A stretch of 64,000 nt of DNA, taken from NCBI GenBank assembly GCA_905201895.1, contig CAJKPX010000007.1, positions 3,240-67,239 on the forward strand. Reading direction: 5' to 3'. The DNA is from an uncultured Eubacteriales bacterium (GTDB taxonomy: Bacteria; Bacillota; Clostridia; Oscillospirales; CAG-272). Position numbers and translations under genes: made by a program. The notes under the pieces are model-generated. The model saw only the letters and a list, made by a program, of their open reading frames with translations, did not search any database and was not told the origin of the DNA. Below are positions 1-64,000 of the stretch, piece by piece. Numbering within the stretch: the first letter of the stretch is position 1; every line of letters starts with the position of its first letter.

Positions 1-6
1 CTCCTT

Positions 7-1227
7 TTATTGCTGCCCGTCCGCCTTGTGTTGATAGAGCTTGGCAAGACCGCCCTCGGAGGTTTCGCGATAGTGATGCGAGAGGTCGATACCGGTTTGA
101 TACATGGTGTGCACGATGAGGTCAAACGAAATTTTGCGGCTGTCCGAAAGGAAGTTTGCAAGACTGAGCGCGTTGATGGCGCGCATTGCAGCCACCGCGT
201 TGCGCTCGATGCAGGGAATCTGCACCAGACCGCAAACGGGGTCGCAGGTGAGCCCCAGATGATGCTCCAGCGCGATCTCGGCGGCATACTCGATCTGGTC
301 GATGCCCATCTCAAAGAGCTCCGCCAGTGCTGCCGACGCCATTGAGCACGCCGTTCCGACCTCTGCCTGACAGCCGCACTCGGCACCGCTGATCGAGGCG
401 TTGGTTGCAACCAGGTTTCCGATCAGTCCCGCAACCGCCAGCGCGCGGATGATCGCCTCGTCCGAAAAGGAGTTTTTCTCCTGCATATATTTGAGCACCG
501 CGGGCAGTACGCCGCAGGCACCGCAGGTGGGCGCCGTGACAATCAGACCGCAATCGGCATTCTGCTCGCTCACCGCAAAGGCATAGGCGCAAACGATGCG
601 GTTCTCGCGCGTTTGCGGACTCTCGTCGATGTGGCGCTGATTGAACAGGCGCTGTGCCTTTCGCTCAACGCCAAGACCGCCGGGGAGCGTGCCCGTGTGG
701 GTCAGACCCTCACGGATCGCCGCCGACATGGTGTGCCACACCTCGCCGAGAAAATCGCGGAAGTCGGCATCCTCATGTGCAAATACGTAGTCCGAAAGGC
801 GGATGTTCTGTGCCTTGCAGATCGCCGCGATCTCGGTGAAGCTTTCCTCGCGGTATCTCTGCTCACGCTCGGGTGTCTCCTCGCCGCACATCGCGATCTC
901 GCCGCCGCCAACCGAGAGGATGCGTCGCTTGGAGAGAAGCTCCTCACCGCGATAGGCGGCAACCTCCATGGTGTTGGGATGCTCGAGCACGTGCGTGTCG
1001 TCGGGATCAAAAATAATCTCGGTGGGAATAGGTGAAAGGGCTGTCAGAATGGCACGGTCGGTGCCGTGTCCCTTTCCCGTTTTGGCAAGCGAGCCGTAGA
1101 GCGTGACCACAAAGCGGTCTGCCTCGGGCTGTTCATCGCGACAGCGCTTGACCGCAAACACGGGTCCCATCGTGTGCGAGCTGGAGGGGCCGATGCCGAT
1201 CTTGAATAAATTGCGAACCGATTTCAT
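7..1227 (-). CDS. sdaA: L-serine ammonia-lyase (Fe-S L-serine dehydratase, single-chain form)
   Basis: 406-aa ORF. The N-terminal FKIGIGPSSSHTMGP motif is characteristic of Fe-S serine dehydratases. Cys-rich C-terminal half (APTCGACG, SGAECGCQAEVG). Confidence 0.85.
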   Translation of the reverse strand: MKSVRNLFKIGIGPSSSHTMGPVFAVKRCRDEQPEADRFVVTLYGSLAKTGKGHGTDRAILTALSPIPTEIIFDPDDTHVLEHPNTMEVAAYRGEELLSKRRILSVGGGEIAMCGEETPEREQRYREESFTEIAAICKAQNIRLSDYVFAHEDADFRDFLGEVWHTMSAAIREGLTHTGTLPGGLGVERKAQRLFNQRHIDESPQTRENRIVCAYAFAVSEQNADCGLIVTAPTCGACGVLPAVLKYMQEKNSFSDEAIIRALAVAGLIGNLVATNASISGAECGCQAEVGTACSMASAALAELFEMGIDQIEYAAEIALEHHLGLTCDPVCGLVQIPCIERNAVAAMRAINALSLANFLSDSRKISFDLIVHTMYQTGIDLSHHYRETSEGGLAKLYQHKADGQQ

Positions 1228-2877
1228 TTAATGTCCTCCTGCAATGCGGCGCAAACGCTTCATCACCGCGTTTTCTCCGCGCCCGAAATAATCGTAGAGC
1301 CGAACGTACTCGTCATAAATCTCATTGTAGATACAACGGTTCTCCGCGATGGGGCGGTAGACCGTTGCGCGCTTGACCGACAGCACCTCTGCTGCCTCAC
1401 GCACCGACGGATAAAGCTGTGCCGCCACCGCCGCGTAAATCGCGCTACCGTGCGCACCTCCCTGGTCGGTGTCAACCACCGACAGCTCGCGCCCGAGCAC
1501 GTCGGCGTAGATCTGCATCATCATCGGGTCTTTTTTTGCAATGCCGCCCGAGGCACGGATCTCACGGATCGAAAGGCCGCCGCCCTCAAACGCCTCAAGA
1601 ATGCGACGCACACCAAAAGCCGTTGCCTCGATCAGGGCGCGGTAGATCTCCTCGGGTTGCGTGCCGATCGTAAGTCCCAGGATCATGCCTGAGAGATCGG
1701 AATCCTGCAAGAGGCTGCGGTTGCCGTTGAACCAATCGAGCGCCAACAGTCCGCTCTCGCCAACGCGCAGGCGCTCTGCACGCGCGCGCAGATATTGGTG
1801 AATGCTCACGCCCTCCTCGCGCGCCGCCGTGCGGTAGGTCTCGGGAACGCAATGACGGACAAACCAATCGAAGCTGTCGCCCACACCGCTCTGCCCTGCC
1901 TCGTAGGTGTAGAGCCCGGGTACCACACAATCGCGCACCACGCCGCAGATACCCGTAACGTCGTATCTCTCGCTTGCGTGGAGAAGCTGGACGCCGGACG
2001 TGCCCACGATCGCCATCAGCACGCCGGGTTCGGTGACGTTGAGCGCCGGCATTGCGGCGTGCGCGTCGAGAATCGGCATGGCAAGTGCCGTTCCCTCACA
2101 AAGCCCCGTCATCGCGGCACCGCGTGCGTTGAGCACGCCTGCCTTCTCGGCAACCGAGCGTACCTCGGCGGGAATTTTCGTGCCAATCAAACCCGACAGT
2201 CGCGAATCGAGCGCACAAAGAAAATCGTTTGACGGGTAGCCTCGCCCGTCACCCCAGAAATATTTATAGCCCGCAAAGCCTACCGCGCGACTCTCCTCGC
2301 CCGTGAGCAGAAGCGAAAGCCAATCGCCCGCCTCGATGAAGCGGTCGGCATCGGCATAGACCTCGGGATCGCGGTTGAGCGTCTCCAGAATTTTCGGAAG
2401 CGCCCACTCGGAGGAGACCCTGCCGCCGTAGGACGCAAGCCACTCCTCGCCCCTCGCCCGAGCAACCTCGGTAATGCGATCCGCCTCCGCCTGCGCGCCG
2501 TGATGCTTCCAGAGCTTAACCCATGCGTGCGGTCGGCTCCGATAGCGCTCCTCGGTGCAGAGCGGCGTGCCGTCCTCTCTGATGGGCAGGAAGGTGCAGG
2601 TGGTAAAGTCGATGCCAAGCCCCACCACTGCCTCGGGAGATACCCCTGTTTTCTCAAGCACACCGCGCACAACGGCACCGAGCACCTCAAGATAGTCGCC
2701 CGGATGCTGCAGCGCAAACTGCGGCGGCAACGGGGTGCCATCGGGCAGAGCACGCTCCATCACTCCGTGGGGATATTCCATCACCGCAGACCCCAGCACC
2801 TCTCCGCTCACGGCGTCCAGAAGGATCGCCCGTCCCGAGAGCGTGCCGAAATCCACTCCTATCGTATAGCGTTTCAT
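1228..2877 (-). CDS. araB: FGGY-family carbohydrate kinase, ribulokinase-like
   Basis: 549-aa ORF. N-terminus YTIGVDFGTLSGRA is the FGGY/actin-fold phosphate-1 motif. Length and overall pattern fit AraB-type ribulokinases. Confidence 0.75.
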   Translation of the reverse strand: MKRYTIGVDFGTLSGRAILLDAVSGEVLGSAVMEYPHGVMERALPDGTPLPPQFALQHPGDYLEVLGAVVRGVLEKTGVSPEAVVGLGIDFTTCTFLPIREDGTPLCTEERYRSRPHAWVKLWKHHGAQAEADRITEVARARGEEWLASYGGRVSSEWALPKILETLNRDPEVYADADRFIEAGDWLSLLLTGEESRAVGFAGYKYFWGDGRGYPSNDFLCALDSRLSGLIGTKIPAEVRSVAEKAGVLNARGAAMTGLCEGTALAMPILDAHAAMPALNVTEPGVLMAIVGTSGVQLLHASERYDVTGICGVVRDCVVPGLYTYEAGQSGVGDSFDWFVRHCVPETYRTAAREEGVSIHQYLRARAERLRVGESGLLALDWFNGNRSLLQDSDLSGMILGLTIGTQPEEIYRALIEATAFGVRRILEAFEGGGLSIREIRASGGIAKKDPMMMQIYADVLGRELSVVDTDQGGAHGSAIYAAVAAQLYPSVREAAEVLSVKRATVYRPIAENRCIYNEIYDEYVRLYDYFGRGENAVMKRLRRIAGGH

Positions 2878-2893
2878 CTTTTCACCTCATGCT

Positions 2894-3718
2894 TCAGATC
2901 ATCTGATCGGCGCACATGCGCAAGCGCCCCTTGCGCGTCTCGCCGTCAAAGGAACGCAGAATAAAGCGACCGTAGCCGCGCACCGAAACCGTTGCGGGTG
3001 GAGTCAGGATGACGTCCACGCGCTCCTCGGGCTCAAAATCAACCTCCACCAATCCGCTTCGCACCGCTCGCTGGGCAGCGTCACGCGAGAGATTGGTGAG
3101 TGCCGCAACCACGCAATCGAGGCGCGGCGAGGCAACCGTATCGCGGATCGGGCGGTATTTTCTGCCGTCGGTAAAGCTCCCGTCGGGCACGTAGGGCGTG
3201 CAATGCACGCTGTCCGAGCCGATTCTGCACAGATTTTCGGTCAGGAACGGCAGCATCAGGCGTGGACAGAACACCACCGCCTCGTGTTCGTTTTGCACGG
3301 CAATATCCCCCAGCGCGTCACGCTCCAGCCCGAGCGCGAGGATCGAGCCGAGATAATCGCGGTGCGCAAGCACGCGATAGCCGCTGCCCTTGATGCGAAC
3401 CGCCTGCACCGCCTCACCGACCTCCTCCTCAAGGAGCGCCAACACGGCAGCGTCATCATCCTCGGGCACCCGCTCGCCCTCAAGTGCCGCGAGCAGATAA
3501 TCGGGCAACAAAAAGAGGCATGCACGCTCTGCGCCGCCGTAGCCGCCCCAGAACCATGCCGCCTCCCATGCGCCGCACATTCGCAGATAGCGCTCTGCCG
3601 CACGTCTCTCGCGCGGCGTCAGAAACGGCAGACCCGCCACCTCTCCGCGTCGGCTCTTTTCCACCGCATCGGAAAGGCGCGCCTCAAGCAGATCGCGCGA
3701 AAAAATACGCTCCGTCAT
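2894..3718 (-). CDS. ylmH: YlmH-like RNA-binding (S4-domain) division-cluster protein
   Basis: 274-aa ORF directly downstream of yggT/sepF in the conserved ylmE-sepF-ylmG-ylmH order. The C-terminal RLDCVVAALTNLSRDAAQRAVRSGLVEVD segment is S4-like. Confidence 0.65.
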   Translation of the reverse strand: MTERIFSRDLLEARLSDAVEKSRRGEVAGLPFLTPRERRAAERYLRMCGAWEAAWFWGGYGGAERACLFLLPDYLLAALEGERVPEDDDAAVLALLEEEVGEAVQAVRIKGSGYRVLAHRDYLGSILALGLERDALGDIAVQNEHEAVVFCPRLMLPFLTENLCRIGSDSVHCTPYVPDGSFTDGRKYRPIRDTVASPRLDCVVAALTNLSRDAAQRAVRSGLVEVDFEPEERVDVILTPPATVSVRGYGRFILRSFDGETRKGRLRMCADQMI

Positions 3719-3990
3719 ACCGCCAAAAGAAGCAAGCGAAGCAGAATCAGCGACAAAAGCGCCATGAAAAAGGGCACGTCGAGCGGACTTCCCTCAAACC
3801 AATGGCGCGCCGCACAAAGCTTGCGGAACGGCAAAATGATCGGCTCGGTAATCATCACCATAAACGCCGAAAAGCCACCCTCCTCCATCGGGTCGATCCA
3901 AGAAAGCACCGCGCGGATGAGCATGGCAAGGTCGAGCACCTCGACCAGAACCAAAACAAATTGCTTGAGCAGATAGAGTACAACCTCCAA
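3715..3990 (-). CDS. yggT: YggT/YlmG family membrane protein
   Basis: Hydrophobic ~91-aa product with the LIRAVLSWI motif typical of YggT. Start placed at a TTG preceded by GAAAGGAAG. The open frame continues up to 4077, so the start is uncertain. Confidence 0.65.
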   Translation of the reverse strand: MEVVLYLLKQFVLVLVEVLDLAMLIRAVLSWIDPMEEGGFSAFMVMITEPIILPFRKLCAARHWFEGSPLDVPFFMALLSLILLRLLLLAV

Positions 3991-4107
3991 AACGGGATTC
4001 TTCCTTTCCTTGTCTCTATATCGTACAAATGGGGTGTCTCGAATGCAGATCGCATTCGGTCGACACCCCTTTTTCAACGGCCGACCTTACAGATCGTGTA
4101 AAGTGCC

Positions 4108-4608
4108 TCAAGCCTCCTCGTCGGCGGGAATCTCCTCGTATGACTCGTCACCCTCAACCGGTGCCTCATCAGCGGGCTCCTCGGACACGATGCCCGAAAT
4201 GTCCACGCCTGCGGGGGAGACCACGATGGTGCTCTTGTTGGTTTTGATCATCTCTCCGCCGAGCACGTAGACAACGCCTGCCAGAAATCCAACCAGACGC
4301 TGCGCCTTGTCCTTTGCAAGATCGCTCACGTCGAGCAGAACGATGCAGCCCTCCTTGAGCTTATCCGCGATCGTGCTTGCCTCGATGTGGCTCTTGGGCT
4401 TGAGCAGCTTGATCTCCACCTTATCGGGGGTTGCAGGGGTTGCGTCCACAACGCGTCCTGCGGACTCACCCACAGCGGCAACGTCGGCGGACTCATCGTC
4501 TGCCATTTCCATCTTCAGATCCTCGGGCATCATGTAGACGTCCTCGTAGTTTTCGTCCTCCTGCAGGTCTGCATTATCGTTTCTGAGAAATCTTTTCAGC
4601 ATATTCAT
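4108..4608 (-). CDS. sepF: Cell division protein SepF
   Basis: 166-aa ORF with an acidic linker. The C-terminal core (LKPKSHIEASTIADKLKEGCIVLLDVSDL...RLVGFLAGVVYVLGGEM) matches the SepF fold pattern. Sits between yggS and yggT. Confidence 0.85.
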   Translation of the reverse strand: MNMLKRFLRNDNADLQEDENYEDVYMMPEDLKMEMADDESADVAAVGESAGRVVDATPATPDKVEIKLLKPKSHIEASTIADKLKEGCIVLLDVSDLAKDKAQRLVGFLAGVVYVLGGEMIKTNKSTIVVSPAGVDISGIVSEEPADEAPVEGDESYEEIPADEEA

Positions 4609-4623
4609 GTTTGTTTTCCTCCC

Positions 4624-5376
4624 TTATCTTTCCTCTTTATTTTCATTTATATACTGTTCTGTTGGGACTTGAGGCTCTTCAAATAACGCTCTCCCGACGC
4701 GCACGATTGTCGCACCTTCCTCGATCGCCGCCTCAAAGCTTCCCGACATGCCCATAGACATCATTGGCTCACCTATATTATATAGTTTTTTTTGCCAAAT
4801 ATCAAGACATTGTCGGTAAGTTTCTCGAAAATATTTTCGGTATTCCTCGTTTTTTTCACATTTCGGAGCCATCGTCATAAATCCGCGTAGCCGTATGCCC
4901 GGAAAATCCGACAGCGCCCTGCAAAATTCCTCGACCTCGCCCGGCGGAAGCCCGCTTTTGCTTGCCTCCTCGCCGCTGTTGATCTCAACGAGAATATCCA
5001 TCACAAGCCCGTGCCGCTGTGCCTGTCGGTCGATCTCACGCGCAAGTGAGAGCGAGTCGACCGAATGGATCATACACACCTTGTCGATGATGTATTTGAC
5101 CTTATTTCTCTGGAGCGTTCCGATGAAATGCACGCGCATCCCCTCGCGGTCGAGCGCGTCCCATCGTTCCAGCAGCTGCTGCACGCGATTTTCTCCAACG
5201 TCACTCACGCCAAGCCTGCGATGCAGATAGTTGATATGCTCGGCATCGGTGTATTTCACCGCTGCCAGAAGCGTGACGCTCCGCTCTCCGAAGCGCTCGG
5301 CGCTCCGTTGCACCGCCGCGTCGATCCGCGCACGGATCGCCCCCACGTTGGCGTCCATATAGGACAGATCATTCAT
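4624..5376 (-). CDS. yggS: YggS/YlmE family pyridoxal-phosphate homeostasis protein
   Basis: 250-aa ORF. LLAAVKY and HFIGTLQRNKVKY motifs are typical of the YggS alanine-racemase-fold family. Position is upstream of sepF. Confidence 0.85.
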   Translation of the reverse strand: MNDLSYMDANVGAIRARIDAAVQRSAERFGERSVTLLAAVKYTDAEHINYLHRRLGVSDVGENRVQQLLERWDALDREGMRVHFIGTLQRNKVKYIIDKVCMIHSVDSLSLAREIDRQAQRHGLVMDILVEINSGEEASKSGLPPGEVEEFCRALSDFPGIRLRGFMTMAPKCEKNEEYRKYFRETYRQCLDIWQKKLYNIGEPMMSMGMSGSFEAAIEEGATIVRVGRALFEEPQVPTEQYINENKEER

Positions 5377-6632
5377 CGGTATACCCTCCCCTCGTATAAA
5401 TTTTCTCCCGAGGTGATCATCATATCGTTTCGGGAAAGATAGCCCTCGCGATCACCCTCCTCGGCAACGATGCAATAGCCGTCTCCTCGATAGAGCACCT
5501 CCACACGTCGGAAGCGCACCGTGCTCTCCTCGAAGATGAACACGCCTTCAACGCCGTCCTGCACGCGCAACGCCGCGTCGGGGACATGGTAGCCCACGTA
5601 GCTCCCCACCGTGATCTGCACGCGCTGGGACCGCAAATAGACGAAATCGGTTGGCACCTCATCGGTGAAAAAGACTGCGACCGCTCGTCCGTCCGCCGCC
5701 TCGACCAGCCGCTCGCAGATCAGCGTCATCTCGCGTCCGCCGTTGTCGGGAAATACGAAGTCATAGTCCTCGCCCGCCTCAAAAAAGGCGGTGCACGCTG
5801 CGTCAATCGCAACCGCAAGATACCAGCGGTTGCCGATCGCCATTTTCCCGACCGCAAAGCCACCGCTCTCGGGGGGCTCTGTCGCGACCAGGTCCTCAAA
5901 GCTCTCCACCGTCAGGCTCTCAAGCACTGCCGTTGTAAAGAGTGACTCATATCCGTCCACTCGCGAGGCATCGTAAAAATACCCCGAGGCATCGCTATTG
6001 TAAACCGTGAGCGGCGTTCCACGCAGAATCGCGTCACGCTCGGCATGAAGTGCCTCCAGCGTGGTCTCCACACCGCCCTCCTCGCCAATGAGCGTGCGAT
6101 AGCGATTGAGCAAAGCCAGCATCGTGTCCGAAAGTGCCCGCAGCTCCTCGCGTTCTCCGCGAGAGAGGGCTCGCCGCATCTGCACGTAGATCGCTTCCGC
6201 CTCCCGACGGAACAGCTCCGCCTTGGCGAGCGTGGTCCCCGCGCCGAGGCGACTGTCCTCCAGCACGGCGATCATACGGGTCACCGCGTCGAGTCGGATC
6301 TGTGCCGACACGCGGCTTTCATCATTGTATCCGTCCCACACCTCGGCAACTCTTGAGCCCTTGGCAACCTTTTCGCCGTTCTCGGCGAAACGCAGGATCA
6401 CACCCGCGCCCGAGGTGGTGAGCACGCGCTCCTCCCGAAAGAGATAGGCGTCACCGCCAACGATCTGATAGTCGGTGTGCAGATAAGCAGGCGTTGTCAT
6501 GGGCGGCTCGTGCGGCGAAAGCACGTGAAAGAAAACGTAGACGAGCAGACCGAGCAGGGCAAGCGTTGCCGCAAAGCGCGGAAAATATTTTTTCAAAAAT
6601 GCAAATCTTGTCACGCGGCACCTCCTCCCCAC
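5373..6632 (-). CDS. Membrane-anchored HlyD-like (periplasmic adaptor-like) protein
   Basis: 419-aa ORF with a single N-terminal TM helix (FAATLALLGLLVYVFFHVL), then a coiled-coil-like middle and a beta-rich C-terminus. Assignment is by architecture only. Confidence 0.4.
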   Translation of the reverse strand: MGRRCRVTRFAFLKKYFPRFAATLALLGLLVYVFFHVLSPHEPPMTTPAYLHTDYQIVGGDAYLFREERVLTTSGAGVILRFAENGEKVAKGSRVAEVWDGYNDESRVSAQIRLDAVTRMIAVLEDSRLGAGTTLAKAELFRREAEAIYVQMRRALSRGEREELRALSDTMLALLNRYRTLIGEEGGVETTLEALHAERDAILRGTPLTVYNSDASGYFYDASRVDGYESLFTTAVLESLTVESFEDLVATEPPESGGFAVGKMAIGNRWYLAVAIDAACTAFFEAGEDYDFVFPDNGGREMTLICERLVEAADGRAVAVFFTDEVPTDFVYLRSQRVQITVGSYVGYHVPDAALRVQDGVEGVFIFEESTVRFRRVEVLYRGDGYCIVAEEGDREGYLSRNDMMITSGENLYEGRVYR

Positions 6633-6647
6633 GTTTCTCGGGTCACG

Positions 6648-7610
6648 TCAGTCCGTGCCGCTCTGCCAGATCGCCACGGCTTCGTCGCACAGCTCGTCGA
6701 GCGAGCGAGTCTGTCCGTCTCTTGCCGCCTCAATCCAGCGCACGTAGTCCTTGGCACCAAACCAGGTCATCTGTCGCTTGGCATAGCGGCGCGTTGCGGT
6801 CTTGAGCAGCTCCACCGCCTCCGCCTCACTCTGCTCTCCGTCAAGACAGGCAAGCAGCTCCTTGTAGCCGATCGCCTGTGCCGCCGTGTGATTTTCGGCA
6901 AACACACCCTCGGCAAGCAGTGCACGCGTCTCGTCAAGCAGTCCGTCGGCAAGCATGCGATCCACGCGCGCGTTGATGCGTGCATGAAGCAATGCACGGT
7001 CGGGATAGCAAAGACCGATCACAGTAGCATCAAAGGGGCTTTCCCACGCCTGCGTGAGACGGTCTGCCTCGCTTTTGGTCATGCCCGTTCCTTCATATAT
7101 TTCAAGCGCGCGGATCACACGCTTGACGTTGTTTTCATGGATCGACGCCGCGCTTTCGGGGTCGCCCTCGGCGAGCCGACGGTGTAGCGCCGCACTCCCC
7201 TCCTCTGCCGCAATCGCAAGCAACCGCTCACGCGCGGCGGGGTCAATGCGCGTTTCGGCAAAGCCTCCGCGCAGAAGCGAATCGAGATAGAGCCCCGTAC
7301 CGCCGCAAAGAATCGGCAGACCTCCGCGCGCGGCAATCTCTCCGATCACGCACTGTGCCATCGAAACGTAGTCGGCGCAGGAAAAAGGCTCGTGCGGCTC
7401 GGCAACGTCGATCATGTGATGCGCGATCCCCTCGCACTCGCTCGCCGTCGGCTTCGCGGTTCCGATATTCATGCGTCGGTAGACCTGCATCGAGTCGCAG
7501 GAGACGACCTCGCCTCCGAGCCGCTTCGCCAATGCCACCGCCAACGCGCTTTTCCCGCTCGCCGTGGGACCGACAACGGCAAGCACCCGAATTTTTGAGC
7601 CGTCGCTCAC
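6648..7610 (-). CDS. miaA: tRNA dimethylallyltransferase
   Basis: 320-aa ORF with P-loop VVGPTASGKSALA followed by VSCDSMQVYRRMNIGTAKP, the canonical MiaA N-terminus. Confidence 0.9.
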   Translation of the reverse strand: MSDGSKIRVLAVVGPTASGKSALAVALAKRLGGEVVSCDSMQVYRRMNIGTAKPTASECEGIAHHMIDVAEPHEPFSCADYVSMAQCVIGEIAARGGLPILCGGTGLYLDSLLRGGFAETRIDPAARERLLAIAAEEGSAALHRRLAEGDPESAASIHENNVKRVIRALEIYEGTGMTKSEADRLTQAWESPFDATVIGLCYPDRALLHARINARVDRMLADGLLDETRALLAEGVFAENHTAAQAIGYKELLACLDGEQSEAEAVELLKTATRRYAKRQMTWFGAKDYVRWIEAARDGQTRSLDELCDEAVAIWQSGTD

Positions 7611-7684
7611 CGCCGCTCCCTCCTTTTTACGGTTTTTCAGATCAGATAAACGCTCCGCTCACAAGACGGGCAGAACAGAGAACC

Positions 7685-7906
7685 TCAGCGGTTGCCGCCT
7701 CCCGAGGCTTCGCCCCCATTCGCAGCACCCGCGCGAGGATCGCGGCGGATCTCAAAAGGAATGGCCTTTTCGTAAACCATTTGCTTGAGAAAGATATTCA
7801 CCGCAGTGGAAAGATCCATGCCCAGATCGGCAAGCAGCTCCTGTGCACGCGCCTTTGTTTCGGCGTCGATGCTGACGTTTGTTGATACCTTTGCCACGGT
7901 TGCCAC
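7685..7906 (-). CDS. RelB/DinJ-family antitoxin-like ribbon-helix-helix protein
   Basis: 73-aa ORF. NVSIDAETKARAQELLADLGMDLSTAVNIFLKQMV resembles the DinJ/RelB RHH core. No toxin gene follows it on the same strand. Confidence 0.6.
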   Translation of the reverse strand: MATVAKVSTNVSIDAETKARAQELLADLGMDLSTAVNIFLKQMVYEKAIPFEIRRDPRAGAANGGEASGGGNR

Positions 7907-8281
7907 TCCTTTCTTTCATCGTTTGACACGCAGGGGTTCCCCCACCCTGCGCGCCTTCCTGCTTATTATAACACAATATGCGCATATTGTCAATATCTTT
8001 TGTTAATTTTTTTATATTTTTATCATTGTTTATGTTAAAAATCCAACATTTTATGCGCATGTCTTGAGAGGACCAACAAAAATCCGCAAAAGACGGCAAA
8101 AGGCGAGAAAAAGAGACGGAAGAACACACGCCCCGACATCGGAATATCCTATTAGCAGCACTTCTGTTTCGGAAGAAAATTCCTCAACCAAAGTTTGGAG
8201 AACGTGTTTAGAGCGCACGTTCAGAAGGAAAGAATAGAAGCAGAGATCAAAAGCTCTATGCCAAAAGAAAGGAAAAGCGAT

Positions 8282-8956
8282 ATGAGCGTCAGACGAGGAG
8301 ATATTTATTATGCGGATCTGAGTCCTGTGGTGGGCTCGGAGCAGGGCGGACTCCGCCCCGTTCTGATTATTCAGAACGACATCGGAAACAAATACAGCCC
8401 CACCGTGATCGCGGCAGCAATTACCTCACGCATGAGCAAGACCCGACTCCCCACCCACATCGACATCTATGCCGAGGAGGTGGGACTCGCCAAGGATTCG
8501 GTGATCCTGCTCGAGCAGATCCGCACGCTGGATAAGCGGAGGCTCAAGGAGAAGATGGGACACCTGGACGAGCGCAAAATGGACTACGTGAATACCGCGA
8601 TCGCCATCAGCTTTGGGCTGGGCGACCCCGGGCAGGATGCCGCCATGCGCGCCATGATGCAGCGAAGCCATACCGCAGGCGGCACGCATGCCCCGAGCGC
8701 ACGCCCTGCTGCGGCGGTAGCATCCACCGCGACGGGCACCGCGGTCGGCACCGCAGACCTCCCCACGAGCCCCCCAACGGGCACCCACACGAACACACCC
8801 GCAACCATTTCAACCGCACCCCGTTTCCATACTACCTCAACCGCCTCGGGAGCAGGCGCATCAAACGCAGCGCAGGGGGCGTCGACAATTGCAGGGGGAA
8901 CAGCCCAAGAGCAAACGCAGGCGACCGATCACACACGCACCATCCCCGAGTCATAA
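8282..8956 (+). CDS. mazF: MazF/EndoA-family mRNA interferase with a ~110-aa low-complexity C-terminal extension
   Basis: Residues after MSV ([46 protein letters not shown]...[16 protein letters not shown]) align along the whole length with Bacillus EndoA. The frame then continues through a T/A/G/P-rich tail. The open frame begins at 8195; ATG 8282 is chosen by homology. Confidence 0.8.
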
Positions 8957-9067
8957 CAAAGGGATACCGCAGCGTAAAACCGTCCCACGAGTCACGGGCA
9001 TACACGGCGAATGTGCGGGAGAGCCTTGTTTTGGCGTCTTTTTATCAAAACTTTTTGAGAAAAGGTA

Positions 9068-9096
9068 TTGACAAACGGCTTCGGATTGTGTATAAT
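9068..9096 (+). promoter_or_regulatory. Sigma-70-type promoter for tRNA-Ser
   Basis: TTGACA (9068-9073), 17-nt spacer, TATAAT (9091-9096). Lies about 50 nt upstream of the tRNA. Confidence 0.7.
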
Positions 9097-9144
9097 ATAC
9101 TTTGTCACAAGAATCTGCAAGCGGCGTCTTGTGATTGAGTATAC

Positions 9145-9236
9145 GGAGAAGTACTCAAGAGGCCGAAGAGGCGCCCCTGCTAAGGGTGTAGGCCGGGTTT
9201 ACCGGCGCGAGAGTTCAAATCTCTCCTTCTCCGCCA
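9145..9236 (+). tRNA. tRNA-Ser (anticodon GCT), class II with long variable arm, CCA encoded
   Basis: Manual fold: acceptor GGAGAAG/CTTCTCC, D arm CTC..GAG, anticodon stem CGCCC/GGGTG with loop CTGCTAA, long variable arm, T arm GAGAG-TTCAAAT-CTCTC, 3' GCCA. Confidence 0.9.
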
Positions 9237-9240
9237 AAAA
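9214..9240 (+). repeat. attL core (27-bp direct repeat shared with 54132-54158)
   Basis: TTCAAATCTCTCCTTCTCCGCCAAAAA occurs identically at 54132-54158. It covers the T-loop to the 3' end of the tRNA. Confidence 0.85.
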
Positions 9241-9246
9241 GATTAA

Positions 9247-9277
9247 CCGAGGAAAAGTCCATTTTCCTCGGTTTTTC
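9247..9277 (+). terminator. Rho-independent terminator after the tRNA (phage-supplied)
   Basis: Stem CCGAGGAAAA/TTTTCCTCGG followed by a T-run. Confidence 0.55.
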
Positions 9278-9411
9278 TTTGTTTTTTGCCGTTTTTCGCC
9301 CATTTCCGTGCTTTTTGCGCCCAATGTCATGTCATTTTTCTTTGGGTAGGTTTGGGCAATTTTAGGGAATTTTAAGGATTAAAGTGTTGTCAAATTGTTG
9401 TCAACACTTGA

Positions 9412-9729
9412 TTAGTATGTCGACTCCTTATATTGCGACTGAAGCGACTTGATTTCCGCCGCTTTTGCGATGTGCTTTTTGTGGAGATATTCGTAGACCG
9501 CGAGCATTGCCGCAGGCGGGTCTCCCTTCTCCTTGCGGTGCTTCTCGATGATCTTGCGCACCTCGTCATGGAGCATATTGATGTGCTTGACCTCGTCAAG
9601 GGAAATATCGTAGAAGGTTTTTGCGAGCGTTGGATGATCCTCTCGCATAGTCAACGCCGATTGCGCGTACTCATGTGCGCCGTCGAGCTCATCCTCAATC
9701 ATGTCGGTAAGTTCCTGAATGATCTTCAT
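9412..9729 (-). CDS. Small helical protein with ferritin-like E...ExxH signature (half-ferritin-like)
   Basis: 105-aa ORF with RBS GGAGGG. Helix 1 is MIEDELDGAHEY and helix 2 is LDEVKHINMLHDEV. The spacing resembles two-helix ferritin-like proteins. Assignment is tentative. Confidence 0.3.
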   Translation of the reverse strand: MKIIQELTDMIEDELDGAHEYAQSALTMREDHPTLAKTFYDISLDEVKHINMLHDEVRKIIEKHRKEKGDPPAAMLAVYEYLHKKHIAKAAEIKSLQSQYKESTY

Positions 9730-9732
9730 CTC

Positions 9733-10071
9733 TTATCCCTCCATGATATAACGATAGAGCCGCTCGACATCGTCCTTGTTGATGGTCAACGGTCCCACGA
9801 CCGGCAGATCGAAGGTGGCGGGGCTTTTCTCCGCTTGCTTGCGGAATTCGCGGTATAGCTTCTCGATATCGATCATGTCCCCATCGTCGATCACGCCGAG
9901 CATCTGCACCACGGCGTTTCCTTTTGCCTTCTCAAAAATGTTGGTGATGTTGGACATCCAAAGAGATGCCATCGCGCCGAATGTCCATTTCTTCCAGCCG
10001 GAGAGCATGGGGCAAAGCTCGTTGTCGAGATATCTCACAAGACCATTCTGAAGCTGATTCAGTGATACCAT
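9733..10071 (-). CDS. Hypothetical phage protein
   Basis: 112-aa ORF with strong RBS AAGGAGGA. No recognisable motif. Confidence 0.5.
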   Translation of the reverse strand: MVSLNQLQNGLVRYLDNELCPMLSGWKKWTFGAMASLWMSNITNIFEKAKGNAVVQMLGVIDDGDMIDIEKLYREFRKQAEKSPATFDLPVVGPLTINKDDVERLYRYIMEG

Positions 10072-10131
10072 ATTATCCTCCTTATTGGGAGGAGGCGACT
10101 ATTGCCGCCCCCTCCTTTGATGTGTTAGCGA

Positions 10132-10611
10132 TTACGCGCCGGTGGTGGGCGCAGGGGTAACCGATACGGTCACGTCACCCCAGCCGGGGCAAACAGAGCC
10201 GTTCGGTACAACGCGCTTGGTGAGTGCCATCAGCTCGGCAATCTGTCCCTGCACACAGGAGATCGCCATCGTGTTGGTGGCGTTGTAGACACGCTGGTCG
10301 CAGAGCTCATGCTCGATTTTGCCGAGTCTGCCATCTACGTAGTCTCTGAATTTTCCCATTTCGCTGAGGGCATAAAAGTTCGCATCGCGGAGCTTGACCT
10401 CTGTTTCGAGCTCCGAAATACGCGCCTGCTGACTTGCCTCGTAGCGGTTGACGAGCGCACTGCCGCCGCCACAGTTGTTGTTGTTCCAGCCCCAGCCTCC
10501 TAAGAGATTGCCGAGACCGCCGTTGAGAAGGCTCATTCCAACGCCCGCCGTTCCGATGATACCCGTGGTGAGTGCCGCGTTTGCCTTGCCGTTGCTTGCA
10601 AATTCTGCCAT
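10132..10611 (-). CDS. Glycine-zipper / coiled-coil membrane-associated protein
   Basis: Start at MAEF, preceded by AAAAAGGAGAAAAA. N-terminus GIIGTAGVGMSLLNGGLGNLLGGWGW is glycine-zipper-like and is followed by a heptad-like segment. The open frame extends to 10692. Confidence 0.5.
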   Translation of the reverse strand: MAEFASNGKANAALTTGIIGTAGVGMSLLNGGLGNLLGGWGWNNNNCGGGSALVNRYEASQQARISELETEVKLRDANFYALSEMGKFRDYVDGRLGKIEHELCDQRVYNATNTMAISCVQGQIAELMALTKRVVPNGSVCPGWGDVTVSVTPAPTTGA

Positions 10612-10689
10612 TTTGTTTTTCTCCTTTTTGAGTTTATTTTTGCTTGGGCGACGTCTTTCCCTTGCAAGAAAATTGTAACAAAAAAAGAA

Positions 10690-10722
10690 CACCCCGACCT
10701 ATCCAGATCGGGGTGAGATTAT
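10690..10722 (-). terminator. Rho-independent terminator ending the long late operon
   Basis: On the minus strand: CACCCCGATCTGGATAGGTCGGGGTG followed by TTCTTTTTTTG. Confidence 0.6.
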
Positions 10723-10756
10723 AGCATGATTTATACGCGATTCTTCCGCGATCCTA

Positions 10757-10990
10757 TCAAACAAGGATCGGCGTGCCGTTGCCCATCAACCTGCGCACCT
10801 TGAGGTATATCAAAGCCTTCTCGGTGTAGTATTTTCGGTTTGATAGGTAAAGATCGATCATGATATAGATATCGGATCGGTCTTGGCAGAGCATCTTGAA
10901 GATCGTGAGTTGTAGGTCTGTGAAATTAGCTTGAGCAATGATCTGCTCCATTTCGGGTCTTGTCAAAAGCGACAGTTTCTTCCGCTTCAT
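10757..10990 (-). CDS. Small sigma-region-4-like / HTH protein
   Basis: 77-aa ORF. The LTRPEMEQIIAQANFTDLQLTIFKML pattern resembles small phage HTH regulators. Overlaps the end of the upstream membrane-protein gene. Confidence 0.35.
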   Translation of the reverse strand: MKRKKLSLLTRPEMEQIIAQANFTDLQLTIFKMLCQDRSDIYIMIDLYLSNRKYYTEKALIYLKVRRLMGNGTPILV

Positions 10991-11885
10991 TTTTTACCTT
11001 TCTCTCGTCAGCGAGGAATATGTCAATAACGCTACATTGCGCGTTGATTCTTCTGACGGAGATTTCGGATGCATTCTTGTATCCTGCGGGATGCGCTGTG
11101 ATAAACGCCATTACGATTGGGATCATGCGCACGATCCACTGCAGGATGGTCTCGATCGATGGATCGCTCGCTACCTGCACCACGAATACGCCGCACAAGA
11201 ATGTTCGCACAAACACCTTAATATAATTAAGGAGAAGGTCAATGTTCCTCTGTTCATCACCTGACTTTGGAAGCATTTTTCTCTTTCCAAAGATTTTAAC
11301 AGAAAAGGCGCGATTGAGCAACATATCTGCGGTAAGCTCCGCGGGCAGAATATGATTCGCGCTCCGAATCGCCCTTTTCAGCCCCTTTTGAAGCGGGAGT
11401 TTATTGATCGCCTTATCGGATAGCATCAGATACTTCGACTCATATTCTGCATATGAGATATAGGGCGTGATGATGTCTCGCCTGATGGACTCGACCTCTT
11501 TCCTCCTATACTCATTACACCATACGCGCAGGGAGTCGATCAAGAGGTTTTCATTGATGGTTTTGCAGAGCTCGTCAAACCTTCCGATAGCCTCTTTATA
11601 TCCGTCTGTTGCCCTTCCTTGCAGGAGACCATCATCGTACTTCGTGCGGTAGACCGTCACAGTTATGATATAGATCAAGATCGTGACGAAGCCGATTGAC
11701 AGCAGCTTGGATGCATCGAAATAGAGGTTGATATCCCAAAAGGATACGAATGCTGCTACAAGGCAGAGGAGGAGCAAACCGAGGTTGGTTCCAACGCTCG
11801 TGAGCTTCTCTGCATCCACAGAGCTCCGTCGCACCACTCCTTCGGAGTCTGATGCAATCGTGCCAGGCATTTCGATTCTGTTCAT
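10926..11885 (-). CDS. Multi-pass membrane protein, unknown function
   Basis: 319-aa ORF. Two N-terminal TM helices (LGLLLLCLVAAFVSF, IGFVTILIYIITVTV) and C-terminal TM helices (FLCGVFVVQV, MIPIVMAFI). Confidence 0.55.
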   Translation of the reverse strand: MNRIEMPGTIASDSEGVVRRSSVDAEKLTSVGTNLGLLLLCLVAAFVSFWDINLYFDASKLLSIGFVTILIYIITVTVYRTKYDDGLLQGRATDGYKEAIGRFDELCKTINENLLIDSLRVWCNEYRRKEVESIRRDIITPYISYAEYESKYLMLSDKAINKLPLQKGLKRAIRSANHILPAELTADMLLNRAFSVKIFGKRKMLPKSGDEQRNIDLLLNYIKVFVRTFLCGVFVVQVASDPSIETILQWIVRMIPIVMAFITAHPAGYKNASEISVRRINAQCSVIDIFLADERKVKNEAEETVAFDKTRNGADHCSS

Positions 11886-11903
11886 GATATCACCTCTATC
11901 TGA

Positions 11904-12263
11904 TTATTTTTCGCAAAGTCTCTTTCCGTAGCAGAACAATGCAACGCCGATGAGATTGGAGATTCCTCCGACGAGGAAGACAATGATCATCTCGTCAATG
12001 ATACTGCGAAGCACCATAAACATTGCGAACGCGAGCCACCAAAATAGCGGAATTGCCGGTGCCTTGAGAAGCATTTTCGCATATTTGATGAGCGGTAGGA
12101 TCGAGAAGAAGGCAAGGAGCACAAACGTGCCCGACATGGTTGCCTCCGTCCCCCGATGAATCCAAATTGGAAACTGAAGCAGTGTTGCCAAGAGAGGCGG
12201 CAACACACAAGTGATTACGCCCAAAATCTTGAGCGCCCCACCATTTGAGATACTGCGCATCAT
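11904..12263 (-). CDS. Small 3-4 TM membrane protein (holin-like by architecture)
   Basis: 119-aa ORF, almost entirely hydrophobic helices. Overlaps the upstream gene by ATGA. Confidence 0.45.
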   Translation of the reverse strand: MMRSISNGGALKILGVITCVLPPLLATLLQFPIWIHRGTEATMSGTFVLLAFFSILPLIKYAKMLLKAPAIPLFWWLAFAMFMVLRSIIDEMIIVFLVGGISNLIGVALFCYGKRLCEK

Positions 12264-12925
12264 TCCACCTCCTCGGTGTTGATGCCCTCCTCGGTGTTAT
12301 CCTCGCCGTTGGCTTTTACCTCTTCTTCGGTGAGGACCTTCTTGATGTAGGATACACATTCTCCCATCCTCTCATCGTCATCGATCAAGGACAAGCACTT
12401 CGCGTATCTTACGTTTACGATATCCTTTGTTCCTTGAGGGAGATTCTTGAGATTGACAAAAACAGTGTCCAAGATGTCAAGAATAGCAATGTTTTGAAGG
12501 AGAACGGCGGCAAAAACCTTGTCGCGGTTTGTCTCGCTCTCCTGCGCGGCGGTATAATTGGCATTGATCGCATTGTATCCGTCAATCAATCTGTTTACAA
12601 CCTCAACAACACCGCTCTGCGAAGTAAATACGCTCGTTGTGTTTGCCTTGATATCTTCCATCTTGTTCTTGAGCGATTTGTTTCTCAGCTTTGTCACGAT
12701 TGCTCCTGCCGCCTCAAAGACGAGCAGAGCGGCAATACCGATCTTGCTTCCATGATCCTGTAAGAATGCAAGCAGATGGTCGACGTAGGTAGGCTCGTAA
12801 GCCACGGAGTCATCTTGGTCGGTGGTCTCCTGTGCCCAAATCTCACTGCCGTCCATAGCCGCAACGGGAATGAAAAGGCAGGAGATGATGGCAACAACCA
12901 ATGCTACGCGAATAAACGTTTTCAT
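12260..12925 (-). CDS. Secreted/membrane-anchored protein with acidic C-terminus
   Basis: 221-aa ORF. N-terminal signal-like helix (VALVVAIISCLFIPVAA), a second hydrophobic helix (IGIAALLVFEAAGAIV), and an E-rich tail. Confidence 0.5.
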   Translation of the reverse strand: MKTFIRVALVVAIISCLFIPVAAMDGSEIWAQETTDQDDSVAYEPTYVDHLLAFLQDHGSKIGIAALLVFEAAGAIVTKLRNKSLKNKMEDIKANTTSVFTSQSGVVEVVNRLIDGYNAINANYTAAQESETNRDKVFAAVLLQNIAILDILDTVFVNLKNLPQGTKDIVNVRYAKCLSLIDDDERMGECVSYIKKVLTEEEVKANGEDNTEEGINTEEVE

Positions 12926-12938
12926 GGGTTCTTCCTCC

Positions 12939-13400
12939 TTAAATCAAATGATATCCCTCAAGGATCGAGTCGAGCCGTTTGGACACTTTGTCAGAGGTCT
13001 CCTGAACCTTGAGAAATTCGTTACGGAGATCGTCGATCTCGCAAAAGAGATTGGCGATCTTTTCGGGCAGATCGTTATCGTTTACGGCGATAAATACCTT
13101 CCCATCCTCTTGCGGCGTTGCGACGAGCCCCTCACACACCCATTTAGGCGGCTTTACAGTGCCGTCAAAGAGCGCAACGGAAACATTCACGTATCCGTTA
13201 AGAAAGCGCAGAGGAACGGCACAAGAGCCGTCTGCGGCGATGTCTCGGTATCGTTCCGCGCCATTGCAAGCAAACACCGCAGTCGCTCCGATGGGCGCGT
13301 TCTCGAATTTGAAAACAACGTCCTCGGATGTGCAGATCGGGGTTCTGTTGGGAACCACGCCTCTGCCGCCGCCGAGAAGTCTGTATCCGATCTCCATCAC
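12939..13400 (-). CDS. Virion/tail-fibre-associated protein (hypothetical)
   Basis: 153-aa ORF in the distal structural operon. Beta-rich N-terminus and helical C-terminus. Confidence 0.4.
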   Translation of the reverse strand: MMEIGYRLLGGGRGVVPNRTPICTSEDVVFKFENAPIGATAVFACNGAERYRDIAADGSCAVPLRFLNGYVNVSVALFDGTVKPPKWVCEGLVATPQEDGKVFIAVNDNDLPEKIANLFCEIDDLRNEFLKVQETSDKVSKRLDSILEGYHLI

Positions 13401-13810
13401 AACGCGCCTCCCTTGAGGATCGCATCGGAATCATCGATCACGGCTCTCACCTTTGCTCTGTCGGAAAGGTATGCAAGCCAACGCTCGTCATCATCCGACC
13501 ACTCTCCAAGAGTATGCTTGTTGACCTTCCAATCGTTGTCGGAAAGCCACTTGAGCGCGGCTTCTCTCTTTCTGCTTGCGGTCGCTCTCGCGCGGATGCG
13601 CTCTCTCTGCTCCTTTGTCAGCTCGATCTTCTCGGTGTAGAAGGCTCTCGTGGTGGGATCGAAGCAGATAAATTCTCCTGCCACCGCCAAAGGAGGAATC
13701 TTGGCATCCTGCACTCTGAAGGAGGTCACGTTATCGGGAACCATGTCCGCAGAGTATTTGTCTGCAATCTGCAATAAAACTCTGTTTTTCTGGTCAATCT
13801 TGATATACAT
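13397..13810 (-). CDS. Tail fibre assembly/chaperone-like protein
   Basis: 137-aa ORF. The C-terminal WSDDDERWLAYLSDRAKVRAVID pattern resembles tail-fibre assembly proteins. Weak call. Confidence 0.35.
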   Translation of the reverse strand: MYIKIDQKNRVLLQIADKYSADMVPDNVTSFRVQDAKIPPLAVAGEFICFDPTTRAFYTEKIELTKEQRERIRARATASRKREAALKWLSDNDWKVNKHTLGEWSDDDERWLAYLSDRAKVRAVIDDSDAILKGGAL

Positions 13811-13822
13811 ATCTTTACCTCC

Positions 13823-14317
13823 TTATGCGTAAAAATCAAGGTTAAAAGCGTTTGATGGACTATCGGGAGTAACGCACATATTGTAAATACGGTTGGATAT
13901 AAACAGAACGTACATTTCATTACCGTTATAGTTATATACACGTGCAATAGCAAAATCCCCTTCAAAGCTCAAATCCTCGAGACGTTCTGCTTCATATTCA
14001 CCGTGCGTGTATATTTTAGTAAGTGCTTGCATTTGCTCGAATTCTTGTGCCCAATTATGGTTGTTCAAGAAGTTAACAAATTTTGCTCTTTTCAAAAATT
14101 CAAAAGCGTCTCTCGAACCGTTTTCTCCAATCTGATAACCGAGGTTAATCAAGTCACAGTAGTAACCACCGCTAACGCTTTCCCAAGTTACGTTGTCATA
14201 AACAAATCCTACTGAAGCGAATTTTTCAAGACCTTTGACTTCCGCCGCTTCTCTTGCAGTTTCATCCTCGATGGGATAGACAACGCCTTTTATTCTAATC
14301 CCTGAAATTGTATCCAT
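13823..14317 (-). CDS. Hypothetical virion protein (receptor-binding tip candidate)
   Basis: 164-aa ORF in a locally AT-rich stretch. Follows the fibre-like gene. Confidence 0.35.
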   Translation of the reverse strand: MDTISGIRIKGVVYPIEDETAREAAEVKGLEKFASVGFVYDNVTWESVSGGYYCDLINLGYQIGENGSRDAFEFLKRAKFVNFLNNHNWAQEFEQMQALTKIYTHGEYEAERLEDLSFEGDFAIARVYNYNGNEMYVLFISNRIYNMCVTPDSPSNAFNLDFYA

Positions 14318-14334
14318 TTTATCCTCCTTGTAGT

Positions 14335-14859
14335 TTAGCTGATGATCAGGACACCGTCTTCAACCGTAAGAAGGTTGTTTTCGGATTCCAAAACCAAAGT
14401 TTTTCCCTCGACCGACATCACAAGAACTCCCGTGTCACCCTTCTCGCCCTTGATGTAGTTTTCGGAAATGCGCTCGTCATATTCCGAAAGCAACGAGGCG
14501 ATGCCGTAGAGCGCCTCCTGCAAGCTCATGGTGCGATCCCCAACGGAGGTGACACCGAGCAGAGTCGCAAGTTTGCCGTTTTGAATCGAATCGAGCAGAG
14601 CCTTGAACGACTCAATCTCGTTATTCTTCCAATCGGAGGGCAATGCAAGGTATTCTCCCACATCGGATGAGGAAAACGCGCTTGCAATATCGTTGTATCG
14701 GTCTGCGAGAAGCTTGGAGAGCTGGTCAAACCACACCTTCAGTTGAGATGCAGAGAGACCGCCCTCTCCATATCGCGTTGCGGCATTCGGTCTGTCCGCC
14801 AACGCCTGAACGCCGAGAATCGAGATCTGTCTCGGCGTAATCTGTTCAAATTTTTTCAT
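14335..14859 (-). CDS. Tail fibre-like protein
   Basis: 174-aa ORF with a short collagen-like GEKGDTG element and a beta-rich C-terminus. Confidence 0.45.
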   Translation of the reverse strand: MKKFEQITPRQISILGVQALADRPNAATRYGEGGLSASQLKVWFDQLSKLLADRYNDIASAFSSSDVGEYLALPSDWKNNEIESFKALLDSIQNGKLATLLGVTSVGDRTMSLQEALYGIASLLSEYDERISENYIKGEKGDTGVLVMSVEGKTLVLESENNLLTVEDGVLIIS

Positions 14860-14867
14860 GTTGCCTC

Positions 14868-17447
14868 CTATTGCTTGTAGCGACCTACAACCGTGTATCG
14901 GTAGGCAATGTAGAAGACAGAGAACGGCTTCATATATTCGTCAGAATACAAGAAGTATTGCTTCTCCACCCATTTCTTCTCTGCCTCTCTCACCGCAAAA
15001 AGACTATTGTCGGTTGTCGAGAGAGAAAGGTCACTGAAGTCCACATTGTCAAACGAAAAGATCTCACTGTTGATTCGTGCGATCTGCTCATACGGCTTCT
15101 TGTTCGTTCTCACCTTGACCTTTGCCGCAGATGACAAGAAGCTCTTGGTCTTGATGACCGTCGACTTCTTCACCGTAGACTTTGTGAGATGAGGAATGTC
15201 GCAATTATCCATCCTTGTAGCGCATCCGCAATAGATCACGCGATCGTCGAAGGTGTAGTACCGAGGATGGATCTCTCCGCGCTCATCTCGCATATCAAAG
15301 TTGAACGAGCATACCGTTCCGTTCGTAGTGCCGAAGAAAAGATTGTTGTCAATCACTTTCATGATCACCGCAGGATTAAACACTCCACCCGTCTTGTTTC
15401 CGCGAGTCGAGCAGAGAAGCGCACGAATGACCGTCTCGTCACCGCCCTCGTCGCTCTCATAAATGGTGAAGTATACGCGCTCGGTGTACTTGATTCCTGC
15501 AAATTCGAGCTCAAGATCGTCCTCATGGATCACAACGCCGCTGGTGCCGTCATCCATCGGTGGGTTGGCGATCTGATTGGTTCTGTCCTCAAATTCACCG
15601 CGATCCTCGTTGTAATACTTGGTTGCGGCGGCGAGAGGAACATTGATCCATTCGTCATCCGTTGCGCAATCACATCGGAGCGCAGATCGATGGCACACGG
15701 GGCAATATCGCACGTGCGCTCCCTCAAATTCGGGAGGAAGGCTATCGCTATATCTGTACTCGGTGTATTGCCCATCATACACGCCAATGTCCTCAAGGTA
15801 ATACCATTCGTATTGTGTTGTGCCGGTATCATGCTCAAATCTCTGCCTGCTATCTGCCAAGAACACACTGCCGTTCACGTTCAGAACAAGATACCCATTC
15901 CATTCCGTGAGCGTAGCATCCTCAAGAGGCAGATTTGCGAGCTTTGCATCCACCATGCTTGATCGATGCTCGATCGCTCTCTCAAGCCTTACAGAGAGCT
16001 GGCTAACGCCCTCCAAGCCAAGCTTGGACACAAACACGGGGTCATCGAGAAAGTTAACACACGCGCCAATGCAACCGACTCCGTTGAGCCCCTGCACAGA
16101 GGGATACACCCTCGGCAGCAGATTCTCATTGGAATCCATTGCGGTGTGGAAAAATGTGGAGCCATCCTGCTGGGACTCCTTCTTGAGCACCATGAGCGTG
16201 TCGGCAACCGGCACCATTCCCGTGATCGGTATGTTTCCTACGCCGTCCTGCACATAGTTCAAGATGCCAAAATAGGTGGGATCAACGTATCCCGTGAGGT
16301 TTCGACCGCAATAGAATACGTGGTTGGGGAATGCAGGGTTACCAGACAGAAACACACGATTATCGAAGATCGTTGCAAGAGTACAATCCGTGATCATGTT
16401 CTCGATCTGCTCACGATACTCCGTAACGCCCGAAACACTGTAAAGCCGCTTTGATGCCGTGACATCAATTCCTGCATAGAATTCGGGTCTGCCCGCATCC
16501 TTCGGGGCTTGAGGCGCCTCTGCAAACGTGATCTTTCCGAGCGCGAGATCCACTGTGTAGTTGCTCACCACCTCGTCGTAGACCTTGACCGACACCACCT
16601 CGTCGAGATTGTTCTCGTTCATGTAGTATTCGGTTGTTGTTCCGTCTGCAATAAAGGTGTGCTTGAACAAGGGCGTTAGGACATTCCTCTGCTCATATTC
16701 TAATCCAATATCCGCATTCTCACCGCTTGGGACAATGTTGATATAGGTGGTTGGAACATACGCCGAAGAAACAACGCTCCTCACGGATTCCCCGTCAAAG
16801 ACGAGGTAATTCTTTCCGTCAATGACGTAAAGACGATTGTTGAAAACAAAAGACTCGCTTCTTCGCTCGTTCATCGAAGAGAACAAGGCATCACTCGACC
16901 GCATTACAGACTCTTTGTACACCAAGTATACAAGGTCTCCCTTTGCAAGATCTCCGCGAGAGATTTCAAGCCTCTTCGATTCCACCAAAAAGGTGGTGTT
17001 TGCGAGGATGCTTTCTCCGCTCGACTTTTTCACGTCCACAACGCTCTCGATCGAAAAGTCGAGATCGATCAAGAACGTGAGCGTGCCGTTGGTGTTTGCG
17101 GATTCCTGCGGAAGCTCAATCGTGGCTTCCTTGTCAATGTTAACAGTATCGGGATAATTCTTCCAAAGGTAGAGCCTTGTTCCGGCATGAACGAGAACAC
17201 TTCTGTTTACATCCCGAAGCTCATGGATGCCGTAAATGCGATCCTTATTGGGGACATCAAATCTACGTCTGAAGCCCGTGATCGTCTCAAGAGCACGACC
17301 TTGACCGGATTGGTAATCACGGAACATATTGACCGCATAAGCCAATCTTTGCCGATTGACTTGGGTATGATCAGAGGAAAAATCAACGCCACGGAAATCA
17401 CCGTAGTATGCGCTTCCTTCGCTCGTATTTCGTGTCAAATATCCCAT
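14868..17447 (-). CDS. Large virion structural protein (tail/nozzle candidate)
   Basis: 859-aa ORF immediately after the adaptor-like gene downstream of the capsid. Contains a Cys cluster (CPVCHRSALRCDC). Confidence 0.45.
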   Translation of the reverse strand: MGYLTRNTSEGSAYYGDFRGVDFSSDHTQVNRQRLAYAVNMFRDYQSGQGRALETITGFRRRFDVPNKDRIYGIHELRDVNRSVLVHAGTRLYLWKNYPDTVNIDKEATIELPQESANTNGTLTFLIDLDFSIESVVDVKKSSGESILANTTFLVESKRLEISRGDLAKGDLVYLVYKESVMRSSDALFSSMNERRSESFVFNNRLYVIDGKNYLVFDGESVRSVVSSAYVPTTYINIVPSGENADIGLEYEQRNVLTPLFKHTFIADGTTTEYYMNENNLDEVVSVKVYDEVVSNYTVDLALGKITFAEAPQAPKDAGRPEFYAGIDVTASKRLYSVSGVTEYREQIENMITDCTLATIFDNRVFLSGNPAFPNHVFYCGRNLTGYVDPTYFGILNYVQDGVGNIPITGMVPVADTLMVLKKESQQDGSTFFHTAMDSNENLLPRVYPSVQGLNGVGCIGACVNFLDDPVFVSKLGLEGVSQLSVRLERAIEHRSSMVDAKLANLPLEDATLTEWNGYLVLNVNGSVFLADSRQRFEHDTGTTQYEWYYLEDIGVYDGQYTEYRYSDSLPPEFEGAHVRYCPVCHRSALRCDCATDDEWINVPLAAATKYYNEDRGEFEDRTNQIANPPMDDGTSGVVIHEDDLELEFAGIKYTERVYFTIYESDEGGDETVIRALLCSTRGNKTGGVFNPAVIMKVIDNNLFFGTTNGTVCSFNFDMRDERGEIHPRYYTFDDRVIYCGCATRMDNCDIPHLTKSTVKKSTVIKTKSFLSSAAKVKVRTNKKPYEQIARINSEIFSFDNVDFSDLSLSTTDNSLFAVREAEKKWVEKQYFLYSDEYMKPFSVFYIAYRYTVVGRYKQ

Positions 17448-17451
17448 AAGT

Positions 17452-18366
17452 TCACCATCCGTTCGTGCCTCTGATTACCACGGGCTTCATGGATTTATGC
17501 CTTCGTTCAACGTCTGCCGCAAGCTCTCTGTACAATGCCATGTAATATTCAGCCTTGCTCGGCTCATCCTCCACCCACACATATGCTGCAACAAGCGTGG
17601 GAAGAAGCGCGCAAAGATCGGGGTCGAGATCGATCGTGGTCTCGTCAGTGCCTGCAGAACCACTGTTCACCAGCATCGCAGGTGCTCGATGGTATTGAAT
17701 CCGATAAACGCCATTTGCATCGAAAGGAAGAAGAACGACTCTGCCATTCTCTACCAAGTATCCTTGATTGAGAAGGAGGTGGGTGTCATCATCCAAGATA
17801 GGGGGAGATGCAAGCGCAAGGAAATCATCGGTGAGCCCGCTGATGTCGTAGCGAGTGAACGGCTCATAAGCGGGAATATCCGATACGGAATCGCTATAGA
17901 GCCGATCATACATCGCCACGTTCTTGATGGAGTAGACGTATTCTCCGCTGAATCGGAGTCGGAACAGACCGCGCTTGAATTCACCGTCAACGGTGATAAA
18001 GCCACGATATGCCACGAATCCACCGCGAGAGTTTAGGTCTCTCGACCCGATCAACGACCATCTCCCAACGCCCTCGTTGTAATACTCGATATAGAGCACG
18101 CCAATACCATCCGCTTCGAAGTAGTAAGACTTTGGGTCTGTAGCCTCATATGTGAGCTCTGCGACCTTTTCAGCGGATGCGAAGGTGTTTTCACGGACAA
18201 GGTTGGGAAAGGGCTTGTGGTTCACTACACACGCCGCCACCGCAGGTCGGATCGCGTTGACCTGCAGTAGCGCGCGATTTGCGGTGTAATAGAATCGATC
18301 TTCATTTTCAAGGGAGTCTTCAAAACCGAGTTGCGACACTTGTCTGTAGAGATCTGATACTCGCAT
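17452..18366 (-). CDS. Virion structural protein (head-tail adaptor candidate)
   Basis: 304-aa ORF directly downstream of the major capsid gene. Call is by position only. Confidence 0.35.
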   Translation of the reverse strand: MRVSDLYRQVSQLGFEDSLENEDRFYYTANRALLQVNAIRPAVAACVVNHKPFPNLVRENTFASAEKVAELTYEATDPKSYYFEADGIGVLYIEYYNEGVGRWSLIGSRDLNSRGGFVAYRGFITVDGEFKRGLFRLRFSGEYVYSIKNVAMYDRLYSDSVSDIPAYEPFTRYDISGLTDDFLALASPPILDDDTHLLLNQGYLVENGRVVLLPFDANGVYRIQYHRAPAMLVNSGSAGTDETTIDLDPDLCALLPTLVAAYVWVEDEPSKAEYYMALYRELAADVERRHKSMKPVVIRGTNGW

Positions 18367-18390
18367 TTTGTCCTCCTTTAAGATCGGCTA

Positions 18391-19434
18391 TTACGCGAGA
18401 GCGGTAGCGTTGGTTACGGCAGATGCGGAGTTGACGGCGCGGAGGATGTGCTTCCAAGTGGTGAAGCCAAGACCCATGCGGCAGTAGCCGTTCCAGAAGA
18501 AGTTTCTGGTGTGGGGATCGATGCCGTTGGTGATGTCGAGCTTCACGCGGTTGAAGAACATATTGCCGAGCAGATTCTCGTTTGCCTCGGAGGACATGAC
18601 CATGATCTCGTCACCTTCTGCTTCCCAGCCGTCAAGGACAACGAGAGTCCAATTGCCGTACTGCGTGTTGATGTCGTTGTAGTCGGAGCCGGTGGTTCTC
18701 TCGGTGCCAACGATCTTCTTTGCCATCATCTCAAGCTCGGGGCGGTTGCAGGGGATGATCAGGGTGTCTGCGGTGTAGCCCATCGTCTCGCCGTTCTCAT
18801 CCTTGAAGTTGCGGAGCTTGTTTGCGAGCACTGCAAGGGTCTTCTCAAAGGTTGCGGCATCTTTGGTGAATTCACCGTAGAAGTAGTTGGTCTGGGTCTT
18901 GCCCTTCATCTTGTCGGTGGAGTAGGTGTGACCGTTGTGGAACAGAGGCTTGCCGTCACCGGTGGTAAGGTCAACGGTTGCCTTGTTGAACACGAAGGAA
19001 GCCTTGGTCGCGTTGATGAGAGACTGCGCGCCAAACTTCACGCGGGTCTTGTAGTATGCGCGAACAAACTTCTTGGGCTTGTTCTTCATGTTGGTGCCCA
19101 TGCCGAATTTCGCATCGTCAGCCATCTTGCGAGTGATGGTGAATTCCTTTGCGAATTCGATGTGGGAGATCGTCTTGTCATAGGTCTTCTCAACGGAATC
19201 GTTCTCCGCCTCCTGACCCTCTTCCTTTGCCATGAAGGTGTCGAAATCGCTCTCGCCCATGATGGTCTCGGCGTATCTGTTCGACTTCTCGATGTTGTAG
19301 AGCACGTCAAGGCTGGTCTTGTTCTTCTCGCAGAGATTGGACTCGTTCTCGATCAGAGCCTTGATGGGATGCTCAAATTTTCCGAACATCGGGTCATTCT
19401 TGCCCGACATTGCACTGTAGGTAAAGTTTGCCAT
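18391..19434 (-). CDS. Major capsid protein (HK97-fold type)
   Basis: 347-aa ORF preceded by scaffold and decoration-like genes. Size, position and sequence character are typical of phage major capsid proteins. Confidence 0.7.
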   Translation of the reverse strand: MANFTYSAMSGKNDPMFGKFEHPIKALIENESNLCEKNKTSLDVLYNIEKSNRYAETIMGESDFDTFMAKEEGQEAENDSVEKTYDKTISHIEFAKEFTITRKMADDAKFGMGTNMKNKPKKFVRAYYKTRVKFGAQSLINATKASFVFNKATVDLTTGDGKPLFHNGHTYSTDKMKGKTQTNYFYGEFTKDAATFEKTLAVLANKLRNFKDENGETMGYTADTLIIPCNRPELEMMAKKIVGTERTTGSDYNDINTQYGNWTLVVLDGWEAEGDEIMVMSSEANENLLGNMFFNRVKLDITNGIDPHTRNFFWNGYCRMGLGFTTWKHILRAVNSASAVTNATALA

Positions 19435-19449
19435 TTTTGTGTGTCCTCC

Positions 19450-19848
19450 TTAAATTCTTACGACAATGGTATCTCCAGCTTTGGTTGCACCGTTCACGGA
19501 TTCAACGGTTACCACGCCGTCGGTGGTGGTAGCGGTTACCTGCAGACCATCGGTGTGGATGGTCACCTTCGCGCCGGGCACGAGAGAAGTGGGAGCGGCG
19601 GTTACGGGAACCTCATATACCTGATTGGGCTCTACGCGGCAAGCGGCGATCTTTCTGCTTGCGGCAGAAGCCGAAATCTGACCCATAGCAATGTGGGTGG
19701 GCTTTGCGGTAGCACCGCACTTGGTGAGCTTGCCAGCCCCGTTGAGAACGAGTGCCTCACCTACGGAAATAGCCTCCGCAGCGGCTTCGTAGAAAACGGG
19801 AGAGGGAACGTTCTCTCTGCCGTTCTCAATTCTGATGAGCTTAAACAT
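19450..19848 (-). CDS. DUF2190-like head decoration/cement protein
   Basis: 132-aa beta-rich ORF between the scaffold and capsid genes, the usual location of DUF2190 proteins. Confidence 0.45.
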   Translation of the reverse strand: MFKLIRIENGRENVPSPVFYEAAAEAISVGEALVLNGAGKLTKCGATAKPTHIAMGQISASAASRKIAACRVEPNQVYEVPVTAAPTSLVPGAKVTIHTDGLQVTATTTDGVVTVESVNGATKAGDTIVVRI

Positions 19849-19863
19849 TTTTGAATTCTCCTA

Positions 19864-20745
19864 TCATACAGTATTTTTGTACAAGGAAATGATCTCCTTG
19901 TCGGATTTTCCTGGGAAGAGCTCTCTCCACGCCTTCAGATCCGCTCTCGTCATAGGAACGGAGCTATCCTTTGCCCCCTTGGGAACAGATGTCTGGAGAT
20001 GGCTCTTCGACTCGTGGAGCGACTGCTTTTTGACGGCGGTCGCAATTTCGGTTCGGATTCCATCGGGATTTGCGGCGGCATAAGCCTGCTTTGCGGAAAG
20101 ACCCATGTCTCGGAGTCTTCCGAATTCGCGCTTGATCGCTTGAGGCAAATCACGAATGTCGGTGTATTTTTGGGTTTCGGGGTATGCCGCATGGAGTTCT
20201 GCAAGATCGGCTTTTGCCATCTTTTCAAATTCCTGCCTCTGCAGCAATGCACGCGCCTGCGCATCCCGCTCTGCGGCGGCTTTCTTCTCAAGATATTCTT
20301 TGGTAGTTACGCCTTCCGCTTCTGCGGCAAGAGAAGCAAGTCCCTCCATCACGTCATCGGTTTTTACGCCAAGCTTTGCAAGGGTGTCCTTGCTCTGCGA
20401 ACGAAGTCGGTTGAGTTCGGCGCGAAGCTTGATCACCTCTTCGTTAGGCTTTGCTTCGGGCACCTTTGGCTCTTCCTTCTTCGGTTCTTCTTTGGGAGGT
20501 GTTTCTTCAGCCTTCTCCGATTCCTCGGAGCCTTCATCCGTATCCTCTACGGTCTCGTCGTCAACATCATCTTCATCGAATACTACATCGGGGATGATAA
20601 TGTTTCCGTCTTCATCATACTCAAATTCATCGTCCCTTTCGGGCTCGTTGTCGACCTCTTCGGGTTCCTCCTCATCGGTGGGGTCGATGTCGGTGTCGAT
20701 GTCTTCGTCTTCCTCGTTGAGTGTGATTTCGTCTTTTTCGTTCAT
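19864..20745 (-). CDS. Capsid scaffolding protein
   Basis: 293-aa ORF. Extremely acidic N-terminal third (EEDEDIDTDIDPTDEEEPEE), helical/coiled-coil remainder. Immediately upstream of the capsid module. Confidence 0.6.
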   Translation of the reverse strand: MNEKDEITLNEEDEDIDTDIDPTDEEEPEEVDNEPERDDEFEYDEDGNIIIPDVVFDEDDVDDETVEDTDEGSEESEKAEETPPKEEPKKEEPKVPEAKPNEEVIKLRAELNRLRSQSKDTLAKLGVKTDDVMEGLASLAAEAEGVTTKEYLEKKAAAERDAQARALLQRQEFEKMAKADLAELHAAYPETQKYTDIRDLPQAIKREFGRLRDMGLSAKQAYAAANPDGIRTEIATAVKKQSLHESKSHLQTSVPKGAKDSSVPMTRADLKAWRELFPGKSDKEIISLYKNTV

Positions 20746-20773
20746 GATCTTAATCTCCTTGTTGTGATCTTAA

Positions 20774-20905
20774 TTACTTGGATTTCTTGGTGCCGTCGCG
20801 AAGATCGCTCCCCTTTACAACGGTTGCTTTGGGATCGTTGCTCACGGGTCTCGGTGCTTTGATTACGCCGCCCTGATTGGTGGCAAATCTGTTGTCCTTT
20901 TTCAT
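20774..20905 (-). CDS. Small basic peptide (43 aa)
   Basis: MKKDNRFATNQGG... preceded by AAAGGAGGTAAAG. The longer 69-aa frame in the ORF track lacks an RBS. Confidence 0.4.
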   Translation of the reverse strand: MKKDNRFATNQGGVIKAPRPVSNDPKATVVKGSDLRDGTKKSK

Positions 20906-21006
20906 GACTTTACCTCCTTTGCAATATTTTGAAATGAAAAGAGCCACAACAACCGAGATTTCCTCGGAAATTGTGGCTCTCATCTCAATGGATTTTGGCG
21001 CGTTTG

Positions 21007-21171
21007 TTATTTAGTTTCTATCGTCCAAAATTTGCCGCATCTCTTGCAACGGAATGCCATACCGAAAATGTGGCTTCCGTGCATGAGCCCGACGTTCTTC
21101 AGACGCTCCCCACAGTTGGGGCAGGTGATCTTTGTCACCTCGCAAGCATTGGTTTCTTTGATTGTAAGCAT
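21007..21171 (-). CDS. Zinc-ribbon mini-protein (54 aa)
   Basis: Not in the ORF track (<60 aa). MLTIKETNACEVTKITCPNCGERL...FRCKRCGKFWTIETK has CxxC...CxxC and is preceded by AGGAGGGGTGGACT. Confidence 0.5.
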   Translation of the reverse strand: MLTIKETNACEVTKITCPNCGERLKNVGLMHGSHIFGMAFRCKRCGKFWTIETK

Positions 21172-21227
21172 AGTCCACCCCTCCTAATGCGAATAATAGC
21201 ACAAATTCATACGTTTTTAGTCGCAAT

Positions 21228-24200
21228 TTATGCCGTTTTCGCATGAAAGGTGTTCAAAATCGCCCCATTTTTGGTCTCAAAACCGCAAATCGATGCAATT
21301 TCTGCTCTTTCTTCCTTCGAAGCACCCTTGAGAGTAAGGATGTATCGAAGCAGGGACTTCTTTGCGCTTTCCGCATCCATCCCGACCACATCCCCATCGG
21401 CTGGAGAATAGCCCATAGAGGCGATGAGAAGGAGCTTTTGGTTTCTGCTCAAGCCAAGCTTGTTGATGTACGATACAACCTTCTTGCGCTTGCTTCCGGC
21501 AATGGTGTTGCCCTTCCGATCCTTATCGCTTGTAATTCCCCTCGTTCCGAAATAGAACGAATAGAGTGAATCGTAGTCAACGCCGCCCTTGTTCAGATAT
21601 TGCATCTTCTCATAGACGTCCTTGTTGTACTGCTCAAGCGATGCTTGCGCTCCGTATACGAGTCTGTATGCTTCGGCAAATCGGATATCCTCCTCCTCGA
21701 TAGATGAGGTTGCCTCGATTGCTTTTGTCATGAGCTCATAATCGTCGATCGCGGTTTCGTATGCTTTGTTGATCAACACTTGAATCACGCGAGTCTGCTC
21801 AAGCTTTTCTGCCCTCGACAGTTCGGAGTTGTTTTGAGTCTTGCTCTTCTCCTTGTACATATTGCTGATAGCCTTTTTCACACGGTTGAGGTATCGCACT
21901 TGGTACTTGGCGGTATCATCGCCAGCCGTATCCGCATACTGTGCCTCATCGTAAATGTCATAGAAGCGCGTTGAGAGCTTGTTCGACATAACGGGATCAA
22001 GTGTGAAGTTGCCGGTGAAGAAATCCTTCTCCTCCTTCGGCGTGGTAGCAGGGAGAATGAAATCTCCGATGACACCCGAATACTGATCGAGAAGATAGTG
22101 AATCTTCTTGGGAGATGCTTCAAGACCTACAAAATCATGTGCCTTTGCAATCGCAATGGCAATCACACTCGTGTTCTCATCAAAGCGATCCTTCGGAGCT
22201 ACGTTCTCAAACTGCCGCCCCTCGATTGCAGTGCCGTACCACGTGGTGTTGGTTGCAACGTCGAAAAACGGAGAGAGTATGGTGCGAGTCATACTGTCAA
22301 CGGGGGATACCTGCTGAAGCACGTTGTCGGCGTAATCCTTCCAATCAACCACCTCACCCTGCGCCGCTTCAACACTTCTGTTTACCAAGCCGCCAAGTGC
22401 GCTTGCAACGCGACCTCTCGGAATCTTGATAAAGGTGTCTCCCGCTTTGATGAGGAAGTTGTTTTCCTTGTCACTGTCTCGGAGCTTCTTATAGTCCTCG
22501 TCATCCCCGTTCATGATCATGTTAAGCACCATAGGAGCGATTCCAACGATAGTAGCCTTGAGCGCAAGGATCGCCGCCTCCTTCACAGTTCTGACCGCCG
22601 TCACGTTTCTCACCATCTTGCTAAATCCCTGAATGGAAGGATTGAGGAACGGCATCACGGTGCGGTTGAGCGCCTTTGCAAGCTTTCCTCCTCTTGCAAA
22701 GTTTGTGGTAACGTCAGCGGAGTCAAGGATTGCTTGCTCCACACTGTTGCCAGCCTCGATAGAGGAGATGAATTCTGCAAGTCGCGGCAATTGTTCAACG
22801 AAGGAGTTCGCGTTTTCAATCGTGGTCATGGTCTTCTTGACGATGTTGCCCTCTGCCTTTGTCAGACCCCAGCTATTCTGCGACCCATCCGTGCCCTTTT
22901 CAAAGTCGAACACAGTGCTCGCAAAGCCTCCGTAGGCTCTGTAGAGCTGCCAATACTTTCCGTTGGTGGCGATCTCCTTCTGCGCAATTGCATAATTCTT
23001 CAAGAAGGTCTTTCCGAATCTTGTATTGATTCCGGCATCTTGGATATCTCTGATCGTGTTTCTCAACAAGAATGCAGGGTTCAAGGATGTTACACCGCGC
23101 TTAAACAATTTGTTGCTTGCGCTTACCAAATCTATCAGAGGATTACCGATATCGGTCTTCGGAGAGAATGCATCAAAGCCCGCAAAGATCTCCTTGCTGA
23201 CTCTGATCGTTATGCGCTCTCCGTCCTTGAAGAAAGTGATCTCGTTGTCCTTCGGTCTGTGCTCGGTCGGATCATATGCCGCCGCTTCTTCGGGTGTCAT
23301 CTTCTTGCGGGATACCACCTCAATGTGGGTAGTGTCTCCCTTTTCAACCGATGCATCGTAGAGCGCGTTGGCAAGCTGGTTGACTCGTCCTGCAACAATT
23401 GTCTCCATCACCTGCCGAGCAATGATCTTGTCGGGGTTCTGAAGCCTCTTTGTGCTTCCTTTTGCAGTTTTGACCGTTGTCTTGACCGCCATGTTGTACT
23501 TGCCCTCGGTCGCTCCGATGCCCTTCTTGGTGTCTACGCGGTAGGTCGGTACATAATGCGGATAGAGCTCTGCAAGATAATCAAAGTTATCTTTCGAGAG
23601 AAGCCCCGTGTCAACGCGATACTGATTGAGATTCTTGAGGAATCCCCAAAGCTTCTCCGCTTGCTCTGCGAATTCGGGGTGATCCTTCTCATACCGAGCA
23701 ACGAGCTCCTCGCTTTCCTCTGCCGTAACGGGCGTTGCATCCTCTCCGGGCGTGGTGGGGATAATGTGTCCGTCCTCATCTTTTGTCCAACCAATCACGG
23801 GCTTGTCCTCAAGCGGCATAAATTCCTTGATCTTCTTGTCCAATTCCTTTGCGCGCTTGTTGACCTCTTTCGCTTCCGCCTTCAGCTTCTTGACTCGCTC
23901 ACGAAGACCTTTTTTGATCTCCATATCGTGTCTCGTTCTGCCGAGCGCGGCAATCTGCTTCTCAAGCGCATCAATCTCCTTCTTGAGAGCATTGATCTTG
24001 GCAACGTCCTTCTTGAGATTATCAATGTCCGCTTGATGCCACTCCATCGACCGCTTCTTGAGAGTCATGCGGCTGAGATTGTGCTTGTGGAAGAGATATC
24101 CGAAGAAGTCTGCGGTAACCTTCTCTCCCTGCTTGGTGATGGGATTCATAATCGGAATCAAGCCCTCTCCCTGCACGAGCGTATCCATATTGTCCTTGTC

Positions 24201-27200
24201 TGCGCTGACACCGATGCGCATCTGCTGACCGCCGATCATCTCGTTTGCCTCGGTTCTCGCGGCTCTCACGGCTTGCACCTTCGACTCGATATCCTTGATG
24301 CCGAGTTGCTTGCCAATCACCTCAATGCCAGCCTGCTCGTTGGTGACGGCAATTTGGAATTGAGTCCACAGAGAGAACGCCTTGTCGCGCTTGCTCGGCT
24401 TGTAGCTCTCCTCCTCCATCGAGATCGAGGCGCGAGTTGCTTCGATCGCTTCGTCGATGTCGATGGCGTAGCGGATGTCTCCGGAAAGTGTGCCTTTGGT
24501 GCGCTCTACGCCGAGTTTTTTTGCCACATCCTCAGAAAATACCTCGTTAGAAAGCGGAATACTCTTGACATATTCGAGAAAATCTGCTATACTAACTATA
24601 GGAGACTCTGAGGAGATGAGAGAGCTTTGCTCTGTAACAGCCGTGCCGCCAAGAGCGGATGTAGGAGTCTCTGTTTTTTTGCCCTTAACCGCACTAAGCT
24701 GGTACACATCAATTTCTGTTACATTGTTTTCGAGCTTGGAGACGACGGAGCGAACCACATAAAGGTTCTCGCTGTCGCGGCAAGCTCCGAGAAGCACATA
24801 GGACATTTCTGCCTTCCGTGTTGCGCTACCGTTAAGCTCGTTCACAGCGACGCTGTTTTTCAGCACATCGCCAATTTTCATAACCGCAAAAGCTGTCTCT
24901 TGGCTTCTTGCGATGCCGTGTGTCATACCATTTTTGCTCAATAAGACATCCAGACCGATATCATCGACGCGCACATAGGTGCTTGTCTCGGTGTTATTCG
25001 GGTTTTTTTGTTTTCTGGCGTTGAGCCTGCCGCGAGCTACGACGGCGTTTGTGTCGACCTTGCCATTTTCCGTCATGGGAAGCTCTGTAGGGAAGGTTAC
25101 CACCGACAAATCTCTCTTTTTGGTCAGAGACTCATAGGAATAAGCGTCTGCACTCGGAGCGTAACCGGTATTATGGGACACCGGCTCAAAGTCAATAGCT
25201 TTCCGCACAGATTTGCTATTTCCTTGATCGAGGATCTCGGAAACCACCTCTTGCCGCTTCTGTCGGATTACCTTCTCAAGCTCGGCGTTGCTCATTCCCT
25301 CTGCGGCAAGCTTGGCATATTTCTGCCGCTCGCCATCGTTGGCAAACTGCTGGAGGAGCTCGGTTCTGCGGAGCTTCTCGGAATCCTTGAAGAATTCCAC
25401 CGCCTCGTCGAATTTGTAATTCTTGAGTGAGAGCCGCTCGGCAGGGGATGCCTTGCCGTCTGGGGTGAAGAGATTGTAGTCTACAAGACACTTGTAGTAG
25501 CCGTAGGGGATGCGGTAGCCGCCATGCTCAAACGAGATGTCATCGATCGTTGCATCCTCTGTGAGATATCCAAGCTCCTTGCCGTATCTCAAGATGTTCT
25601 TGAGCACAGAGGCGTTGTTCTCCACATACTCTCGGAATTTCGGCTTGTACCCAGCCTTCTTGCACTCGTCGATGTATGCCGTGAGGTTCTTCTTGATGAG
25701 ATCCTTTTGAGAGAGGTTTTCGGTGTTCTCAAAATCCCAGAAGGAGTAGATGTCAATCGGCTTCTTCACCTTCGTGTTTGCCTTGTGTCCGTCTGCGGTA
25801 TCCGCGTACACCTCGCTCTGCTGGCGCGTATGATCCTTGATGTCGGCATAGCCGAGGATCTCTCGACCACCCTCGCGCACGATCGTCTCGCGCACGGTGC
25901 CCATCTTCACGCCGCTCTTGTGGAATGGAATGAAGTATGCAACGTCATCGTTTGCCATGACCCACGCCGCCATCTTCTCGTTCTGCGACACGGCGATGAT
26001 ACCGGTGTTGCCGCTCTTGTCGGAGTCTACCACCTTGTAGATCTCCTCAAGGCTCATCGGGAAGGAATCGTTTCTGTCGATCTTCCACACTCCCTCATCG
26101 TTGTACATGAAGATGGAGATATTGCGCTTGAGGTTGGTATTCTTGGTTGCCTCAAGGAATGCCGGCACCTTTGTGTAGGCGTGACCGGTGAGACCAAGTG
26201 TGCCCGCCTCAAAAAGCACCTGAAGAACGTCGACGAAGTTTTGAATCTGAAAATCCGAATAGGATTGCAGACGGAAGCCTCCCGTGGATGCAATCTTCTT
26301 CACGAGGCTTTTGTTGATGGTTCCGTCATCCTTCGTGAGCAATGCGGTGAGCTCTCCAAATCGGAACGGAGTCGCTCCTCTCGGCATCTTCGGCTTGCTC
26401 TGCCCATAGAATGAGTTGAAAGCCTCATATACCAACGGCATCTGAATCTTGAGCGTTGCAAGACCATCCTCCGTTGAGAGCATATCGATCGTGATGCTTT
26501 CGGGAGACACCTCATACTCCGCAAGGGCATCTCGCACGAATTTGCGAGTCTCGGAGTTATTGGATTTCAGTTGCCCCTTCTTTTTGCCGCTCTGCTCATA
26601 AAGTTGAGGATTGCTTGTGTTGCTTTCGTTCGACTCCGTAATGAGTGTTCGGAACGCCTCTGCCATCGGTGCGAGATTCTTTCGCATCGACTCCACGTAG
26701 CATTCGCGGCAGGGCTGTGTCAAGCCCTTGTCGGCAAGCACCTTGTGGATGTAGAAGTAGTTATCCACGTTCTTGAAGAATCGCTTGCTTTCGGGGACAC
26801 CTCTGCGCTCCTCTTCACGAACGATATCATCATAGATTTCGGCAAAGTTTTTGCGCTTGTCGCATATGGTGGAAATATCGCTTGATGTGAAATAATCCGA
26901 GTTGGGCTCAAGGGAAGAGAACAAAGCGCGCTTTTTGCTATCCTTGCGCACCTCTCCGTTCTCGCGCCATGTAGGATCATCAATGATATCGTATCCCGCT
27001 TCCTTCATTGCAACGGCAACGTCAACAATGCCCTGAATGGAGTCCTCGATCTCTTTGCGAGCATCCTGCTCGTTGAAATCGGGAATGCTCTGTCGCATAT
27101 TATCCAAGCACTCTTGAACATAGTTGCGGTAGCCCTCGGTCTCGCGGTAGTCAATGCTCTTGAATTCCTCGACCGAAATCTCCTCCGCGCCCTTTCCCTC

Positions 27201-29879
27201 TTTGGTGACGTAGTTATCACCGAGGAATGTACGCGAGATCGACGAGAAGGATTTTCTTGTGTTGTCCTTTTCCTCCTCTTCCTCTCCCGTCACAGTGGGC
27301 TTGGGCATCGATTTCTTAATCCGAGTCAGACCGCCCTCCTCCGATGCATTTGCCTGCGCATTGCGCTCTGCAAAGGAGTCGAACATCTTCTTATAGGTGC
27401 GGTAGAATTTCTTCGCGTAGCCGGAAAGCCGCTCATTCGGATCATTCGATGCATTCTTGAAGAAATTGAGAATCTTATCCTTGAGGGTAGGCTCCACCTC
27501 AAGAAGCTTTTCAAGCACGTTTTTGTTGCCGAGGATGTCCTCTGCATGATATGCGCTGATCTCGTCAAGATAGAGCTCTGTGCGGCTCACGTCGGTATCC
27601 TGATCGGCATACGCCGCAATGATCTTCTCTTGAATCTCGGGCGATACGCGCTTGAGCGCCTCCTTGTATGGGATAACGGCATGAACCTTGCCATCCTTTC
27701 CGAGATACTGTCGGATCGCATGGTCAAGCTCGTGGATCAGAATGCGCTCCGCGCCTCTCTTGGAGTTGGGATTTACCACAAAGCGATTCTTCTCCCCGTC
27801 ATAGAGTGCGCTCTCTCCCTCCTTGAGCGAGGAATCGAACACAACGTCAACGCCCGACCGAGCGGATACTCTCGCGTACAGAAGCGCATCGGCATCGCTG
27901 ATGCCTTTTGCCTTTGCATCGCGGATCACCTTGCGGATCATTCCCTTGTTCGGCTCGTTGAGCTCGGAATAGCCGTCCACGTTCTCTCTCGCATAGGTGT
28001 CTGCCTCTGCCGCTTCTCGTTGGAGTCGAGCGGCTTCATCGACCTGCTTCTGCACGTCTTCCATGATTGCAGTTTTTTCGGTGTTGTAGGATGCGAGGCG
28101 TTTGTTCACGTCGGATGCAGTAAGGCTCTTGGTGGTGTATCCGCTCTTGTAATCGTGGATCAGATACGAATCGCCATCTTTGGAAACGCCAATGTCGAGG
28201 CTTCCGTCGGTGTATCGGGCAGATTGACCGTTCTTGAGGTTGATCCGCTTGGGAATCGATCTCGCAGACTCCGCAGGGATTGCTTGGAGCATCTTGGTGC
28301 GCTCTCTTGTGCTGACGTTCTGCTGAACGCCACCGTTCTCAATGAATTGCTCAATCTTTTTGGCAAAGGAATCCGAATCGAGGCTTGCCCAGCTATCAAT
28401 GCCAAGAGCCTGCGACACCGCATTGATCTCCTGCGAGGTTGCCGTCTCCAAAAATCTGTTGAAATCCACCTGCGAGGCAAGCTTTCTTCCTGCGAGCGTT
28501 GCATGGGTGAATTGCGCAGAATCAAGAAGCAGCTTACCCGTTGCATCCGACACCGCAAGGCTACGAAGCGTTTCGTTCTCGCGCAGTGCCTTGTAGATGG
28601 AGGACGGATTGCTTGGATCATATCCCTTCGTAATCTCTTCTGCGGTGACAGAGTATGTCTGTCCCGTTGTCTTGTGCTTGTATCCGTATTCCGAGAGTCT
28701 CTGTGCCACCTGCGGCGCGTTGCTAACAATGTTCAAGGCTCTCTGTGCCACAAACATATTTGCAGACGTTGCCACATTCTGCCGATAGAGGTCACCGAGA
28801 AGCTTCTTCTGTGTCACGGTGACCACCTGACCGCCCGTCTGCTGCAGGCTCTGCGAGAGCTTGTTTCGCGTATCCTCAATGGTCTTGAACACCTCGTCAT
28901 CCACGTTGTTTTCGGTTGCCCAAGAAGAAAGATCGTTTGCAGTGTTGAGCACCTCGGTAGCACCGCCTCTGTTGGCGATATTCGTGCCCTTTGCAAAGCT
29001 TGTGCCGGAATCAAACACAACGCCGGTGCCGCCCATGACCACGCCGCTCAAGCCGCCTACAAAGCCCGAATAGAGCACCTCTTGAGGCGTTGCAAATGCC
29101 GCGCTTGGGTCATAGGTCATGCGCTTCCATACGGGATCAAGGATCTCGGAGGTTGCTTCCTCAAAGAATTCTCCTGCGAAGCTCGATGCGAGCGTTTTCA
29201 AAGCGCCCTGCTTTGCCACCGTCTTTGCGGTCTCCTTTCCGAGAGCCTTTGCAAAGCTCTTTACAACCGCACCGCCTCCGAGCGACAATGCCGTTGTTAC
29301 GCCCTCCAGAGAGCCCTCTGTAAAGCCCGACAAAGCACCGTATCCGTAGGTCTTTGCATCGAGGTTGCCCGTTTCCTTGTAGGCACTCTTAACGGCGTTA
29401 CCTGCCGCGCCAAGACCCGAAGTGACCGCCGCGCCAAGAGGTGCAAGAGCCGCCGCAAAGCTTCCTGCTCCCGCTCCGCCCGTGGCAACAGTGATTGCGG
29501 TAGCGGCGATAAGACCGGGCAAGCTCGTTCCAATGCCGCCTGCAACATCTCCCGCCGTCTTCATGAATCCGCTCGGATTGTACCATTCTTCGGGATGGCT
29601 ATACCAATCGCCAAACCAATCGTTTGCGATGATATCCTCCGCCCACTCATCGTTCCCAAAAAGCTTTGCCAAGCCGGAGGTGACGTAGTCGACACCGCCC
29701 TCAATGCTAGACACAAATCCTACGGCGAGCTTTTCGGCAAGGAAACCGAGACCGCCAAGCAGACCACCGTTGTTGGTGGTCGCTTGTGTGTTTGCGGTCT
29801 GGCTTGAGGCATTCCAATTCGTGTATAAAGTTTTTTGCTTCTCCACCTTTGGCGAAGAAGAAAAGGAATAGATTGCCAT
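21228..29879 (-). CDS. Giant (2883 aa) virion-associated multidomain 'polyvalent'-type protein with HExxH zincin motif
   Basis: Single uninterrupted ORF between the portal-proximal gene and the scaffold. Gly/Ala-rich hydrophobic N-terminus, an ILIHELDHAIRQY (HExxH) segment, a Cys-containing globular middle (QPCRECYVESMRKN), a coiled-coil (KKLKAEAKEVNKRAKELDKKIKEF) and a large C-terminal region. Confidence 0.6.
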   Translation of the reverse strand: MAIYSFSSSPKVEKQKTLYTNWNASSQTANTQATTNNGGLLGGLGFLAEKLAVGFVSSIEGGVDYVTSGLAKLFGNDEWAEDIIANDWFGDWYSHPEEWYNPSGFMKTAGDVAGGIGTSLPGLIAATAITVATGGAGAGSFAAALAPLGAAVTSGLGAAGNAVKSAYKETGNLDAKTYGYGALSGFTEGSLEGVTTALSLGGGAVVKSFAKALGKETAKTVAKQGALKTLASSFAGEFFEEATSEILDPVWKRMTYDPSAAFATPQEVLYSGFVGGLSGVVMGGTGVVFDSGTSFAKGTNIANRGGATEVLNTANDLSSWATENNVDDEVFKTIEDTRNKLSQSLQQTGGQVVTVTQKKLLGDLYRQNVATSANMFVAQRALNIVSNAPQVAQRLSEYGYKHKTTGQTYSVTAEEITKGYDPSNPSSIYKALRENETLRSLAVSDATGKLLLDSAQFTHATLAGRKLASQVDFNRFLETATSQEINAVSQALGIDSWASLDSDSFAKKIEQFIENGGVQQNVSTRERTKMLQAIPAESARSIPKRINLKNGQSARYTDGSLDIGVSKDGDSYLIHDYKSGYTTKSLTASDVNKRLASYNTEKTAIMEDVQKQVDEAARLQREAAEADTYARENVDGYSELNEPNKGMIRKVIRDAKAKGISDADALLYARVSARSGVDVVFDSSLKEGESALYDGEKNRFVVNPNSKRGAERILIHELDHAIRQYLGKDGKVHAVIPYKEALKRVSPEIQEKIIAAYADQDTDVSRTELYLDEISAYHAEDILGNKNVLEKLLEVEPTLKDKILNFFKNASNDPNERLSGYAKKFYRTYKKMFDSFAERNAQANASEEGGLTRIKKSMPKPTVTGEEEEEKDNTRKSFSSISRTFLGDNYVTKEGKGAEEISVEEFKSIDYRETEGYRNYVQECLDNMRQSIPDFNEQDARKEIEDSIQGIVDVAVAMKEAGYDIIDDPTWRENGEVRKDSKKRALFSSLEPNSDYFTSSDISTICDKRKNFAEIYDDIVREEERRGVPESKRFFKNVDNYFYIHKVLADKGLTQPCRECYVESMRKNLAPMAEAFRTLITESNESNTSNPQLYEQSGKKKGQLKSNNSETRKFVRDALAEYEVSPESITIDMLSTEDGLATLKIQMPLVYEAFNSFYGQSKPKMPRGATPFRFGELTALLTKDDGTINKSLVKKIASTGGFRLQSYSDFQIQNFVDVLQVLFEAGTLGLTGHAYTKVPAFLEATKNTNLKRNISIFMYNDEGVWKIDRNDSFPMSLEEIYKVVDSDKSGNTGIIAVSQNEKMAAWVMANDDVAYFIPFHKSGVKMGTVRETIVREGGREILGYADIKDHTRQQSEVYADTADGHKANTKVKKPIDIYSFWDFENTENLSQKDLIKKNLTAYIDECKKAGYKPKFREYVENNASVLKNILRYGKELGYLTEDATIDDISFEHGGYRIPYGYYKCLVDYNLFTPDGKASPAERLSLKNYKFDEAVEFFKDSEKLRRTELLQQFANDGERQKYAKLAAEGMSNAELEKVIRQKRQEVVSEILDQGNSKSVRKAIDFEPVSHNTGYAPSADAYSYESLTKKRDLSVVTFPTELPMTENGKVDTNAVVARGRLNARKQKNPNNTETSTYVRVDDIGLDVLLSKNGMTHGIARSQETAFAVMKIGDVLKNSVAVNELNGSATRKAEMSYVLLGACRDSENLYVVRSVVSKLENNVTEIDVYQLSAVKGKKTETPTSALGGTAVTEQSSLISSESPIVSIADFLEYVKSIPLSNEVFSEDVAKKLGVERTKGTLSGDIRYAIDIDEAIEATRASISMEEESYKPSKRDKAFSLWTQFQIAVTNEQAGIEVIGKQLGIKDIESKVQAVRAARTEANEMIGGQQMRIGVSADKDNMDTLVQGEGLIPIMNPITKQGEKVTADFFGYLFHKHNLSRMTLKKRSMEWHQADIDNLKKDVAKINALKKEIDALEKQIAALGRTRHDMEIKKGLRERVKKLKAEAKEVNKRAKELDKKIKEFMPLEDKPVIGWTKDEDGHIIPTTPGEDATPVTAEESEELVARYEKDHPEFAEQAEKLWGFLKNLNQYRVDTGLLSKDNFDYLAELYPHYVPTYRVDTKKGIGATEGKYNMAVKTTVKTAKGSTKRLQNPDKIIARQVMETIVAGRVNQLANALYDASVEKGDTTHIEVVSRKKMTPEEAAAYDPTEHRPKDNEITFFKDGERITIRVSKEIFAGFDAFSPKTDIGNPLIDLVSASNKLFKRGVTSLNPAFLLRNTIRDIQDAGINTRFGKTFLKNYAIAQKEIATNGKYWQLYRAYGGFASTVFDFEKGTDGSQNSWGLTKAEGNIVKKTMTTIENANSFVEQLPRLAEFISSIEAGNSVEQAILDSADVTTNFARGGKLAKALNRTVMPFLNPSIQGFSKMVRNVTAVRTVKEAAILALKATIVGIAPMVLNMIMNGDDEDYKKLRDSDKENNFLIKAGDTFIKIPRGRVASALGGLVNRSVEAAQGEVVDWKDYADNVLQQVSPVDSMTRTILSPFFDVATNTTWYGTAIEGRQFENVAPKDRFDENTSVIAIAIAKAHDFVGLEASPKKIHYLLDQYSGVIGDFILPATTPKEEKDFFTGNFTLDPVMSNKLSTRFYDIYDEAQYADTAGDDTAKYQVRYLNRVKKAISNMYKEKSKTQNNSELSRAEKLEQTRVIQVLINKAYETAIDDYELMTKAIEATSSIEEEDIRFAEAYRLVYGAQASLEQYNKDVYEKMQYLNKGGVDYDSLYSFYFGTRGITSDKDRKGNTIAGSKRKKVVSYINKLGLSRNQKLLLIASMGYSPADGDVVGMDAESAKKSLLRYILTLKGASKEERAEIASICGFETKNGAILNTFHAKTA

Positions 29880-29891
29880 AATGCCTCCTTG

Positions 29892-32800
29892 TTAGAATTT
29901 GTTATCGTTGTTGCCCTCGTGCTCAAGGACCGTGGTGCTGTTGTGGGGGATGTTTTCGTTCTTGCCTTTGATTATTCCAATCAACTCTTTAATATTATAA
30001 ATTCCGATTGGTTTTCGCCACATTCCCCGATCATAAATATAGACATCGTTTCCGCCCCAAACAACCAGATTTCCTTCTTTGGGATTTGGAATGGCTATTT
30101 TTAAAAGATCAGAAATCGTATTGTCCGCAACATCAGTTCTTGTCATTAGGTAGTCCTTGCCATTCGACAATGAGAAGTAGTAGTTTCCGCCGTCAAGATA
30201 TGTGTTTCCGGTCACATCATTAGAAAGATGAACCATTTTTGTCGCAAGATCTTTCTTAATTTGTTTGGCGTGCCTCTCTGCGATTTTGTGGTCTTTTTCA
30301 AGGGTAGATACACTATTTACAAAAGCAGAGAGTTCTTCATCCGTATTAACATCCTTTATCTGGCTCTCAAGTGCGGAAGCATAATAGTTCTGATATGTTC
30401 CGTGATCAATCGTCTTCGCGCCGTATGCCGACTCAATAGCATCAACAAACGACTCAAAGTCACCGCTCTCAATGTACGATTCGATATCTTCCACGATTTT
30501 CGCATCTCGCTCAGCTTTCAATGCATCCACATCCTCTTGGGTGAGACCCTCATCCAGCAAAGATTCGATCTCCGTATCCGTAGTGTCGGATGTCACCATG
30601 CCCTTGTAAGCATCGACAATGCCCTGATGCTCCGCTTCTGCCTCATCCAGCTCGGCTTGCTCCGCTTCCTCGACAGAGGTGGCGTAATCATCTGCCGCTC
30701 CCTCAATCGCGCGAATCTGATCCTCGGAGAGACCAAGATCACGTGCCAACTGCAGTGCTTGCTCCTTGGTGTAGCTTCCGGAGTTTACACCCTCAAGAAG
30801 CGATGCAAAATCTCTGGTTGCTTGGGTGCTCTCATTCCTGGTGCCTTCAAGATAGTCAAGCCAGCTGCTCGTTTCGGTCTCGCGCTTGGCATCCGATGCG
30901 GCTTTGTCAGACTTCATCTTGTCAATCTCGGCATTTGTCATGCCCTCGTTGTAAGCCTTGTTCGCATCCGCTACGGACTGCTTGTGTGTTGCATTTGCCT
31001 CCGCATCCGCTTTAATCTTGTCAAGCCCTGCCTGGGTTGCGGTTTCGTTGTATTCCATGTTCGCGTTATGCTCTGCGGCATCTCTTTCGAGGTTGGCGGC
31101 GTAGAAACCCTCCTCATATTTGCGGTTCGCATCCGCTACGTCTTTGGTATAATTGCTTTCCGCCGTATACTGATTTTGACGGTGAGCAGAATCCGCTCCA
31201 AGCACCTTATTGTCATGCTCTCTTTGCGCATTGTAGATCGCGTTGTCGCGCTCACTCTCCGCACCAAGAAGATTGGTCTGATAGGTGGTATCGATCTCGT
31301 AATTTCGATTGATTCTGTTGATGTCAGCTTGATGCATCCGTTGCAGATATTCCGCTTCGGCTTGACGTTCTGCCTCGCTTTGGACATATCCTGCCTCACG
31401 CTTTACGCCTGCCGCTTGAGCATTTGCCGCTTGAGTCTCCGCTCTTTGCATAGCATATGCTTGGTTATCAAGATACGCGCTATATCCACCCGCATTGAGC
31501 CCCATGCTTGCCATCTGCTCCGCTTTTGACCCGTAGGTAGCAAGGCTCTGCTCGTAGGAATTACGCGCATCAATCACGGCTCTTTCGCGCTCTCGATCCG
31601 CATCCGCAACAGCCTTATCATATGCGGCTTTGGCGGATTCGGCGGCGTTTTGCTTGAGTTGCGCGGCAAGACCGACGTCCTTGTTGTAAATATCGTCCGA
31701 CATCGTCTTTCCGGTGGCAAGTTGAGTATCGAGCGCGGTCTTGATCTTGTCAAAAGCATCTTCGTGGTATTCCGTATCCTTCTGCAAACGCTCTGCGGCG
31801 GCAAGATAAACGGCATCACGCTCCACGTTTGACATCGACAAGAGAATAGCCTTCTGATCCTCTGCAAGCGAAATTCCGTCCTCAAGCATCTTTGTGATGT
31901 AATCTATAGTTGTGCTATAGTTATTCTCTGCATAATCGATTTCGGCGGTTTTCTTTTGCCCTGCATATTCCATGATCTTATCGTAGGTCTCCTGCGACAA
32001 GCTATCCAGAATCACTTTGATATCATTTGCAATAGCAAGGTCTGTTCCGCGGTTTTCTGTGAGAGCGGCTACAAGCTTATTAAACACCGCTTGACCCAAT
32101 GCCATATCCGAGTTGTATTTCTCATTTGCAAATGCAAGAAGAGCATCGTATTCTGCTTGTCTCGTGGATTCGGTCATGGTCGGATCGACAGATGTTCCCG
32201 CAGGGGAAGTAGAAGTGCCGGCAGCAACCTCTGTATTTGCTCCAGCCCCGTTTTCCGTGGTGTTAGTTTTAACCTCTTCACCCTCATCATCTCCTTGGAT
32301 GTATGGAGTCGCTGTTTGATCGTCAACAGGACGATCAGCCTTTTGATCAAGCCCTGCGAGCACCTCGGCGGTCTCCTTGTCATTCTCCTTGGTTACATCG
32401 CTTGTACCTGGCTTTTCCGTTTCAGAAGCGATGAATTCCTCATAGGTCATGGGAGGGGCTTCCACTTCTTCGCTCATTGTAGGAGCATTGTCGGGTGCAT
32501 TAGGGTATCCGTTTCCTACCGTGGTATTTCCGGACTGATTTGAACCTACCTCGTTATGATCGTTTTGCGGCTCGGTCGGTGTGGTAGGCGTTGTCGGCTC
32601 GGCATCTCCGTTTACATAATCGCCGTAGGATGTATTATCCGTAGTCGGCTTGGAAGGAGGATTGCTCGGCGTGTTGTTTTCTGGAACAGACGGTGTGCTT
32701 GTAGTGCCTGCTCCAGCCGTTGCTCCAGCCGCTCCGTTTGTCGGTGTGGTGGGCGTGGTAGGAGCCACATTGCCAAAATCGGGGTTCGGGTCTCTTGATT

Positions 32801-33629
32801 GGGGAGGGAGATTGGCGGCAGGGTCTTCCGTTTTCGGAGCATCCGCGTTTACGTAGTCTCTTCCGTATGTCGCGTTTCCACTCAATTCGGGGTTGGGGTC
32901 TACCAACTGCTGCGGCAGGTTCTGCTTCGGATCTTCTGCCGTTTCTTGTTTTTCTCCAAGATTTGGATTCGGGTCTACCAACTGAGGAAGCAAATCTTGT
33001 TTGGGGTCTTCTGCTTTAGAGTCTCCGTTTACATAATCGTTTCCGTATGTAGGAGTCGGCTCCGTCAATTGCGGATTAGGGTCTCTAAGCTGAGGATGGA
33101 CTTGCGGCTCTTCCTTTTTCTCCGGCTCCGATGAAGGTGTAGTAGGTGTAGTGGGAGCGGAAGCGGAAGGAAAAGGAAAAGGGAGTGTAGTAGGTGTAGT
33201 AGGTGTAGTAAGAGTAGTAGGTGTAGTAGGAGTGTAAGGGAAAGGAAAAATAGGTGTGGTAGGTGTAGTAGGAGCGGCGGGCTCGGTTTTTTTACTATCC
33301 GTAGCTTCATCTTCCATGCTCCAACGCGTTTCTGCATTAGAGGTGTCGAATTCTTTCGCCTCGCCCACCTTGAGCCCAGCCAATGCATATGCATCGGCGT
33401 TGACCGATCCCGTGCGCTCAAGACCATTGTTTTTCTGCCAAGCGCGCGTGGCGATCTGGGTGATCTTGTCAAATACTCCGCTCGCAGTGACACCATAGCC
33501 CTGCGACATGAGATATTCTTGCCACTTTTTGACCTCTGCGCCCTCCGCGCCGAGAGAAAGCAAAAAGCCCTGACCACTGTTTCCCGCGCCGGCGTTGCCG
33601 GTCTCGATGCCGTGGTTTACGATTGCCAT
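29892..33629 (-). CDS. Large (1245 aa) virion protein: N-terminal peptidoglycan-binding domain, P/T-rich repeats, long coiled-coil
   Basis: N-terminus (EVKKWQEYLMSQGYGVTASGVFDKITQIATRAWQKNNGLERTGSV) matches PG_binding_1-type repeats. This is followed by TTPTTP runs and DPNP(Q/N/E/D)(L/F) repeats, then an Ala/Glu/Asn-rich helical region. Confidence 0.55.
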   Translation of the reverse strand: MAIVNHGIETGNAGAGNSGQGFLLSLGAEGAEVKKWQEYLMSQGYGVTASGVFDKITQIATRAWQKNNGLERTGSVNADAYALAGLKVGEAKEFDTSNAETRWSMEDEATDSKKTEPAAPTTPTTPIFPFPYTPTTPTTLTTPTTPTTLPFPFPSASAPTTPTTPSSEPEKKEEPQVHPQLRDPNPQLTEPTPTYGNDYVNGDSKAEDPKQDLLPQLVDPNPNLGEKQETAEDPKQNLPQQLVDPNPELSGNATYGRDYVNADAPKTEDPAANLPPQSRDPNPDFGNVAPTTPTTPTNGAAGATAGAGTTSTPSVPENNTPSNPPSKPTTDNTSYGDYVNGDAEPTTPTTPTEPQNDHNEVGSNQSGNTTVGNGYPNAPDNAPTMSEEVEAPPMTYEEFIASETEKPGTSDVTKENDKETAEVLAGLDQKADRPVDDQTATPYIQGDDEGEEVKTNTTENGAGANTEVAAGTSTSPAGTSVDPTMTESTRQAEYDALLAFANEKYNSDMALGQAVFNKLVAALTENRGTDLAIANDIKVILDSLSQETYDKIMEYAGQKKTAEIDYAENNYSTTIDYITKMLEDGISLAEDQKAILLSMSNVERDAVYLAAAERLQKDTEYHEDAFDKIKTALDTQLATGKTMSDDIYNKDVGLAAQLKQNAAESAKAAYDKAVADADRERERAVIDARNSYEQSLATYGSKAEQMASMGLNAGGYSAYLDNQAYAMQRAETQAANAQAAGVKREAGYVQSEAERQAEAEYLQRMHQADINRINRNYEIDTTYQTNLLGAESERDNAIYNAQREHDNKVLGADSAHRQNQYTAESNYTKDVADANRKYEEGFYAANLERDAAEHNANMEYNETATQAGLDKIKADAEANATHKQSVADANKAYNEGMTNAEIDKMKSDKAASDAKRETETSSWLDYLEGTRNESTQATRDFASLLEGVNSGSYTKEQALQLARDLGLSEDQIRAIEGAADDYATSVEEAEQAELDEAEAEHQGIVDAYKGMVTSDTTDTEIESLLDEGLTQEDVDALKAERDAKIVEDIESYIESGDFESFVDAIESAYGAKTIDHGTYQNYYASALESQIKDVNTDEELSAFVNSVSTLEKDHKIAERHAKQIKKDLATKMVHLSNDVTGNTYLDGGNYYFSLSNGKDYLMTRTDVADNTISDLLKIAIPNPKEGNLVVWGGNDVYIYDRGMWRKPIGIYNIKELIGIIKGKNENIPHNSTTVLEHEGNNDNKF

Positions 33630-33631
33630 TA

Positions 33632-35578
33632 TTATTTACCTCCTGCGATATAGTTTGCGAGATATGCCTCATATCTCGATCGGTTGTCAACCTCCGCCTG
33701 GAGATCCTCAACCTGATTTTGCATCATCTGCATCTCTTGCTGACGAGCGATCTCCTCGCGGAGTCGCTCCACGTTATCATGGGCAAACGGATAGTGTGCG
33801 CTCTCCATATTAAGCCAGAAGATCAGCAGTGCGCGAGGGTCTTGAGGATTGCCATAAGCGCCTTGCTGGAAGTTCAAGCGGTTCTCCTGCCAAAGCATAT
33901 CCCTCTGCCGCTCAACGTCAACGCTTGCATCCGCAGAGAAGAGATACTCGTTGTTGTAGTAGTATACTCCAGCCTCGTCGCGCTCGACGAAATCGTAGCG
34001 GTTGAACGTACTGTTTTGAAGCTTGCCCATCGCATCGCGGTAAACGGAGGGTCTCGGCTCGTCCGCATATGCAAGGTAGTATTGGAAGATGATCTTATCA
34101 ATATCCGCATACGCCGCATTTTTCATTTGCCGCTTGGAGTCGAGCCGTCCAGCCGCCTGCTGAATCTGCAATTGCTTTGCCTTGCCGCTCTGCGCACTGC
34201 TATCCCTCTGCCCTTGATAGGAGTCGGTGATACCGAGTATGCGCTTTGCTTGATCGTAGATGCGGTCAGATGCCGCCTGATCGCGCGAAATATCGACGGA
34301 TAGGTCTACCCTGCCAAACAAAGAGAAATTGCTCTGATTTGCCCTGAACGCCTTTTTGAAAATGCTATTGTCAAGTTCGATGTCGACGTCATCGGGGACG
34401 ATGGGATATACTCCGCTCGAAATGATCTTCTCCATGATGCGAGACTCAATCTTGTTGATCGCCTGCTGCTGCGGACGGATAAATTCACAGTCAGACTGTC
34501 CAAACAAGGACTCCTCCTGCGACGTATTTTTGCGGATGACGATCGGGAGGAGAGTCGGTCGGTAGAACGGTATCTTTGTAGCCTCCATCTTGGGGACTTG
34601 TACCTCGATCATGCCCGGCACAAGCACTCCGTTGACAAGGTCCATCGCCACGTTGCCGCTCGGATCGATCGCCTGCCTCTGCTCGGTTGTCATAACGATC
34701 TGTCCGTCCTTGATCACCTCGCTTGCCGCGGGGATGTAGCCTCCATCCGAGAGAGGGATGTCTCGATCAAGCTCCTCATACTCGTCGCTCTGCAACTCAT
34801 AGTCGGACTCCTTGTTGCCCTCACAGGTGCAGATTTCCTTTCGTTTGCCGCACTTCTTGCAGACGTACTTCTTGCGGGCGTAGTAATCCTCAATGTCAAC
34901 AATCTCGGTATCCGCGCTCCAGATGTACTGACACACCTTGTCATCGTCATCTTTGTAGTAGCAGACATACAGTGTCGCAGTCTTGTCATCGGCATTGTCC
35001 TCCGACTCTGCCTCCTCTGCCACATCAACGGATACTCCGTATTTGCGCATGATCTCCTCTTTTGTGGTCTCAAACTCGACAAAGCAATACTCCATCTCGT
35101 TTATGTCAAAGATGTGCGGCTGACCCGTAAATTTCTTGGGGCTCAAGCAAGAGACCTTGACATCTCCCACAGTGTTATGTGTCACAACAGACTCGTCCCA
35201 CTCTACAAGCCACACAGAGCCTCCGTAGATCGGGTTGTATCGCTCGTCAATATCGTTCATGACCTCAAAAGGTAGGTCATCTCGCTTGTTGCGGAGCATT
35301 GTCTCAATCCGCTTGGCATTGCGCTCGTTACGCTCGCTCCACATCTTTGGCTTGACGGATGGGTTGGGGATGTAGCTCGTCACCTGCGACTCGACAAGCT
35401 CGTAGGTGATATTACGGATTTGTGTAGCCTCAACATCCGACCCGTCGATCGCGCGGTCTCCCTTGTATTGCCGCAGATGCTGGTCGAGCTTGCCGTATAG
35501 CTCCTCCATCTCACCCCGCGCGTCTTGGTATAAATCCTGAAAAAATCTGAGCTTTGACTCGCTCTTATCGATCATCAT
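33632..35578 (-). CDS. Portal protein
   Basis: 648-aa ORF overlapping the terL stop (ATGA-type coupling). Size and position are canonical. Contains a CxxC-x6-CxC insertion (aa 240-252). Confidence 0.7.
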   Translation of the reverse strand: MMIDKSESKLRFFQDLYQDARGEMEELYGKLDQHLRQYKGDRAIDGSDVEATQIRNITYELVESQVTSYIPNPSVKPKMWSERNERNAKRIETMLRNKRDDLPFEVMNDIDERYNPIYGGSVWLVEWDESVVTHNTVGDVKVSCLSPKKFTGQPHIFDINEMEYCFVEFETTKEEIMRKYGVSVDVAEEAESEDNADDKTATLYVCYYKDDDDKVCQYIWSADTEIVDIEDYYARKKYVCKKCGKRKEICTCEGNKESDYELQSDEYEELDRDIPLSDGGYIPAASEVIKDGQIVMTTEQRQAIDPSGNVAMDLVNGVLVPGMIEVQVPKMEATKIPFYRPTLLPIVIRKNTSQEESLFGQSDCEFIRPQQQAINKIESRIMEKIISSGVYPIVPDDVDIELDNSIFKKAFRANQSNFSLFGRVDLSVDISRDQAASDRIYDQAKRILGITDSYQGQRDSSAQSGKAKQLQIQQAAGRLDSKRQMKNAAYADIDKIIFQYYLAYADEPRPSVYRDAMGKLQNSTFNRYDFVERDEAGVYYYNNEYLFSADASVDVERQRDMLWQENRLNFQQGAYGNPQDPRALLIFWLNMESAHYPFAHDNVERLREEIARQQEMQMMQNQVEDLQAEVDNRSRYEAYLANYIAGGK

Positions 35579-36948
35579 AGTATTGGTAAACCTCCATATC
35601 GTTTGATTAGCAGTCTTCTCTCTGCCTCTGTGCCGTGGATATAATCCTGCTTGTGATCTGCTCTATAGAGCACTCTGCGCGTCTCGTCGACCTTGTTGGG
35701 CGATGTCCAATAGATCGCAAAGTAGCGGAGCGCATCGGGACTGTGGGTGATCTCGTGCGGCTCGTTGCATACGTCGGTAGGTCGGTTGGGGTCGCGTTGC
35801 AGGAGCGGCAGGTGCTTGATAAGTGTAGTGCAGGTATTGAATATGTGCAGCCTCGGCTCTCCGTCTGCATTCTTGAGCAGTAGCTCCTTGATCGCCAACC
35901 ATCCCGACTCGCGATCGTTGTTAGACTTGGTAAGGGTGAGACCGTTCTCGTGGAAGATAAGAGCCTTGCTCTTACCGGTCTCTTGAGTGCGGTTCCAAAG
36001 GTCAGGCGGTGCAAGCGTTGCATAGATGTCCTCGTCGCTCGGCGTTAGCTCTTGGATCGTGCTTGCCGCAACGCTGATAGGCAGATCGGGTGAGCAATAC
36101 TCCCGATAGACGTATGCATTATGGTTGTTATCAACGGCGATCCAATATGCCGCAAGCATATCGAGACCATAGTCGATAGCGATGTATCTACGCCATTCGG
36201 GGGGAATCTCAAACGGCGTACATACGTGATCCTCGCGCCTAAACTCCGTAAAATACTGCCCCTCAAAGATGTCCCAATCGCCGTTGAGAAGGGCTCTGCG
36301 CTCGTTCTCTGGGAGTGCCATGAGTCTCTTTTTGTAATTGGGGTCGCTCTCCATCAAAAATAGGTTGTCATCAACGAGTGACGGGATAAATATACGCCGC
36401 ATCCCATCGACCCCCTCAAAGGAGGTGTTAGGCGGTGCGGGGTCGACAAATCTCTCCTTGACCCATGAGTGACCGACTCCACCTGGGTTTGTGGATGACT
36501 TGATCTGTTTAGGGAAGCTATTCGCGCCTCTCACACGAGATATCAGGTAGATATACTGATCGTAGGTAAAGTGTGTAAGCTCGTCAAATCGCACCACATC
36601 GTACTCGGCAGATTGGTATTGGTAGACATCCTTTTCCGTCCCGCAATAGCCAAAATCAATGCAGGAACCGTTTGCCCATTTCCCCACGTGCAGAGATGAG
36701 TTAAACGTGAATATATCCCTTGGGTATAGAGCAAGAGCAGTGCGGATCAGGGACTTGTCGAGCTCCGCAAAGGATCGTCTCAATATTAACTGCTTTGATC
36801 CCGCATAACGGAGCGCAAAGAGCATCGCATCTACGATCTGACCATAAGATTTGCCGCCTCCAGCCGCGCCGCCGAAGAGCACCTCATCCTCTGTCGCACC
36901 GATAAATGCGCGTTGCTTTGTTGTGATGTCAATGCTTATCGATGACAT
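35575..36948 (-). CDS. terL: Terminase large subunit
   Basis: Walker A (FGGAAGGGKSYG) near the N-terminus and a nuclease-like C-terminal half. Start at MSSISID; the open frame extends to 36990. Confidence 0.85.
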   Translation of the reverse strand: MSSISIDITTKQRAFIGATEDEVLFGGAAGGGKSYGQIVDAMLFALRYAGSKQLILRRSFAELDKSLIRTALALYPRDIFTFNSSLHVGKWANGSCIDFGYCGTEKDVYQYQSAEYDVVRFDELTHFTYDQYIYLISRVRGANSFPKQIKSSTNPGGVGHSWVKERFVDPAPPNTSFEGVDGMRRIFIPSLVDDNLFLMESDPNYKKRLMALPENERRALLNGDWDIFEGQYFTEFRREDHVCTPFEIPPEWRRYIAIDYGLDMLAAYWIAVDNNHNAYVYREYCSPDLPISVAASTIQELTPSDEDIYATLAPPDLWNRTQETGKSKALIFHENGLTLTKSNNDRESGWLAIKELLLKNADGEPRLHIFNTCTTLIKHLPLLQRDPNRPTDVCNEPHEITHSPDALRYFAIYWTSPNKVDETRRVLYRADHKQDYIHGTEAERRLLIKRYGGLPIL

Positions 36949-37423
36949 TGATCTTGACCTCAAACGGAGCGGTACCGTCCTTGCCGGCAATCTCGTGCTC
37001 GGACTTGTCGCTCATGCCGTGATCGTTGGTGGCGACAAACTTGGCAAAATTGGCGTTGTAATATCCGCAGACGGCGTTAGAGATGAGCTTTGACTTCTGA
37101 TATTCTTTCGCACGCGCGTATGCGTGCCTAAAACGAGCACTCTGCTTGCACCAATTTAGCAAGGTGTCTCTCACCACACCAATCTTTGCCGCAAAGCCCT
37201 CGAAGGTGGGATACTCGTTACCGATGATCATGATCGGCTTTCCGTCTGTCCCTCCTATCTCCCTTGTGTTCGGGGTGGAAAAATACTCGATAAGCATATC
37301 GGCGTACTCCTCCTTATATTTAGAGGCGGCAGCATTTTCAAGTTTAAACTTGTGATCCTCTGCCTCTCTGCGCTCTTTAGTGTAAGATCCGCGCTCTGGA
37401 TTGCGTTCTTTTTTTGTTGCCAT
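36929..37423 (-). CDS. terS: Terminase small subunit
   Basis: 164 aa from MATKKERN, preceded by AAAGGAGGTAT. The FEGFAAKIGVVRDTLLNWCKQSARFRHAYARAKEYQ pattern is typical of HTH-type small terminases. Overlaps terL. Confidence 0.7.
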   Translation of the reverse strand: MATKKERNPERGSYTKERREAEDHKFKLENAAASKYKEEYADMLIEYFSTPNTREIGGTDGKPIMIIGNEYPTFEGFAAKIGVVRDTLLNWCKQSARFRHAYARAKEYQKSKLISNAVCGYYNANFAKFVATNDHGMSDKSEHEIAGKDGTAPFEVKINVIDKH

Positions 37424-37477
37424 AAAAGATACCTCCTTTGGCACATATAATATCTATAGATGAGTATAGACCACAAA

Positions 37478-37497
37478 GGTCGCAAAATGGTCGCAAA
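37478..37497. repeat. Direct repeat GGTCGCAAA x2, 11-bp phased, upstream of terS
   Basis: GGTCGCAAA at 37478-37486 and 37489-37497, in the terS upstream region. Candidate late-activator or packaging-related site. Confidence 0.35.
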
Positions 37498-37541
37498 TAA
37501 TCGCCTCGAAAAAATTTTTTAAACTTTTTTTGAAAAACCTC

Positions 37542-37570
37542 TTGACATACCCGATGGAGTATGCTATAAT
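37542..37570 (+). promoter_or_regulatory. Consensus sigma-70 promoter with A/T-rich UP-like element driving the plus-strand moron cassette
   Basis: TTGACA (37542-37547), 17-nt spacer, TATAAT (37565-37570), preceded by AAAAATTTTTTAAACTTTTTTTGAAAAA. Confidence 0.7.
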
Positions 37571-37624
37571 GATGGCACGATAGCAAATCCACCGATCAAC
37601 AAAAACACCGAAAAGGAGAACATC

Positions 37625-37837
37625 ATGAAAGCATTCACCACCATCACCGAAAAGGACATCCTCTACCACGCATATCATCACATCCTCGACCTTTGGCTAA
37701 AATCAGAAGATAACTACTCCAAGAGCATTCTCGCAGGCAAACCCAACAGTATAACCAAGTACCGCAGAGACAGATACCACGCACAACTCGAAGAGCTTCA
37801 CGCAGCGATCCTCGAATTGGAAAAAGAAGCACAGTAA
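37625..37837 (+). CDS. Hypothetical small protein (moron cassette ORF1)
   Basis: 70-aa ORF preceded by AAAAGGAGAA. Predicted helical. Confidence 0.5.
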   Translation: MKAFTTITEKDILYHAYHHILDLWLKSEDNYSKSILAGKPNSITKYRRDRYHAQLEELHAAILELEKEAQ

Positions 37838-37882
37838 ACCAAATCGGAAAGCGAATCCCCAAAGGCGCAGAAAGGATATAAC

Positions 37883-38071
37883 ATGAAAATGACAAAGACT
37901 TACGCAAAGTACATCTTGACCCTTTGGAAAGACAAATCCCCCCTCTTCAACGGCAGCATGACCGAAGGACAGTTTGACGCCTACCTTGAGATTCACGGCA
38001 TCGGGCAGGCAGAGCGCATCGTGATCCTGACCGCGCTCGTCATGGCAGGAGCGAAATTCGCAAACAATTGA
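37883..38071 (+). CDS. Hypothetical small protein (moron cassette ORF2)
   Basis: 62-aa ORF preceded by AGAAAGGA. Hydrophobic C-terminal helix (RIVILTALVMAGA). Confidence 0.45.
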   Translation: MKMTKTYAKYILTLWKDKSPLFNGSMTEGQFDAYLEIHGIGQAERIVILTALVMAGAKFANN

Positions 38072-38085
38072 GGAGGGAGACCGGC

Positions 38086-38202
38086 ATGAAAATCATCAAG
38101 ACCGTTTTCGAGATCATCGCGCTTCTCGTTGGAGCGCAGTGCGACACCTACAAGCAAGCCGTTGCAGATGGAATCTGCGACTTCTCGGGGCAAGGAAAGT
38201 GA
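38086..38202 (+). CDS. 38-aa hydrophobic peptide with GAxCD...DFSGQG motif (paralog of 49852-49986)
   Basis: Not in the ORF track. MKIIKTVFEIIALLVGAQCDTYKQAVADGICDFSGQGK preceded by GAGGAGGGAGA. Confidence 0.55.
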   Translation: MKIIKTVFEIIALLVGAQCDTYKQAVADGICDFSGQGK

Positions 38203-38211
38203 GGGAACGAC

Positions 38212-38472
38212 ATGACCATGACCAGCGGACATCACGAATGCTTCCAACGTTTACGGCGTGCAAGACTATCTAACCCTGTAAACACCGACGAATTGGAGAA
38301 CATCCGAGACTTTTACGGATACGACCTATACATAGAGTGCCTGCGGGAAGTTCTGAAGATCAATGCATTTGCAGAGGAGAACGGTCTGTCGTTCGTCGGT
38401 GCGCAGAGAATGATGTATGAGATTGAGAACGACATCGACACCGAAGCACCATTTGAATCATTGAGAAGCTGA
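38212..38472 (+). CDS. Hypothetical small protein (moron cassette ORF4)
   Basis: 86-aa ORF preceded by GAGGGAACGAC. Confidence 0.45.
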   Translation: MTMTSGHHECFQRLRRARLSNPVNTDELENIRDFYGYDLYIECLREVLKINAFAEENGLSFVGAQRMMYEIENDIDTEAPFESLRS

Positions 38473-38548
38473 TTTACAGAATGTTAATTTAATCGCAACG
38501 GAATCGCCACAAAATGATGGTATCATATCAAGAAAGGACGGTGAGAAC

Positions 38549-38731
38549 ATGAGCATTAAAGATAAAGACCGCAAAGCGCGAGAGAATTACCGCAAGAAGG
38601 TGGAAAAGGTGCAGTTTGAGTTATTCCCAGGAGACGATGATATAAAGCAACGTCTTGCAGAGGTCAAAGAGACCGAAGGAAAAGCCGCATACATTCGCAG
38701 ACTGATCCGTGAGGATATCAAAAAGGGATGA
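38549..38731 (+). CDS. Small basic ribbon-helix-helix-like protein (moron cassette ORF5)
   Basis: 60-aa ORF preceded by AAAGGACGGTGAGAAC. The KKVEKVQFELFPGDDDIKQRLAE...AAYIRRLIREDI pattern (beta strand followed by two helices) is RHH-like. Confidence 0.4.
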   Translation: MSIKDKDRKARENYRKKVEKVQFELFPGDDDIKQRLAEVKETEGKAAYIRRLIREDIKKG

Positions 38732-38757
38732 CCGCAAGGTCACCCCTTTTCCTTTTT
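38724..38757. terminator. Bidirectional hairpin terminator between convergent units
   Basis: GGGATGACC-GCAA-GGTCACCCC with A-run/T-run flanks. Lies between the ends of 38549-38731 (+) and 38779-39117 (-). Confidence 0.5.
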
Positions 38758-38778
38758 GCTTTTATGCCATCATTATGA

Positions 38779-39117
38779 TCACGTTATCAGCGATAGTCCG
38801 ACTGCGATATCGTGGATCGCTTTCCGTTTGCGGGCGTAATAGGTGTTTTTGGCGAGGAACGGAGAAGCCTGCGAGAAATGATACCCTCTGCGGCAGCAGA
38901 TGTCGCTCAAGAGACTCTTTCTGATCCCAACCTCAACATCATCAAGCGCATTGTCCACTGCATTGTTAAGGGCAACATACAAAGCAAGCACGTCTCCGTC
39001 AACAGACCCAAATTGGATCATGCGAGACCGTCTGTCATAGTCATCGCACACTGCTCTCACAAGCTCTACCACGGTGCGCGGAATCTCCCACTTGTGGTAT
39101 ATCCTCTGCTTTGCCAT
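38779..39117 (-). CDS. Candidate late-gene transcriptional regulator (RinA/ArpU-like by position)
   Basis: 112-aa ORF, the last gene of the early/middle operon before the packaging genes. Helical with a basic C-terminus. Weak call. Confidence 0.3.
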   Translation of the reverse strand: MAKQRIYHKWEIPRTVVELVRAVCDDYDRRSRMIQFGSVDGDVLALYVALNNAVDNALDDVEVGIRKSLLSDICCRRGYHFSQASPFLAKNTYYARKRKAIHDIAVGLSLIT

Positions 39118-39118
39118 T

Positions 39119-39349
39119 TTAGTCCTCCTCTGTCAGTTTGTTGTAATCGATCACAATGCTTACAGGTATCGGTCGCCTATGCTCCATAAACATACCGATC
39201 TGAGTCGCAAGCACGTCCGACGGCTTGATCTGAGATAGCCGACAAAAGCGTGACGGTCTCTGTACATTGCCGGACGGATTCGTGATAAACGTGCATTGAT
39301 CACAGATGGGTGTGTTTCTGTTTGCACAGTCTTTGCATTCAAACTTCAT
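39119..39349 (-). CDS. Cys-rich small protein (zinc-ribbon-like)
   Basis: 76-aa ORF. N-terminus is CKDCANRNTPICDQC. Confidence 0.45.
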   Translation of the reverse strand: MKFECKDCANRNTPICDQCTFITNPSGNVQRPSRFCRLSQIKPSDVLATQIGMFMEHRRPIPVSIVIDYNKLTEED

Positions 39350-39575
39350 GGTTTTCTCCTTTCCTTGCGAGTGCGATGAGCTCCCGCATTTTTTTATAGT
39401 TTATTTTTTTTGCAATTGAGTCGATGGTGGCAAGGGTCATGCGCGAGATCTCCTCCTCTGACTTGCCGAGCCTCAATCCGAGAGGCAGGACGGCATTGTT
39501 CCGTACAACCGCGAAAAGCACAACCTCAAGCCTCTCCAGCTTTCTCTGCAGGCGTTCAACCTCTCCCATGATCAT
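39339..39575 (-). CDS. Hypothetical small helical protein
   Basis: 78-aa ORF overlapping its neighbours on both sides. Confidence 0.4.
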
Positions 39576-40009
39576 CTCCTACCCGTGCTCCCTATGCCGC
39601 CTCTGTTGGCGTTTCCAAGACTCTCTACGGTGACAATCTTGAGCCTCGGTTGATGCTTGATGATGCGAAACTGACAGATTCGGTCTCCGCGCAGGATCAT
39701 GGTGTCGCGGACGGCATACGCGAGGAAATTCCACTCGTCATCGTCGCCCTTGTAGGATTCATCAATGATTCCGATGCTATTTGCGAGCATGATGCCGTGC
39801 TTGGCAAATGTGCTTGACCGAGGCGCGATGAGCGCCTCATATCCCTTTGGGAGTTCCATCGCTACACCGAGCGGGATGCGGGCATACTGTCCAGCCATAA
39901 TCTTGACGTCCTCGGCGGCGCGTAGGTCGATCCAATCCCCCACGGAGATCTTGGCGATCGGTTCAATGACTGTGCGGTGTTTGATGTACTTGATTTTGAT
40001 TGTTTTCAT
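39572..40009 (-). CDS. dut: dUTP diphosphatase (trimeric dUTPase)
   Basis: 145-aa ORF with motifs [25 protein letters not shown] and C-terminal RGGIGSTG. Confidence 0.85.
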
Positions 40010-40057
40010 TTTATCCTCCTTTTTTCATTACAATTGTGAATGGTGATACGTTTGCTT

Positions 40058-40765
40058 TCATGTCTCTCCCTCCATACACTCTCTTAATGATTCCTTGATG
40101 TAATAGTCGATTTCAAGCTTCTTGCAAAGATTCTCCGCTTCTCTACCAAATTTCGCCCAGTCTATATCCGATGGATGATAGTTAAGTTTTCCAATCTTGA
40201 CCTTGTTGACATAAGGCGCTACCACACCGATAAGAGCCAGAACATTCTCGGCGTTTACCACAGGCTCAAACGATACCCATGTTTTGATGCCTATGCGGTG
40301 CGCCTCTATTAGCGAGCAGACCAGCTCCTCCATCGAGGATGCATAAGGATTGCCTTCTCCGCCGTCAAGCGTGACTCCATACCAGTCCTCGCTATCGAGA
40401 AGATCGAACACTCGCTGGGCATCCGCGCCGTTCTTGGTAAGGATTTGAATGTGGTTTCCTGCTTGCTTCAAAGCAAAGATGATGTCTCTAGTCGGGGATA
40501 TGTTTATCGCACCTCTCGGGAATGGGTCGCAGGTAAAGCACAGATGAACCAACTTTCCTGTGATCTTCTCTCGCTTTAACTGATTTATAACCTCATCCAC
40601 GATATTTTCTCTCGGTCGTACATCCGAATGAAACTTCTCCCGCTCCCTGTGAAGAACATTCGGTGCAAAGCAGTAAAAGCATCTGTGCGGGCATCCAGTG
40701 TATATGTTGATGGCAAGATCGCCATACTCTTTAGCTTTGCCTCTCGGTTCATAAATCGGCTTCAT
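40058..40765 (-). CDS. Radical SAM enzyme (SplB/COG1533-like small family)
   Basis: CPHRCFYC (CxxxCxxC) cluster about 25 aa from the start. ~235 aa. ATG overlaps the stop of the upstream methyltransferase (ATGA) and is preceded by GAAGGAGAAAGAG. Confidence 0.7.
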   Translation of the reverse strand: MKPIYEPRGKAKEYGDLAINIYTGCPHRCFYCFAPNVLHREREKFHSDVRPRENIVDEVINQLKREKITGKLVHLCFTCDPFPRGAINISPTRDIIFALKQAGNHIQILTKNGADAQRVFDLLDSEDWYGVTLDGGEGNPYASSMEELVCSLIEAHRIGIKTWVSFEPVVNAENVLALIGVVAPYVNKVKIGKLNYHPSDIDWAKFGREAENLCKKLEIDYYIKESLRECMEGET

Positions 40766-41256
40766 GTCTCTTTCTCCTTCATAAAGCATAGCCAATTTGT
40801 GTTCATTTTCTTTCCGGAATGGTGACCAAACAAAGGTTGATAACCTATTGCATTAATGATTTCCGGAGTCGGAATCTGTATCTCCGACCACTTAAACACA
40901 AGCACTCCATCTGTCTTTAGAACCCTCATGCATTCGGAGAACCCTCTCACAATGTTGTCAAGCATTTCTTCTTTGGTGTCATATGTTCCGTACCTCTTTG
41001 CGATCCACGAATCCTTTAGACCAAATCTATGAGGAGGATCAAAGACCACAAGGGAGAATGTGTTATCATCGAATGGGAGATCCGTGAAGTCCCCGACAAC
41101 ATCAGGGTGAATAATAGTGTGCCTTGTTCTTGGAATCTTTCCAAATGTTTCCTCATACTCAACATCTCTGCGGTCAAAGTAGATCGCAAGAGGATGCTTT
41201 TTGTTAAACCAGATTGATCTTGCGCTGCAAGTTACATCAAGTATTTTCTTTTTCAT
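40762..41256 (-). CDS. Small SAM-dependent methyltransferase with DPPH motif (N6A/N4C DNA-methyltransferase-like)
   Basis: 164 aa from MKKKILDVTCS. LVVFDPPH is catalytic motif IV of amino-methyltransferases, and RVLKTDGVLVFKW is also present. RBS GAGGAGGAGAAC. The open frame extends to 41376. Confidence 0.6.
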   Translation of the reverse strand: MKKKILDVTCSARSIWFNKKHPLAIYFDRRDVEYEETFGKIPRTRHTIIHPDVVGDFTDLPFDDNTFSLVVFDPPHRFGLKDSWIAKRYGTYDTKEEMLDNIVRGFSECMRVLKTDGVLVFKWSEIQIPTPEIINAIGYQPLFGHHSGKKMNTNWLCFMKEKET

Positions 41257-41746
41257 TTTTGTTCTCCTCCTCATATTCTTCGCAGCTTCCGAACACATTC
41301 GGCTCGCAAGACACCATGTGTTTGCAAGTCGGGCATTCTTGCGGAATGTATTTCTTTTTGAGTTCGGCAATATCATCGCGTTGTATTATAGAGCAATTAT
41401 TCCAATACAAGTGTGCGTCACACAATCTCTCAATCTCCGCAAAAATCTCCCTCGCAACCTCGGCTTTGGCTTGCTCATAGTGCATCTTGTAAGAGTTTGC
41501 CGCTCCGCGCATCGCTTCATATTCCACGGTCACACGCTCAACTTCTGATTTGATTTCTTTCAATCTTCCAAGTTGTTCTTTCTGCATCTCCAAAACCTCG
41601 CTCTTTGGTACAACATCGGCAGGTGGCAATTTGCTAATTTCGTCTGCTGATGCAAAAATTCCGTATGAAAAAGATAGCGGATATTTTGCTATACAAGCAC
41701 CTCGCAAATGCTTTATCAAATCTTCTCGCTTGATATATTCGTCCAT
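41237..41746 (-). CDS. Hypothetical coiled-coil protein with C-terminal Cys motif
   Basis: Start at MDEYIKRED, preceded by AAAGGCGGAGAA. C-terminus is CPTCKHMVSCEPNVFGSC. The N-terminal extension shown in the ORF track looks spurious. Confidence 0.45.
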   Translation of the reverse strand: MDEYIKREDLIKHLRGACIAKYPLSFSYGIFASADEISKLPPADVVPKSEVLEMQKEQLGRLKEIKSEVERVTVEYEAMRGAANSYKMHYEQAKAEVAREIFAEIERLCDAHLYWNNCSIIQRDDIAELKKKYIPQECPTCKHMVSCEPNVFGSCEEYEEENKNEKENT

Positions 41747-41747
41747 A

Positions 41748-41858
41748 TCATTCTCCGCCTTTCTTGGCTTTCTCTGCTTCCTCGGCTTCCTTGTATGTCT
41801 TGCCGTTTCCAAGCACGCAATAGGTACACCATGATTTGGTGTATTCACAGATAGGCAT
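41748..41858 (-). CDS. 36-aa Cys-rich mini-protein ending in KKGGE
   Basis: Not in the ORF track. MPICEYTKSWCTYCVLGNGKTYKEAEEAEKAKKGGE, RBS AAAGGTGAAAACC. The stop is 1 nt before the next ATG. Confidence 0.4.
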   Translation of the reverse strand: MPICEYTKSWCTYCVLGNGKTYKEAEEAEKAKKGGE

Positions 41859-41898
41859 TTGGTTTTCACCTTTGATTCTCTGATAACTGCACATTCGT

Positions 41899-42126
41899 TC
41901 ATTCCTCCTTTATGTCATATACTCTGTCAAGTGATACTTTCATCACTTTGCCGTTCGATTGAACAAAGGCATAATCGTTGAAAAGCCCCGATACAATCTC
42001 TATGAGTTGGTATCTTTTGGTTTTATAACCGCACTTTGAACAATCGGGGTGCTGATTGTAATAGTCCGTTGTGTCCGCACACATCTTACACTCTCCGTAT
42101 GATGGTTTAACTTTGCAAGTTCTCAT
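41899..42126 (-). CDS. Cys-rich small protein
   Basis: 75-aa ORF containing CKMC...CSKCG. Start overlaps the upstream stop within a conserved junction. Confidence 0.45.
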   Translation of the reverse strand: MRTCKVKPSYGECKMCADTTDYYNQHPDCSKCGYKTKRYQLIEIVSGLFNDYAFVQSNGKVMKVSLDRVYDIKEE

Positions 42127-42341
42127 TCCGCACCGCCTTTCTCAAAAACAACAGTAAACCTATCAGCGGGGCAAAAAGCACAATTTCCGCAATCATCAAT
42201 CAAAATCAAACTGCCATCTTCTGTTATTGCAAATGTGTCTATGTCGCAGTATATAAGATGCTTCGCCCAATCTTCCGTCAATGCAATTTTCTCGCAATCG
42301 GGTTCTTTGCCTGTTTTGTTATCAATCACAGTAAAGCTCAT
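42123..42341 (-). CDS. Small protein ending in EKGGAE
   Basis: 72-aa ORF with a CGNCAFC motif and the conserved junction at both ends. Confidence 0.45.
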   Translation of the reverse strand: MSFTVIDNKTGKEPDCEKIALTEDWAKHLIYCDIDTFAITEDGSLILIDDCGNCAFCPADRFTVVFEKGGAE

Positions 42342-42529
42342 TCCGCACCGCCTTTCATTTCTGAAAGCATTTGTTTTTCAACAGTTTCTGCAATTTCTCG
42401 GGCTAACTTCAAGGCGCATTTACGGCATAAGCAAATAGCGGTATTTTGGTATGTTTTCTTGAACATCTTTTTTTCTTTGACCGCAAAACCGCAATCGCAA
42501 CAAAGCATATAATTTCCTCGTTGTTTCAT
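42338..42529 (-). CDS. Cys-rich small protein ending in MKGGAE
   Basis: Start at MKQRGNYMLCCDCGF (ATGA overlap with the upstream stop). Also contains CLCRKC. Confidence 0.45.
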   Translation of the reverse strand: MKQRGNYMLCCDCGFAVKEKKMFKKTYQNTAICLCRKCALKLAREIAETVEKQMLSEMKGGAE

Positions 42530-42816
42530 TCCGCACCGCCTTTCATCTTCGGTGGTTCGGGAATAGACATCCAATGGGTGATAGTTCCTTCGCCGAAACC
42601 GTCAATCTTGTTATAATAAAGAATGCACACCAAACTTTGACCTTCGATATTACAATGTGTTAAATATCTTCCGTTCCGTTCAGGCAACCTCTCCTCAACG
42701 CTGATCCACTTGTTGCTTGGAATCGAGCCGGATCGGCGCATTGCAAGCTCGCACATAGAACACATATCCTCCCTTTTGCAAGATAGGCACGGATTAAATG
42801 CAATTATATTTCCCAT
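42526..42816 (-). CDS. Small protein ending in MKGGAE
   Basis: 96-aa ORF with a CLSCKREDMCSMC motif. Confidence 0.45.
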   Translation of the reverse strand: MGNIIAFNPCLSCKREDMCSMCELAMRRSGSIPSNKWISVEERLPERNGRYLTHCNIEGQSLVCILYYNKIDGFGEGTITHWMSIPEPPKMKGGAE

Positions 42817-42935
42817 TACTCCGAACCGCCTTTCATCTGCTCTTTGAGTTCCTTGACAATATTCTCAAATAATTCTTTAGTGTAAGTAAGGTATTTCCAT
42901 TCCACATATAACTCCATCGCATTTTCGTATATCAT
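42816..42935 (-). CDS. 39-aa helical mini-protein ending in MKGGSE
   Basis: Start at MIYENAMELYV (TAATG overlap with the upstream stop). The longer frame in the ORF track is not supported by an RBS. Confidence 0.35.
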   Translation of the reverse strand: MIYENAMELYVEWKYLTYTKELFENIVKELKEQMKGGSE

Positions 42936-43261
42936 TACTCCGCTCCTTTCATTTTTGCTCCGCAGTTGGGGCAGAATTTGTATCCGTATGGTCGAACGTC
43001 TTTGTAAAAGTAACCGCATCCTTTCACCTTACAAATATGCGAATAAAAATTAAACGTATCTGCGCCGGCATTGCAGAGCGTCGTTTCCCACTCTCCCTCG
43101 ACTTGCTTGCGGTAGCCATCGTCAAACAACTCTCTTGCCATGCCCTCGGAATTTACACCAATAAAACCTCCGTTGATAATATCCACCACACTGTTGTGCA
43201 TTATGGCTTCGCCTATGTCTTTATCCATCTCCTCGATGGCTTGCTTTTCATTCTCTTTCAT
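42935..43261 (-). CDS. Small protein with C-terminal zinc ribbon, ending in MKGAE
   Basis: 108-aa ORF containing CKVKGCGYF...FCPNCG. Confidence 0.45.
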   Translation of the reverse strand: MKENEKQAIEEMDKDIGEAIMHNSVVDIINGGFIGVNSEGMARELFDDGYRKQVEGEWETTLCNAGADTFNFYSHICKVKGCGYFYKDVRPYGYKFCPNCGAKMKGAE

Positions 43262-43273
43262 CGTTTGCTCCTT

Positions 43274-43573
43274 TCATTTCCACTCTTTCATAGAGTCCAT
43301 AATCGCCTGGTAATTCTCTCGCACCTCTCTTGGAGTCATTTTTCTGACTTCTTCGGGAGAGAAATGCTTCTTGCTTTCCCCGTTCACCAGCACAACCATC
43401 ACGTTGTCACAAGCAATGACGCGCTTTACGTGCATTCGGTTGATCGGATCGTCACGCTTGATCCCTCTGACTGTGCCTTCGTATAGGCGCATTCTGTTTA
43501 TGCGCCGGTTTTCATCTTCAATGATGATCTCTTCGTCCCTATCCATCGCGTGGATAAGCTGTGATACTCTCAT
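43274..43573 (-). CDS. Hypothetical small protein
   Basis: 99-aa ORF overlapping the upstream gene stop. Confidence 0.45.
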   Translation of the reverse strand: MRVSQLIHAMDRDEEIIIEDENRRINRMRLYEGTVRGIKRDDPINRMHVKRVIACDNVMVVLVNGESKKHFSPEEVRKMTPREVRENYQAIMDSMKEWK

Positions 43574-44121
43574 AACTTGCTCCTTTCCTTATCCCTCTTG
43601 GCTTCAATCAGCGGCAAAAAGTATTTCTTTTCGGCATCCTCGCGGGCTTGAATCGCCTCGCGAATATCGTGATAGCTGCCGAGGTATATGCATTTCTTTT
43701 GAACGTAGATAATAGCCTTCCAAACGCCTTTGTGCTTCTCCCAATACACGCCTTTGTGACCGCTTTTATTATTTTTTTGCGGATTTTGTCTTTCGATGAT
43801 TTGAAAGTTTGTGCGAAACGCAGCGTTGGTCTCGATCCGCTCTTTTGAGTTTTCGACAATGATGTCCAGCGCACGCTCGCGCCGAAGGCATCCGCAGCTT
43901 TTCGACCTGCCGCATCTGATGGAACCGGCTTTGACGTTCCGCACGGTGCCGCAATCGCAACGGCACTCGTAGTAGAGAAACCGCCCCTTGCGAAACTCGC
44001 CCAGGATCGTCCACCTTCCTGCCTTTTGACCGATCATTGTTTCCATTTCCGATTCTTCAATGCCAGAAGGGAGTCCCTTTTCGGATAGCAAACCTTCGGG
44101 CAGTTTCCTTTCTTCCTGCAT
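43570..44121 (-). CDS. AP2-domain DNA-binding protein with N-terminal Cys cluster
   Basis: SGHKGVYWEKHKGVWKAIIYVQKKCIYLGSYHDIREAIQAREDAEKKYF is a typical AP2/ERF-type (HNH-associated) domain. It is preceded by CRCDCGT...CGRSKSCGC. Confidence 0.65.
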   Translation of the reverse strand: MQEERKLPEGLLSEKGLPSGIEESEMETMIGQKAGRWTILGEFRKGRFLYYECRCDCGTVRNVKAGSIRCGRSKSCGCLRRERALDIIVENSKERIETNAAFRTNFQIIERQNPQKNNKSGHKGVYWEKHKGVWKAIIYVQKKCIYLGSYHDIREAIQAREDAEKKYFLPLIEAKRDKERSKL

Positions 44122-44158
44122 TTTGCGCAGGGATTTTGTGGTTGGCTCATGCTTCCTC

Positions 44159-45174
44159 CTAAAACTTCATTTTCAACTGCAAGGGCGTGTCTGCAAGGTA
44201 GCCCCACTTCCATGGATCTTCTGGCGAGATCAAACCTTCATCCTCCATGGCAAACCGCGCGTCAAAGTCGTGTACGGTTCTTCCGTCCGGCTTGAACGAT
44301 ACGGGGCTATCCAAATCCCACTTGAGAAGCAACGCCCACAGATCGGGGTAATTCTTTCGCAGCAGACGCAACTGACCAACGCTTTGATTATGACAAAACC
44401 AGCAGCCGTCTCGCGTTGCCGTGGTGTAAACGGGAGATAGCAGGTTTTGATAGCCCGAAATCAGACCACACAAATCCTCATCCCATCCGATCTCCACCAA
44501 AGGAAGGACAATGTTCGGCCTGCCGATATGCTTTGCAATGCGCTTCGTCTCGTCCGCCGCAATGCCGAGATACTGAATGATATTTATTTTGCGCCCCTCA
44601 TTCTTGGGGCTTTCGGAAAAGATGTTTTGCATCTTCAACCTGCTTTGACACCAATTGCCCGCTCGAAATGGGAATCCGTACATCGTCCCATTCCTTTTTC
44701 CGCTCGAAAATAGACTGTAGAATATATCTTCGTATGTCAACTTTCTCGAATTTGAGCTTCTTGCACCAAGATCCTTTAACGCATGGGAATCCTTTGAGGT
44801 TTCCGACCCACCTACCTCCCGAAACCGTTCGGTAGAACATGGATTCGTAGCATTCACGCCGCACTTTGTGCTCTCTCTCTCTCTACTTGAACATTTTGTG
44901 AAGTCTTCTGCGTGGCGCAGATATGCTCAACCTCGATGCCGTAAAGCTCCTTGATGGTCTGATCGGCTTCTTTCTTCCACTCCCACATCGGTGGCAGATC
45001 GGCAGGAATATCCTGCGTTGCCCAGACATCCGATGTCACTATGCGGTGCAAAGGCAAGCCAAGCAGCTTGATCGCTCGGAGCATTGCAAGGCTATCCTTG
45101 CCGTGCGAAATGCAAGCCACACAAATCGTGTTTGGATCGTAAAGAGTGTCATAAATCTCTTGTACCCAAGCCAT
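44159..45174 (-). pseudogene. PAPS-reductase-family (PP-loop ATPase) gene disrupted by a frameshift
   Basis: The N-terminal 106-aa frame carries the PP-loop-like ACISHGKDS and stops just after a (AG)7 run. The C-terminal 232-aa frame (YGFPFRAGNWC...DGCWFC) continues in another frame. A third frame carries a second GFPxxxGxWC copy. Confidence 0.6.
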
Positions 45175-45217
45175 TCCATTTCTCCTTTTTTGTTATTGCA
45201 GTTCTCGCAGGTTGAGG

Positions 45218-45880
45218 TCATTTTTCCACATTTGATTCCGATAGAGGTTTTCCGCTCTCCACGATGACCAGCTTGAAATCTCCCGATTGATAGATCACCT
45301 TCCCGATGTTATCCTTGAAGGTCGCGTTTTCGGAAAGAATCAAAGAAGATTGCTTTTTCCAATCAGAATAAAGAGAATTGAAAATAATCGCAGAGCCCCA
45401 AGCCTTCACGGATGCAGAGTCCCAAGCCTTCACGGATGCAGAGCCCCAAGCCTTCACGGATGCAGAGTCCCAAGCCTCCACGGATGCAGAGCCCCAAGCC
45501 TCCACGGATGCAGAGCCACTTATTTCAACGTCCTTGCAATCCTTGATGTAGTATTTCGTGCCGGTTTTCAGTCTCAATCCGTTTACGCCAACAAAGATAT
45601 GAGACTTTGCCCATTCCTTCACCGCCTCAACTGCCATCGGCTTGTATTCCTCGTCGGAATACCATTCCGGACGAATATCCTGATCGACACATAGATTCCA
45701 CGTGTCAATATCAGAGAAAGGGTCTCCGTACTCCGGAGAAAGCTCAAGCCGAACAAACTTTTTTGAAGCACCGAGATAATCATCCTCGATCCCCAGCTCC
45801 TTCAACATATCCGAGTGGCTATCTGCATCAGCCATATAAATACGCCCCTTCAGAGCGATCATAGATTTCAATTTACACAT
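45218..45880 (-). CDS. Hypothetical protein with SASV(E/K)AW(G/D) octapeptide tandem repeats
   Basis: 220-aa ORF, RBS GGAGGATTTGAAAA. Five-plus tandem 8-aa repeats lie in its centre. Confidence 0.55.
   Translation of the reverse strand: MCKLKSMIALKGRIYMADADSHSDMLKELGIEDDYLGASKKFVRLELSPEYGDPFSDIDTWNLCVDQDIRPEWYSDEEYKPMAVEAVKEWAKSHIFVGVNGLRLKTGTKYYIKDCKDVEISGSASVEAWGSASVEAWDSASVKAWGSASVKAWDSASVKAWGSAIIFNSLYSDWKKQSSLILSENATFKDNIGKVIYQSGDFKLVIVESGKPLSESNVEK
45390..45518. repeat. 24-nt tandem repeat x ~5.4 (coding)
   Basis: GCAGAG(C/T)CCCAAGCCT(T/C)CACGGAT repeated head-to-tail. Encodes the SASVxAWx repeats on the minus strand. Confidence 0.9.
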
Positions 45881-45897
45881 TTTTCAAATCCTCCATA

Positions 45898-46623
45898 TCA
45901 ATAATCAATATTGCGCACCCATGCATCTGCTGCCGATCTCCAATCCGGCAAGCAATCCCAACCGCGATTATCATTGTATCGCGCCCACTTGAATGCCTCT
46001 TTGCCTGCGCGATCCTCTCCGATTTTATCGGAGAAGTATTCTACAATATCGAGATCGGATGGCTTCACATGAGCGCCATCTGTTGTTGTAGTAAAAGACT
46101 CTTTTTTACTTTTATTTACTTTACTTTTACTTTGTGTACCAAATTCCGTATTAACCTCGGTTTCTTCCTTATTAACCTCGGTTTCTTCTGAATTAACCTT
46201 ATTTTTAGCAATAACAAGGTCGACGTCCACCAAACAATGCACGTCCATGTCTATCTTCCGTTTTGCCTTGTATGCGCTCAACACATACTGCTCTTGGAGT
46301 GCTACGCCGGAAATAATACCTCGTTCGAACAATCCTTCTGCGAGGATTCCTCGTCCTACTAAATAGTTTATTGTCTCGGCTACGCCGGTCGCGGTGGCAC
46401 GTAATTGTGCGCAAGCTATCTCCTCGGCAATGTCCATAGAAAGCTCCTCCAAGTCATCGAATTGGTAGTAATAGCCGTTCTTATAGACTCTGCACAACAG
46501 GTTCAGATATGTCAGTACGCCAATCGTGCCGTGCGCCCTCCGTAAGTTTTTGATTTTTTTATTCGTGAAGAAATCGGTGTCAAGTGGGAAGTAATCGAGT
46601 CCTGCCTTGAGCGGTCTCGGCAT
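45898..46623 (-). CDS. Replisome organiser-like protein (DUF4373 / Lin1244-type N-terminal domain)
   Basis: Start at MPRPLKAGLDYFPLDTDFF (typical DUF4373 opening), preceded by AAGGAGGTT. Low-complexity EETEVN linker. The open frame extends to 46776. Confidence 0.6.
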   Translation of the reverse strand: MPRPLKAGLDYFPLDTDFFTNKKIKNLRRAHGTIGVLTYLNLLCRVYKNGYYYQFDDLEELSMDIAEEIACAQLRATATGVAETINYLVGRGILAEGLFERGIISGVALQEQYVLSAYKAKRKIDMDVHCLVDVDLVIAKNKVNSEETEVNKEETEVNTEFGTQSKSKVNKSKKESFTTTTDGAHVKPSDLDIVEYFSDKIGEDRAGKEAFKWARYNDNRGWDCLPDWRSAADAWVRNIDY

Positions 46624-46625
46624 TA

Positions 46626-47039
46626 CTAAACCTCCTTGATGATGATGTTGTGAATATGAAGCATGAGCTTCTTTTTGATTCGATATGCTTCCGTACGTGT
46701 GGCAGGGGATTTGGTGTCCTCCACGATCGTTCTGCCGTATTTGTCGGTGTACACGAAGTCGGCATAGTATGCGCACTCCTTTTCAAGGAGTTTTCCCTTT
46801 GTGATGCCGCCGCGAACGCCTCTGATATCGGGCTCTCGTTGGGTTGGAATCAAGACGAATTTAACTTGCCTTTGCAGGTCGGAGATTTGCCCTGCCTTTT
46901 GGAGCAGGGCAAGCTCCGCATATCTCTGCGCTTCGTGCATGGAGTCAAACGTGATGCCGTCTACAGTGGTCTTTCGTGCGTGATATTTTCCATCACGATT
47001 CCCAAAGGAAATACATGGAATAGTGTGTCTTCTCGCCAT
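46626..47039 (-). CDS. DUF1064-family protein
   Basis: KTTVDGITFDSMHEAQRYAELALLQKAGQISDLQRQVKF is the DUF1064 signature. The start is uncertain. Confidence 0.6.
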   Translation of the reverse strand: MARRHTIPCISFGNRDGKYHARKTTVDGITFDSMHEAQRYAELALLQKAGQISDLQRQVKFVLIPTQREPDIRGVRGGITKGKLLEKECAYYADFVYTDKYGRTIVEDTKSPATRTEAYRIKKKLMLHIHNIIIKEV

Positions 47040-47205
47040 ATCTGTTGACTCCCTCCACAAGCTCTCCGTGGATGTCATATCCCATTCTGCGGAGATCCGC
47101 GATGCGGCTTGCGAGCCGCATGATTCCGTATTCGGACATTGCGATCACCGGTGTGATGCCGCCCTGCTCCCTGAGATGCCGAAGCACCTTCTGATTCTGT
47201 GTCAT
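46993..47205 (-). CDS. Small winged-helix DNA-binding protein
   Basis: 70-aa ORF. QKVLRHLREQGGITPVIAMSEYGIMRLASRIADLRRMGY is a wHTH-like pattern common in phage replication modules. Confidence 0.5.
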   Translation of the reverse strand: MTQNQKVLRHLREQGGITPVIAMSEYGIMRLASRIADLRRMGYDIHGELVEGVNRYGEKTHYSMYFLWES

Positions 47206-47214
47206 GCCGTCCTC

Positions 47215-47340
47215 CTATTCCTTGTAATACACAAATATGGTGTTCGTGGTCTTTCCGTCTTTCCGTTCCTTGCCGATACGGACCGTGTACCCAAATTTGA
47301 AGAGGAGGGATGCGAGAGCTAAACGGTCCGTATCATTCAC
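47215..47340 (-). CDS. Possible 41-aa mini-protein (GTG start)
   Basis: Not in the ORF track. (M)NDTDRLALASLLFKFGYTVRIGKERKDGKTTNTIFVYYKE fills the gap between the SSB-like and wHTH genes. AGAGGGA lies upstream. Confidence 0.3.
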   Translation of the reverse strand: MNDTDRLALASLLFKFGYTVRIGKERKDGKTTNTIFVYYKE

Positions 47341-47378
47341 CTTGGCATCCCTCTGCGCCGTAATCTTGCGCTATTCCA

Positions 47379-48029
47379 TCAGAAGGGCAGACCATCATCG
47401 GTGGGAAGCGGTACAAAGTTTGCAGGCTGTTGCGGATAAATAGACGGTGCCGGTGTTTGATGCATAGGCGCGGTATAGGGGAGAATGGTCGCGGCGTGCT
47501 GATCTCTGTTCAGCATCTTGGGCTTCGGAATCGTAAATTCTCCCGACGCAACCTTATGGCTGCTAATCATAACAAACGGCTTGACCGCCATTCCTTGACG
47601 TCCTTCGTAGTCGTATTCTTCTTCTCGGAAAATGATACCAACCAGCTTGCCTGCAAGAGTTCTTTCGTCAAAATTGAAATGATAGCCAGGATTGCTTTCC
47701 TCGATCGCAGTAATCGCGCCTTTGAAAAAACTCTTGATTCGCTCGTCTTTATCCGTTCCGTCATCGGCAGGAATCATCTGACGGATCACGCCCTTCCATT
47801 TCTTGTCGCTGTAAGTACTTTCTCTGTATTGATTTTCAAAGAATTCAGCATAATCTCCTTCGTAAATATCAAATGCAATAGAAAGCATTTCATATGTGGT
47901 TTGGTCTTGTCTCTGCTTCTGCTCAACCTTTGCTTGCTTAATTTTGCAGACGTAGCCTCCAGCAGGAAGGCTTTCTCCGCTTCCTACGGTTGCGGGCTTC
48001 ACGTTGTTCCAGTTGTTAATAGGTCTCAT
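47379..48029 (-). CDS. Phage single-strand DNA-binding protein-like (DUF669-type) with SSB-style acidic tip
   Basis: 216-aa ORF. The C-terminus is P/Q-rich and ends in DDGLPF, resembling the SSB C-terminal interaction tip. Lies next to the Sak4-like ATPase. Confidence 0.5.
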   Translation of the reverse strand: MRPINNWNNVKPATVGSGESLPAGGYVCKIKQAKVEQKQRQDQTTYEMLSIAFDIYEGDYAEFFENQYRESTYSDKKWKGVIRQMIPADDGTDKDERIKSFFKGAITAIEESNPGYHFNFDERTLAGKLVGIIFREEEYDYEGRQGMAVKPFVMISSHKVASGEFTIPKPKMLNRDQHAATILPYTAPMHQTPAPSIYPQQPANFVPLPTDDGLPF

Positions 48030-48041
48030 TTTGTTTTCTCC

Positions 48042-48671
48042 TTAAATTTCATAATATTCTCGGATCGTTTGATCCACATATTTCAAATCGTTTTCGATCT
48101 CCAAAGGGAACATTTCCATTGGAGACTTGCAGGTTGTGTATCCATCGCTTTGGGTGATGAATTTGTGTGATTTTCCATCAGTGATTGTCATAAGGACAAT
48201 CGAAAATAGCCCTTCAAGCGTTAGCTGATTGTCAAGCATCTTTCCGGCTGTTTTTGCCTTGGCTCTTCCATTATCGTCAATGTCCACGTGGTGAAGAAAA
48301 TAAACGATAATATTGGGCGGCAAAACGTTTATCACATATTGAACAAGGTTATAAAAATTCAAAGCGCAATCCGTAAACTTCTGATAGCCCGATTCCTTGG
48401 CTTTTTTGAACATTTCAAAGCACATAAGGTATTGACTGTCATCAATCACAAAAGCGCGCCTCGTGGCATTTTTCGGCTCTTGCAGCCGTTGCGGATTCAA
48501 GGTTGCATAAATGGTTTCATAGCCTGCATGATCGATCACAGGCAGTTTTTTGCGAAACGGCAACGGCTTGGATGCAACGTTTAATACCCCGATCTCATTC
48601 GGTTCAAAATTGCGAAGGCTGGCAGATTTTCCACTTCCGGAAGCTCCTAAAATCATAACCGGAATTCCCAT
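48042..48671 (-). CDS. Sak4-like RecA-fold AAA ATPase (recombination module)
   Basis: Walker A (ILGASGSGKS) at the N-terminus and Walker B-like (FVIDD). ~209 aa. Flanked by Gp157-like and SSB-like genes. Confidence 0.6.
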   Translation of the reverse strand: MGIPVMILGASGSGKSASLRNFEPNEIGVLNVASKPLPFRKKLPVIDHAGYETIYATLNPQRLQEPKNATRRAFVIDDSQYLMCFEMFKKAKESGYQKFTDCALNFYNLVQYVINVLPPNIIVYFLHHVDIDDNGRAKAKTAGKMLDNQLTLEGLFSIVLMTITDGKSHKFITQSDGYTTCKSPMEMFPLEIENDLKYVDQTIREYYEI

Positions 48672-48681
48672 ATACTCCACC

Positions 48682-49209
48682 TCACTTCAATTGCAGATTC
48701 ATGTTCTCCGCGAGGCGGCAGCCCTCGATGCTCTGCCCGCTCTGAAGAATCTTCTTGATGACCACCTTGTTGGGGTCGGGTTGCTTGTAGGTGAGCAGAT
48801 CGGGGTTGTATTCCTGCGCCCACTCCACAAAGGTGTCCTCGTCCGCGATCTCCACCTTTGTCGATTTTCGGAAGGAGAGCTTGTTTCGCGCGGTCTCCAC
48901 TTTGGCGATCCCTGCCGCCTTCATCGAGGTCTCGATGTAAGCCTTGAGACGTTCTGCCTCGGCTTCCTTGCGCTTCTGCCGCTCCTTGAGTCGGTCTGCC
49001 TCTGCCTTGAGTGCCGCCGCCTCGTACATGATTTCCTTGTAGATGCAAGCGATGGAGTCGACCTTCTCGTTCACCTCTCCCTCAAGGGCTTCCACGGTGT
49101 CCCAGAAGGCTTCTTCAGGCATATCCCCCGCCTCGATCATGTCGGCGTAGATGTCAATCTGCTCCGAAAAAAGTCGGTACTGTGCGGTGAGTTCAAACAA
49201 AGTGCTCAT
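48682..49209 (-). CDS. Siphovirus Gp157-like protein
   Basis: Start at MSTLFELTAQY. Coiled-coil centre (ALKAEADRLKERQKRKEAEAERLKAYI). Pattern and position are typical of the Gp157 family. The open frame extends to 49284. Confidence 0.5.
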   Translation of the reverse strand: MSTLFELTAQYRLFSEQIDIYADMIEAGDMPEEAFWDTVEALEGEVNEKVDSIACIYKEIMYEAAALKAEADRLKERQKRKEAEAERLKAYIETSMKAAGIAKVETARNKLSFRKSTKVEIADEDTFVEWAQEYNPDLLTYKQPDPNKVVIKKILQSGQSIEGCRLAENMNLQLK

Positions 49210-49373
49210 GCCTCCGCACCTCCTTCCGCCGCCTCGGCAAAGAAGCAATCGAGGTGGACCGTTTGGTAGCCGTCCATGTAGCACGATTCCTCGCGCTCAA
49301 CGCGCTCACCGCAGATGCGGCAGTTCTTGCGCACTCTCCTCGCCATGTCCATGATGGTCTGTGTTTCCTGCAT
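49206..49373 (-). CDS. 55-aa zinc-ribbon-like mini-protein
   Basis: Not in the ORF track. MQETQTIMDMARRVRKNCRICGERV...HLDCFF, RBS AAAAGGAGAAAGA. Stop overlaps the next ATG (ATGA). Confidence 0.45.
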   Translation of the reverse strand: MQETQTIMDMARRVRKNCRICGERVEREESCYMDGYQTVHLDCFFAEAAEGGAEA

Positions 49374-49391
49374 TTTCTTTCTCCTTTTATA

Positions 49392-49862
49392 TTAATTTTT
49401 TGGTAAACTATAATCACTTGCCCACATCCAAGCATATCCTGCGGATGTCTTTGTCTTGCCGTTGCAACAATCGCGGATGCTATCCGCTTTCTTGAGCCCC
49501 ATTGCGATTGCCGCCTCCAACGCGCTTGGATAGGTGTTAAAATAGCGGAAGCCTTCTTTTCCAAGCTGAACAACCGCTTTTGAATTCGCGTTCGGCTTGT
49601 GTCCCTCGACCTCGCGGCGATGGCATGGGTAGGAGCAACATTCACCCCATGCGTATTCACGCCCTGCATAGCGGATGTAGTTCTTGCCGCATATTAAGCA
49701 CTTTTTATCAAAAATTCCTATAGGAAAATGTTTAATATGGGTTGACAAACCCTCGTCCGTGGTGTATAATACGGATGAAAGGGTGTTTCCTGCCCCTTTC
49801 TCCTTGCCCTCAACCGTGTCATTGGTCTGCTCGGTTGAGGGTCTTTTTTCGTTACTTCCCAT
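49392..49862 (-). CDS. NUMOD1/IENR1-like DNA-binding protein with Cys cluster
   Basis: The C-terminus (VVQLGKEGFRYFNTYPSALEAAIAMGLKKADSIRDCCNGKTKTSAGYAWMW) is the classic NUMOD1-type module. Start at MGSNEK, preceded by GGGGAGGGACGAAT. Confidence 0.5.
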   Translation of the reverse strand: MGSNEKRPSTEQTNDTVEGKEKGAGNTLSSVLYTTDEGLSTHIKHFPIGIFDKKCLICGKNYIRYAGREYAWGECCSYPCHRREVEGHKPNANSKAVVQLGKEGFRYFNTYPSALEAAIAMGLKKADSIRDCCNGKTKTSAGYAWMWASDYSLPKN

Positions 49863-49986
49863 ATTCGTCCCTCCCCTGACCGGAGAAATCCGCGATGCCC
49901 GCCTCGACATCCTCGCGCCGCCAATCGCAATCCGCTCCGATGAGCATTGCGATGAGGTTAAATAAGAAATTCAACACCTTTTTCAT
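49852..49986 (-). CDS. 44-aa hydrophobic peptide with GAxCD...DFSGQG motif (paralog of 38086-38202)
   Basis: MKKVLNFLFNLIAMLIGADCDWRREDVEAGIADFSGQGRDEYGK preceded by AAGGAGGATA. Confidence 0.55.
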   Translation of the reverse strand: MKKVLNFLFNLIAMLIGADCDWRREDVEAGIADFSGQGRDEYGK

Positions 49987-49996
49987 AGTATCCTCC

Positions 49997-50212
49997 TTAA
50001 CACATCCAGCGCGCGAGCAGGTGGAGGGGAAGCACAAGGCTTCCGCCCATCTTCACCGCAGGCAACGGATTTTTTTTAGAATTGATTGCATCGCGGATAG
50101 CGCACTCGGATCTTCCAAATAATTTTGCTGCCTCTTTCACGGATATTCCAACTCTGTCTGGGAAATACTCTCTCAAGAGCGCAAGGGCATCACGATATCC
50201 TGCCTTCTCCAT
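49997..50212 (-). CDS. Small HTH DNA-binding protein (excisionase/MerR-like)
   Basis: 71 aa from MEKAGY. ISVKEAAKLFGRSECAIRDAI is an HTH. Second gene of the early operon. Confidence 0.45.
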   Translation of the reverse strand: MEKAGYRDALALLREYFPDRVGISVKEAAKLFGRSECAIRDAINSKKNPLPAVKMGGSLVLPLHLLARWMC

Positions 50213-50219
50213 AGTCACC

Positions 50220-50447
50220 TCATGCTCTAAAGAGCTTCGCGTTAACGAGCTGATCTGCGGTAACACCCATGTAGGATGCGAGAGCAAAGAGCTTGTCGAT
50301 GGGCGGGAGCTTGTCTCCGTTCACAACGTGCGCAAGCATGGTGGTCGAGATTCCGGTCGCATCTGCGAGGTCCTTCTGGGTGATTCGCTTGTTCACCAGA
50401 AAGCACTTCACATTCTTGCGGAAGTTTTCTCTCTGTTTCTCTGTCAT
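50220..50447 (-). CDS. Cro-like XRE-family HTH regulator
   Basis: 75-aa ORF. ITQKDLADATGISTTMLAHVVNG is an XRE HTH. Divergent from the CI-like gene. RBS AAGGAGGTA. Confidence 0.75.
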   Translation of the reverse strand: MTEKQRENFRKNVKCFLVNKRITQKDLADATGISTTMLAHVVNGDKLPPIDKLFALASYMGVTADQLVNAKLFRA

Positions 50448-50457
50448 GTTTACCTCC

Positions 50458-50486
50458 TTGACAAATTTGATTTTTTGTGGTAGAAT
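50458..50486 (+). promoter_or_regulatory. Rightward promoter (toward CI-like gene)
   Basis: TTGACA (50458-50463), 17 nt, TAGAAT (50481-50486). Confidence 0.6.
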
Positions 50487-50512
50487 GGTCTTGTGATTGA
50501 CCTTGTGACATC

Positions 50513-50541
50513 ATTATACAACACATTTGCCACTTTGTCAA
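50513..50541 (-). promoter_or_regulatory. Leftward promoter (toward cro-like gene), consensus
   Basis: On the minus strand: TTGACA (50541-50536), 17 nt, TATAAT (50518-50513). Confidence 0.65.
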
Positions 50542-50631
50542 CAACAGTTTTGCCACATTCGCCACTTTTGTATGGTTGCACAATAATTGGTTGTGGCATT
50601 TGTGTTATTTGTGCAAGGAGAACAATAAAAA

Positions 50632-51291
50632 ATGTTTTGGGAAAATTTTTTAACTTTATGTAGGAATCGAAATGTTTCACCGTCATTCGTTTGCACCACG
50701 CTCGGTTTATCCACCACGCTTGTTTCTCGTTGGCGGAACGGATCAATCCCACGAGATATTACCTTATTAAAGATAGCGGAGTATTTCGGCGTTCCGACCG
50801 ATGCGCTCACAATGGAGGACATTGATATTATCAAGGCGGCGGACATCGCCGCTCGGATGATCCAAGACCCTTCCCTCGTGGAGCAGATCGAGAATCGGGG
50901 CGTGCGCGTTCCCGTGTACGGAAATGTTTCCGCAGGTATCCCGCTTGAAGCCATTACCGATATTGATGACTATGAGGATATCTCGCAGGAGATGGCGGCA
51001 AAGGGGGAGTATGCCGCGCTCCGCATTCACGGAGACTCAATGGAGCCTCGCATGAGGGACGGAGACATTGTCATCGTGAGACTACAAGACACGATCGAGA
51101 GCGGTGAAACAGCCATCGTCATGATCAACGGAGGAGATGCCACTTGCAAAAAGATCAAGCGCACCGAGGACGGCATCATGCTCATCTCGACCAATCCAAA
51201 GTATGAGCCCATGTTCTTTACCAACAAGCAGATCGAGGGGCTTCCGATCACGATCTGGGGCAAGGTTGTCGAGCTCCGCGCAAAGTTTTAA
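50632..51291 (+). CDS. CI-like repressor (XRE HTH + S24 LexA-type autopeptidase)
   Basis: 219-aa ORF with an N-terminal HTH. C-terminus has VPVYGNVSAGIP...RIHGDSMEPRMRDGDIVIV...CKKI (Ser/Lys dyad context). Confidence 0.85.
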   Translation: MFWENFLTLCRNRNVSPSFVCTTLGLSTTLVSRWRNGSIPRDITLLKIAEYFGVPTDALTMEDIDIIKAADIAARMIQDPSLVEQIENRGVRVPVYGNVSAGIPLEAITDIDDYEDISQEMAAKGEYAALRIHGDSMEPRMRDGDIVIVRLQDTIESGETAIVMINGGDATCKKIKRTEDGIMLISTNPKYEPMFFTNKQIEGLPITIWGKVVELRAKF

Positions 51292-51300
51292 AAAAGAAAA

Positions 51301-51325
51301 CGCCTCCCCTTTCATCGGGGAGGCG
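51301..51325. terminator. Hairpin terminator between the CI-like gene and a convergent small gene
   Basis: CGCCTCCCC-TTTCAT-CGGGGAGGCG. An A-run lies on the plus-strand 5' side, giving a T-run for minus-strand transcripts. Confidence 0.55.
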
Positions 51326-51344
51326 TAGTCGCCTACATCATTAT

Positions 51345-51497
51345 TTAGACATGGATCAAGGTCTGTTTTCGTTCCTCCGGAGGCAATATCTGGAAAAGAA
51401 GGGCTTCGATAAACCGCAGAACCTTTGTATCTGCAATCTTGTCGACGTAGTTATGGATCGTGTCTCTTCTGCAAGCGAGATTGTCTTCGGTGGTCAT
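51345..51497 (-). CDS. 50-aa hypothetical protein
   Basis: Start at MTTEDNLAC, preceded by ACAGGAGAATAAAG. The longer 86-aa frame lacks an RBS. Confidence 0.35.
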   Translation of the reverse strand: MTTEDNLACRRDTIHNYVDKIADTKVLRFIEALLFQILPPEERKQTLIHV

Positions 51498-51608
51498 GTC
51501 TTTATTCTCCTGTGTAGGTAAGTTTCCGAGGTTTTCTCGGTAGTTAAATTTTAGCACAAAATCGTTAATTCTGCAAGATTCAAATTTGCGAAAAAGAGGT
51601 ATCAAAAA

Positions 51609-52016
51609 ATGTGGGTTGACAAACTAAAAGAAATCAAAGAGCGCAAAGGAATGACCACAAAGATGATTGCGCAGAGAGCAAATTTGCCCGAATCTACAGT
51701 AAAAAGGATACTGATGGGTGACACGGATGCTCCGCGCGTGGACACTTTGTGCCAAATCGTAGCCGCGCTCGATAGCACGCTTGACGAGCTCTTTGCGGAG
51801 AGCGGAAGTATCCTCGCAAACGAAACCACCATCGCCTTGCAGGAGGAGCGCGACAGACTCCTTGCAGATCGCGATAGGCTCACCGAGGAGCTTGATATGC
51901 TCAAGGCACAGATTGCCTCCCTCATGGCAGAGAAGGAGATTCTGCGCGAGAAGAACGATGCCCTCAAGGATCAAGTCATTGAATTGCTTTCAAAACATCT
52001 TGCAAGCAACGGATAA
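51609..52016 (+). CDS. Second XRE-family HTH regulator with C-terminal coiled-coil
   Basis: 135-aa ORF. MTTKMIAQRANLPESTVKRILMG is an HTH. The C-terminus has heptad repeats (LTEELDMLKAQIASLMAEKEILREKNDALKDQV). Confidence 0.65.
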   Translation: MWVDKLKEIKERKGMTTKMIAQRANLPESTVKRILMGDTDAPRVDTLCQIVAALDSTLDELFAESGSILANETTIALQEERDRLLADRDRLTEELDMLKAQIASLMAEKEILREKNDALKDQVIELLSKHLASNG

Positions 52017-52101
52017 AGAAAAAAGTAGCGGAGCTGCAAGCAGATTCGGATTTTCAAAAGATGCAAAATTATTATATTAGAAAGAATGGGTGAGGTGGAA
52101 A

Positions 52102-52494
52102 ATGAACACAAAAAATCAAATTCAGGAGGATATTAAAAACAAAGGAAGAACCGATGCAGATGTCATCAAGTTAGACTCTCGGAACAAGGCAAATAGATAC
52201 GCGGATCTTGCTCGTGCTCAAAGCGCAGGGCAGATTTCCGACCTTCAAAGGCATGTAAAATTCATCTTGATCCCCGCCCAGCGAGAGCCCGACATTAGAG
52301 GCGTTCGCGGTGGTATCACGAGAGGTAAGCTTCTTGAGAAGGAATGCGCTTACTACGCCGACTTCGTATACATCGACAAATACGGCAGACGAATTGTGGA
52401 GGATGCGCAATCTCCTGCCACACGGACAGAGGCGTATCAAATCAAGAAGAAGCTTATGCTATACGTTCACCACATAATTATTAAAGAAGTTTAG
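52102..52494 (+). CDS. Second DUF1064-family paralog (opposite strand to 46626-47039)
   Basis: The C-terminal ~95 aa are near-identical to the other copy (AGQISDLQR.VKF.LIP.QREPDIRGVRGGIT.GKLLEKECAYYADFVY...). ATG preceded by GGGTGAGGTGGAAA. Confidence 0.6.
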   Translation: MNTKNQIQEDIKNKGRTDADVIKLDSRNKANRYADLARAQSAGQISDLQRHVKFILIPAQREPDIRGVRGGITRGKLLEKECAYYADFVYIDKYGRRIVEDAQSPATRTEAYQIKKKLMLYVHHIIIKEV

Positions 52495-52530
52495 AGACAC
52501 AATAAATACATTTAAAAAAGGAGTAACTTT

Positions 52531-52974
52531 ATGTGGGTTTTTATTGTTATTGCTATTGTTGCGCTCCTATTGCTACTGCTATCTAAACATAATCAAGGCA
52601 AACAAAAGGATTCTGTCCTTACAAATTCATTTCAGAAGACAGAAATCATGAACCGAGTAATTAAATGCGAAACAAGCAATGACCCAAATCTTTCAGAAGA
52701 ACGCTATAAATTGTACAATTTCTTGAAAAACTACAGTGAAATATTTGAGGGAGCGTTTTCAGAGTTAACATTCACCCAATTTTCAAATGCAATCGACTTT
52801 ATGAAAGCACAAGGTTTTTTATATAGTTCGCACGGAGACTACCTTCCTATAGCATCTTTTTGCTTTGTTCATCCTCTTGCTTTTGCATCTTCATTCTTTA
52901 GTAATTCAAATAATAACAATATAACATGGGAAGAGACAGCGAAAAACATCCTATGGTATTTTGAAAATAATTGA
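52531..52974 (+). CDS. N-terminally membrane-anchored protein, unknown function (AT-rich moron next to int)
   Basis: 147-aa ORF. TM helix is WVFIVIAIVALLLLLL. Visibly AT-rich codon usage compared with neighbouring genes. Confidence 0.5.
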   Translation: MWVFIVIAIVALLLLLLSKHNQGKQKDSVLTNSFQKTEIMNRVIKCETSNDPNLSEERYKLYNFLKNYSEIFEGAFSELTFTQFSNAIDFMKAQGFLYSSHGDYLPIASFCFVHPLAFASSFFSNSNNNNITWEETAKNILWYFENN

Positions 52975-52990
52975 TTGATTGGTGGATGAA

Positions 52991-54034
52991 ATGGCACAGA
53001 GATCAACAAAGCGCAACGATGGACGGCTTGTCCGTGCCATCACAGACCCTCGCACAGGTAAGCGCAAATATTTCTACGGCGCGACCGAGAGAGAAATAAA
53101 CAAAAAAATAATGGAGTACACCGCCAAGATCGAGAGCGGCAGACCCTTCAGAGAGGTCGCAGAGGAGTGGTGGGAGGCTTCAAAGGATGGCTTGGCATAC
53201 CAAACCATAAAGGTGTATAAGCCTGCCCTGGAGAGAGCCGTGGAGGCTCTCGGTGATATGTCCATCCGTGACATCAAGCCGAGGGATATAAGCGCACTTC
53301 TCCAACGGATGGCAAAGGCGGATTATGCCCTCAAGACCGTTGCCAATCAACGGACCGTTATCAATCAGGTGTTCCGCCATGCTATCCTTGAGTGTGACAT
53401 CGAGGTTAATCCATGCGCATCCGTCCCCACGCCAAAGAACCTAAAAAAGGTGCGAAGGGATGCCGCCACCACAACGGACGAGGATATCGTGCGAGAGCAT
53501 CGTGACCTTTGGGCTTTTCCTTACATCGCTCTGATGACCGGAATGCGCAAGGGAGAGATCCTTGCGCTCCAATGGAAAGACATTGACTTTGATGAGGATG
53601 TCATCCACGTCACCAAATCGGTGGGACATCAAGGTGACAGACCATTCATCAAAGAGCCAAAGACAGAGGCAGGGACTCGCATAGTCCCACTCTTGGCGGA
53701 TCTAAAAGAATTCCTTCTCACATTCAAAAAGAGAAGGGCAGAGCACTACATCATATCAGATGACGGAAAGACTCCTCTAACCAACAGAAGATATCTCACC
53801 TTGTCAAAGCATTTTAAGGAGCAGACGGGCGTGGAATGCACGGCGCATCAATTGCGCCACTCGTTTGCCACGATAGCCTTTGAGAACGATGTTGATGCCA
53901 AATCGATACAAGAAATCATCGGTCACAAGCAGCTATCAACCACCATGGATATCTATGCGGATTTCCGCGAACAATCCGTAAAAAAGGCGGCGGAAAAGCT
54001 CAACAAATCCTCGTTGTCAACGCCAAAAAAATAG
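52991..54034 (+). CDS. int: Tyrosine recombinase / phage integrase
   Basis: N-terminal SAM-like core-binding region. Catalytic-domain motifs LMTGMRKGEILALQWKDID, AHQLRHSFAT and GHKQLSTTMDIYAD (R..HxxR..Y). Adjacent to attR. Confidence 0.9.
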   Translation: MAQRSTKRNDGRLVRAITDPRTGKRKYFYGATEREINKKIMEYTAKIESGRPFREVAEEWWEASKDGLAYQTIKVYKPALERAVEALGDMSIRDIKPRDISALLQRMAKADYALKTVANQRTVINQVFRHAILECDIEVNPCASVPTPKNLKKVRRDAATTTDEDIVREHRDLWAFPYIALMTGMRKGEILALQWKDIDFDEDVIHVTKSVGHQGDRPFIKEPKTEAGTRIVPLLADLKEFLLTFKKRRAEHYIISDDGKTPLTNRRYLTLSKHFKEQTGVECTAHQLRHSFATIAFENDVDAKSIQEIIGHKQLSTTMDIYADFREQSVKKAAEKLNKSSLSTPKK

Positions 54035-54131
54035 ACAAAAAAGGCGGTTTTGTTGTCAAAGTGTTGTCAGAGGAAAAAGGTCAAAAAATCCCTACTATAT
54101 ATATTATATAGTTTCAACAATTGCAAGAGAT

Positions 54132-54158
54132 TTCAAATCTCTCCTTCTCCGCCAAAAA
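54132..54158 (+). repeat. attR core (27-bp copy of the tRNA-Ser 3' end)
   Basis: Identical to 9214-9240. The match extends leftward with one mismatch. Confidence 0.85.
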
Positions 54159-54159
54159 A

Positions 54160-54195
54160 GATAGGTATCACCTTGCGTGATACCTATCTTTTTTT
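54160..54195 (+). terminator. Rho-independent terminator after attR
   Basis: GATAGGTATCAC-CTTGC-GTGATACCTATC followed by TTTTTTT. Confidence 0.6.
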
Positions 54196-54307
54196 GACAG
54201 AAAAAGCATACGATGCAGAGCTCCGCAAATTGACGCTTGCGACAATTTGCCAAGAGCGTGCGCAGAGCAGGAACAGGCGACCTTGCACAGCATTTCCGCG
54301 CACGCTT

Positions 54308-54337
54308 GAGTTCGTAAATCTCTCCTTCTCCGCCAAA
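54308..54337 (+). repeat. Third, imperfect copy of the tRNA-Ser 3' end (older att scar)
   Basis: GAGTTCGTAAATCTCTCCTTCTCCGCCAAA compared with tRNA GAGTTCAAATCTCTCCTTCTCCGCCAAA: a 2-nt insertion, and 22 nt identical (54316-54337). Confidence 0.75.
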
Positions 54338-54344
54338 CAAAAAC

Positions 54345-54377
54345 CGCAATTCCGATACAAAGGGATTGCGTTTTTTG
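54345..54377 (+). terminator. Rho-independent terminator after the third att-like copy
   Basis: CGCAATTCC...GGGATTGCG stem followed by TTTTTT. Confidence 0.5.
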
Positions 54378-54434
54378 TATTTATGTGGTATAATAACATA
54401 ATAATAATCAGTTGCGACGAAAGGAGGATACTTT

Positions 54435-54938
54435 ATGGCAAAACAATTTTTATGGATAACGAACACAGAAGAAAACATACGGTTTTATCGTGATTCCTCC
54501 CCTAAGTCCAACCTTTCGCTTCATTTTGCATCTGCTATTGATTGCGACACAAAGAAAAACATTTGCAGATTTGTTCGCTATTTAAGGAAAGAGTTTTTCT
54601 TCCCGATAAGATGCAATGTTTATTTTTGCAATCAAGAGAAGTTTCATTCCTCAAAGGGAGGTTATTGTTACGGCATCTTTTACTCTAATGAGGAAAGCAC
54701 CGGGCGCATTTATCCGCAGATATACATACCTGCAAATATGGATTTGTTTTCCGTTTATCATTCGCTCTCGCACGAGCTAACACATTATTTTCAGTGGTAC
54801 TTTTTAGACGATAATAAAAAAGGGGACCGTTCGCTTGAAATCCAAGCGTCAAAATATGCGACTCGAATTTTAGAAGAATATTGTAACTACCGCTGTAAAG
54901 AGCCCGACAGTTCTTGCAAATCTTGCCACGGACAATAA
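54435..54938 (+). CDS. HExxH-motif protein (putative small zinc metallopeptidase), AT-rich islet
   Basis: 167-aa ORF. SLSHELTHYFQWY contains HExxH. C-terminal Cys pairs (CNYRCKEPDSSCKSC). Lies between att-like scars. Confidence 0.4.
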   Translation: MAKQFLWITNTEENIRFYRDSSPKSNLSLHFASAIDCDTKKNICRFVRYLRKEFFFPIRCNVYFCNQEKFHSSKGGYCYGIFYSNEESTGRIYPQIYIPANMDLFSVYHSLSHELTHYFQWYFLDDNKKGDRSLEIQASKYATRILEEYCNYRCKEPDSSCKSCHGQ

Positions 54939-55408
54939 TTTTGTATCAAAATTACAGTCATTAGCCAAGGAATGAAGGTGTTACCGCTAGGTGACACCTT
55001 CATTTTTTCGTGGTAAAAGTGCATGATGCAGAGCTCCGCAAAAGCCGCTAAAGGCGGCGTTGCCAGAGCGTGCTCAGAAATTGAGTAAAGGGCTACAACA
55101 GCATAACAGCGCACGCCGAAGTCCATAAACTCTTCTTGGTTTATCCCCTTTTCGCCATACTCTGCCACCGTCAAGCCACTTTTCCTCCCCTTTGTACCAC
55201 ACTCCGCCACCGTCAATCACTCTCTGCCGCCGTCGGTCACTTTTTTGACATCTTGCACCACTTTTTTCCACCCCTCACCCCTTTTTCACCCCTCTTTTTT
55301 GAAATTTCACCCCTACGGGGTGGAGCAAAAATCGGGACGGTTATGATAAAATGATATCAGCAAAGAAGTTTGCCCAGATTCATTCTTGATTTGAAAGGAG
55401 CTTGTAAG

Positions 55409-58400
55409 ATGAAGAAAACGGGAAAAGCTTTACAAATGATGCTTGCCGTGCTGCTTTGCACGGCGCTGGCAATCGGCCTTTTGGCATTCACCGCGTCTGC
55501 GGGGACAACGGTTTCCTCGGTAACGGTGGACGGCAAAACGCTCAACGCCGCCACGCCCTATCTGGTGGATATCGGCTCGGGCTACGCGGTAGACGACGGA
55601 GAAACCCTGCTCGCTACCTACAAGGCGGTTGCGCATTTTGACGTTGCAGGCGGTATCCTGACGCTGACCGACTACAACGGCGGCGCCATCTCCACCTCTG
55701 CCACAGGCGATCTCACGGTCAAGCTGGTTGGCGAGAACAACATCTCGCACCAGGCAGTTGGCATTGATATGCCCGAGGGTGGAAATCTGACGATCACCGC
55801 CGACAGTGCCGCGACACTGCACATTCAAAACCAGCTTGCCATCGACCATGAATATGAGCCCCCCCACTACGTCGGCATCTCCAACAACTTTGAAGGCTCC
55901 TATGCGCCTGCCGGGAAATCGGGTGACAGCGTAACCATTATGGGCGCGGCATCGGTTTCGATTGAATCGACCAAAACCTACACCAGCGGCGGAGCCTACG
56001 GAATCGGTGCCTACGGTATGATCTCGGTTTTGGGCAATGCAAGCCTGACAATCGAGGCAAACCACGTATATTCCAACATAGCGGCCGGCGTTTATTCTCT
56101 CGACAGCACGATCGTGATCAACACCACGGGTGACGTTTCGATCACAGCTTGCGGCAAGCCCGGCTACGAGCGCGGTGAAAACATCTTCCGTGCATCGAGT
56201 ATGCAGCTCGGTGCGGTTGGTAATATGACGCTGGATTGGACCTATCCGGAATTCTACAAAGAATGCGAGATCGAATACAGCGGCGATCTGACCGACGGCA
56301 ACTATAAGATCGGCACGCTCCCCGACGATATGACCAGCAAGACCTATGCCTACAAGTTCCCCGTCACCGTTACGGGCGGTGTGGCAAAGGTGGACGGCGT
56401 GGAGGTTACCTCTGCGAGCAAGGGAGAGATTGTGACGGTCGAAGCCGACGCTCCCGAGGCGGGGATGACCTTTATGCAGTGGGGCACCACCGTGGGCGAG
56501 GTGACCTTTGCCGACGCAACGGAGAGCACCACCACCTTCACGATGACCGGCGGCGCGGTTGAGCTGGAGTCCACCTACGAGCCGCTCTACGGGATCACCG
56601 TCAACCACGGCACGGCAAACGTGAGCACGGCACCTGCAGGAACGATCGTGACCATCACGGCAGACGAGCCCGAATTGGGCTATCAGTTTGCAGGCTGGAC
56701 GGTCACGGCGGGCGGCGTGACACCGACGGATGCTGCCGCGATGACCACCTCCTTCCTGGTGGAATACAGTAACGTTGCCATCACGGCAACCTATGCCCCG
56801 ATCAATTATAGCGTGACCGTGACCGACGGAACGGCAACGATCGACGAATCGCCGATCACCGAGGCAACGATCGAGGACACCGTGACCGTCACAGCAAACG
56901 ATCCTGCCACGGGTTACGTCTTTCGGGAGTGGCAGATCAGCATGGGCAGCTGTACGATTGCCGATGCCACTGCCGCAACCACAACCTTTAGCGACCTTTC
57001 CTCCAACGTAATAATCGTTGCCACCTATGAAAAGGCAACCTTCACGGTCTCCACCGAGTACGCCACGGCAACCAAGGACGGCGATCCCGTGACCTCGGCG
57101 CAGATCGGCGACGTCTTCACGATCACCGCGGAGGAGCGTGCAGGCGCAACCTTCAACGGTTGGAGCGTCAACGGCGGCTCGGTTGCGGGCGTCGACAGCA
57201 CCACCACCTTCACGGCGGACGGTACGGGCGATATCGTGATCACGGCACTTTATTCCTACACCGATTACAAGGTTTCGATCGAGGACGGCAAGGGCTACGT
57301 CAACCACATCGACAATGAGATCACGGACGCGAACGTCGGCGAGGGTATTTATATCTCCGCGGATAGCCCTGCATCGGGATACGCCTTTATCCGTTGGGAA
57401 ATCGTGAGCGGTGCGGTCACACTTGAGGATCCAACCTCCGACGTCACCTCCTTTACCATGACCGCGGGCGACGTGGTGCTGCGTGCGGTTTACGCCGAGA
57501 TCGTTGAGCTGGATCGCTTGGACTTCACGATGGCAGCTCCCACGGTTGGCGCGCATCCGAGCTTTGCTCTGACATCTGCGGAGCCGACCAAATACGGCGT
57601 TGACACGGTTCGCATCTACCTCTATGAGGGGCTCTTCCCCGATCTGACCGACGAGGACGTCTACCTGCTCGGCAAGGGCTACGAGCTGGAGCTGCGCTTT
57701 GAACTTGAAAACGGCTACGAGCTTGCCGATGACGCCAAATTCTACGTCAACGGCGTGGAAATGACCAACAACGGTACCTACACCAAGCGCTATTATTTTG
57801 AATTTCCCGTACCGATCACCGTCACGGGCGGCAACGCATACGCAGACGGCGACCGCACCGAACAGATCACTGTGGGACGAAACCAATGGGTTTACCTCCG
57901 TGCAGACGAGGCTCCCGAGGGAAAGGTGTTCAAATATTGGAAGGTCCTCTCGGGCAACGTCACGATCAGCCAACCCACCAATGAGGAAACCTACTTCCAG
58001 ATTGAGGAGGATGGTGTGGAGATCGTGGCGGTCTTTGCAACGCCGCTCGATGAAATGAGCTTCACCGTCCCCGATTTCGTGCGCGGTGAGAACGTCAACC
58101 TCACGGTCAACTCCGCCGAGCCCGAAAAGTATTGGGCGGAGAACGTGGTCATTGTGGTCTATTCTGTGAACATACCGCTCACCCCCTCCGACAAATATCT
58201 GCCGCTGACCGAATATAAGATCAGCTTTGACGTGGTCACGGCAGACGGCTCGATCCTCACGAGCGAAACCGTGAAAACCCTCAACGGAAAAACGCTCTAC
58301 GGCAACTACTACGAAAGCTCCCATTGGGGTTATCTTACAACGAGGGGAGCGGTCACCGTCACGGGTGGCACCGCCTACGCGGACTCCGAGCGCACCGAGG

Positions 58401-61400
58401 AGATCACCGAGGCCGAATCCAATGATTACGTCTACGTCTCCGCGGCAGCCCCTGCTCCCGGCAAGGTCTTTGCCAAATGGCTCGTCAAGAAGGGCGACAT
58501 CTCCATTGATACCACGAGCAACCAAGCCTCCTTCCGGATTTACGATGAGGAGGTCGAGCTGGAGGCGGTCTACGCCACCGTGCTGACCGAGGTCACGCTC
58601 ACGGTTCCGAAGCCTGCGGTCGGAGATCTTGCAACCATTGAGATCACCTCTGCCGATCCCTCCAAATACACCGCCTCGCTCATCGAGTTCTATCTGTATT
58701 ACGGCGGTCAAACGCTCCTGCCCACCGATCCGTTCTCGTATGGAGAAACCTGCGTGATGAAGTTTGAGATCCTTCCCGCAGAGGGCTATGCGGTAACGGA
58801 GGACACCGTTGTAACGGTGAACGACGACGAAACCCATGCTTACGGCGGATACACCCTGCAGCGTTGGACATTCCAGCTTCCCAAATCCATCACCGTCACG
58901 GGCGGAACCGCCTACGCAAACTCCGAGCGAACTGAGGAGATCGGAGAGCTTTACAACGCACAAAGCATCTATCTGAAGGCCGATCCCGCTCCCGAGGGCA
59001 AGAAATTCATGATGTGGAGGATCAACGAGGACGGAAACGTTTTCTACCTGCACGCCGATCAAACAAGCACTTGGATTTCGGGCAAGGTGGTTACCGTCGA
59101 GTCGGTCTATGCCATTCCGATCGAGAAGATCGAGCTCACCATGCCGCCCATAACGATTGGCAGCACTCCCATCACCACCATCACCGACGAGAGTGACCTC
59201 TATGACGCGGAGGTTGAGGGCTGGTACTACTATGACGAGGAAAGCACACGTCAGGAAATGCTTCCCACCGATACCTATCAGGCAAACATCATATACTACT
59301 GCAACTTCCGTATTCTGCCCATTGAGGGATATCAGGTTCAATACAGCGGCACGACGCATCTGCTGAACGGAAAGCAGTTCAACACAAGCGGCTATGTCAG
59401 TGGCACGAATATCGTGGGTGGACGGCAGAGCTTTATGACTCTGGTACGCGTCACGATCAACGTCACGGGCGGTAAGCTCTATCTTGGCGGTGAGGAAACT
59501 AACGAAACGCAATTCCTCCCCGGAACGGTCCTGACGCTGGTGGCAGACGAGAGTCTTTTCCCCGAGGGACAGGTCTTCTACAACTGGTATAACTCCACCT
59601 CCAATTCTTCCTTGATCGGCTCTCCCGACACCAGACTCCCCAGCCTGACCTTTACGGTTGGTACGCCCTGGGCACTTGATCAGAGCGTCACGCTTGAGGC
59701 ACGGTATCAGACGTTGACGAAGATCAACTACGGGCCGTACACCCAGGTACCGCACCCCACGGTTGGCGGCACCCCCTCCTACGATACCGACGTGCCGTCC
59801 TACCAAAACTATTACGGTGAAGTGCTGGGCTGGTATGAGGGTGAGACGCTGCTTGAGCCCACTCACGTGTTCGAGGAGGGCAAGGTCTACACCGTGAAGC
59901 TTCGTCTGACTCCCGCGGCAGGCTACCGTTTCCGCGACGCAGAGTATTACGATACCTATGAGCCTTATAATAGCTTCAACGGAACCCACGTAGACGGAAT
60001 TCTCCTTGAGTGTGATGAGGACGGTGCGTACATCGTCTTCACGGCATCGGTTCAAGCGAGACACCGTGAGGACAGCGCGTCTGTCACCGTGACCGCTCCC
60101 GTTGCGGGTAAGGCACCCGACAAAACGGTGACCAAGAGCGCCGACACCTACTGCGACGTCGATTTTAAGATCTGGGAGGTTTACGATGAGGAAGCCGAAA
60201 AGTATCGCGAGATGCTGGATGGCGAGCTCTTTGAGGTCGGCAAGACCTACCGCATCTCGGTTAATTTTACCACCAACGAAACGCACTACATTGATTTGCA
60301 TGATCTGGAGGTGCTCATCAACGGCACCGAGCCCTCATATAGGGGCGGCGGAACTGCCGCCGGCGGATATTCCACCTGCGGTTATTACCTGCAGTATACC
60401 GTGGAGGCAGGCGAGTCCTACGATATCACGGTGGACGGCGGCTCGGCATCTGTCGAGGAAACACCCGTAACCGAGGTTGGCGGCGGCATTACGGTGACGA
60501 TTACCGCGAACGCCCCCGAGGCAGGCAAGGTATTCAAGGAATGGCAGATCATCAGCGGCGAAAACGTATTTCTCGCGGATGCAACCGCAAGCACAACCAC
60601 CTTCGTGATGCCCGCAGGCAACGTCAGCATCAAAGCGGTCTACCGCAACACTCCGCACGCTATCACCGTCGAGGGCGGTGAGGCAAGCCTTGACGAGGCG
60701 GGCAGTGGCGAAACAATCACCGTCATGGCAGATGATGCCCCCGACGGCAAGTATTTCGCGGGTTGGGAATGCATCAGCGGCGGCGTGACCTTTGCAGATG
60801 CAACCCAAAAGACCACCACCTTTGTGATGACGGGCGAGGCAGTAGAGGTCCGCGTCATTTGGGCAGATAAAATTTACCTGGAGGAGCTGACCCTCACGGT
60901 CAACAAGCCTGCAAACGGCGCGCTTCCCTCCGAGGAGATCACCTCGTCCGATCCTGCCAAGTATACGGCAACGCTTGATTATTGGTGGGATAACCTCAAC
61001 AATCGAGAGATGGGCGCGGAGGATCGCTTCGCTTACGGTGTGAAGTACGGACTCGTCTTCCACCTTACGCTCGACGAAAAATACTATATCAATAGCAGCA
61101 CCGTGGTGACAGTGAACGGTGAAACGTCGGGGTATTATTCCTCCAATCCTCCCTATCTGCATCGGTACGTAGATCTCCATGTTCCCGTTCCCATTACCGT
61201 GGAGGGCGGCGCGGCAACCAATTCGTCGGACGTTACGATCACCGAACAGAAATATGGCAACATCGTGTATCTGGTGGTGGGCGACATCCCCGAGGGCAAG
61301 TCCTTCCTCCGTTGGGAGGTCGTCAGCGGCGGCGTTAGCATCAGCAACGTCAACCAAGCCAACGGCGCGTATTTCTACATGTACACCAGAGAGCCCGTTG

Positions 61401-63643
61401 TGATCCGCGCGATATTCCAGGACGTTCTTTATAACGTCACCGTCACAGGCGGCACGGCATCTCACACAACTGCCGCCGAAGGAACAACGGTCACTCTGAC
61501 GGCGGGAGAGGCTCCTGCGGATCATATCTTTGACAAGTGGGTCATCACAAGCGGATCGGTCACCTTTTCCGATGCCAACGCCGCCATCACCACCTTTACC
61601 ATGCCCGCTGAGGCGGTAGCGGTCAAGGCGACCTATAAGGAAGTGGAAAAGATCCTTGTAACCGAGGTCAACGTCACCCTTGACGTTCCCGTGATTGGAG
61701 AGAAGCCCGACTTTACGGCTACCCTTCCCAATTCCGCCAATTACAGCGTATCGGTCACGTGGGGGACCAGTGCCAACGGTTGGACGGCAATGACGGAGGA
61801 TTCGGTATTTGAAAACGGCTTCTTCTATGAGGTCTGTATCACGGTCACGCCCTCCGAGGGCTACAAGGTGGATTCAACCACCGTTATAAAGCTGAACGGA
61901 ACCGAAATCCTCGGCTCGGACAACACCCGATACTACGGCTTCGCCTTCTGGAAAACGGTGGACGGTCCCGAGATCCCCGAGGATGCCGAGGAGATCACCG
62001 ATCAGAATGCCACACCCTATTCCTACGAAGGAAACACCGCCACCTACGATGCCGTCAACGGTTGGACGTCCGTGATTGACGTGGATGACTATTACTCGGC
62101 AGTCAACCTTGTGCTGAAGGCGGGAGACGTGGTGTACTATCAATTCTCGGGAGAGCCCTCGAGCAATGTCTATCTGTATGACTTTACAAGCGAAAAATGC
62201 ACCGACCATTATGTGGAGGGATATGAGGCGGTCTCCTCTCTCACGGGTGCCTTGGTCGCACCGGTAGATGGCACCTACACCTTTGAGTATTGGGCGTATC
62301 GCTCCATTCCCGTCAAGCTCTACGTGGTGAGAGCGGCTACGGGCGGCGTAACGGTACCGAACGGCGCCGAGGAGATCACCGATCAGAACGCCTCTGCCGC
62401 AACCAAAAACGAAAACACCGCCACCTACGATGTCACCAACGGTTGGACCGGCATTGACACCGGCTCCTACTACGATCTCTTTACCCTTGATCTGGAGGCA
62501 GGCGACACGCTTTACTACAGTATCAATGGCAGCACGCCGGCCATGCGTCTGTATGATGGCAACGGCATCTATCAATATTACTCATCGGATACCGTTCTGC
62601 CGAGTGTCGGACACATCGTGGTGCAGATCGACGGAACCTATACCTTTAGCGTCGACGATGAAAGCTTGACCACCGTCAAGGTGTACGTAGTGCGCGCAAG
62701 CGGCGAGGTACATACCCACGAAAACGGACAAAAGGTCAGCGGTCAGGCGGCAAGCTGTACCGCGGACGGTTGGAAGGACTATTACCAATGCTCTTGCGGT
62801 AAATTCTACACCGATGCAAATTGCATGACGGAGATCACCGACCTCGTAGCATGGAAAGCGGGCGACGGTAAGATCGCAGGCGGTCACAGCTACGGCACGC
62901 TGATCGCGGCAACTGAAGCGAACTGCACCGAAACGGGAATGGCGGCGCACTATGAGTGCTCGGTTTGTCACAAGCTCTTTGACGAACAAAAGACTGAAAA
63001 AACCGCACAGCAGCTCACGGTTGAAACCAATAACAGTCACAGCTACGGCGCTTGGGCGTCGAACGGCGACGGCACGCACAGCCGCCTCTGCTCGCGCAAC
63101 AACGCACACAAGGAAACGCTCAACTGCTCGGGCGGTAGCGCAACCTGCACCGCAAAGGCGGTCTGCACGACCTGCAACGTCGCTTACGGCAATTTCGCAC
63201 CGCATAGCTTCGGCGATTGGTTGCGTGACGAGAATAACCACTGGAAAACATGCGCCTGCGGTGAAAAGAGCGGAAACGCTGCTCATGATTTCGGCTCCGA
63301 TCTCGTCTGCGATACCTGCGGATACGAGAAACCGAGTTCCGACGAAACCACAGGTCCCGATGAAACCACAGGTCCCGATGAAACCACGGGTCCCGATGAA
63401 ACCACAGGTTCCGACGAAACCACGGGTCCCGATGAAACCACAGGCGACACTCCCAACGGTCAGTCCTCCACGGGCATGCCTGTTGGTGCCGTGGTTGGCA
63501 TTGTAGTCGGATCGGCAACGGTTGCAGCTACGGGTGGCTTCGCTCTCTGGTGGTTCGCACTCAACAAGCGATCGGCGGCAGAGCTCGGTGCGGCATGCAA
63601 GCGCATCGTGGATGCTCTGAAGCAAAAATTACTGAAAAAATAA
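55409..63643 (+). CDS. Giant (~2744 aa) repeat-rich cell-surface protein with signal peptide and C-terminal TM anchor
   Basis: Start at MKKTGKALQMMLAVLLCTALAIGLLAFTASA, preceded by AAAGGAGC. Dozens of ~75-aa VTV.GG.A...G..V...A....G..F..W modules (Listeria-Bacteroides/InlB-B-type repeat pattern). Cys-rich C-terminal modules, (P/S)DETTG x6, and a final TM helix followed by a basic tail. Confidence 0.8.
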   Translation: MKKTGKALQMMLAVLLCTALAIGLLAFTASAGTTVSSVTVDGKTLNAATPYLVDIGSGYAVDDGETLLATYKAVAHFDVAGGILTLTDYNGGAISTSATGDLTVKLVGENNISHQAVGIDMPEGGNLTITADSAATLHIQNQLAIDHEYEPPHYVGISNNFEGSYAPAGKSGDSVTIMGAASVSIESTKTYTSGGAYGIGAYGMISVLGNASLTIEANHVYSNIAAGVYSLDSTIVINTTGDVSITACGKPGYERGENIFRASSMQLGAVGNMTLDWTYPEFYKECEIEYSGDLTDGNYKIGTLPDDMTSKTYAYKFPVTVTGGVAKVDGVEVTSASKGEIVTVEADAPEAGMTFMQWGTTVGEVTFADATESTTTFTMTGGAVELESTYEPLYGITVNHGTANVSTAPAGTIVTITADEPELGYQFAGWTVTAGGVTPTDAAAMTTSFLVEYSNVAITATYAPINYSVTVTDGTATIDESPITEATIEDTVTVTANDPATGYVFREWQISMGSCTIADATAATTTFSDLSSNVIIVATYEKATFTVSTEYATATKDGDPVTSAQIGDVFTITAEERAGATFNGWSVNGGSVAGVDSTTTFTADGTGDIVITALYSYTDYKVSIEDGKGYVNHIDNEITDANVGEGIYISADSPASGYAFIRWEIVSGAVTLEDPTSDVTSFTMTAGDVVLRAVYAEIVELDRLDFTMAAPTVGAHPSFALTSAEPTKYGVDTVRIYLYEGLFPDLTDEDVYLLGKGYELELRFELENGYELADDAKFYVNGVEMTNNGTYTKRYYFEFPVPITVTGGNAYADGDRTEQITVGRNQWVYLRADEAPEGKVFKYWKVLSGNVTISQPTNEETYFQIEEDGVEIVAVFATPLDEMSFTVPDFVRGENVNLTVNSAEPEKYWAENVVIVVYSVNIPLTPSDKYLPLTEYKISFDVVTADGSILTSETVKTLNGKTLYGNYYESSHWGYLTTRGAVTVTGGTAYADSERTEEITEAESNDYVYVSAAAPAPGKVFAKWLVKKGDISIDTTSNQASFRIYDEEVELEAVYATVLTEVTLTVPKPAVGDLATIEITSADPSKYTASLIEFYLYYGGQTLLPTDPFSYGETCVMKFEILPAEGYAVTEDTVVTVNDDETHAYGGYTLQRWTFQLPKSITVTGGTAYANSERTEEIGELYNAQSIYLKADPAPEGKKFMMWRINEDGNVFYLHADQTSTWISGKVVTVESVYAIPIEKIELTMPPITIGSTPITTITDESDLYDAEVEGWYYYDEESTRQEMLPTDTYQANIIYYCNFRILPIEGYQVQYSGTTHLLNGKQFNTSGYVSGTNIVGGRQSFMTLVRVTINVTGGKLYLGGEETNETQFLPGTVLTLVADESLFPEGQVFYNWYNSTSNSSLIGSPDTRLPSLTFTVGTPWALDQSVTLEARYQTLTKINYGPYTQVPHPTVGGTPSYDTDVPSYQNYYGEVLGWYEGETLLEPTHVFEEGKVYTVKLRLTPAAGYRFRDAEYYDTYEPYNSFNGTHVDGILLECDEDGAYIVFTASVQARHREDSASVTVTAPVAGKAPDKTVTKSADTYCDVDFKIWEVYDEEAEKYREMLDGELFEVGKTYRISVNFTTNETHYIDLHDLEVLINGTEPSYRGGGTAAGGYSTCGYYLQYTVEAGESYDITVDGGSASVEETPVTEVGGGITVTITANAPEAGKVFKEWQIISGENVFLADATASTTTFVMPAGNVSIKAVYRNTPHAITVEGGEASLDEAGSGETITVMADDAPDGKYFAGWECISGGVTFADATQKTTTFVMTGEAVEVRVIWADKIYLEELTLTVNKPANGALPSEEITSSDPAKYTATLDYWWDNLNNREMGAEDRFAYGVKYGLVFHLTLDEKYYINSSTVVTVNGETSGYYSSNPPYLHRYVDLHVPVPITVEGGAATNSSDVTITEQKYGNIVYLVVGDIPEGKSFLRWEVVSGGVSISNVNQANGAYFYMYTREPVVIRAIFQDVLYNVTVTGGTASHTTAAEGTTVTLTAGEAPADHIFDKWVITSGSVTFSDANAAITTFTMPAEAVAVKATYKEVEKILVTEVNVTLDVPVIGEKPDFTATLPNSANYSVSVTWGTSANGWTAMTEDSVFENGFFYEVCITVTPSEGYKVDSTTVIKLNGTEILGSDNTRYYGFAFWKTVDGPEIPEDAEEITDQNATPYSYEGNTATYDAVNGWTSVIDVDDYYSAVNLVLKAGDVVYYQFSGEPSSNVYLYDFTSEKCTDHYVEGYEAVSSLTGALVAPVDGTYTFEYWAYRSIPVKLYVVRAATGGVTVPNGAEEITDQNASAATKNENTATYDVTNGWTGIDTGSYYDLFTLDLEAGDTLYYSINGSTPAMRLYDGNGIYQYYSSDTVLPSVGHIVVQIDGTYTFSVDDESLTTVKVYVVRASGEVHTHENGQKVSGQAASCTADGWKDYYQCSCGKFYTDANCMTEITDLVAWKAGDGKIAGGHSYGTLIAATEANCTETGMAAHYECSVCHKLFDEQKTEKTAQQLTVETNNSHSYGAWASNGDGTHSRLCSRNNAHKETLNCSGGSATCTAKAVCTTCNVAYGNFAPHSFGDWLRDENNHWKTCACGEKSGNAAHDFGSDLVCDTCGYEKPSSDETTGPDETTGPDETTGPDETTGSDETTGPDETTGDTPNGQSSTGMPVGAVVGIVVGSATVAATGGFALWWFALNKRSAAELGAACKRIVDALKQKLLKK
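63338..63445 (+). repeat. 18-nt tandem repeat x6 (coding)
   Basis: (T/C)CCGA(C/T)GAAACCAC(A/G)GGT repeated six times, encoding (S/P)DETTG. Confidence 0.9.
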
Positions 63644-63717
63644 GCAATTCGCCCTTCGGGGTAAGGTTGCGGGGGGCTGTCTCAAGCTTGAGACAGCCCC
63701 TCTTAAAAAACGAACGA

Positions 63718-63750
63718 CGGGGGCTCGGTGCATTGAGTCCCCTTTTTTTA
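63718..63750 (+). terminator. Rho-independent terminator after the surface-protein gene
   Basis: GGGGGCTC-GGTGCATT-GAGTCCCC followed by TTTTTTT. A second palindrome (GGGCTGTCTCAAGCTTGAGACAGCCC) lies at 63674-63699. Confidence 0.6.
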
Positions 63751-63760
63751 TCCTCCCCCC

Positions 63761-63789
63761 TTGATTTGCGCGCACTTTTATGATATAAT
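63761..63789 (+). promoter_or_regulatory. Sigma-70-type promoter
   Basis: TTGATT (63761-63766), 17 nt, TATAAT (63784-63789). Confidence 0.55.
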
Positions 63790-63837
63790 GAAAAAAATGA
63801 ACGGAACATCAGGATTTCAAATGAGGGAGGTGAGGAT

Positions 63838-64000
63838 ATGACGCTCGGATATGGAATTACGTTTGGACTTGCAATCGGACTTTTGCTGCTGTATCTGCTG
63901 GTGGTCAAAAACAAGGAGCTCTGGCTCACGATGCTCTACGTTTGCGTCACGGTGGTCAACCTCGGCTATCTGCTCCTCTCCATGTCCAAAGACCTCGCGT
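63838..64000 (+). CDS. Integral membrane protein, 5' fragment (runs off the window)
   Basis: ATG preceded by GAGGGAGGTGAGGAT. MTLGYGITFGLAIGLLLLYLLVV...TMLYVCVTVVNLGYLLL gives two TM helices. Confidence 0.55.
   Translation, partial: MTLGYGITFGLAIGLLLLYLLVVKNKELWLTMLYVCVTVVNLGYLLLSMSKDLA

Follow-up and report, generated by a model that had tools for sequence, protein, structure and literature searches.

A giant gene in the head block of an integrated prophage, lying within the 64,000-nucleotide stretch of DNA analysed here (the window), probably encodes a virion-packaged and host-injected polyvalent protein of a temperate phage, probably short-tailed, that infects Clostridia (Oscillospiraceae-like); host assignment and temperate lifestyle form part of this joint reading. 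The 2883-aa product is a known kind of protein that carries an undescribed and probably catalytic domain. The LPD38 domain is restricted to phage-type polyvalent proteins (PMC5512222) and is present close to the C-terminus of the giant protein. At least seven separable modules can be distinguished, which show differing distributions among 158 relatives, the middle module being shared and the rest being swapped, and in one case a single cassette is exchanged between otherwise nearly identical proteins. The gene resides among virion genes, i.e., in a head block with TerL and portal genes inside a prophage bounded by attachment repeats. Moreover, relatives of the middle module carry ART-PolyVal, PBECR3/5, LPD3, and MuF_C domains, and the zincin-like domain is conserved, so that the assignment to the polyvalent proteins, proposed earlier from the sequence alone, is borne out. 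Virion localization was described for two proteins that share the C-terminal module or LPD38, and importance for infection for one polyvalent protein. JC1 gp69 was found in purified virions by mass spectrometry with 51 peptides (PMC9144972), and virions of phi24B contain large amounts of the LPD38 protein gp47, a proposed ejection protein that does not show up in the cryo-EM map (bioRxiv 10.64898/2026.04.10.717836). In a CRISPRi-ART screen, infection was found to require a phage polyvalent protein.

The gene is read as one uninterrupted ORF without any internal stop codon, as the earlier note had it, and it is preceded by a strong ribosome-binding site (Table 1). A protein of 2842 aa from an independent assembly (P0015) is collinear with it and 96–97% identical outside one cassette, single ORFs with the same core module occur at 72 IMG/VR loci with lengths of 1395–6886 aa (median 3344), and more than 130 carriers with a length of at least 1800 aa exist in public data. 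The chance that the long ORF is an artefact of assembly or sequencing that joined several genes, named in the earlier note as an outcome that would overturn its reading, is therefore practically negligible. No point in support of such an artefact was found.

The prophage of ~44.9 kb is integrated at a tRNA-Ser, its ends are marked by a 27-bp direct repeat, and the giant gene accounts for 19% of it, in agreement with the fifth estimated earlier. The genes of the head block follow the order TerL, portal, a gene for a 1245-aa protein, the giant gene, two small ORFs, a scaffold-like gene, and the capsid gene. The former placement of the giant gene between portal and scaffold genes is thus correct as far as the head block is concerned, but the portal gene is not its direct neighbour, as the 1245-aa gene lies in between, and a 480-nt stretch with the two small ORFs lies between it and the scaffold-like gene. 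Judged from its sequence, the 1245-aa neighbour is a candidate wall-binding virion protein, and a tblastn search of the phage database returned no match for it. Composition and position suggest a scaffold function for the 293-aa protein, for which profile searches yielded no family match. An adaptor-like gene is directly followed by the gene of an 859-aa protein, which is a podophage-like layout; the portal and adaptor of the prophage show weak matches to SU10, and the prophage contains no other tape-measure candidate. These weak SU10 matches and the missing tape-measure candidate indicate that the phage is probably short-tailed. In the neighbourhoods of the 72 IMG/VR loci, the 859-aa protein has homologues at 6 loci and TerL at 3, and 17 loci encode PG-binding proteins, while a homologue of the portal or capsid gene of the window occurs at none of them, the flanks there being mostly filled by the giant gene itself. 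The position of the giant gene is not conserved, since related IMG/VR phages place it after the homologue of the 859-aa protein and not after the portal gene.

Table 1. Features of the giant gene, its product and the surrounding prophage (nucleotide positions refer to the window; aa numbers refer to the giant protein).
Feature	Window position	Strand	Basis or remark
Giant gene, 2883 aa + stop	21228..29879	minus	ATG start, no internal stop
Shine-Dalgarno sequence AAGGAGG	29884..29890	minus	7 nt before ATG, directly after TAA of upstream gene
N-terminal Gly/Ala-rich, moderately hydrophobic region, aa 30-300	28980..29792	minus	stretches aa 38-56, 112-160, 271-290
Zincin-like metallopeptidase domain, aa 640-860	27300..27962	minus	HExxH aa 716-720 (window 27720-27734), E773
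Helical lead-in domain, aa 871-985	26925..27269	minus	usually joined to core
Core of unnamed module, aa 985-1360	25800..26927	minus	conservation and AF2 model
C-terminal extension of module, aa 1361-1560	25200..25799	minus	invariant W, C1406, PKF, GYxKxLxDF
Variable cassette, 221 aa, aa 1582-1802	24474..25136	minus	comparison with P0015
Highly charged coiled-coil-like segment, aa 1941-2030	23790..24059	minus	35-39% K/R/E/D
Conserved C-terminal module, aa 2040-2715	21735..23762	minus	phrog_14770 E = 2e-36
Predicted transmembrane helix, aa 2437-2455, immediately preceding LPD38	22515..22571	minus	Kyte-Doolittle 1.94
Pfam LPD38 (PF18857), aa 2460-2615	22035..22502	minus	E = 2.2e-29, 103 bits vs cut-off 27
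Extreme C-terminal tail module, aa 2670-2883	21231..21872	minus	
1245-aa upstream neighbour	29892..33629	minus	N-terminal PG_binding_1 domain
Portal protein	33632..35578	minus	phrog_156 E = 3e-30
Scaffold-like protein, 293 aa	19864..20745	minus	acidic N-terminus and coiled coil; composition and position
Direct repeat copy 1, 27 bp	9214-9240		3' end of tRNA-Ser
Direct repeat copy 2, 27 bp	54132-54158		next to integrase

The segments that the earlier note had recognized by eye were all recovered, namely the Gly/Ala-rich hydrophobic N-terminus, an HExxH motif near aa 720, a Cys-containing globular region, a strongly charged coiled-coil and a C-terminal region, the conserved extent of which is ~850 rather than ~900 aa. 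The N-terminal region has homologues in 21 other giants, in 17 of which it is likewise N-terminal, and across the family, hydrophobic stretches concentrate near both ends, within the first 20% and the last 30% of the length; the region may be membrane-active. The N-terminal 600 aa gave no match to phages by tblastn. The HExxH motif occurs only once in the giant protein, within ILIHELDHAIRQY, and the zincin-like domain around it is found in 113 relatives, 104 of which keep the motif. Among 91 aligned zincin-like domains, the H, E, and H of the motif and the downstream E (E773) are 98–100% conserved, and in 95 of 131 carriers the domain lies upstream of the core module. Its PDB profile matches are weak (E 0.01–0.3), have the HExxH motif at their centre and mostly concern zincins of the M13, M9, and M3 families, and Pfam makes no peptidase call in the giant protein; the zincin-like assignment is suggested by motif conservation and the sub-threshold PDB matches (best E = 0.01). 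The charged segment returned only weak matches of the low-complexity or coiled-coil type. The 221-aa cassette is replaced by an unrelated segment of ~180 aa in P0015, is common to only 4 of the 158 relatives and has no family match in Pfam or PHROG.

The best-conserved part among giants that swap their other modules is a middle module of ~550 aa (aa ~985–1560), which is internal, soluble and devoid of hydrophobic segments. It has four invariant cysteines, three in the core and the fourth (C1406) in the C-terminal extension. At 60 positions of the core, at least 90% of the 142 sequences compared agree, and its invariant residues include the three cysteines (C1006 and C1057-x2-C1060) and the motifs GGxRxQSxSDF, AYTKVPxF, KxNxS, IPFHxS, and DxTxxQxE. 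The motifs singled out earlier as part of an unrecognized globular region, QPCRECYVESMRKN with C1057 and C1060, GHAYTKVPAFLEA and FIPFHKSG, are all present in the giant protein and prove to be invariant motifs of a large family. The extension was detected in 77 of the 158 carriers by single-sequence search, and the lead-in domain, helical in the first structure model, in 84 of the 158; the latter is also joined to a MuF_C/PBECR domain in a protein of 412 aa (P0007). An exhaustive search of representatives, clustered at 50% identity, assigned at least 2176 protein clusters to the core family at E ≤ 1e-3, of which 1176 reach E ≤ 1e-30, and nearly all represent giant proteins; word-index searches gave short fragments only. 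The members of these clusters all stem from metagenome assemblies according to the cluster look-up, the core is carried on dozens of viral contigs of ~40 kb, and the only named sources of family members are metagenome-assembled genomes of Clostridia/Oscillospiraceae and one Moorella phage. This cultured phage, MTATph1, encodes a solo core homologue of 231 aa beside integrase and DNA polymerase, away from the structural genes. Among 50,697 deposited phage genomes the core is missing from all but one, which gave a weak match, it has no match in 72,556 plasmids, and no sequence match was obtained in Pfam, PHROG, NCBIfam, or PDB.

An AF2 model of the core (pLDDT 80.3) predicts a helical Cys subdomain followed by five to six parallel β/α units, which form a partial barrel, and in this model the polar invariant residues (C, K, R, H, D, E, N, Q, S, T) cluster in or just after the parallel β strands. 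Foldseek searches with two models returned nothing from the PDB at E ≤ 1e-3, the best hits of the core being the HisA, HisF, and TrpC barrels (E 0.016–0.1, TM ~0.3), none of which is significant. Searches of BFVD yielded one uncharacterised viral homologue of the core as well as the PFL-activating enzyme and radical SAM proteins at non-significant E-values of 0.06–0.25. GP88 appeared as a weak Pfam match in 1 of 25 core members (E = 0.026) and as a weak BFVD match. The module is an undescribed domain with respect to the libraries searched, which cover LPDs as far as these entered Pfam (LPD19 and LPD21, for instance, did not). The earlier remarks that most domains could not be named and that the middle region was the likeliest place for new biochemistry agree with these searches, which describe a large, strongly conserved, enzyme-like family without library match. 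As the best PDB match of the core (E = 0.016) is not significant, it is the conservation pattern that suggests an enzyme, and on this basis the module is probably catalytic.

The Cys residues raise the question of the cofactor. It is conceivable, though we consider it doubtful, that aa ~985–1560 found an unrecognized family of Fe-S enzymes delivered in virions, possibly divergent radical-SAM-like enzymes with a split cluster loop. The cysteine spacing in the giants is C-x50-C-x2-C, compared with the CX3CX2C loop (or variant) of radical SAM enzymes, and in the homologue of the Moorella phage the first predicted strand is followed by C-x8-C-x2-C, with a GG another 40 residues on; a strand-5 motif of the core, G-x-I-x-V-(G/S)-x-x-(D/E), resembles GxIxGxxE of radical SAM proteins. 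PF04055 (radical SAM) gave no match for 25 cores at E ≤ 10 or for the Moorella protein at E ≤ 1, and hhalign comparisons with PflA, BioB, MoaA, and NrdG of Escherichia coli, which used insensitive single-sequence templates, stayed at or below a probability of 2.4% and did not surpass the controls (HisA, HisF, and others), with an 18-column match to NrdG at the cluster motif as the sole exception. The partial β/α barrel and the weak structural matches to radical SAM proteins are consistent with such a radical-SAM-like enzyme, as are the cysteine pattern, the strand-5 motif, the named sources of family members (metagenome-assembled genomes of Clostridia/Oscillospiraceae and a Moorella phage) and the lack of the family in ~50,000 genomes of cultured phages and in ~72,000 plasmids. 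If such an enzyme existed, it would be a ready-made cargo of a giant ejection protein in phages of strict anaerobes, and it would act at the onset of infection, e.g., by modifying or destroying a nucleotide, a nucleic acid, or a defence signal.

The C-terminal module (aa 2040–2715) has tblastn matches in 188 phage records. It lies at the C-terminal end or within 280 aa of it in all 34 carriers, and its homologues are C-terminal in Bcep22 gp75, Palmer gp20, HTVC204P gp40, and Vibrio gp28. A hydrophobic helix is found at the same alignment column as the predicted transmembrane helix in 7 of 9 homologues that share only ~20% identity. The tail module also terminates many giants that lack the aa 2040–2715 module. 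PDB profile searches matched the C-terminal module to no solved structure, sequence searches with the whole protein likewise identified none, and homology to gp14, gp15, and gp16 of T7 was rejected with an hhalign probability of 0.2% each. By analogy, the module may serve encapsidation and ejection; as it has homology neither to these T7 proteins nor to a solved structure, the term ejection protein is used here on the grounds of position and analogy.

Comparison with known systems helps to place the giant protein. It shares with the polyvalent class (Iyer et al. 2017, PMC5512222) the giant polypeptide encoded among virion genes, LPD38 near the C-terminus, a putative zincin-like peptidase and the shuffling of modules, but differs from it in that no Pfam polyvalent-protein domain other than LPD38 is present. 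The dominant conserved module at aa ~985–1560 is missing in phi24B, the gp47 of which (2811 aa; LPD5, LPD1, LPD38, MuF-C) is an example of the phage-type polyvalent proteins. Bcep22 gp75 and JC1 gp69, 'DarB-like' giants of Lessievirus and Ralstonia podophages with Proteobacteria as hosts, are homologous over the C-terminal ~750 aa (23–24% identity, E ~1e-14, jackhmmer score 526), the module being C-terminal in both and the transmembrane helix falling at the same alignment column. However, these proteins comprise 4500–4600 aa with methyltransferase- or helicase-like N-terminal and central parts, they lack the Cys/β-α core module, and their genes close the structural module before the lysis genes. 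With the podophage ejection proteins gp14/15/16 of T7 and gp7/16/20 of P22 it shares a proposed working, in which the protein would be kept inside the capsid, leave it ahead of the DNA and enter the membrane. The homologue HTVC204P gp40 of a pelagiphage fills exactly the position of gp16, with an internal virion protein on one side and the tail fibre on the other, but the giant protein has no sequence homology to gp14/15/16 of T7 and the resemblance is functional and positional. The virion RNA polymerase of coliphage N4 (3500 aa) consists of an N-terminal injection part, a central enzyme and a C-terminal encapsidation part. The giant protein resembles it in its proposed tripartite logic and virion packaging, but no RNA-polymerase family or motif was detected and its central domain is predicted to be β/α-barrel-like, unlike a polymerase. 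The N4 enzyme has been treated as a polyvalent-protein prototype that is fused to zincin domains (PMC5512222). With SPP1 gp7 and Mu F the giant protein shares a gene position downstream of portal and upstream of scaffold and capsid genes and the concept of a head-packaged effector. Identity with such a minor head protein was rejected, as a Phage_Mu_F match is lacking and the gene position alone is analogous; moreover, the 1245-aa gene intervenes after the portal gene and the giants of relatives are not portal-adjacent.

Great length, Gly/Ala-rich hydrophobic stretches, a coiled coil and a prophage without other candidate would also fit the tape-measure protein of a long-tailed phage, which the earlier note had named as a possible refutation of its reading. 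We regard this as highly improbable, because neither Pfam nor PHROGs provides a tape-measure family match, the gene lies in the head block between portal and scaffold/capsid genes instead of following tail-tube and chaperone genes, the adaptor-like gene with the adjacent 859-aa protein gives a podophage-like layout, and homologues of the C-terminal module reside in the podophages Bcep22, Palmer, and HTVC204P. Hardly less improbable is a DarB-type antirestriction protein with methyltransferase and helicase as in phage P1; the best-annotated tblastn matches do bear the names 'DarB-like antirestriction protein' or 'N-6 adenine-specific DNA methylase', but their similarity is limited to the C-terminal module (aa ~1950–2715) outside the methyltransferase and helicase parts, and Pfam finds no such domain in the giant protein at E ≤ 1.

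An essentially structural internal-core or ejection protein, the middle module of which would lack enzymatic function and serve instead as a scaffold, form a channel, or bind the portal or DNA, is a more serious alternative, though still an unlikely one. The core has no match among catalytic families or folds, its standing as the most-conserved module amid swapped neighbours could also result from an essential structural role, and the ejection proteins of short-tailed phages are large, of low conservation and plastic in conformation according to a review (PMC8954989). On the other hand, the invariant polar residues named above, at the parallel β strands of the model, show the conservation pattern of an active site, the module is internal and soluble with zero hydrophobic segments, it co-occurs with known effector domains, and it exists on its own in the Moorella phage away from structural genes.

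For an injected polyvalent protein, the following working can be proposed. The C-terminal ~850 aa, comprising the aa 2040–2715 module, the transmembrane helix, LPD38, and the tail module, would be a structural carrier, a role suggested by conservation, position and the homologues found in virions. The carrier would direct the giant protein into the capsid and, at infection, would exit via the tail and insert in the membrane as part of a DNA conduit. The Gly/Ala-rich hydrophobic N-terminus may be a second membrane-active end. The soluble middle with the zincin-like peptidase, the ~550-aa module and the 221-aa cassette would be the cargo. As proposed for the polyvalent class, the zincin-like HExxH...E peptidase may cut the polyprotein after delivery. 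The ~550-aa module, predicted to be a partial β/α barrel that bears a helical subdomain rich in Cys and probably binding metal, would be a metal- or Fe-S-dependent enzyme whose anionic substrate, e.g., a nucleotide, a nucleic acid or a wall polymer, is attacked early in the infection, and the cassette might be an exchangeable strain-specific effector.

Giant polyvalent proteins can take up a fifth of a phage genome and are present in virions, and most of their domains are without known activity. The locus described here defines one polyvalent domain that is far commoner, with at least 2176 clusters, than its missing annotation suggests. This domain is strongly conserved amid shuffled surroundings, its cysteine and predicted β/α-barrel signature points to a metal cofactor, and it is tractable, since its boundaries are clear and the cultured Moorella phage provides a solo homologue of just 231 aa. 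The conserved transmembrane helix beside LPD38 offers a first functional handle on what was a domain of unknown function in 2017. Finally, the swap of a cassette in a 97%-identical backbone represents a natural experiment for strain-specific injected effectors or anti-defence functions in phages of gut Clostridia.

The gene of the 2883-aa prophage protein (hereafter the giant; residue numbers refer to it unless stated otherwise) is one uninterrupted ORF according to both the ORF listing and its translation, and a ribosome-binding site (AAGGAGG), directly abutting the TAA of the upstream gene, lies 7 nt 5' of its ATG. All motifs quoted in the earlier note were found in the translated protein, HExxH in a single copy at aa 716-720. 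Several Gly/Ala-rich, moderately hydrophobic stretches occur within the first 300 aa, one strong transmembrane-like helix is found at aa 2437-2455, and aa 1941-2030 is coiled-coil-like with 35-39% charged residues. The same note had allowed for several genes having been fused by sequencing errors. The giant is not such an artefact, because its near-identical 2842-aa counterpart P0015 from an independent assembly shares 97.1% identity with it over aa 1-1581 and 96.3% over aa 1803-2883, because 131 other proteins of at least 1800 aa carry its middle, or core, module (aa ~985-1560), and because this module lies in single ORFs of 1395-6886 aa in 72 IMG/VR loci.

The element around the giant is a prophage of about 44.9 kb, delimited by 27-bp direct repeats, of which the giant gene makes up 19%; a third, shorter repeat copy may be left over from an earlier integration. 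The position between portal and scaffold genes, claimed in the earlier note, holds as gene order but not as adjacency, since the gene of a 1245-aa protein and a 480-nt stretch with two small ORFs intervene. The 1245-aa protein, whose PG_binding_1 stretch also gives weak SleB and endolysin-type matches, is unmatched among 50,697 phage genomes and may be a second, wall-binding virion or ejection protein. The prophage shows neither a tape-measure candidate nor a set of tail-tube or chaperone genes, which, given also the weak SU10-type matches of portal and adaptor, suggests a short-tailed phage. The right-hand flank of the prophage is GC-richer, and of two long ORFs overlapping there on opposite strands at least one is presumably spurious.

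Features of the window and of two related loci; the genes from TerL to the 859-aa protein stand in gene order
Feature	Coordinates	Strand	Remarks
253-aa ORF	8195-8956	+	PemK/MazF toxin domain (E = 9e-36); exceeds typical MazF length; just outside left att site
tRNA-Ser(GCT)	9145-9236
att sites, 27-bp direct repeat	9214-9240 and 54132-54158		tRNA-Ser(GCT) 3' end; just past integrase
TerL	35575-36990	-
Portal	33632-35578	-	phrog_156, E = 3e-30
1245-aa protein	29892-33629	-	N-terminal PG_binding_1 (E = 3e-8); no other part recognisable
Giant	21228-29879	-	ATG, 2883 codons and stop
54-aa ORF	21007-21171	-	zinc-ribbon-like; two CxxC pairs, CPNCGERL...CKRCGKF
69-aa ORF	20774-20983	-	basic
Scaffold-like protein		-	293 aa; acidic, coiled-coil; 3' of the 480-nt stretch
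Cement-like protein		-	132 aa
Mu gpT-like capsid protein		-
SU10-adaptor-like protein		-
859-aa protein		-
Tyrosine integrase	52979-54034
Third repeat copy, 22 bp	54316-54337		184 bp past second att site
1623-aa ORF	55430-60301	-	no Pfam match
2757-aa ORF	55370-63643	+	TTG start
P0007, 412 aa	L001:7801-9039		carries the giant's lead-in domain
Moorella phage MTATph1 CDS0078, 231 aa	L009:6001-6696		hypothetical; solo homologue of core module

The sole significant Pfam match of the giant is LPD38 (aa 2460-2615, E = 2.2e-29), which is listed among the domains restricted to phage-type polyvalent proteins (PMC5512222), and aa 1908-2731 match phrog_14770. A tblastn search of the 50,697 phage genomes yielded 188 records, and those examined match solely aa ~1950-2715, with 22-26% identity; they include Bcep22, BcepIL02 and Ralstonia podophages with 'DarB-like' giants, Vibrio phages, Bacillus phage Palmer and pelagiphage HTVC204P. 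The matched part is the C-terminus in every homologue examined (Bcep22 gp75, aa 3701-4602 of 4602; Palmer gp20, aa 930-1678 of 1678; Vibrio 1.232.O gp28, about aa 2612-3202 of 3292; HTVC204P gp40, aa 467-1251 of 1253). LPD38, the PHROG match and these C-terminal homologues bear out the earlier reading of the giant as a polyvalent protein, and place it in the phage-type class. In all 34 giant carriers the C-terminal module (aa 2040-2715) ends at most 280 aa from the C-terminal end of the protein, in 22 of them at most 2 residues from it, and 7 of 9 homologues of the module, ~20% identical, have a hydrophobic helix at the same alignment column. A separate tail module of ~200 aa (aa 2670-2883) also terminates many giants without the larger module. 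Published proteomics locates related proteins in virions: 51 unique peptides of JC1 gp69, a homologue of Bcep22 gp75, were obtained from CsCl-purified particles (PMC9144972), and phi24B gp47 (2811 aa; LPD5, LPD1, LPD38, MuF-C), which the cryo-EM map does not show, is abundant in virions and has been put forward as an ejection protein (bioRxiv 10.64898/2026.04.10.717836), while infection by phage PTXU04 requires its 2198-aa polyvalent protein (PMC11879866). In the T7-like gene order of HTVC204P, gp40 takes the place of T7 gp16, flanked by an 'internal virion protein' and the tail fibre. The C-terminal module shows no detectable relation to T7 gp14, gp15 or gp16 (hhalign, probability 0.2%) and no match to solved structures, and an ejection role would be a working analogy rather than a family assignment.

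Word-index searches with the core module returned no more than a handful of fragments, e.g., from an Oscillospiraceae metagenome-assembled genome. When 1.84 billion cluster representatives were searched exhaustively with HMMER, 2176 proteins matched at E<=1e-3, of which 1176 reach E<=1e-30, and nearly all of the best 150 of the 2176 are 2000-4700 aa long. Between giants of different IMG/VR contigs the module shows 50-61% identity over the stretch that they share, and the remaining protein is swapped. Across 142 segments, invariant or nearly invariant residues are N993, Y996, D1001, S1003, T1004, C1006, K1008 and R1009; C1057 and C1060, followed by Y, V, E, S and R1066; G1159, P1163 and K1164; G1200, G1201, R1203, Q1205, S1206, S1208, D1209, F1210, D1217 and Q1220; A1234-P1239 (AYTKVP), F1241, T1248, K1251, N1253 and S1255; N1291 and V1297; I1317, P1318, F1319, H1320 and S1322; and D1349, T1351, Q1354 and E1356, with more, including C1406, up to the module's end at about aa 1560. 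The module is covered by no family of Pfam, PHROGs or NCBIfam, also when 25 members are compared at E<=10; among the LPD domains of PMC5512222, this comparison spans those entered in Pfam. The module's profile matches no PDB sequence. It was not found in 72,556 plasmids, nor in the 50,697 phage genomes save for one 231-aa protein of Moorella phage MTATph1. The module is a regular component of polyvalent proteins, because 14 carriers scanned whole with Pfam hold ART-PolyVal (4), LPD38 (2), PBECR3 (2), LPD3 (2), PBECR5 and MuF_C. In P0007 a MuF_C/PBECR nuclease domain is fused to the giant's helical lead-in domain (aa 870-1038); its gene neighbours are a reverse transcriptase and a NERD/UvrD-like helicase gene, and a phage structural context is not obvious. 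Where the giants lie with respect to head and tail genes varies, since a homologue of the 859-aa protein lies upstream of the module on the same strand in six IMG/VR loci (L015, L016, L019, L020, L038 and L045) and a 569-601-aa ORF lies upstream of the giant in L003-L008.

Two AlphaFold2 models of the core (aa 870-1570, 12 sequences, pLDDT 72.6; aa 960-1360, 25 sequences, pLDDT 80.3, pTM 0.78) agree on a Cys-bearing helical N-terminal part and, behind it, five or six parallel strand-helix units. The polar residues among the invariant ones sit in and just after the parallel strands, a predicted placement as would be expected for a barrel-type active site. Foldseek gave no PDB match at E<=1e-3 for either model; the top matches of the better one are uniformly (beta/alpha)8 barrels, e.g., HisA, HisF and TrpC (E 0.016-0.1, probability up to 0.9, TM about 0.3 over ~150 columns). 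BFVD holds one true homologue, an uncharacterised uncultured-phage protein (E = 2e-11), followed by weak matches to PFL-activating enzyme and radical SAM proteins (E 0.06-0.25) and to glycerophosphodiester phosphodiesterases. The Moorella protein (tblastn E = 3e-5; family HMM E = 3e-19), encoded near an integrase and a DNA polymerase and not among structural genes, clusters three Cys as C-x8-C-x2-C (SLDLTTIC-PNLEQGNP-CPYC-YVQSARK), with GGLRLFSF 40 residues later, and also has AITK, VNVSV, FTFNH and an additional C-terminal CGATGTCKDCSLKC; in the giants a helical insert of ~50 residues separates the first Cys from the CxxC. This Cys pattern, the partial barrel, a strand-5 motif G-x-I-x-V-(G/S)-x-x-(D/E) and anaerobes as the only named sources raise the idea of a radical SAM core whose cluster loop has expanded, which we consider improbable. 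Against it, PF04055 matches neither the core nor the Moorella protein, and an insensitive hhalign comparison with the single sequences of E. coli PflA, BioB, MoaA and NrdG gave no signal except 18 columns at the NrdG cluster motif (probability 2.4%). With the fourth invariant Cys, a Cys4 zinc site or an ordinary Fe-S site would fit equally.

The domain around HExxH comprises ~220 aa and occurs in 113 relatives, 104 of which keep the motif. Aligning 91 of these domains shows 98-100% conservation of H, E, H and a Glu 57 residues downstream (E773), which at the level of sequence is the gluzincin pattern. Profile searches of PDB sequences gave sub-threshold matches only, mostly zincins aligned at HExxH (M13 peptidases, E 0.01-0.1, collagenase G, oligoendopeptidase F and IrrE), and Pfam detects weak DUF6782 (putative metallopeptidase) and eCIS_core in relatives. 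Of 131 carriers, 95 have the HExxH domain upstream of the core module and none has it downstream, the median gap being 74 residues; polyprotein self-processing has been proposed for zincin-like domains of this kind (PMC5512222). Behind the core, aa 1582-1802 are swapped in P0015 for an unrelated ~180-aa segment between flanks that are 96-97% identical. Both alternatives recur, each in a few other giants, and neither has a family match; judged from these sequences, the swap would be the pattern expected of an exchangeable effector.

The suggestion in the earlier note that the middle region is the likeliest seat of undescribed biochemistry gains support from the 2176 proteins, the many invariant residues and the lack of a family match. 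New from this analysis are the domain map of the giant, the putative C-terminal carrier module and the transmembrane helix conserved in it, how large and how conserved the unnamed core family is, its close linkage to the zincin-like domain, its minimal solo homologue in a Moorella phage, and the cassette swap between near-identical alleles.

Follow-up and report, generated by a model that had tools for sequence, protein, structure and literature searches.

The DNA analysed here is a stretch of 64 kb, referred to as the window throughout, and includes a prophage region of a gut Clostridia bacterium in which five plus-strand ORFs coding for products of 70, 62, 38, 86 and 60 amino acids are placed between terS and a series of upstream minus-strand genes (Table 1). 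Over 9.4-37.4 kb and 38.8-50.4 kb nearly all long ORFs are minus-strand, and the isolated position of the plus-strand block of 1.3 kb, to which an earlier note on this DNA had drawn attention, is confirmed both by the ORF map and by the AT skew, whose sign is reversed only within 37-39 kb. The G+C content of the cassette amounts to 0.45-0.49 compared to about 0.51 in its flanks. All five ORFs were found where the note had placed them, each of them is preceded by a Shine-Dalgarno-like site and each obtains a positive score from a crude codon-usage gene caller. They are genuine genes: pairwise dN/dS values, named in the note as a check of coding status, range from 0.06 to 0.37 for ORF2 to ORF5, hence are not near 1, and ORF1 is represented by 44 homologue clusters.

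Table 1. Features of the plus-strand cassette and of its immediate surroundings (positions refer to the window).
Feature	Position	Strand	Description
Putative terS/late-gene promoter	37463-37505	-	direct repeats TTGCGACC x2, degenerate third copy, TATACT (37468-37463)
A/T-rich phased tract GAAAAAATTTTTTAAACTTTTTTTGAAAAA	37507-37541	+	UP-element-like, upstream of -35
Cassette promoter	37542-37570	+	-35 TTGACA (37542-47), 17-bp spacer, extended -10 TGcTATAAT (37562-70)
Putative operator, imperfect palindrome CATACCCGATGGAGTATG	37546-37563	both	core ATACCC-N4-GGAGTAT
ORF1, 70 aa	37625-37837	+	mostly helical (predicted)
ORF2, 62 aa	37883-38071	+	conserved C-terminus ...AGAKFANN
ORF3, 38-aa peptide	38086-38202	+	hydrophobic N-terminal helix, conserved C-terminal DFSGQGK
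ORF4, 86 aa	38212-38472	+	acidic, pI 4.7
Putative secondary promoter for ORF5 alone	38518-38526	+	extended -10 TGgTATCAT, without good -35
ORF5, 60 aa	38549-38731	+	basic N-terminal helix, predicted beta-strand VQFELF, two helices ending YIRRLIREDI
Bidirectional intrinsic terminator	38721-38757	both	12-14 bp stem, T-runs on both strands

The assignment of the neighbouring gene as terS holds (GP3_package, 6.5e-12; phrog_3064, 3.4e-23). On the other side of the cassette lies the gene of a 112-aa product, p112 (38779-39117, minus strand), which had been labelled a late regulator by virtue of its position; we dropped this label as Pfam, PHROGs, NCBIfam and PDB are silent on p112 and as it does not resemble the activators of DUF1492 type in sister phages. 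In a distant, cassette-free relative (L009; related phage loci are designated by such L numbers) the p112 homologue and terS are separated by 385 bp only. L009 is the single one among 61 loci, obtained by scanning genomes for terL, to have this junction in common with the window, and the remaining loci were used as controls. With terS as query IMG/VR yielded distant loci only, and no DNA similarity to cultured phages was found.

That none of the five products belongs to a recognisable family, as stated in the earlier note, proved correct in searches of Pfam, PHROGs, NCBIfam, PDB and defence models. ORF1, for which Pfam, PHROGs, NCBIfam and PDB returned no family match, has its 44 representative homologue clusters in a size range of 63-85 aa with E values down to 8e-23; exact-protein look-ups gave no record for either ORF1 or ORF4. 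For ORF2 we obtained 22 homologue clusters with 19 invariant columns and dN/dS values of 0.19-0.37, homologues being present within cassettes of the same kind in L146 and L147, and an AF2 model (pLDDT 82) for which no significant fold neighbour exists in the PDB. ORF3 shows a dN/dS of 0.08 against L001 and has relatives in the L150 cassette and in the early region of L070. Its description as a hydrophobic peptide applies to the N-terminal 15 or so residues but not to the rest of the product. ORF4 has only five homologue clusters (dN/dS 0.17 against L138), and in the near-identical L001 its place is taken by an unrelated gene coding for an acidic 84-aa protein; the ORF4 slot is replaceable. The cargo of the window, by which we mean ORF1 to ORF4, is devoid of a transmembrane protein of normal length. 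PADLOC matched no defence or toxin model to the ORFs of the window and, applied to cargo, gave defence-type models only, e.g. DndC to a PAPS reductase. Known anti-CRISPR, anti-restriction or other anti-defence families were found for none of the cargo proteins (58 + 41 proteins) in Pfam or among the PHROGs matches listed.

The cassette promoter agrees with the sigma-70 consensus in 12 of 12 positions, as had been claimed for TTGACA-17-TATAAT, and in addition carries the TG of an extended -10 element; transcription is expected to start at about 37577. Eight promoter matches with at most one mismatch, five of them perfect, are present in the window compared to 0.19 expected, an enrichment which indicates that such consensus-like sites are genuine promoters in this organism. 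A/T tracts resembling that upstream of the -35 hexamer precede the promoters of sister cassettes in L068, L070, L140 and L089. We would like to mention that TTYACA-N5-TTYACA motifs are found in front of several promoters, possibly reflecting UP-like phasing. The spacer of the cassette promoter is filled by the palindrome CATACCCGATGGAGTATG, which overlaps the end of the -35 hexamer as well as the TG of the extended -10 element and occurs only once in the window. With this putative operator between -35 and -10, which travels with ORF5 homologues across lineages, the promoter does not look constitutive, contrary to the impression that its hexamers had given. Since consensus hexamers at a distance of 17 bp need no activator, repression is favoured over activation. 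Two further sets of repeats were considered as ORF5 operators and rejected, namely the 11-bp GGTCGCAA repeats (37478-37505) and the AATCGC repeats in front of ORF5 which resemble them, because both vary with the phage backbone and the cassette-free L009 possesses an analogous pair.

At its other end the cassette terminates in a hairpin, as had been noted before, which constitutes an intrinsic terminator on both strands and thereby closes the cassette on the plus strand as well as the upstream operon on the minus strand. The hairpin (38721-38750) together with its T-run has a folding energy of -18 kcal/mol (z -4.0) on the plus and -22.6 kcal/mol (z -4.4) on the minus strand, none of 200 shuffled sequences being as stable; a simple terminator scan had overlooked it owing to one internal mismatch. 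Hairpins of the same kind follow the ORF5 homologues of L068, L070, L138 and L146. Outside the cassette, and of interest as its context, a promoter-like site directed towards terS diverges from the cassette promoter, with copies of TTGCGACC at 37478-37485 and 37489-37496 (plus-strand coordinates); L009 harbours an analogous direct-repeat pair together with TATGAT immediately behind its homologue of p112, and we regard the site as the putative promoter of terS and the late genes. A head-on conflict between cassette transcription and that entering the packaging genes, which the earlier note had anticipated, would thus be largely avoided by the bidirectional terminator and by this separate site directly upstream of terS.

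ORF5 is a member of an unannotated family of proteins of 55-65 aa ending in YIKRLIREDI, for which we collected 74 homologue clusters, 62 metagenome loci and 17 IMG/VR loci (dN/dS 0.06-0.25). Cultured relatives are lacking: among 50,697 phage records and 72,556 plasmids ORF5 itself had no match, and a scan of IMG/VR with the single ORF5 sequence retrieved nothing; one distant member of the family gave a single weak match to an uncultured faecal phage contig. The suggestion that the last product adopts a ribbon-helix-helix (RHH) fold receives weak but consistent support from profile comparisons. Against the PDB, the family profile hits 2kke (E 0.0098) and, more weakly, 2k1o and 1x93, all of them small dimeric proteins, with the structural elements in the same order in each. 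The entries 2kke and 2k1o are annotated merely as uncharacterised or putative; 1x93 is the RHH protein HP0222, as we take it. The best E value towards Pfam RHH_7 is 0.0014, a match that falls short of the cut-off. The AF2 monomer (pLDDT 68.5) comprises two helices and, at the expected position of the strand, a linker of low confidence, and predicts a helix at residues 5-17; Foldseek found no match for this poor model. We propose that ORF5 is a small RHH protein. Upstream of its gene, a box of the type TGnTAT(C/T)(A/T)T recurs in at least eight lineages with unchanged spacing to the start codon of ORF5, which makes it a putative secondary promoter. A co-variation of the N-terminal arm of ORF5 with the operator was also considered and discarded, since in L146 and L085 arms that resemble each other go with an operator that is identical or only slightly altered.

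The evidence linking ORF5 to the palindrome comes from sister cassettes in about 11 other phage lineages. Their cargo is unrelated, and what they share is confined to a homologue of ORF5, located at the 3' end or close to it, and to the palindrome within a near-consensus promoter; the ORF5 homologue is the only protein common to cassettes with otherwise unrelated cargo. An ORF5 homologue is the last or next to last gene in L068, L070, L073, L077, L079, L085, L140, L143, L146, L147, L150 and L152, and the palindrome occupies the same promoter position in L068, L140, L143, L079, L077, L073/74, L146, L085, L089/99, L152 and L150. Two of the IMG/VR loci illustrate this arrangement: in L152, TTGACA-TACCCGCGGGGGTATGA-TATAAT, and in L150, a version of the promoter-operator with one mismatch, stand just upstream of small genes ending in an ORF5 homologue. 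In 1.27 Mb of sequence, exact CATAC-N8-GTATG is present only in the window, L068 and L079, each time at the cassette promoter, 1.2 occurrences being expected anywhere. A degenerate form of the palindrome in promoter context is found 11 times in 0.53 Mb of loci with ORF5 versus not once in 0.80 Mb of control loci, i.e. related phage loci without ORF5. The neighbours of ORF5 and palindrome vary from p112 in the window via DUF1492-type proteins (L068/L070/L147) to a site between tail genes and integrase (L073); that the palindrome follows ORF5 whatever the neighbour argues against a neighbouring regulator as its binder. Two loci depart from the common layout, L070 having an ORF5 homologue but having lost the consensus promoter and L147 having a different spacer palindrome. 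The number of promoters associated with the family member amounts to two in L089 and to four in L163.

The cargo itself is subject to turnover, as becomes evident from comparing L070 with L140 and L143, and is swapped even between such close relatives as L001 and the window. The exchange takes place at gene boundaries via short conserved linkers. Most cargo proteins are small and acidic; a ParB_N and PAPS-reductase pair is among them, and small membrane proteins follow the ORF5 homologue in L068 (70 aa) and L146 (54 aa). In L153, which belongs to a distant subfamily, the genes behind an RHH-associated promoter and ahead of terS include a RelB/RelE-like pair as well as an HD hydrolase, so the cargo is not uniformly of an anti-defence-like kind. 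In other phages, cassettes are inserted between tail and lysis genes, between lysis genes and integrase, or upstream of terS.

That the cassette has this anatomy, that its five ORFs are coding, that ORF5 and the operator occur together and that the cargo turns over has been shown, and on this ground we consider it rather probable that the block is a self-contained accessory operon of the moron type, governed by a burst-then-shut-off circuit under repression by ORF5. Host RNA polymerase would fire the cassette promoter without any phage factor, and ORF5, the small RHH protein made from the last gene, would bind as a dimer to ATACCC-N4-GGAGTAT in the spacer and block the polymerase. From such a block it would follow that entry into a cell free of ORF5 elicits a short, strong pulse of the four cargo genes which is then turned down. 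In the lysogen, a further, weak promoter just ahead of ORF5 would maintain the repressor and keep the cassette low. The bidirectional terminator would shield the cassette from the upstream operon that runs towards it, and transcription of terS and the late genes would begin at a promoter of their own, lying back to back with that of the cassette. Phages freely exchange the cargo among each other and retain promoter-operator, ORF5 and terminator. Binding of ORF5 is deduced from its co-occurrence with the operator, and repression by it, activity of the secondary promoter, the time course of expression and what the cargo does are likewise matters of inference. By analogy with acr-aca operons and the establishment operons of plasmids, ORF1 to ORF4 most likely act early, either to counter the defences of the host or to take the host over, an anti-defence role being suggested by the layout. 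Negative autoregulation by ORF5 is also compatible with steady expression in the lysogen. A bolder version, which we advance only tentatively and hold to be possible rather than probable, has the YIKRLIREDI proteins as widespread RHH, 'Aca-like' regulators of gut-Clostridia phages, possibly akin to Aca14, and the genes they control, ORF1 to ORF4 included, as new inhibitors of defence.

Steady expression of this kind leads to the alternative to which we assign an appreciable, though minor, share of the probability, an ordinary lysogenic-conversion moron that is expressed from the prophage, autoregulated by ORF5 and of benefit to the lysogen by superinfection exclusion, membrane protection or phage defence. 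The designation as a moron, put forward in the earlier note, is well founded as far as the structural definition goes, given the cassette's own promoter and terminator and flanking genes that are near-adjacent (385 bp apart) in L009, but not with respect to a constitutive promoter. The classical moron sites used in other phages, the small membrane proteins in the L068 and L146 cassettes, the RelB/RelE-like pair in L153 and the steady expression resulting from negative autoregulation likewise agree with a lysogenic-conversion gene set. Against it stand the lack of any defence-model match and of a normal-length transmembrane protein in the window, as well as the combination of a full-consensus promoter containing an internal operator with a separate promoter for the repressor, which is the layout of a pulse circuit and not one for steady expression at a low level; for superinfection exclusion, raised previously, we found nothing in support. 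That the cargo might comprise an antirepressor or a different switch protein acting on prophage repressors, with ORF5 limiting a strong promoter in the manner of Arc in the immI region of P22, appears unlikely. That layout is matched by an RHH-like gene together with a strong promoter which an operator overlaps, and the prophage encodes a LexA-like S24 repressor as a possible target, but the cargo yields no match to an antirepressor family in Pfam or among the PHROGs matches listed, arc is the first gene of the P22 operon whereas ORF5 is the last one here, and the extreme variability of the cargo is unfit for a core switch function.

It is, if anything, slightly less likely still that ORF5 chiefly regulates late or packaging transcription with the small ORFs as mere passengers. 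The family adjoins terS in at least eight lineages, the L070/L140 lineage has direct repeats of the GGGTAT half-site between cassette promoter and terS, and the RHH-associated promoter seen in the distant subfamily of L153 is aimed at terS; yet the window has a single palindrome, belonging to the plus-strand promoter, at a distance of about 80 bp from the site presumed to drive terS and directed away from it, the TTGCGACC repeats near terS are unlike the operator, and in L073-75, L150 and L152 ORF5 homologues with the same operator are found far from terS. A toxin-antitoxin module, in which ORF5 would be a type II antitoxin or ORF3 a type I toxic peptide, seems to us very improbable. RHH antitoxins are common and the N-terminus of ORF3 is hydrophobic. 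Moreover, the same prophage encodes an ORF3 paralogue (49855-49986, minus strand; 49% identity) which converges on a perfect promoter and a terminator able to yield a candidate RNA of about 75 nt, which matches the SR6 antitoxin of Rfam weakly and below threshold (20.1 bits, E 0.62). Because the paralogue adjoins this convergent small-RNA candidate, the idea of a toxic 38-aa peptide is not absurd, but for ORF3 itself no antisense promoter was found, no minus-strand promoter-like site being present nearby (38200-38500), and Rfam gave no match at the gathering threshold across the whole 64-kb window. An action of the 49.8-kb RNA candidate in trans on the cassette was rejected, its pairing with the cassette mRNA being equalled by shuffled sequences. 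As regards type II, ORF5 has neither a conserved partner nor a C-terminal extension and comes last, after four unrelated genes, not first, and no toxin family or defence model was matched.

To our knowledge, few anti-defence genes have been described in phages of the dominant gut Firmicutes. If the Aca-like reading is true, the ORF5 gene together with the ATACCC-N4-GGGTAT promoter would provide a search handle for such genes, a regulator plus an operator-bearing promoter being the type of marker that opened anti-CRISPR discovery in Proteobacteria. The regulator is already documented by at least 74 clusters of proteins and at some 80 loci, and the promoters are recognisable by sequence. For phage biology, one regulated frame is seen at three classical insertion sites with its contents exchanged. 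Should the cargo consist of ordinary genes of benefit to the lysogen, the cassette would merely be a tidy example of a regulated moron.

Among known systems, the closest parallel is offered by acr-aca operons with Aca14, an RHH protein that represses via an inverted repeat overlapping the -10 region (Feussner et al. 2026, bioRxiv 10.64898/2026.07.27.740549 / PMC13551039). The features by which an acr-aca operon is recognised, a strong promoter before small variable genes, a regulator gene at the 3' end and a promoter inverted repeat co-occurring with the regulator, are all found here, ORF5 being a putative DNA-binding regulator. As with Aca14, a series of small genes that vary precedes a small regulator that is conserved, the inverted repeat of the promoter overlaps the -10 region, and some family members border or govern two or more promoters (L089 and L163 in our set); PAPS-reductase genes are among the regulated cargo of Aca-controlled operons, too. 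Aca14 has an RHH fold with an extra N-terminal helix, to which the helix at residues 5-17 of the ORF5 model may correspond. Comparing the ORF5-family profile with an Aca14 sequence reconstructed from a machine-read supplementary table, one base of it restored, hhalign returned a probability of 58% (E 9.7e-5) over 44 columns with the same element order, and BLASTP gave no significant result. Unlike the present gut Clostridia phages, the hosts of Aca14 are Pasteurella and other Proteobacteria, and its repeat, TGTATATG(N)CATATACA, differs from ATACCC-N4-GGGTAT. No known acr gene occurs in any ORF5-type cassette in Pfam or among the PHROGs matches listed; the cassette therefore is to be classed not as an acr-aca operon but as one that would work in a similar way. 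The HTH repressors of anti-CRISPR operons (Aca1, Aca2 and others; literature: Stanley et al. 2019, and PMC6765145 and PMC9410906) similarly combine a strong promoter, an internal operator and a 3' regulator gene, and the persistence of the regulator while the cargo changes is the basis of guilt-by-association searches. They differ in fold, HTH as opposed to the predicted RHH of ORF5, and the cargo here is without a verified or homologous anti-CRISPR.

From Firmicutes, Reg of p576, a member of the pLS20 family of Bacillus conjugative plasmids, is an RHH repressor of strong establishment-gene promoters (PMC8708921). Both are found on mobile elements of Firmicutes. Reg is made from a promoter of its own and, by repressing strong sigma-A promoters, limits cargo expression to a transient phase after entry into a naive cell, as we propose for ORF5. 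In contrast to the spacer palindrome, Reg recognises direct dual heptamers, TTATCCCnnTTATCCC, flanking the promoter, and its element is a plasmid, not a phage, whose cargo includes the anti-restriction gene ardC. In the immI region of P22, the RHH repressors Arc and Mnt shut off the strong promoter Pant after a burst. There, as in our proposal, small RHH repressors limit a strong promoter after a burst, in a region apart from the main immunity region; unlike promoter-distal ORF5, arc is promoter-proximal, and the one defined antirepressor, ant, of which no homologue was found among the cargo in Pfam or among the PHROGs matches listed, contrasts with the variable gene set here. Classical morons, described in lambdoid and HK97-like phages by Hendrix and colleagues, are single genes without dedicated repressor and operator. 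The cassette resembles them in being an autonomous promoter-gene-terminator unit of slightly lower G+C between genes that are near-adjacent in a relative (L009), and goes beyond them in being multi-gene and apparently self-regulated, a conserved frame with exchangeable content.

All five plus-strand ORFs of the cassette are present as described in the earlier note and, to judge from their conservation among relatives, are genes. Homologues of ORF1 (63-85 aa) form 44 representative clusters, those of ORF2 22 (with 19 invariant positions), those of ORF4 five and those of ORF5 74, while ORF3 has homologues in L001 and L138, two of the related loci fetched for comparison, and in others. Pairwise dN/dS amounts to 0.19-0.37 for ORF2, 0.08 for ORF3, 0.17 for ORF4 (few differences) and 0.06-0.25 for ORF5. 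A ratio near 1, proposed beforehand as refuting their coding status, is thus not observed, as the values for ORF2 to ORF5 lie between 0.06 and 0.37. The absence of recognisable families was also borne out, none of the five products having a match in Pfam, PHROGs, NCBIfam or PADLOC. The small structural model of ORF2 is confident, and no structural neighbour of it was found in the PDB. A D(F/L)SGQG(K/R) tail is conserved in the recurrent peptide family of which ORF3 is a member.

The cassette promoter matches the consensus hexamers at all 12 positions, as previously noted, and in addition carries a TG extension. In the window, eight promoter sites with at most one mismatch are found versus 0.19 expected; other near-perfect ones are sensibly placed, 5' of a tRNA gene and in a divergent switch region (50.46-50.54 kb). 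The description of the cassette promoter as constitutive is not supported, since its spacer harbours an operator which accompanies ORF5 across lineages. This spacer reads CATACCCGATGGAGTATG in the window and is present as the exact reverse complement in L068 and L140, while variants of ATACCC-N4-GGGTAT are carried by L079, L073/74, L143, L077, L146, L085, L089/99, L152 and L150. In the window and in all of these sister loci, the operator-like element occupies the spacer of a promoter close to consensus and either borders on the -10 hexamer or extends into it. In 1.27 Mb the exact outer palindrome occurs at cassette promoters only, compared to 1.2 occurrences expected anywhere. A degenerate pattern yields 11 matches in promoter context within ORF5 loci (0.53 Mb), whereas related phage loci without ORF5 (0.80 Mb) contain none in promoter context and six random-looking ones; L150 and L152, fetched after the pattern had been defined, both fit it. 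Because the element tracks ORF5 regardless of neighbouring gene or insertion site, the prime candidate for binding it is ORF5. More distant family members adjoin promoters matching 11 or 12 of 12 positions with other spacer palindromes. L163 has four such palindrome-spacer promoters (4070, 5068, 6989, 7792) and L089 two (657, 1605), one on either side of the regulator gene. As some ORF5-family genes are flanked by two to four near-consensus promoters sharing one spacer palindrome, the family appears in such cases to govern small regulons, not single operons.

Members of the ORF5 family (55-65 aa) start with a basic segment (predicted helix, residues 5-17) and a short hydrophobic run whose last residue is Pro, followed by two helices, the second of which is the nearly invariant YIKRLIREDI. 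The best PDB matches of the family profile are the small dimeric proteins 2kke (E 0.0098), 2k1o and 1x93 (HP0222, which we take to be an RHH protein), aligned strand-helix-helix in the same order, and among the weak matches Pfam RHH_7 recurs most often. An RHH fold, as predicted from these profiles, is likely. Foldseek found no match to the AF2 monomer model of ORF5, whose low quality is in keeping with an obligate dimer. At least eight lineages have a TGnTAT(C/T)(A/T)T box about 22 nt 5' of the ORF5 start codon, which indicates that the gene often possesses a putative promoter of its own.

We consider a regulatory circuit of promoter, operator and ORF5 probable. With consensus hexamers and a 17 bp spacer the cassette promoter needs no activator. 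If an ORF5 dimer occupied the spacer together with the TG/-10 region, RNA polymerase would be excluded. Since ORF5 is encoded last and would be expressed a second time from a weak promoter of its own, entry into a naive cell devoid of ORF5 would be expected to elicit a strong expression pulse followed by repression, and cassette expression in the lysogen would be low.

Two further elements were observed. A direct repeat, TTYACA-N5-TTYACA, lies 20-25 bp 5' of the -35 hexamer in several cassette promoters and also precedes some ORF5 genes; it may be a second regulator site or provide UP-like phasing. Several sister cassettes have a small hairpin, CACAGGGC-N5-GCCCACAA, in common in their 5' leaders; it could exert control at the RNA level, in the manner reported for Aca1 and Aca2. 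The leader in the window is without it and unstructured.

Positions of features in the window and in related loci
Feature	Locus	Position	Strand	Remarks
Perfect promoter	window	9068-9096		directly 5' of tRNA-Ser(GCT)
tRNA-Ser(GCT)	window	9145-9236		adjoins prophage
terS (GP3_package, phrog_3064), terL	window	35.6-37.4 kb		
Putative terS/late-gene promoter	window	37463-37505	minus	two TTGCGACC direct repeats, TATACT; back to back with cassette promoter
Cassette promoter	window	37542-37570	plus	
Common intergenic stretches	window	37597-37630, 37836-37889		
Common intergenic stretches	L146	4516-4549, 5659-5713		
Box 5' of ORF5	window	38518-38526		
Hairpin terminator	window	38721-38750		
Perfect promoter	window	49742-49770	plus	
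ORF3 paralogue	window	49855-49986	minus	44 aa
cro-like HTH gene	window	50220-50447	minus	
LexA-like S24 repressor	window	50632-51291	plus	prophage end opposite tRNA-Ser
Tyrosine integrase	window	52979-54034		prophage end opposite tRNA-Ser
TTYACA-N5-TTYACA	L079	~2495-2520		
TTYACA-N5-TTYACA	L073	~1028-1050		
TTYACA-N5-TTYACA	L143	~3430-3455		
TTYACA-N5-TTYACA	L146	~4425-4455		
TTYACA-N5-TTYACA	L068	~6945-6970		
Leader hairpin	L068	~5610-5632		
Leader hairpin	L077	~2840-2865		
Leader hairpin	L073	~1090-1115		

Genomic contexts were gathered for homologues of ORF5, ORF2 and ORF4, loci without supplied gene calls being mapped by a crude custom codon-usage caller which recovers the genes of the window. 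Of the five ORFs, proposed for a co-occurrence search in the earlier note, ORF5 is the constant part of the cassettes; for the remaining genes (the cargo), no similarity was detected from one lineage to the next. The cargo varies even among phages with the same backbone, comprising three genes in L070, six in L140 and seven in L143. L001, otherwise ~92% identical, differs in precisely the place of ORF4 (38216-38472), where it has an unrelated gene for an acidic 84-aa product. L138 retains ORF4 (98%) and has ORF5 swapped from the start codon onward for a distant family member. The window and L146 have short intergenic stretches of 34-55 nt in common (~91% identical) between unrelated genes, which may be recombination linkers for cargo exchange at gene boundaries. 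The cassettes occupy three classical insertion sites: the junction of terS with a putative late activator gene, where they lie on the opposite strand (window, L068, L070/140/143, L077, L079, L085, L146, L147), that of tail with lysis genes (L150, L152) and that of lysis genes with the integrase (L073-75, L092/93). The label "moron" is structurally right, as L009 has no cassette and its terS and homologue of p112 (the 112-aa product encoded next to the cassette) are only 385 bp apart. Compared to L140 (3495-3784), L070 (5899-6138) is devoid of the consensus promoter and operator and keeps the ORF5 homologue and upstream GGGTAT repeats; its cassette may be decayed or re-wired.

The prophage in the window spans ~46 kb with ~50% G+C (host ~60%). 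The perfect promoter preceding tRNA-Ser coincides with the fall from ~60% to ~50%, and the attachment site is probably located at 9068-9236. Two near-perfect divergent promoters between the cro-like and S24 repressor genes (50458-50541) presumably constitute the lysis-lysogeny switch. Minus-strand early genes run from 50.4 to 38.8 kb; among them, radical-SAM-like (245 aa) and DNA-methyltransferase-like (204 aa) proteins encoded beside dUTPase (40058-41376, minus) might serve DNA modification. Structural, packaging and lysis genes occupy the minus strand between 37.4 and 9.4 kb, the start of terS most likely being ATG 37423 rather than GTG 37444, to judge from the ribosome-binding site. The head-on transcription conflict invoked in the earlier note seems largely designed out. 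The hairpin at the cassette end was confirmed and, being strong in both orientations with T-runs flanking it on both strands, is a bidirectional terminator which would protect the converging minus-strand operon, and transcription of the late genes seems to begin at a putative promoter of their own. L009 (2365-2420) shows an analogous arrangement, with two GAGTAAAGT direct repeats just 5' of a -10-like box before terS. In both, repeats and box may constitute the late promoter, bound by an activator specific to the phage. Sister phages carry other repeats in this place (CGATTA-type in L068, four ATACCC in L140).

Across cassettes, most cargo proteins are small and acidic; recognisable among them are PcfK/PcfJ-like proteins, a J-domain protein, YopX, DUF7698 and a ParB_N/PAPS-reductase pair. 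In L153 (3037-5032), which belongs to a distant ORF5 subfamily, a promoter with 12/12 matches and a spacer palindrome comes just 3' of the regulator gene and is followed on the same strand by an HD hydrolase, a RelB/DinJ-like and RelE-like pair and terS. A toxin-antitoxin reading of the cassette itself is not supported, since ORF5 is encoded last, its neighbours vary and PADLOC recognises none of the window ORFs. By analogy, anti-defence or host takeover is our leading, if tentative, guess for the cargo. Elsewhere in the window, a layout resembling a type I toxin-antitoxin pair is seen: the ORF3 paralogue (49% identity) is converged upon by a predicted ~75-nt RNA from a perfect promoter, 3' of which lie two hairpins and a T-run (to ~49852). 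This RNA scores far under threshold against the Rfam SR6 antitoxin (20.1 bits, E 0.62).

The cassette logic is the same as that of anti-CRISPR operons under Aca repressors. Aca14, the first RHH Aca, has an inverted repeat overlapping the -10 hexamer and an extra DNA-contacting helix, neighbouring operons can be controlled, and Aca-regulated cargo includes PAPS reductases (2026 study, bioRxiv 10.64898/2026.07.27.740549 / PMC13551039), as does the L073 operon. The ORF5-family profile aligns with Aca14, rebuilt from the supplementary table with one base restored, in the same element order, though at a probability of only 58%, and the Aca14 operator differs from that of ORF5 cassettes. The key feature of an acr-aca operon is missing, as the Pfam/PHROGs matches listed for the cargo include no known anti-defence family. 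On plasmid p576, the RHH repressor Reg is expressed from a promoter of its own, and through it establishment genes of Bacillus plasmids are only transiently expressed (PMC8708921). The cassette works like acr-aca and Reg systems without being classed as one of them, and its conserved promoter-operator-regulator frame marks exchangeable accessory genes in uncultured gut Clostridia phages.

Follow-up and report, generated by a model that had tools for sequence, protein, structure and literature searches.

A methyltransferase gene and a radical SAM gene that overlap in a prophage operon look like independent accessory cargo

A small methyltransferase gene and a radical SAM gene that overlap on the minus strand of the 64,000-nucleotide stretch of DNA analysed here (the window) raise the question of whether their products act in sequence on a nucleic acid or simply share an operon. 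The original prediction took the former view and read the translationally coupled pair, followed by a dUTPase gene, as a candidate two-step modification module. Its gene identifications stood up to our analysis, whereas the functional coupling that it drew from them did not. The methyltransferase gene (41256..40762, with its ATG at 41256 and its stop at 40762) encodes a class-I SAM methyltransferase of 164 aa, and the radical SAM gene (40765..40058, ATG at 40765 and stop at 40058; its product is referred to as rSAM) encodes a stand-alone protein of 235 aa. The predicted ATGA start/stop overlap lies at 40765-40762 of the minus strand, and an AAGGAG sequence at 40779-40774 on the same strand, within the 3′ end of the methyltransferase gene, presumably serves as the Shine-Dalgarno element of the rSAM gene. 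The true starts of the two genes are the methionines that they share with their homologues (MKKKILD... and MKPIYEP...), so the longer open reading frames of 204 and 245 aa are upstream extensions rather than real starts. After a gap of 48 nt, the distance originally given, comes the gene of a trimeric-type dUTPase (40009..39572, minus strand, 145 aa), which has an AGGAGG of its own and is recognised by PF00692 (57.7 bits against a cut-off of 22), phrog_135 (E 1.5e-36) and TIGR00576 (E 1.7e-23).

All three genes belong to a tightly packed, co-directional run of accessory genes (39119..45880, minus strand), delimited from PHROG scans and the table of gene junctions. The same scans place this run between a replication and recombination module at 45.9-49.3 kb, comprising Gam, Sak4, SSB-like and RusA-like proteins and a replication initiator, and the terminase genes at 35.6-37.4 kb. 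Within the 39.1-45.9 kb operon, 12 of the 17 junctions overlap, eight of them by exactly 4 nt. Since most junctions overlap, the ATGA shared by the methyltransferase and rSAM genes is the operon's default and nothing special, and it reflects genome packing rather than partnership; the lesson is that, where phage operons are densely packed, an ATGA junction is no evidence that two proteins work together. A single long transcript would cover the run, which would belong to a temperate siphovirus-type prophage, probably of a gut or rumen Clostridia host; nearly every gene in it has its ribosome-binding site and start codon within the tail of the preceding gene. Promoter- and terminator-like sites show no excess in the 39119..45880 run, and the G+C minimum of the window (0.435-0.446) falls at 40-44 kb.

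The question was decided by the company that the two genes keep elsewhere, co-occurrence being a check that had been proposed together with the original prediction. We examined 164 rSAM-centred loci (80 from IMG/VR, four from nearest relatives and 80 from GTDB genomes) and 53 methyltransferase-centred loci (49 from IMG/VR and four from nearest relatives), scoring only flanks of ±4 kb (±3 kb for four loci). The methyltransferase family gave one strong match in the 164 rSAM loci (in L164, with 54% identity, 1.7 kb upstream and not adjacent) and two further marginal ones, the 53 methyltransferase loci held no rSAM gene, and an adjacent pair was found in none of the 217 other loci. Because the two families are unlinked in other genomes, the reading of the pair as a coupled two-step module fails. 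The closest relatives tell the same story: rSAM proteins with 84% and 77% identity are encoded behind unrelated ORFs of 108 and 89 aa, again with a 4-nt overlap, while the genes of methyltransferases with 83-85% identity follow a C5 DNA methylase gene through an ATGA overlap and precede non-rSAM genes. Across the family, 110 different protein clusters share the position upstream of rSAM in 152 loci and 121 share the position downstream in 157 loci, and in these 152-157 loci rSAM has neither a fixed neighbour nor a conserved protein partner. A linkage between rSAM and the dUTPase was also considered and rejected, as just 4 of the 164 rSAM loci have a dUTPase gene within ±4 kb.

The methyltransferase is of the DPPH amino-methyltransferase type. 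The predicted LVVFDPPH motif occupies residues 69-76, and its D73-P-P-H76 core, invariant in 26 relatives, corresponds to the (D/N/S)PP(Y/F/H) motif IV of N6/N4 amino DNA methyltransferases. The protein matches the 'DNA methyltransferase' family phrog_954 (E 3.3e-57) and the generic Methyltransf_11 model (25.3 bits, above the cut-off of 21.2), while its score against N6_N4_Mtase (PF01555) is 21.2 bits, below the gathering cut-off of 26.7. From the PHROG labels and such sub-threshold DNA-methylase matches we infer that its target is DNA, and the enzyme would most likely methylate the exocyclic amine of a phage DNA base (N6-A or N4-C), a mark that would blunt host restriction. One feature sets the window's copy apart. 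In the motif I loop, the glycine loop after the first strand, it reads C-S-A-R where relatives have C-G-[SA]-R; the glycine is kept in about 99% of relatives, and CSAR was seen in this copy alone among some 120 of them. This Gly-to-Ser change, at residue 11, would fall in the presumed SAM-binding loop. The AF2 model (pLDDT 89.5) finds its nearest folds in Trm11, TrmM and Bud23 at a TM score of about 0.55, a sequence search of the PDB returned nothing meaningful, and the best matches of a BFVD fold search were uninformative, being unnamed proteins of 469-475 aa. The nearest solved folds, those of Trm11 and TrmM, are RNA amino-methyltransferases, which counts against a DNA target. Widespread in phages as an orphan enzyme, the phrog_954 family is represented by 265 cultured-phage records (A118, phig1e, A2 and others), and among the 30 of these 265 matches that were listed, none has a radical SAM gene annotated at the match. 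The literature searched yielded no target base or sequence for any phrog_954 member, and no characterisation of either this family or the rSAM family.

The second gene encodes a radical SAM protein. The predicted CPHRCFYC cluster is present as C25-P-H-R-C29-F-Y-C32 (CX3CX2C), all three cysteines are invariant in 37 aligned relatives, and the protein passes the gathering cut-off of PF04055 (35.1 against 29.5 bits); it also matches phrog_13321, a family of unknown function, with an E value of 5.8e-15. The original placement of rSAM nearest the SplB/COG1533 group, and outside QueE and viperin, holds. Its best NCBIfam matches are Rv2578c and PA0069 (E values from 5e-7 to 6e-9 over residues 18-123), although at 35.4 against 430 bits for PA0069 and 28.9 against 360 bits for Rv2578c it fails their curated cut-offs. 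QueE reaches an E value of only 0.06 and viperin is absent among the NCBIfam families listed. A 7-deazaguanine route was set aside on the QueE value and on the finding of no QueC-, QueD- or DpdA-like matches in the ORFs scanned. The AF2 model of rSAM (pLDDT 90.4) shows the alternating strands and helices of a partial (beta/alpha) TIM barrel, and the best PDB folds are those of spore photoproduct lyase (SPL; 4fhc and 4k9r), with TM scores of 0.63-0.68 normalised to the query (E 2e-5) and 0.45-0.49 normalised to SPL. SPL accounts for the top six matches; the top fold list also contains MoaA and, as the second-best fold, the peptide-modifying rSAM enzyme SuiB with its generic rSAM core (TM 0.65 against 0.68 for SPL). 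At the sequence level, the family profile gives insignificant matches to the SPL chains in the PDB (E 0.09-0.14), and the NCBIfam matches of rSAM include no SplB model.

This family is large. Its members number 4421 in 90% clusters, and at 50% identity and E<=1e-30 its profile recovers 918 clusters; of the 150 of these 918 that were listed, almost every one is a single-domain protein of about 240 aa. The relatives occur mainly in genomes of Oscillospiraceae, Acutalibacteraceae and Ruminococcus. Among the as yet unstudied enzymes of gut and rumen Clostridia phages, this family is one of the more common, and public annotations call its close members 'DNA repair photolyase'. In its own genome rSAM is an accessory gene, present in a single copy and absent from 18 genomes of the same genus except for one match at 33% identity. 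Rare relatives are fused to a Prim-Pol/primase domain (P0328) or to ParB_N (P0361 and P0362), and one (P0347) carries a LAGLIDADG intein.

How far, then, might the two enzymes still cooperate? A dedicated pathway, in which methylation would be followed by radical elaboration (or the reverse) and so equip phage DNA or tRNA with a non-canonical base, would account for two adjacent, co-directional and ATGA-coupled genes whose products both use SAM, and the example of gp53 from Pseudomonas phage M6 illustrates that SPL-like rSAM enzymes can join in DNA hypermodification (PMC8989533). We nevertheless judge it very improbable. The pair recurs at none of the 217 other loci, the nearest homologues of either gene adjoin other genes, overlap is the rule in this operon, and the window's methyltransferase deviates at a nearly invariant glycine; moreover, PHROGs or Pfam revealed no further enzyme of the known hypermodification route, such as a hydroxymethylase, 5-hmdU kinase or glycosyl/aminoacyl transferase, in the ORFs scanned. 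A hypermodification cluster of the M6 type was discarded as well, since PHROG and Pfam searches across 35.6-51 kb, where several small ORFs match nothing at all, identified no 5-hmdU kinase, aGPT-Pplase or PLP decarboxylase. A looser arrangement would have rSAM act on, or after, methylation by whichever methylase its phage carries, and perhaps convert or remove the methylated base. Here the neighbourhoods do contain a weaker signal, in that the rSAM gene tends to sit in the part of these phages where DNA methylase and ASCH genes gather: 59 of 157 rSAM loci have, within ±4 kb, DNA methylases from any of four unrelated families, and MetK is found in eight. These methylases directly adjoin rSAM in 18 loci against 10.1 expected, a number reached in 31 of 5000 permutations (P ~0.006), in a test inflated by related loci (the 157 rSAM proteins form 132 clusters at 95% identity). 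However, the other 98 of the 157 loci have none of the four families nearby, the families make different marks (m5C as against m6A/m4C), so that a common substrate is unlikely, and ASCH genes are equally enriched beside rSAM (14 against 6.4 expected), which fits simple co-location in one accessory sub-block. We accordingly regard a generic partnership with methylases as improbable.

A different possibility is that nucleic acid is not the target of rSAM, which would instead be an activase of a glycyl-radical enzyme (for example, of the host anaerobic ribonucleotide reductase) or a modifier of small molecules or peptides used in host takeover or counter-defence. At 235 aa it comes near activases in size, there are weak NCBIfam matches to NrdG (E 0.003) and to PFL-activase families (E 0.04), the neighbouring dUTPase is a nucleotide-metabolism gene, and the second-best fold, SuiB, modifies peptides. 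Yet the NrdG-type matches span the cluster loop only, the weak PFL-activase match lies elsewhere in the protein, and the 50 best PDB fold matches, headed by SPL, include no activase; an NrdG or PFL-activase role was rejected on the first and last of these grounds. No glycyl-radical enzyme was found among the prophage ORFs scanned, a dUTPase is a rare neighbour of rSAM, and the domain fusions identified are all to DNA-handling domains. On balance, a substrate other than nucleic acid appears unlikely.

The reading that we prefer is that the prophage, temperate and of the siphovirus type, probably carries the three genes in its accessory run as mutually independent cargo, each protein working alone. 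The methyltransferase and rSAM genes look like independent accessory genes, and the locus like an ordinary case of phage mosaicism in which a single orphan enzyme family is of interest. That each of the two families is abundant on its own was counted in favour of independence. Counted against it were the room that missing conserved linkage leaves for a lineage-specific interplay of the two genes here, and the room that the methylase adjacency signal leaves for an rSAM that benefits from, or acts after, DNA methylation.

We tentatively propose the following division of labour among independent proteins. The dUTPase would lower dUTP while the phage replicates, and the methyltransferase would mark phage DNA as described above. 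rSAM would bind a [4Fe-4S] cluster through C25, C29 and C32 and cleave SAM to a 5′-deoxyadenosyl radical, which would then abstract a hydrogen atom from the substrate. We infer that this substrate is most likely polymer DNA from the SPL-like fold, the position of the gene among DNA methylase and ASCH genes, and the rare ParB and primase fusions; we put it no higher than that, as the SPL fold barely beats SuiB and sequence similarity to SPL is insignificant. A stand-alone, DNA-directed role of rSAM appears plausible. On DNA it could reverse a lesion, perhaps one that packaged DNA typically acquires, or it could (de)modify a base by writing or erasing a mark. It is possible, and we offer this as a tentative suggestion, that the ~235-aa phage rSAM family, SPL-like without the donor cysteine and the terminal extensions, represents a self-sufficient enzyme, with no dedicated protein partner, whose radical reaction on polymer DNA, in phages of strict anaerobes, has yet to be described. 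The family has the fold of two radical SAM enzymes named as DNA-acting, SPL and M6 gp53; if rSAM acts on DNA, its reaction would join theirs as a third type of radical SAM chemistry on DNA, and would be a tool of the phages of anaerobes.

Comparison with known systems places the methyltransferase among the small phage enzymes of phrog_954 (Listeria A118 and A006, Rorf161 of Lactobacillus phig1e, and phage A2), which share its size of about 160 aa, show 46-52% identity over the full length and have the same invariant DPPH, F-K-W and E-C-x-R-V elements. Enzymes of the Trm11/TrmM type resemble it in combining a minimal Rossmann core with a (D/N)PP(Y/H)-type catalytic loop but, unlike it, act on tRNA and have additional domains for binding the substrate, or partner proteins; their identity to it is only 13-18%.

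rSAM can likewise be compared with SplB (4fhc, 4k9r). In both, a CX3CX2C cluster lies early in a partial TIM barrel, with a tyrosine before the third cysteine (CxxxCxYC), and in a profile alignment both have a T-x-D motif after the second barrel strand. However, rSAM is about 100 aa shorter (235 aa against ~340 aa), its cluster begins at residue 25 rather than near residue 90, and it does not have the ~340-aa SPL architecture of an N-terminal extension and C-terminal DNA-lesion-binding elements. HMM alignment sets A-A-C-T-S-D of SPL against L-C-F-T-C-D of rSAM, such that the CTSD cysteine of SPL, which we take to be the H-donor Cys140 (Cys140/141), faces the invariant F77; C76 and C79, which flank F77, are not invariant in distant family members. 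The second relay tyrosine of SPL is likewise replaced, the residue after the third cysteine of rSAM being a phenylalanine. Unlike SPL, the rSAM family is found in phages of strict anaerobes, including those of non-sporulating Bacteroidales. The COG1533 families PA0069 and Rv2578c, which provide the best NCBIfam matches, are annotated 'DNA repair photolyase' and comprise longer proteins of 317-348 aa.

A further comparison is with gp53 of phage M6, an SPL-like radical SAM isomerase that converts N-alpha- to C-alpha-glycinylthymidine on polymer DNA and whose gene shares a conserved cluster with those of a 5-hmdU kinase, an aGPT-Pplase and a PLP decarboxylase (PMC8989533). Its cluster motif starts at residue 125 as against residue 25 in rSAM. 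They are, nonetheless, both phage-encoded, SPL-like radical SAM enzymes, and gp53 shows that an SPL-like fold can install modifications in DNA (PMC8989533).

The methyltransferase gene runs on the minus strand from an ATG at 41256 to a TGA at 40762 and encodes 164 residues, with LVVFDPPH at residues 69-76. An ATGA at 40765-40762 is common to this gene and the radical SAM (rSAM) gene (minus strand, ATG at 40765 to stop at 40058; 235 residues, C25-PHR-C29-FY-C32), and a 145-residue dUTPase with unremarkable family matches is encoded 48 nt further on (40009..39572, minus strand), preceded by its own AGGAGG. Our reading of the sequence thus agrees with the original prediction on the DPPH methyltransferase, the ATGA overlap, the radical SAM motif and the downstream dUTPase. 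Longer ORFs of 204 and 245 residues appear in a mechanical listing, but homologues of both enzymes start at the same methionines as the genes described here, and the longer forms are therefore not real genes.

The window carries a prophage in a higher-G+C host: a window scan gave a G+C of ~0.49-0.52 across roughly 9-55 kb, against 0.55-0.62 outside. The tRNA-Ser (GCT) gene at 9145-9236, where G+C falls from ~0.60 to ~0.49, is the probable attachment site. On the minus strand, genes for a Gam-like protein, a Sak4-like annealase, an SSB-like protein, a RusA-like resolvase and a replication initiator (45.9-49.3 kb, in that order) are followed by a run of small accessory genes that takes in the methyltransferase, rSAM and dUTPase genes as well as an HNH endonuclease gene and a PAPS-reductase-like gene; the small and large terminase genes (35.6-37.4 kb, minus strand) come after this run, with the structural genes next. 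This gene order places the three genes in a mosaic accessory run before packaging. The lowest G+C of the window, 0.435-0.446, lies within the run at 40-44 kb, and promoter- and terminator-like sites in the run show no excess over shuffled sequence.

Several other features of the window deserve mention. The PAPS-reductase-like gene (phrog_424; 44159-45174, minus strand) is represented by a pair of ORFs, 106 and 232 residues long, with a 4-nt overlap, the second starting from GTG; PAPS-reductase-like ORFs in related phages span ~170-330 residues. The gene may have been split or frameshifted here, or two genes may be its genuine form. Four small plus-strand ORFs (70, 62, 86 and 60 residues, up to 38731) sit between the accessory run and the terminase genes, oriented against the phage operons. 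They have no family matches and are preceded by a perfect extended sigma-70 consensus (TTGACA-17-TATAAT, TG upstream) at 37542-37570 on the plus strand; the block resembles a moron that the lysogen expresses. The structural region contains a 2883-residue ORF with a large-polyvalent-protein domain (LPD38, E 2e-29) and, adjoining it, a 1245-residue ORF with a peptidoglycan-binding domain (both within 21228-33629, minus strand), the remainder of each protein having no Pfam match. Beyond the prophage, where G+C is high, two very long ORFs on opposite strands (2757 residues, plus; 1623 residues, minus) overlap at 55370-63643; no more than one of them is likely to be a genuine gene.

Methyltransferase and rSAM had been proposed to form a coupled two-step module for DNA or tRNA modification, for which linkage of the two families in other genomes was the named test. 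We compared 164 rSAM-centred loci: 80 from IMG/VR (rSAM 37-72% identical), 80 from GTDB (mainly Oscillospiraceae, Acutalibacteraceae, Ruminococcus and other Clostridia) and four representing the two rSAM proteins most closely related to this one. Across this set the methyltransferase family gave one strong match (54% identity, in locus L164, 1.7 kb away and non-adjacent) and two marginal ones. Conversely, rSAM is absent from 49 IMG/VR loci centred on the methyltransferase and from the four loci of its closest relatives. Unrelated ORFs of 108 and 89 residues precede rSAMs of 84% and 77% identity, again with a 4-nt overlap, and a C5 DNA methylase precedes, ATGA-coupled, methyltransferases of 83-85% identity. 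The slot upstream of rSAM is filled by 110 protein clusters in 152 loci and the downstream slot by 121 clusters in 157 loci; a dUTPase lies near rSAM in just 4 of the 164. Cultured phages of Bacteroides, Parabacteroides and Alistipes carry distant homologues of rSAM beside SSB and ASCH genes, with no methyltransferase gene adjacent. The linkage expected of a two-step module is therefore missing, and we regard the pair as a local accident of mosaic assembly; these are probably independent genes with no dedicated two-enzyme pathway.

Nor is the ATGA coupling informative, as the genes of this operon are packed with overlaps as a rule: from 39.1 to 45.9 kb there are 17 junctions in a row, of which 12 overlap, eight by exactly 4 nt, two by 1 nt, and one each by 11 and 20 nt. 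The ribosome-binding site of each gene is embedded in the tail of the preceding one. A sequence of ~18 nt, gaaaggcggtgcggaATGa with slight variation, recurs at four successive junctions (42123-42940, minus strand), with a looser form at a fifth, so that KGGAE, KGGSE or KGAE forms the C terminus of five small proteins in a row; a similar KGG tail ends some rSAM homologues elsewhere (EKGGAE in P0052). This repeat may be no more than the embedded ribosome-binding site, or recombination at it could help to shuffle genes.

The methyltransferase matches phrog_954 ('DNA methyltransferase', E 3e-57) and passes the Methyltransf_11 cut-off, whereas the DNA-specific N6_N4_Mtase model fails (21.2 vs 26.7 bits). 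By tblastn its family occurs in 265 cultured-phage records (46-52% identity among the matches listed), including Listeria A118/A006, Lactobacillus phig1e and A2, and Streptococcus, Vibrio and Acinetobacter phages. An AF2 model (pLDDT 89.5) shows a Rossmann methyltransferase of minimal form; among solved structures, two amino-methyltransferases, Trm11 and TrmM, and Bud23 come closest in fold (TM ~0.55). The amino-methyltransferase label is thus supported. We infer DNA as the target from family labels and context; the enzyme would then shield phage DNA from restriction by methylating an exocyclic amine in it. Around codon 11 (41224-41226), the motif I loop reads C-S-A-R, the only such case against C-G-[SA]-R in ~120 relatives, including one 88% identical. 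The Gly-to-Ser change may leave this copy weakened or inactive, or CSAR may reflect a sequencing or assembly error.

The rSAM family is abundant, comprising 4421 proteins in 90% clusters; of the clusters at 50% identity, its profile recovers 918 at E<=1e-30 and 2739 at E<=1e-10, and nearly all of the 150 clusters listed are stand-alone proteins of ~240 residues. The gene occurs once in the 2.6-Mb genome of its host and was not found in 18 genomes of the same genus, bar one 33% match; it is an accessory gene. Within 4 kb on either side in 157 loci, its commonest neighbours are DNA methylases (59 loci, from four unrelated families: beta-class N6/N4, Dam-like and two C5 types), ASCH (46), SSB (26) and MazG-like (16) genes. 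When gene order was permuted within each locus, direct adjacency exceeded expectation for methylases (18 vs 10.1; 31 of 5000 permutations reach 18) and ASCH (14 vs 6.4; 19 of 5000); SSB adjacency was 0 vs 3.6 expected. This is a loose sub-block association and not a partnership, and kinship among the loci inflates it, as the 157 proteins fall into 132 clusters at 95% identity. Fusions of the domain are rare and occur in long relatives: with Prim-Pol/primase (P0328, 1303 residues) and with ParB_N (P0361 and P0362, in two separate 50% clusters). A LAGLIDADG intein interrupts one relative, P0347; any of these forms could be a read-through artefact. Ten related loci, e.g., L173 and L031, have a second, unrelated radical SAM protein of ~311 residues (SRGCPRGCSFCHV) no more than 4 kb from the small rSAM, and eight have a SAM synthetase (MetK) at such a distance.

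The finding is thus ordinary phage mosaicism with one member of an abundant, uncharacterised enzyme family, and it is that family as a whole, more than this particular gene pair, that merits biochemical attention. We favour a DNA-directed enzyme that works without a partner, on the basis of its neighbours, the fusions and a phage precedent; granted independent genes, the chance that DNA is the substrate is roughly even. C25, C29 and C32 would ligate a [4Fe-4S] cluster, and the enzyme would make a 5'-deoxyadenosyl radical and abstract hydrogen from a nucleic-acid substrate, with the dUTPase presumably sanitising the dNTP pool.

Comparison with known radical SAM enzymes bears out the expectation that the protein is not QueE (NCBIfam E only 0.06) and is closer to the SplB/COG1533 group. 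It matches PF04055 above the cut-off and phrog_13321 (function unknown) at E 6e-15; two COG1533 families, Rv2578c and PA0069, match best of the NCBIfam models (E 6e-9 and 5e-7), though far under their cut-offs. The best fold for its AF2 model (pLDDT 90.4) is spore photoproduct lyase (SPL; 4fhc, TMq 0.68, E 3e-5), then SuiB (0.65), while a profile search of PDB sequences reaches SPL only at E ~0.09. About 65 N-terminal and ~40 C-terminal residues of SPL are absent, and profile alignment sets an invariant Phe opposite the cysteine of SPL's CTSD motif, which we take to be the H-donor Cys140. The protein is SPL-like in fold without being an SPL. The phage precedent is gp53 of Pseudomonas phage M6, likewise an SPL-like rSAM, which isomerises glycinyl-thymidine in DNA (PMC8989533).
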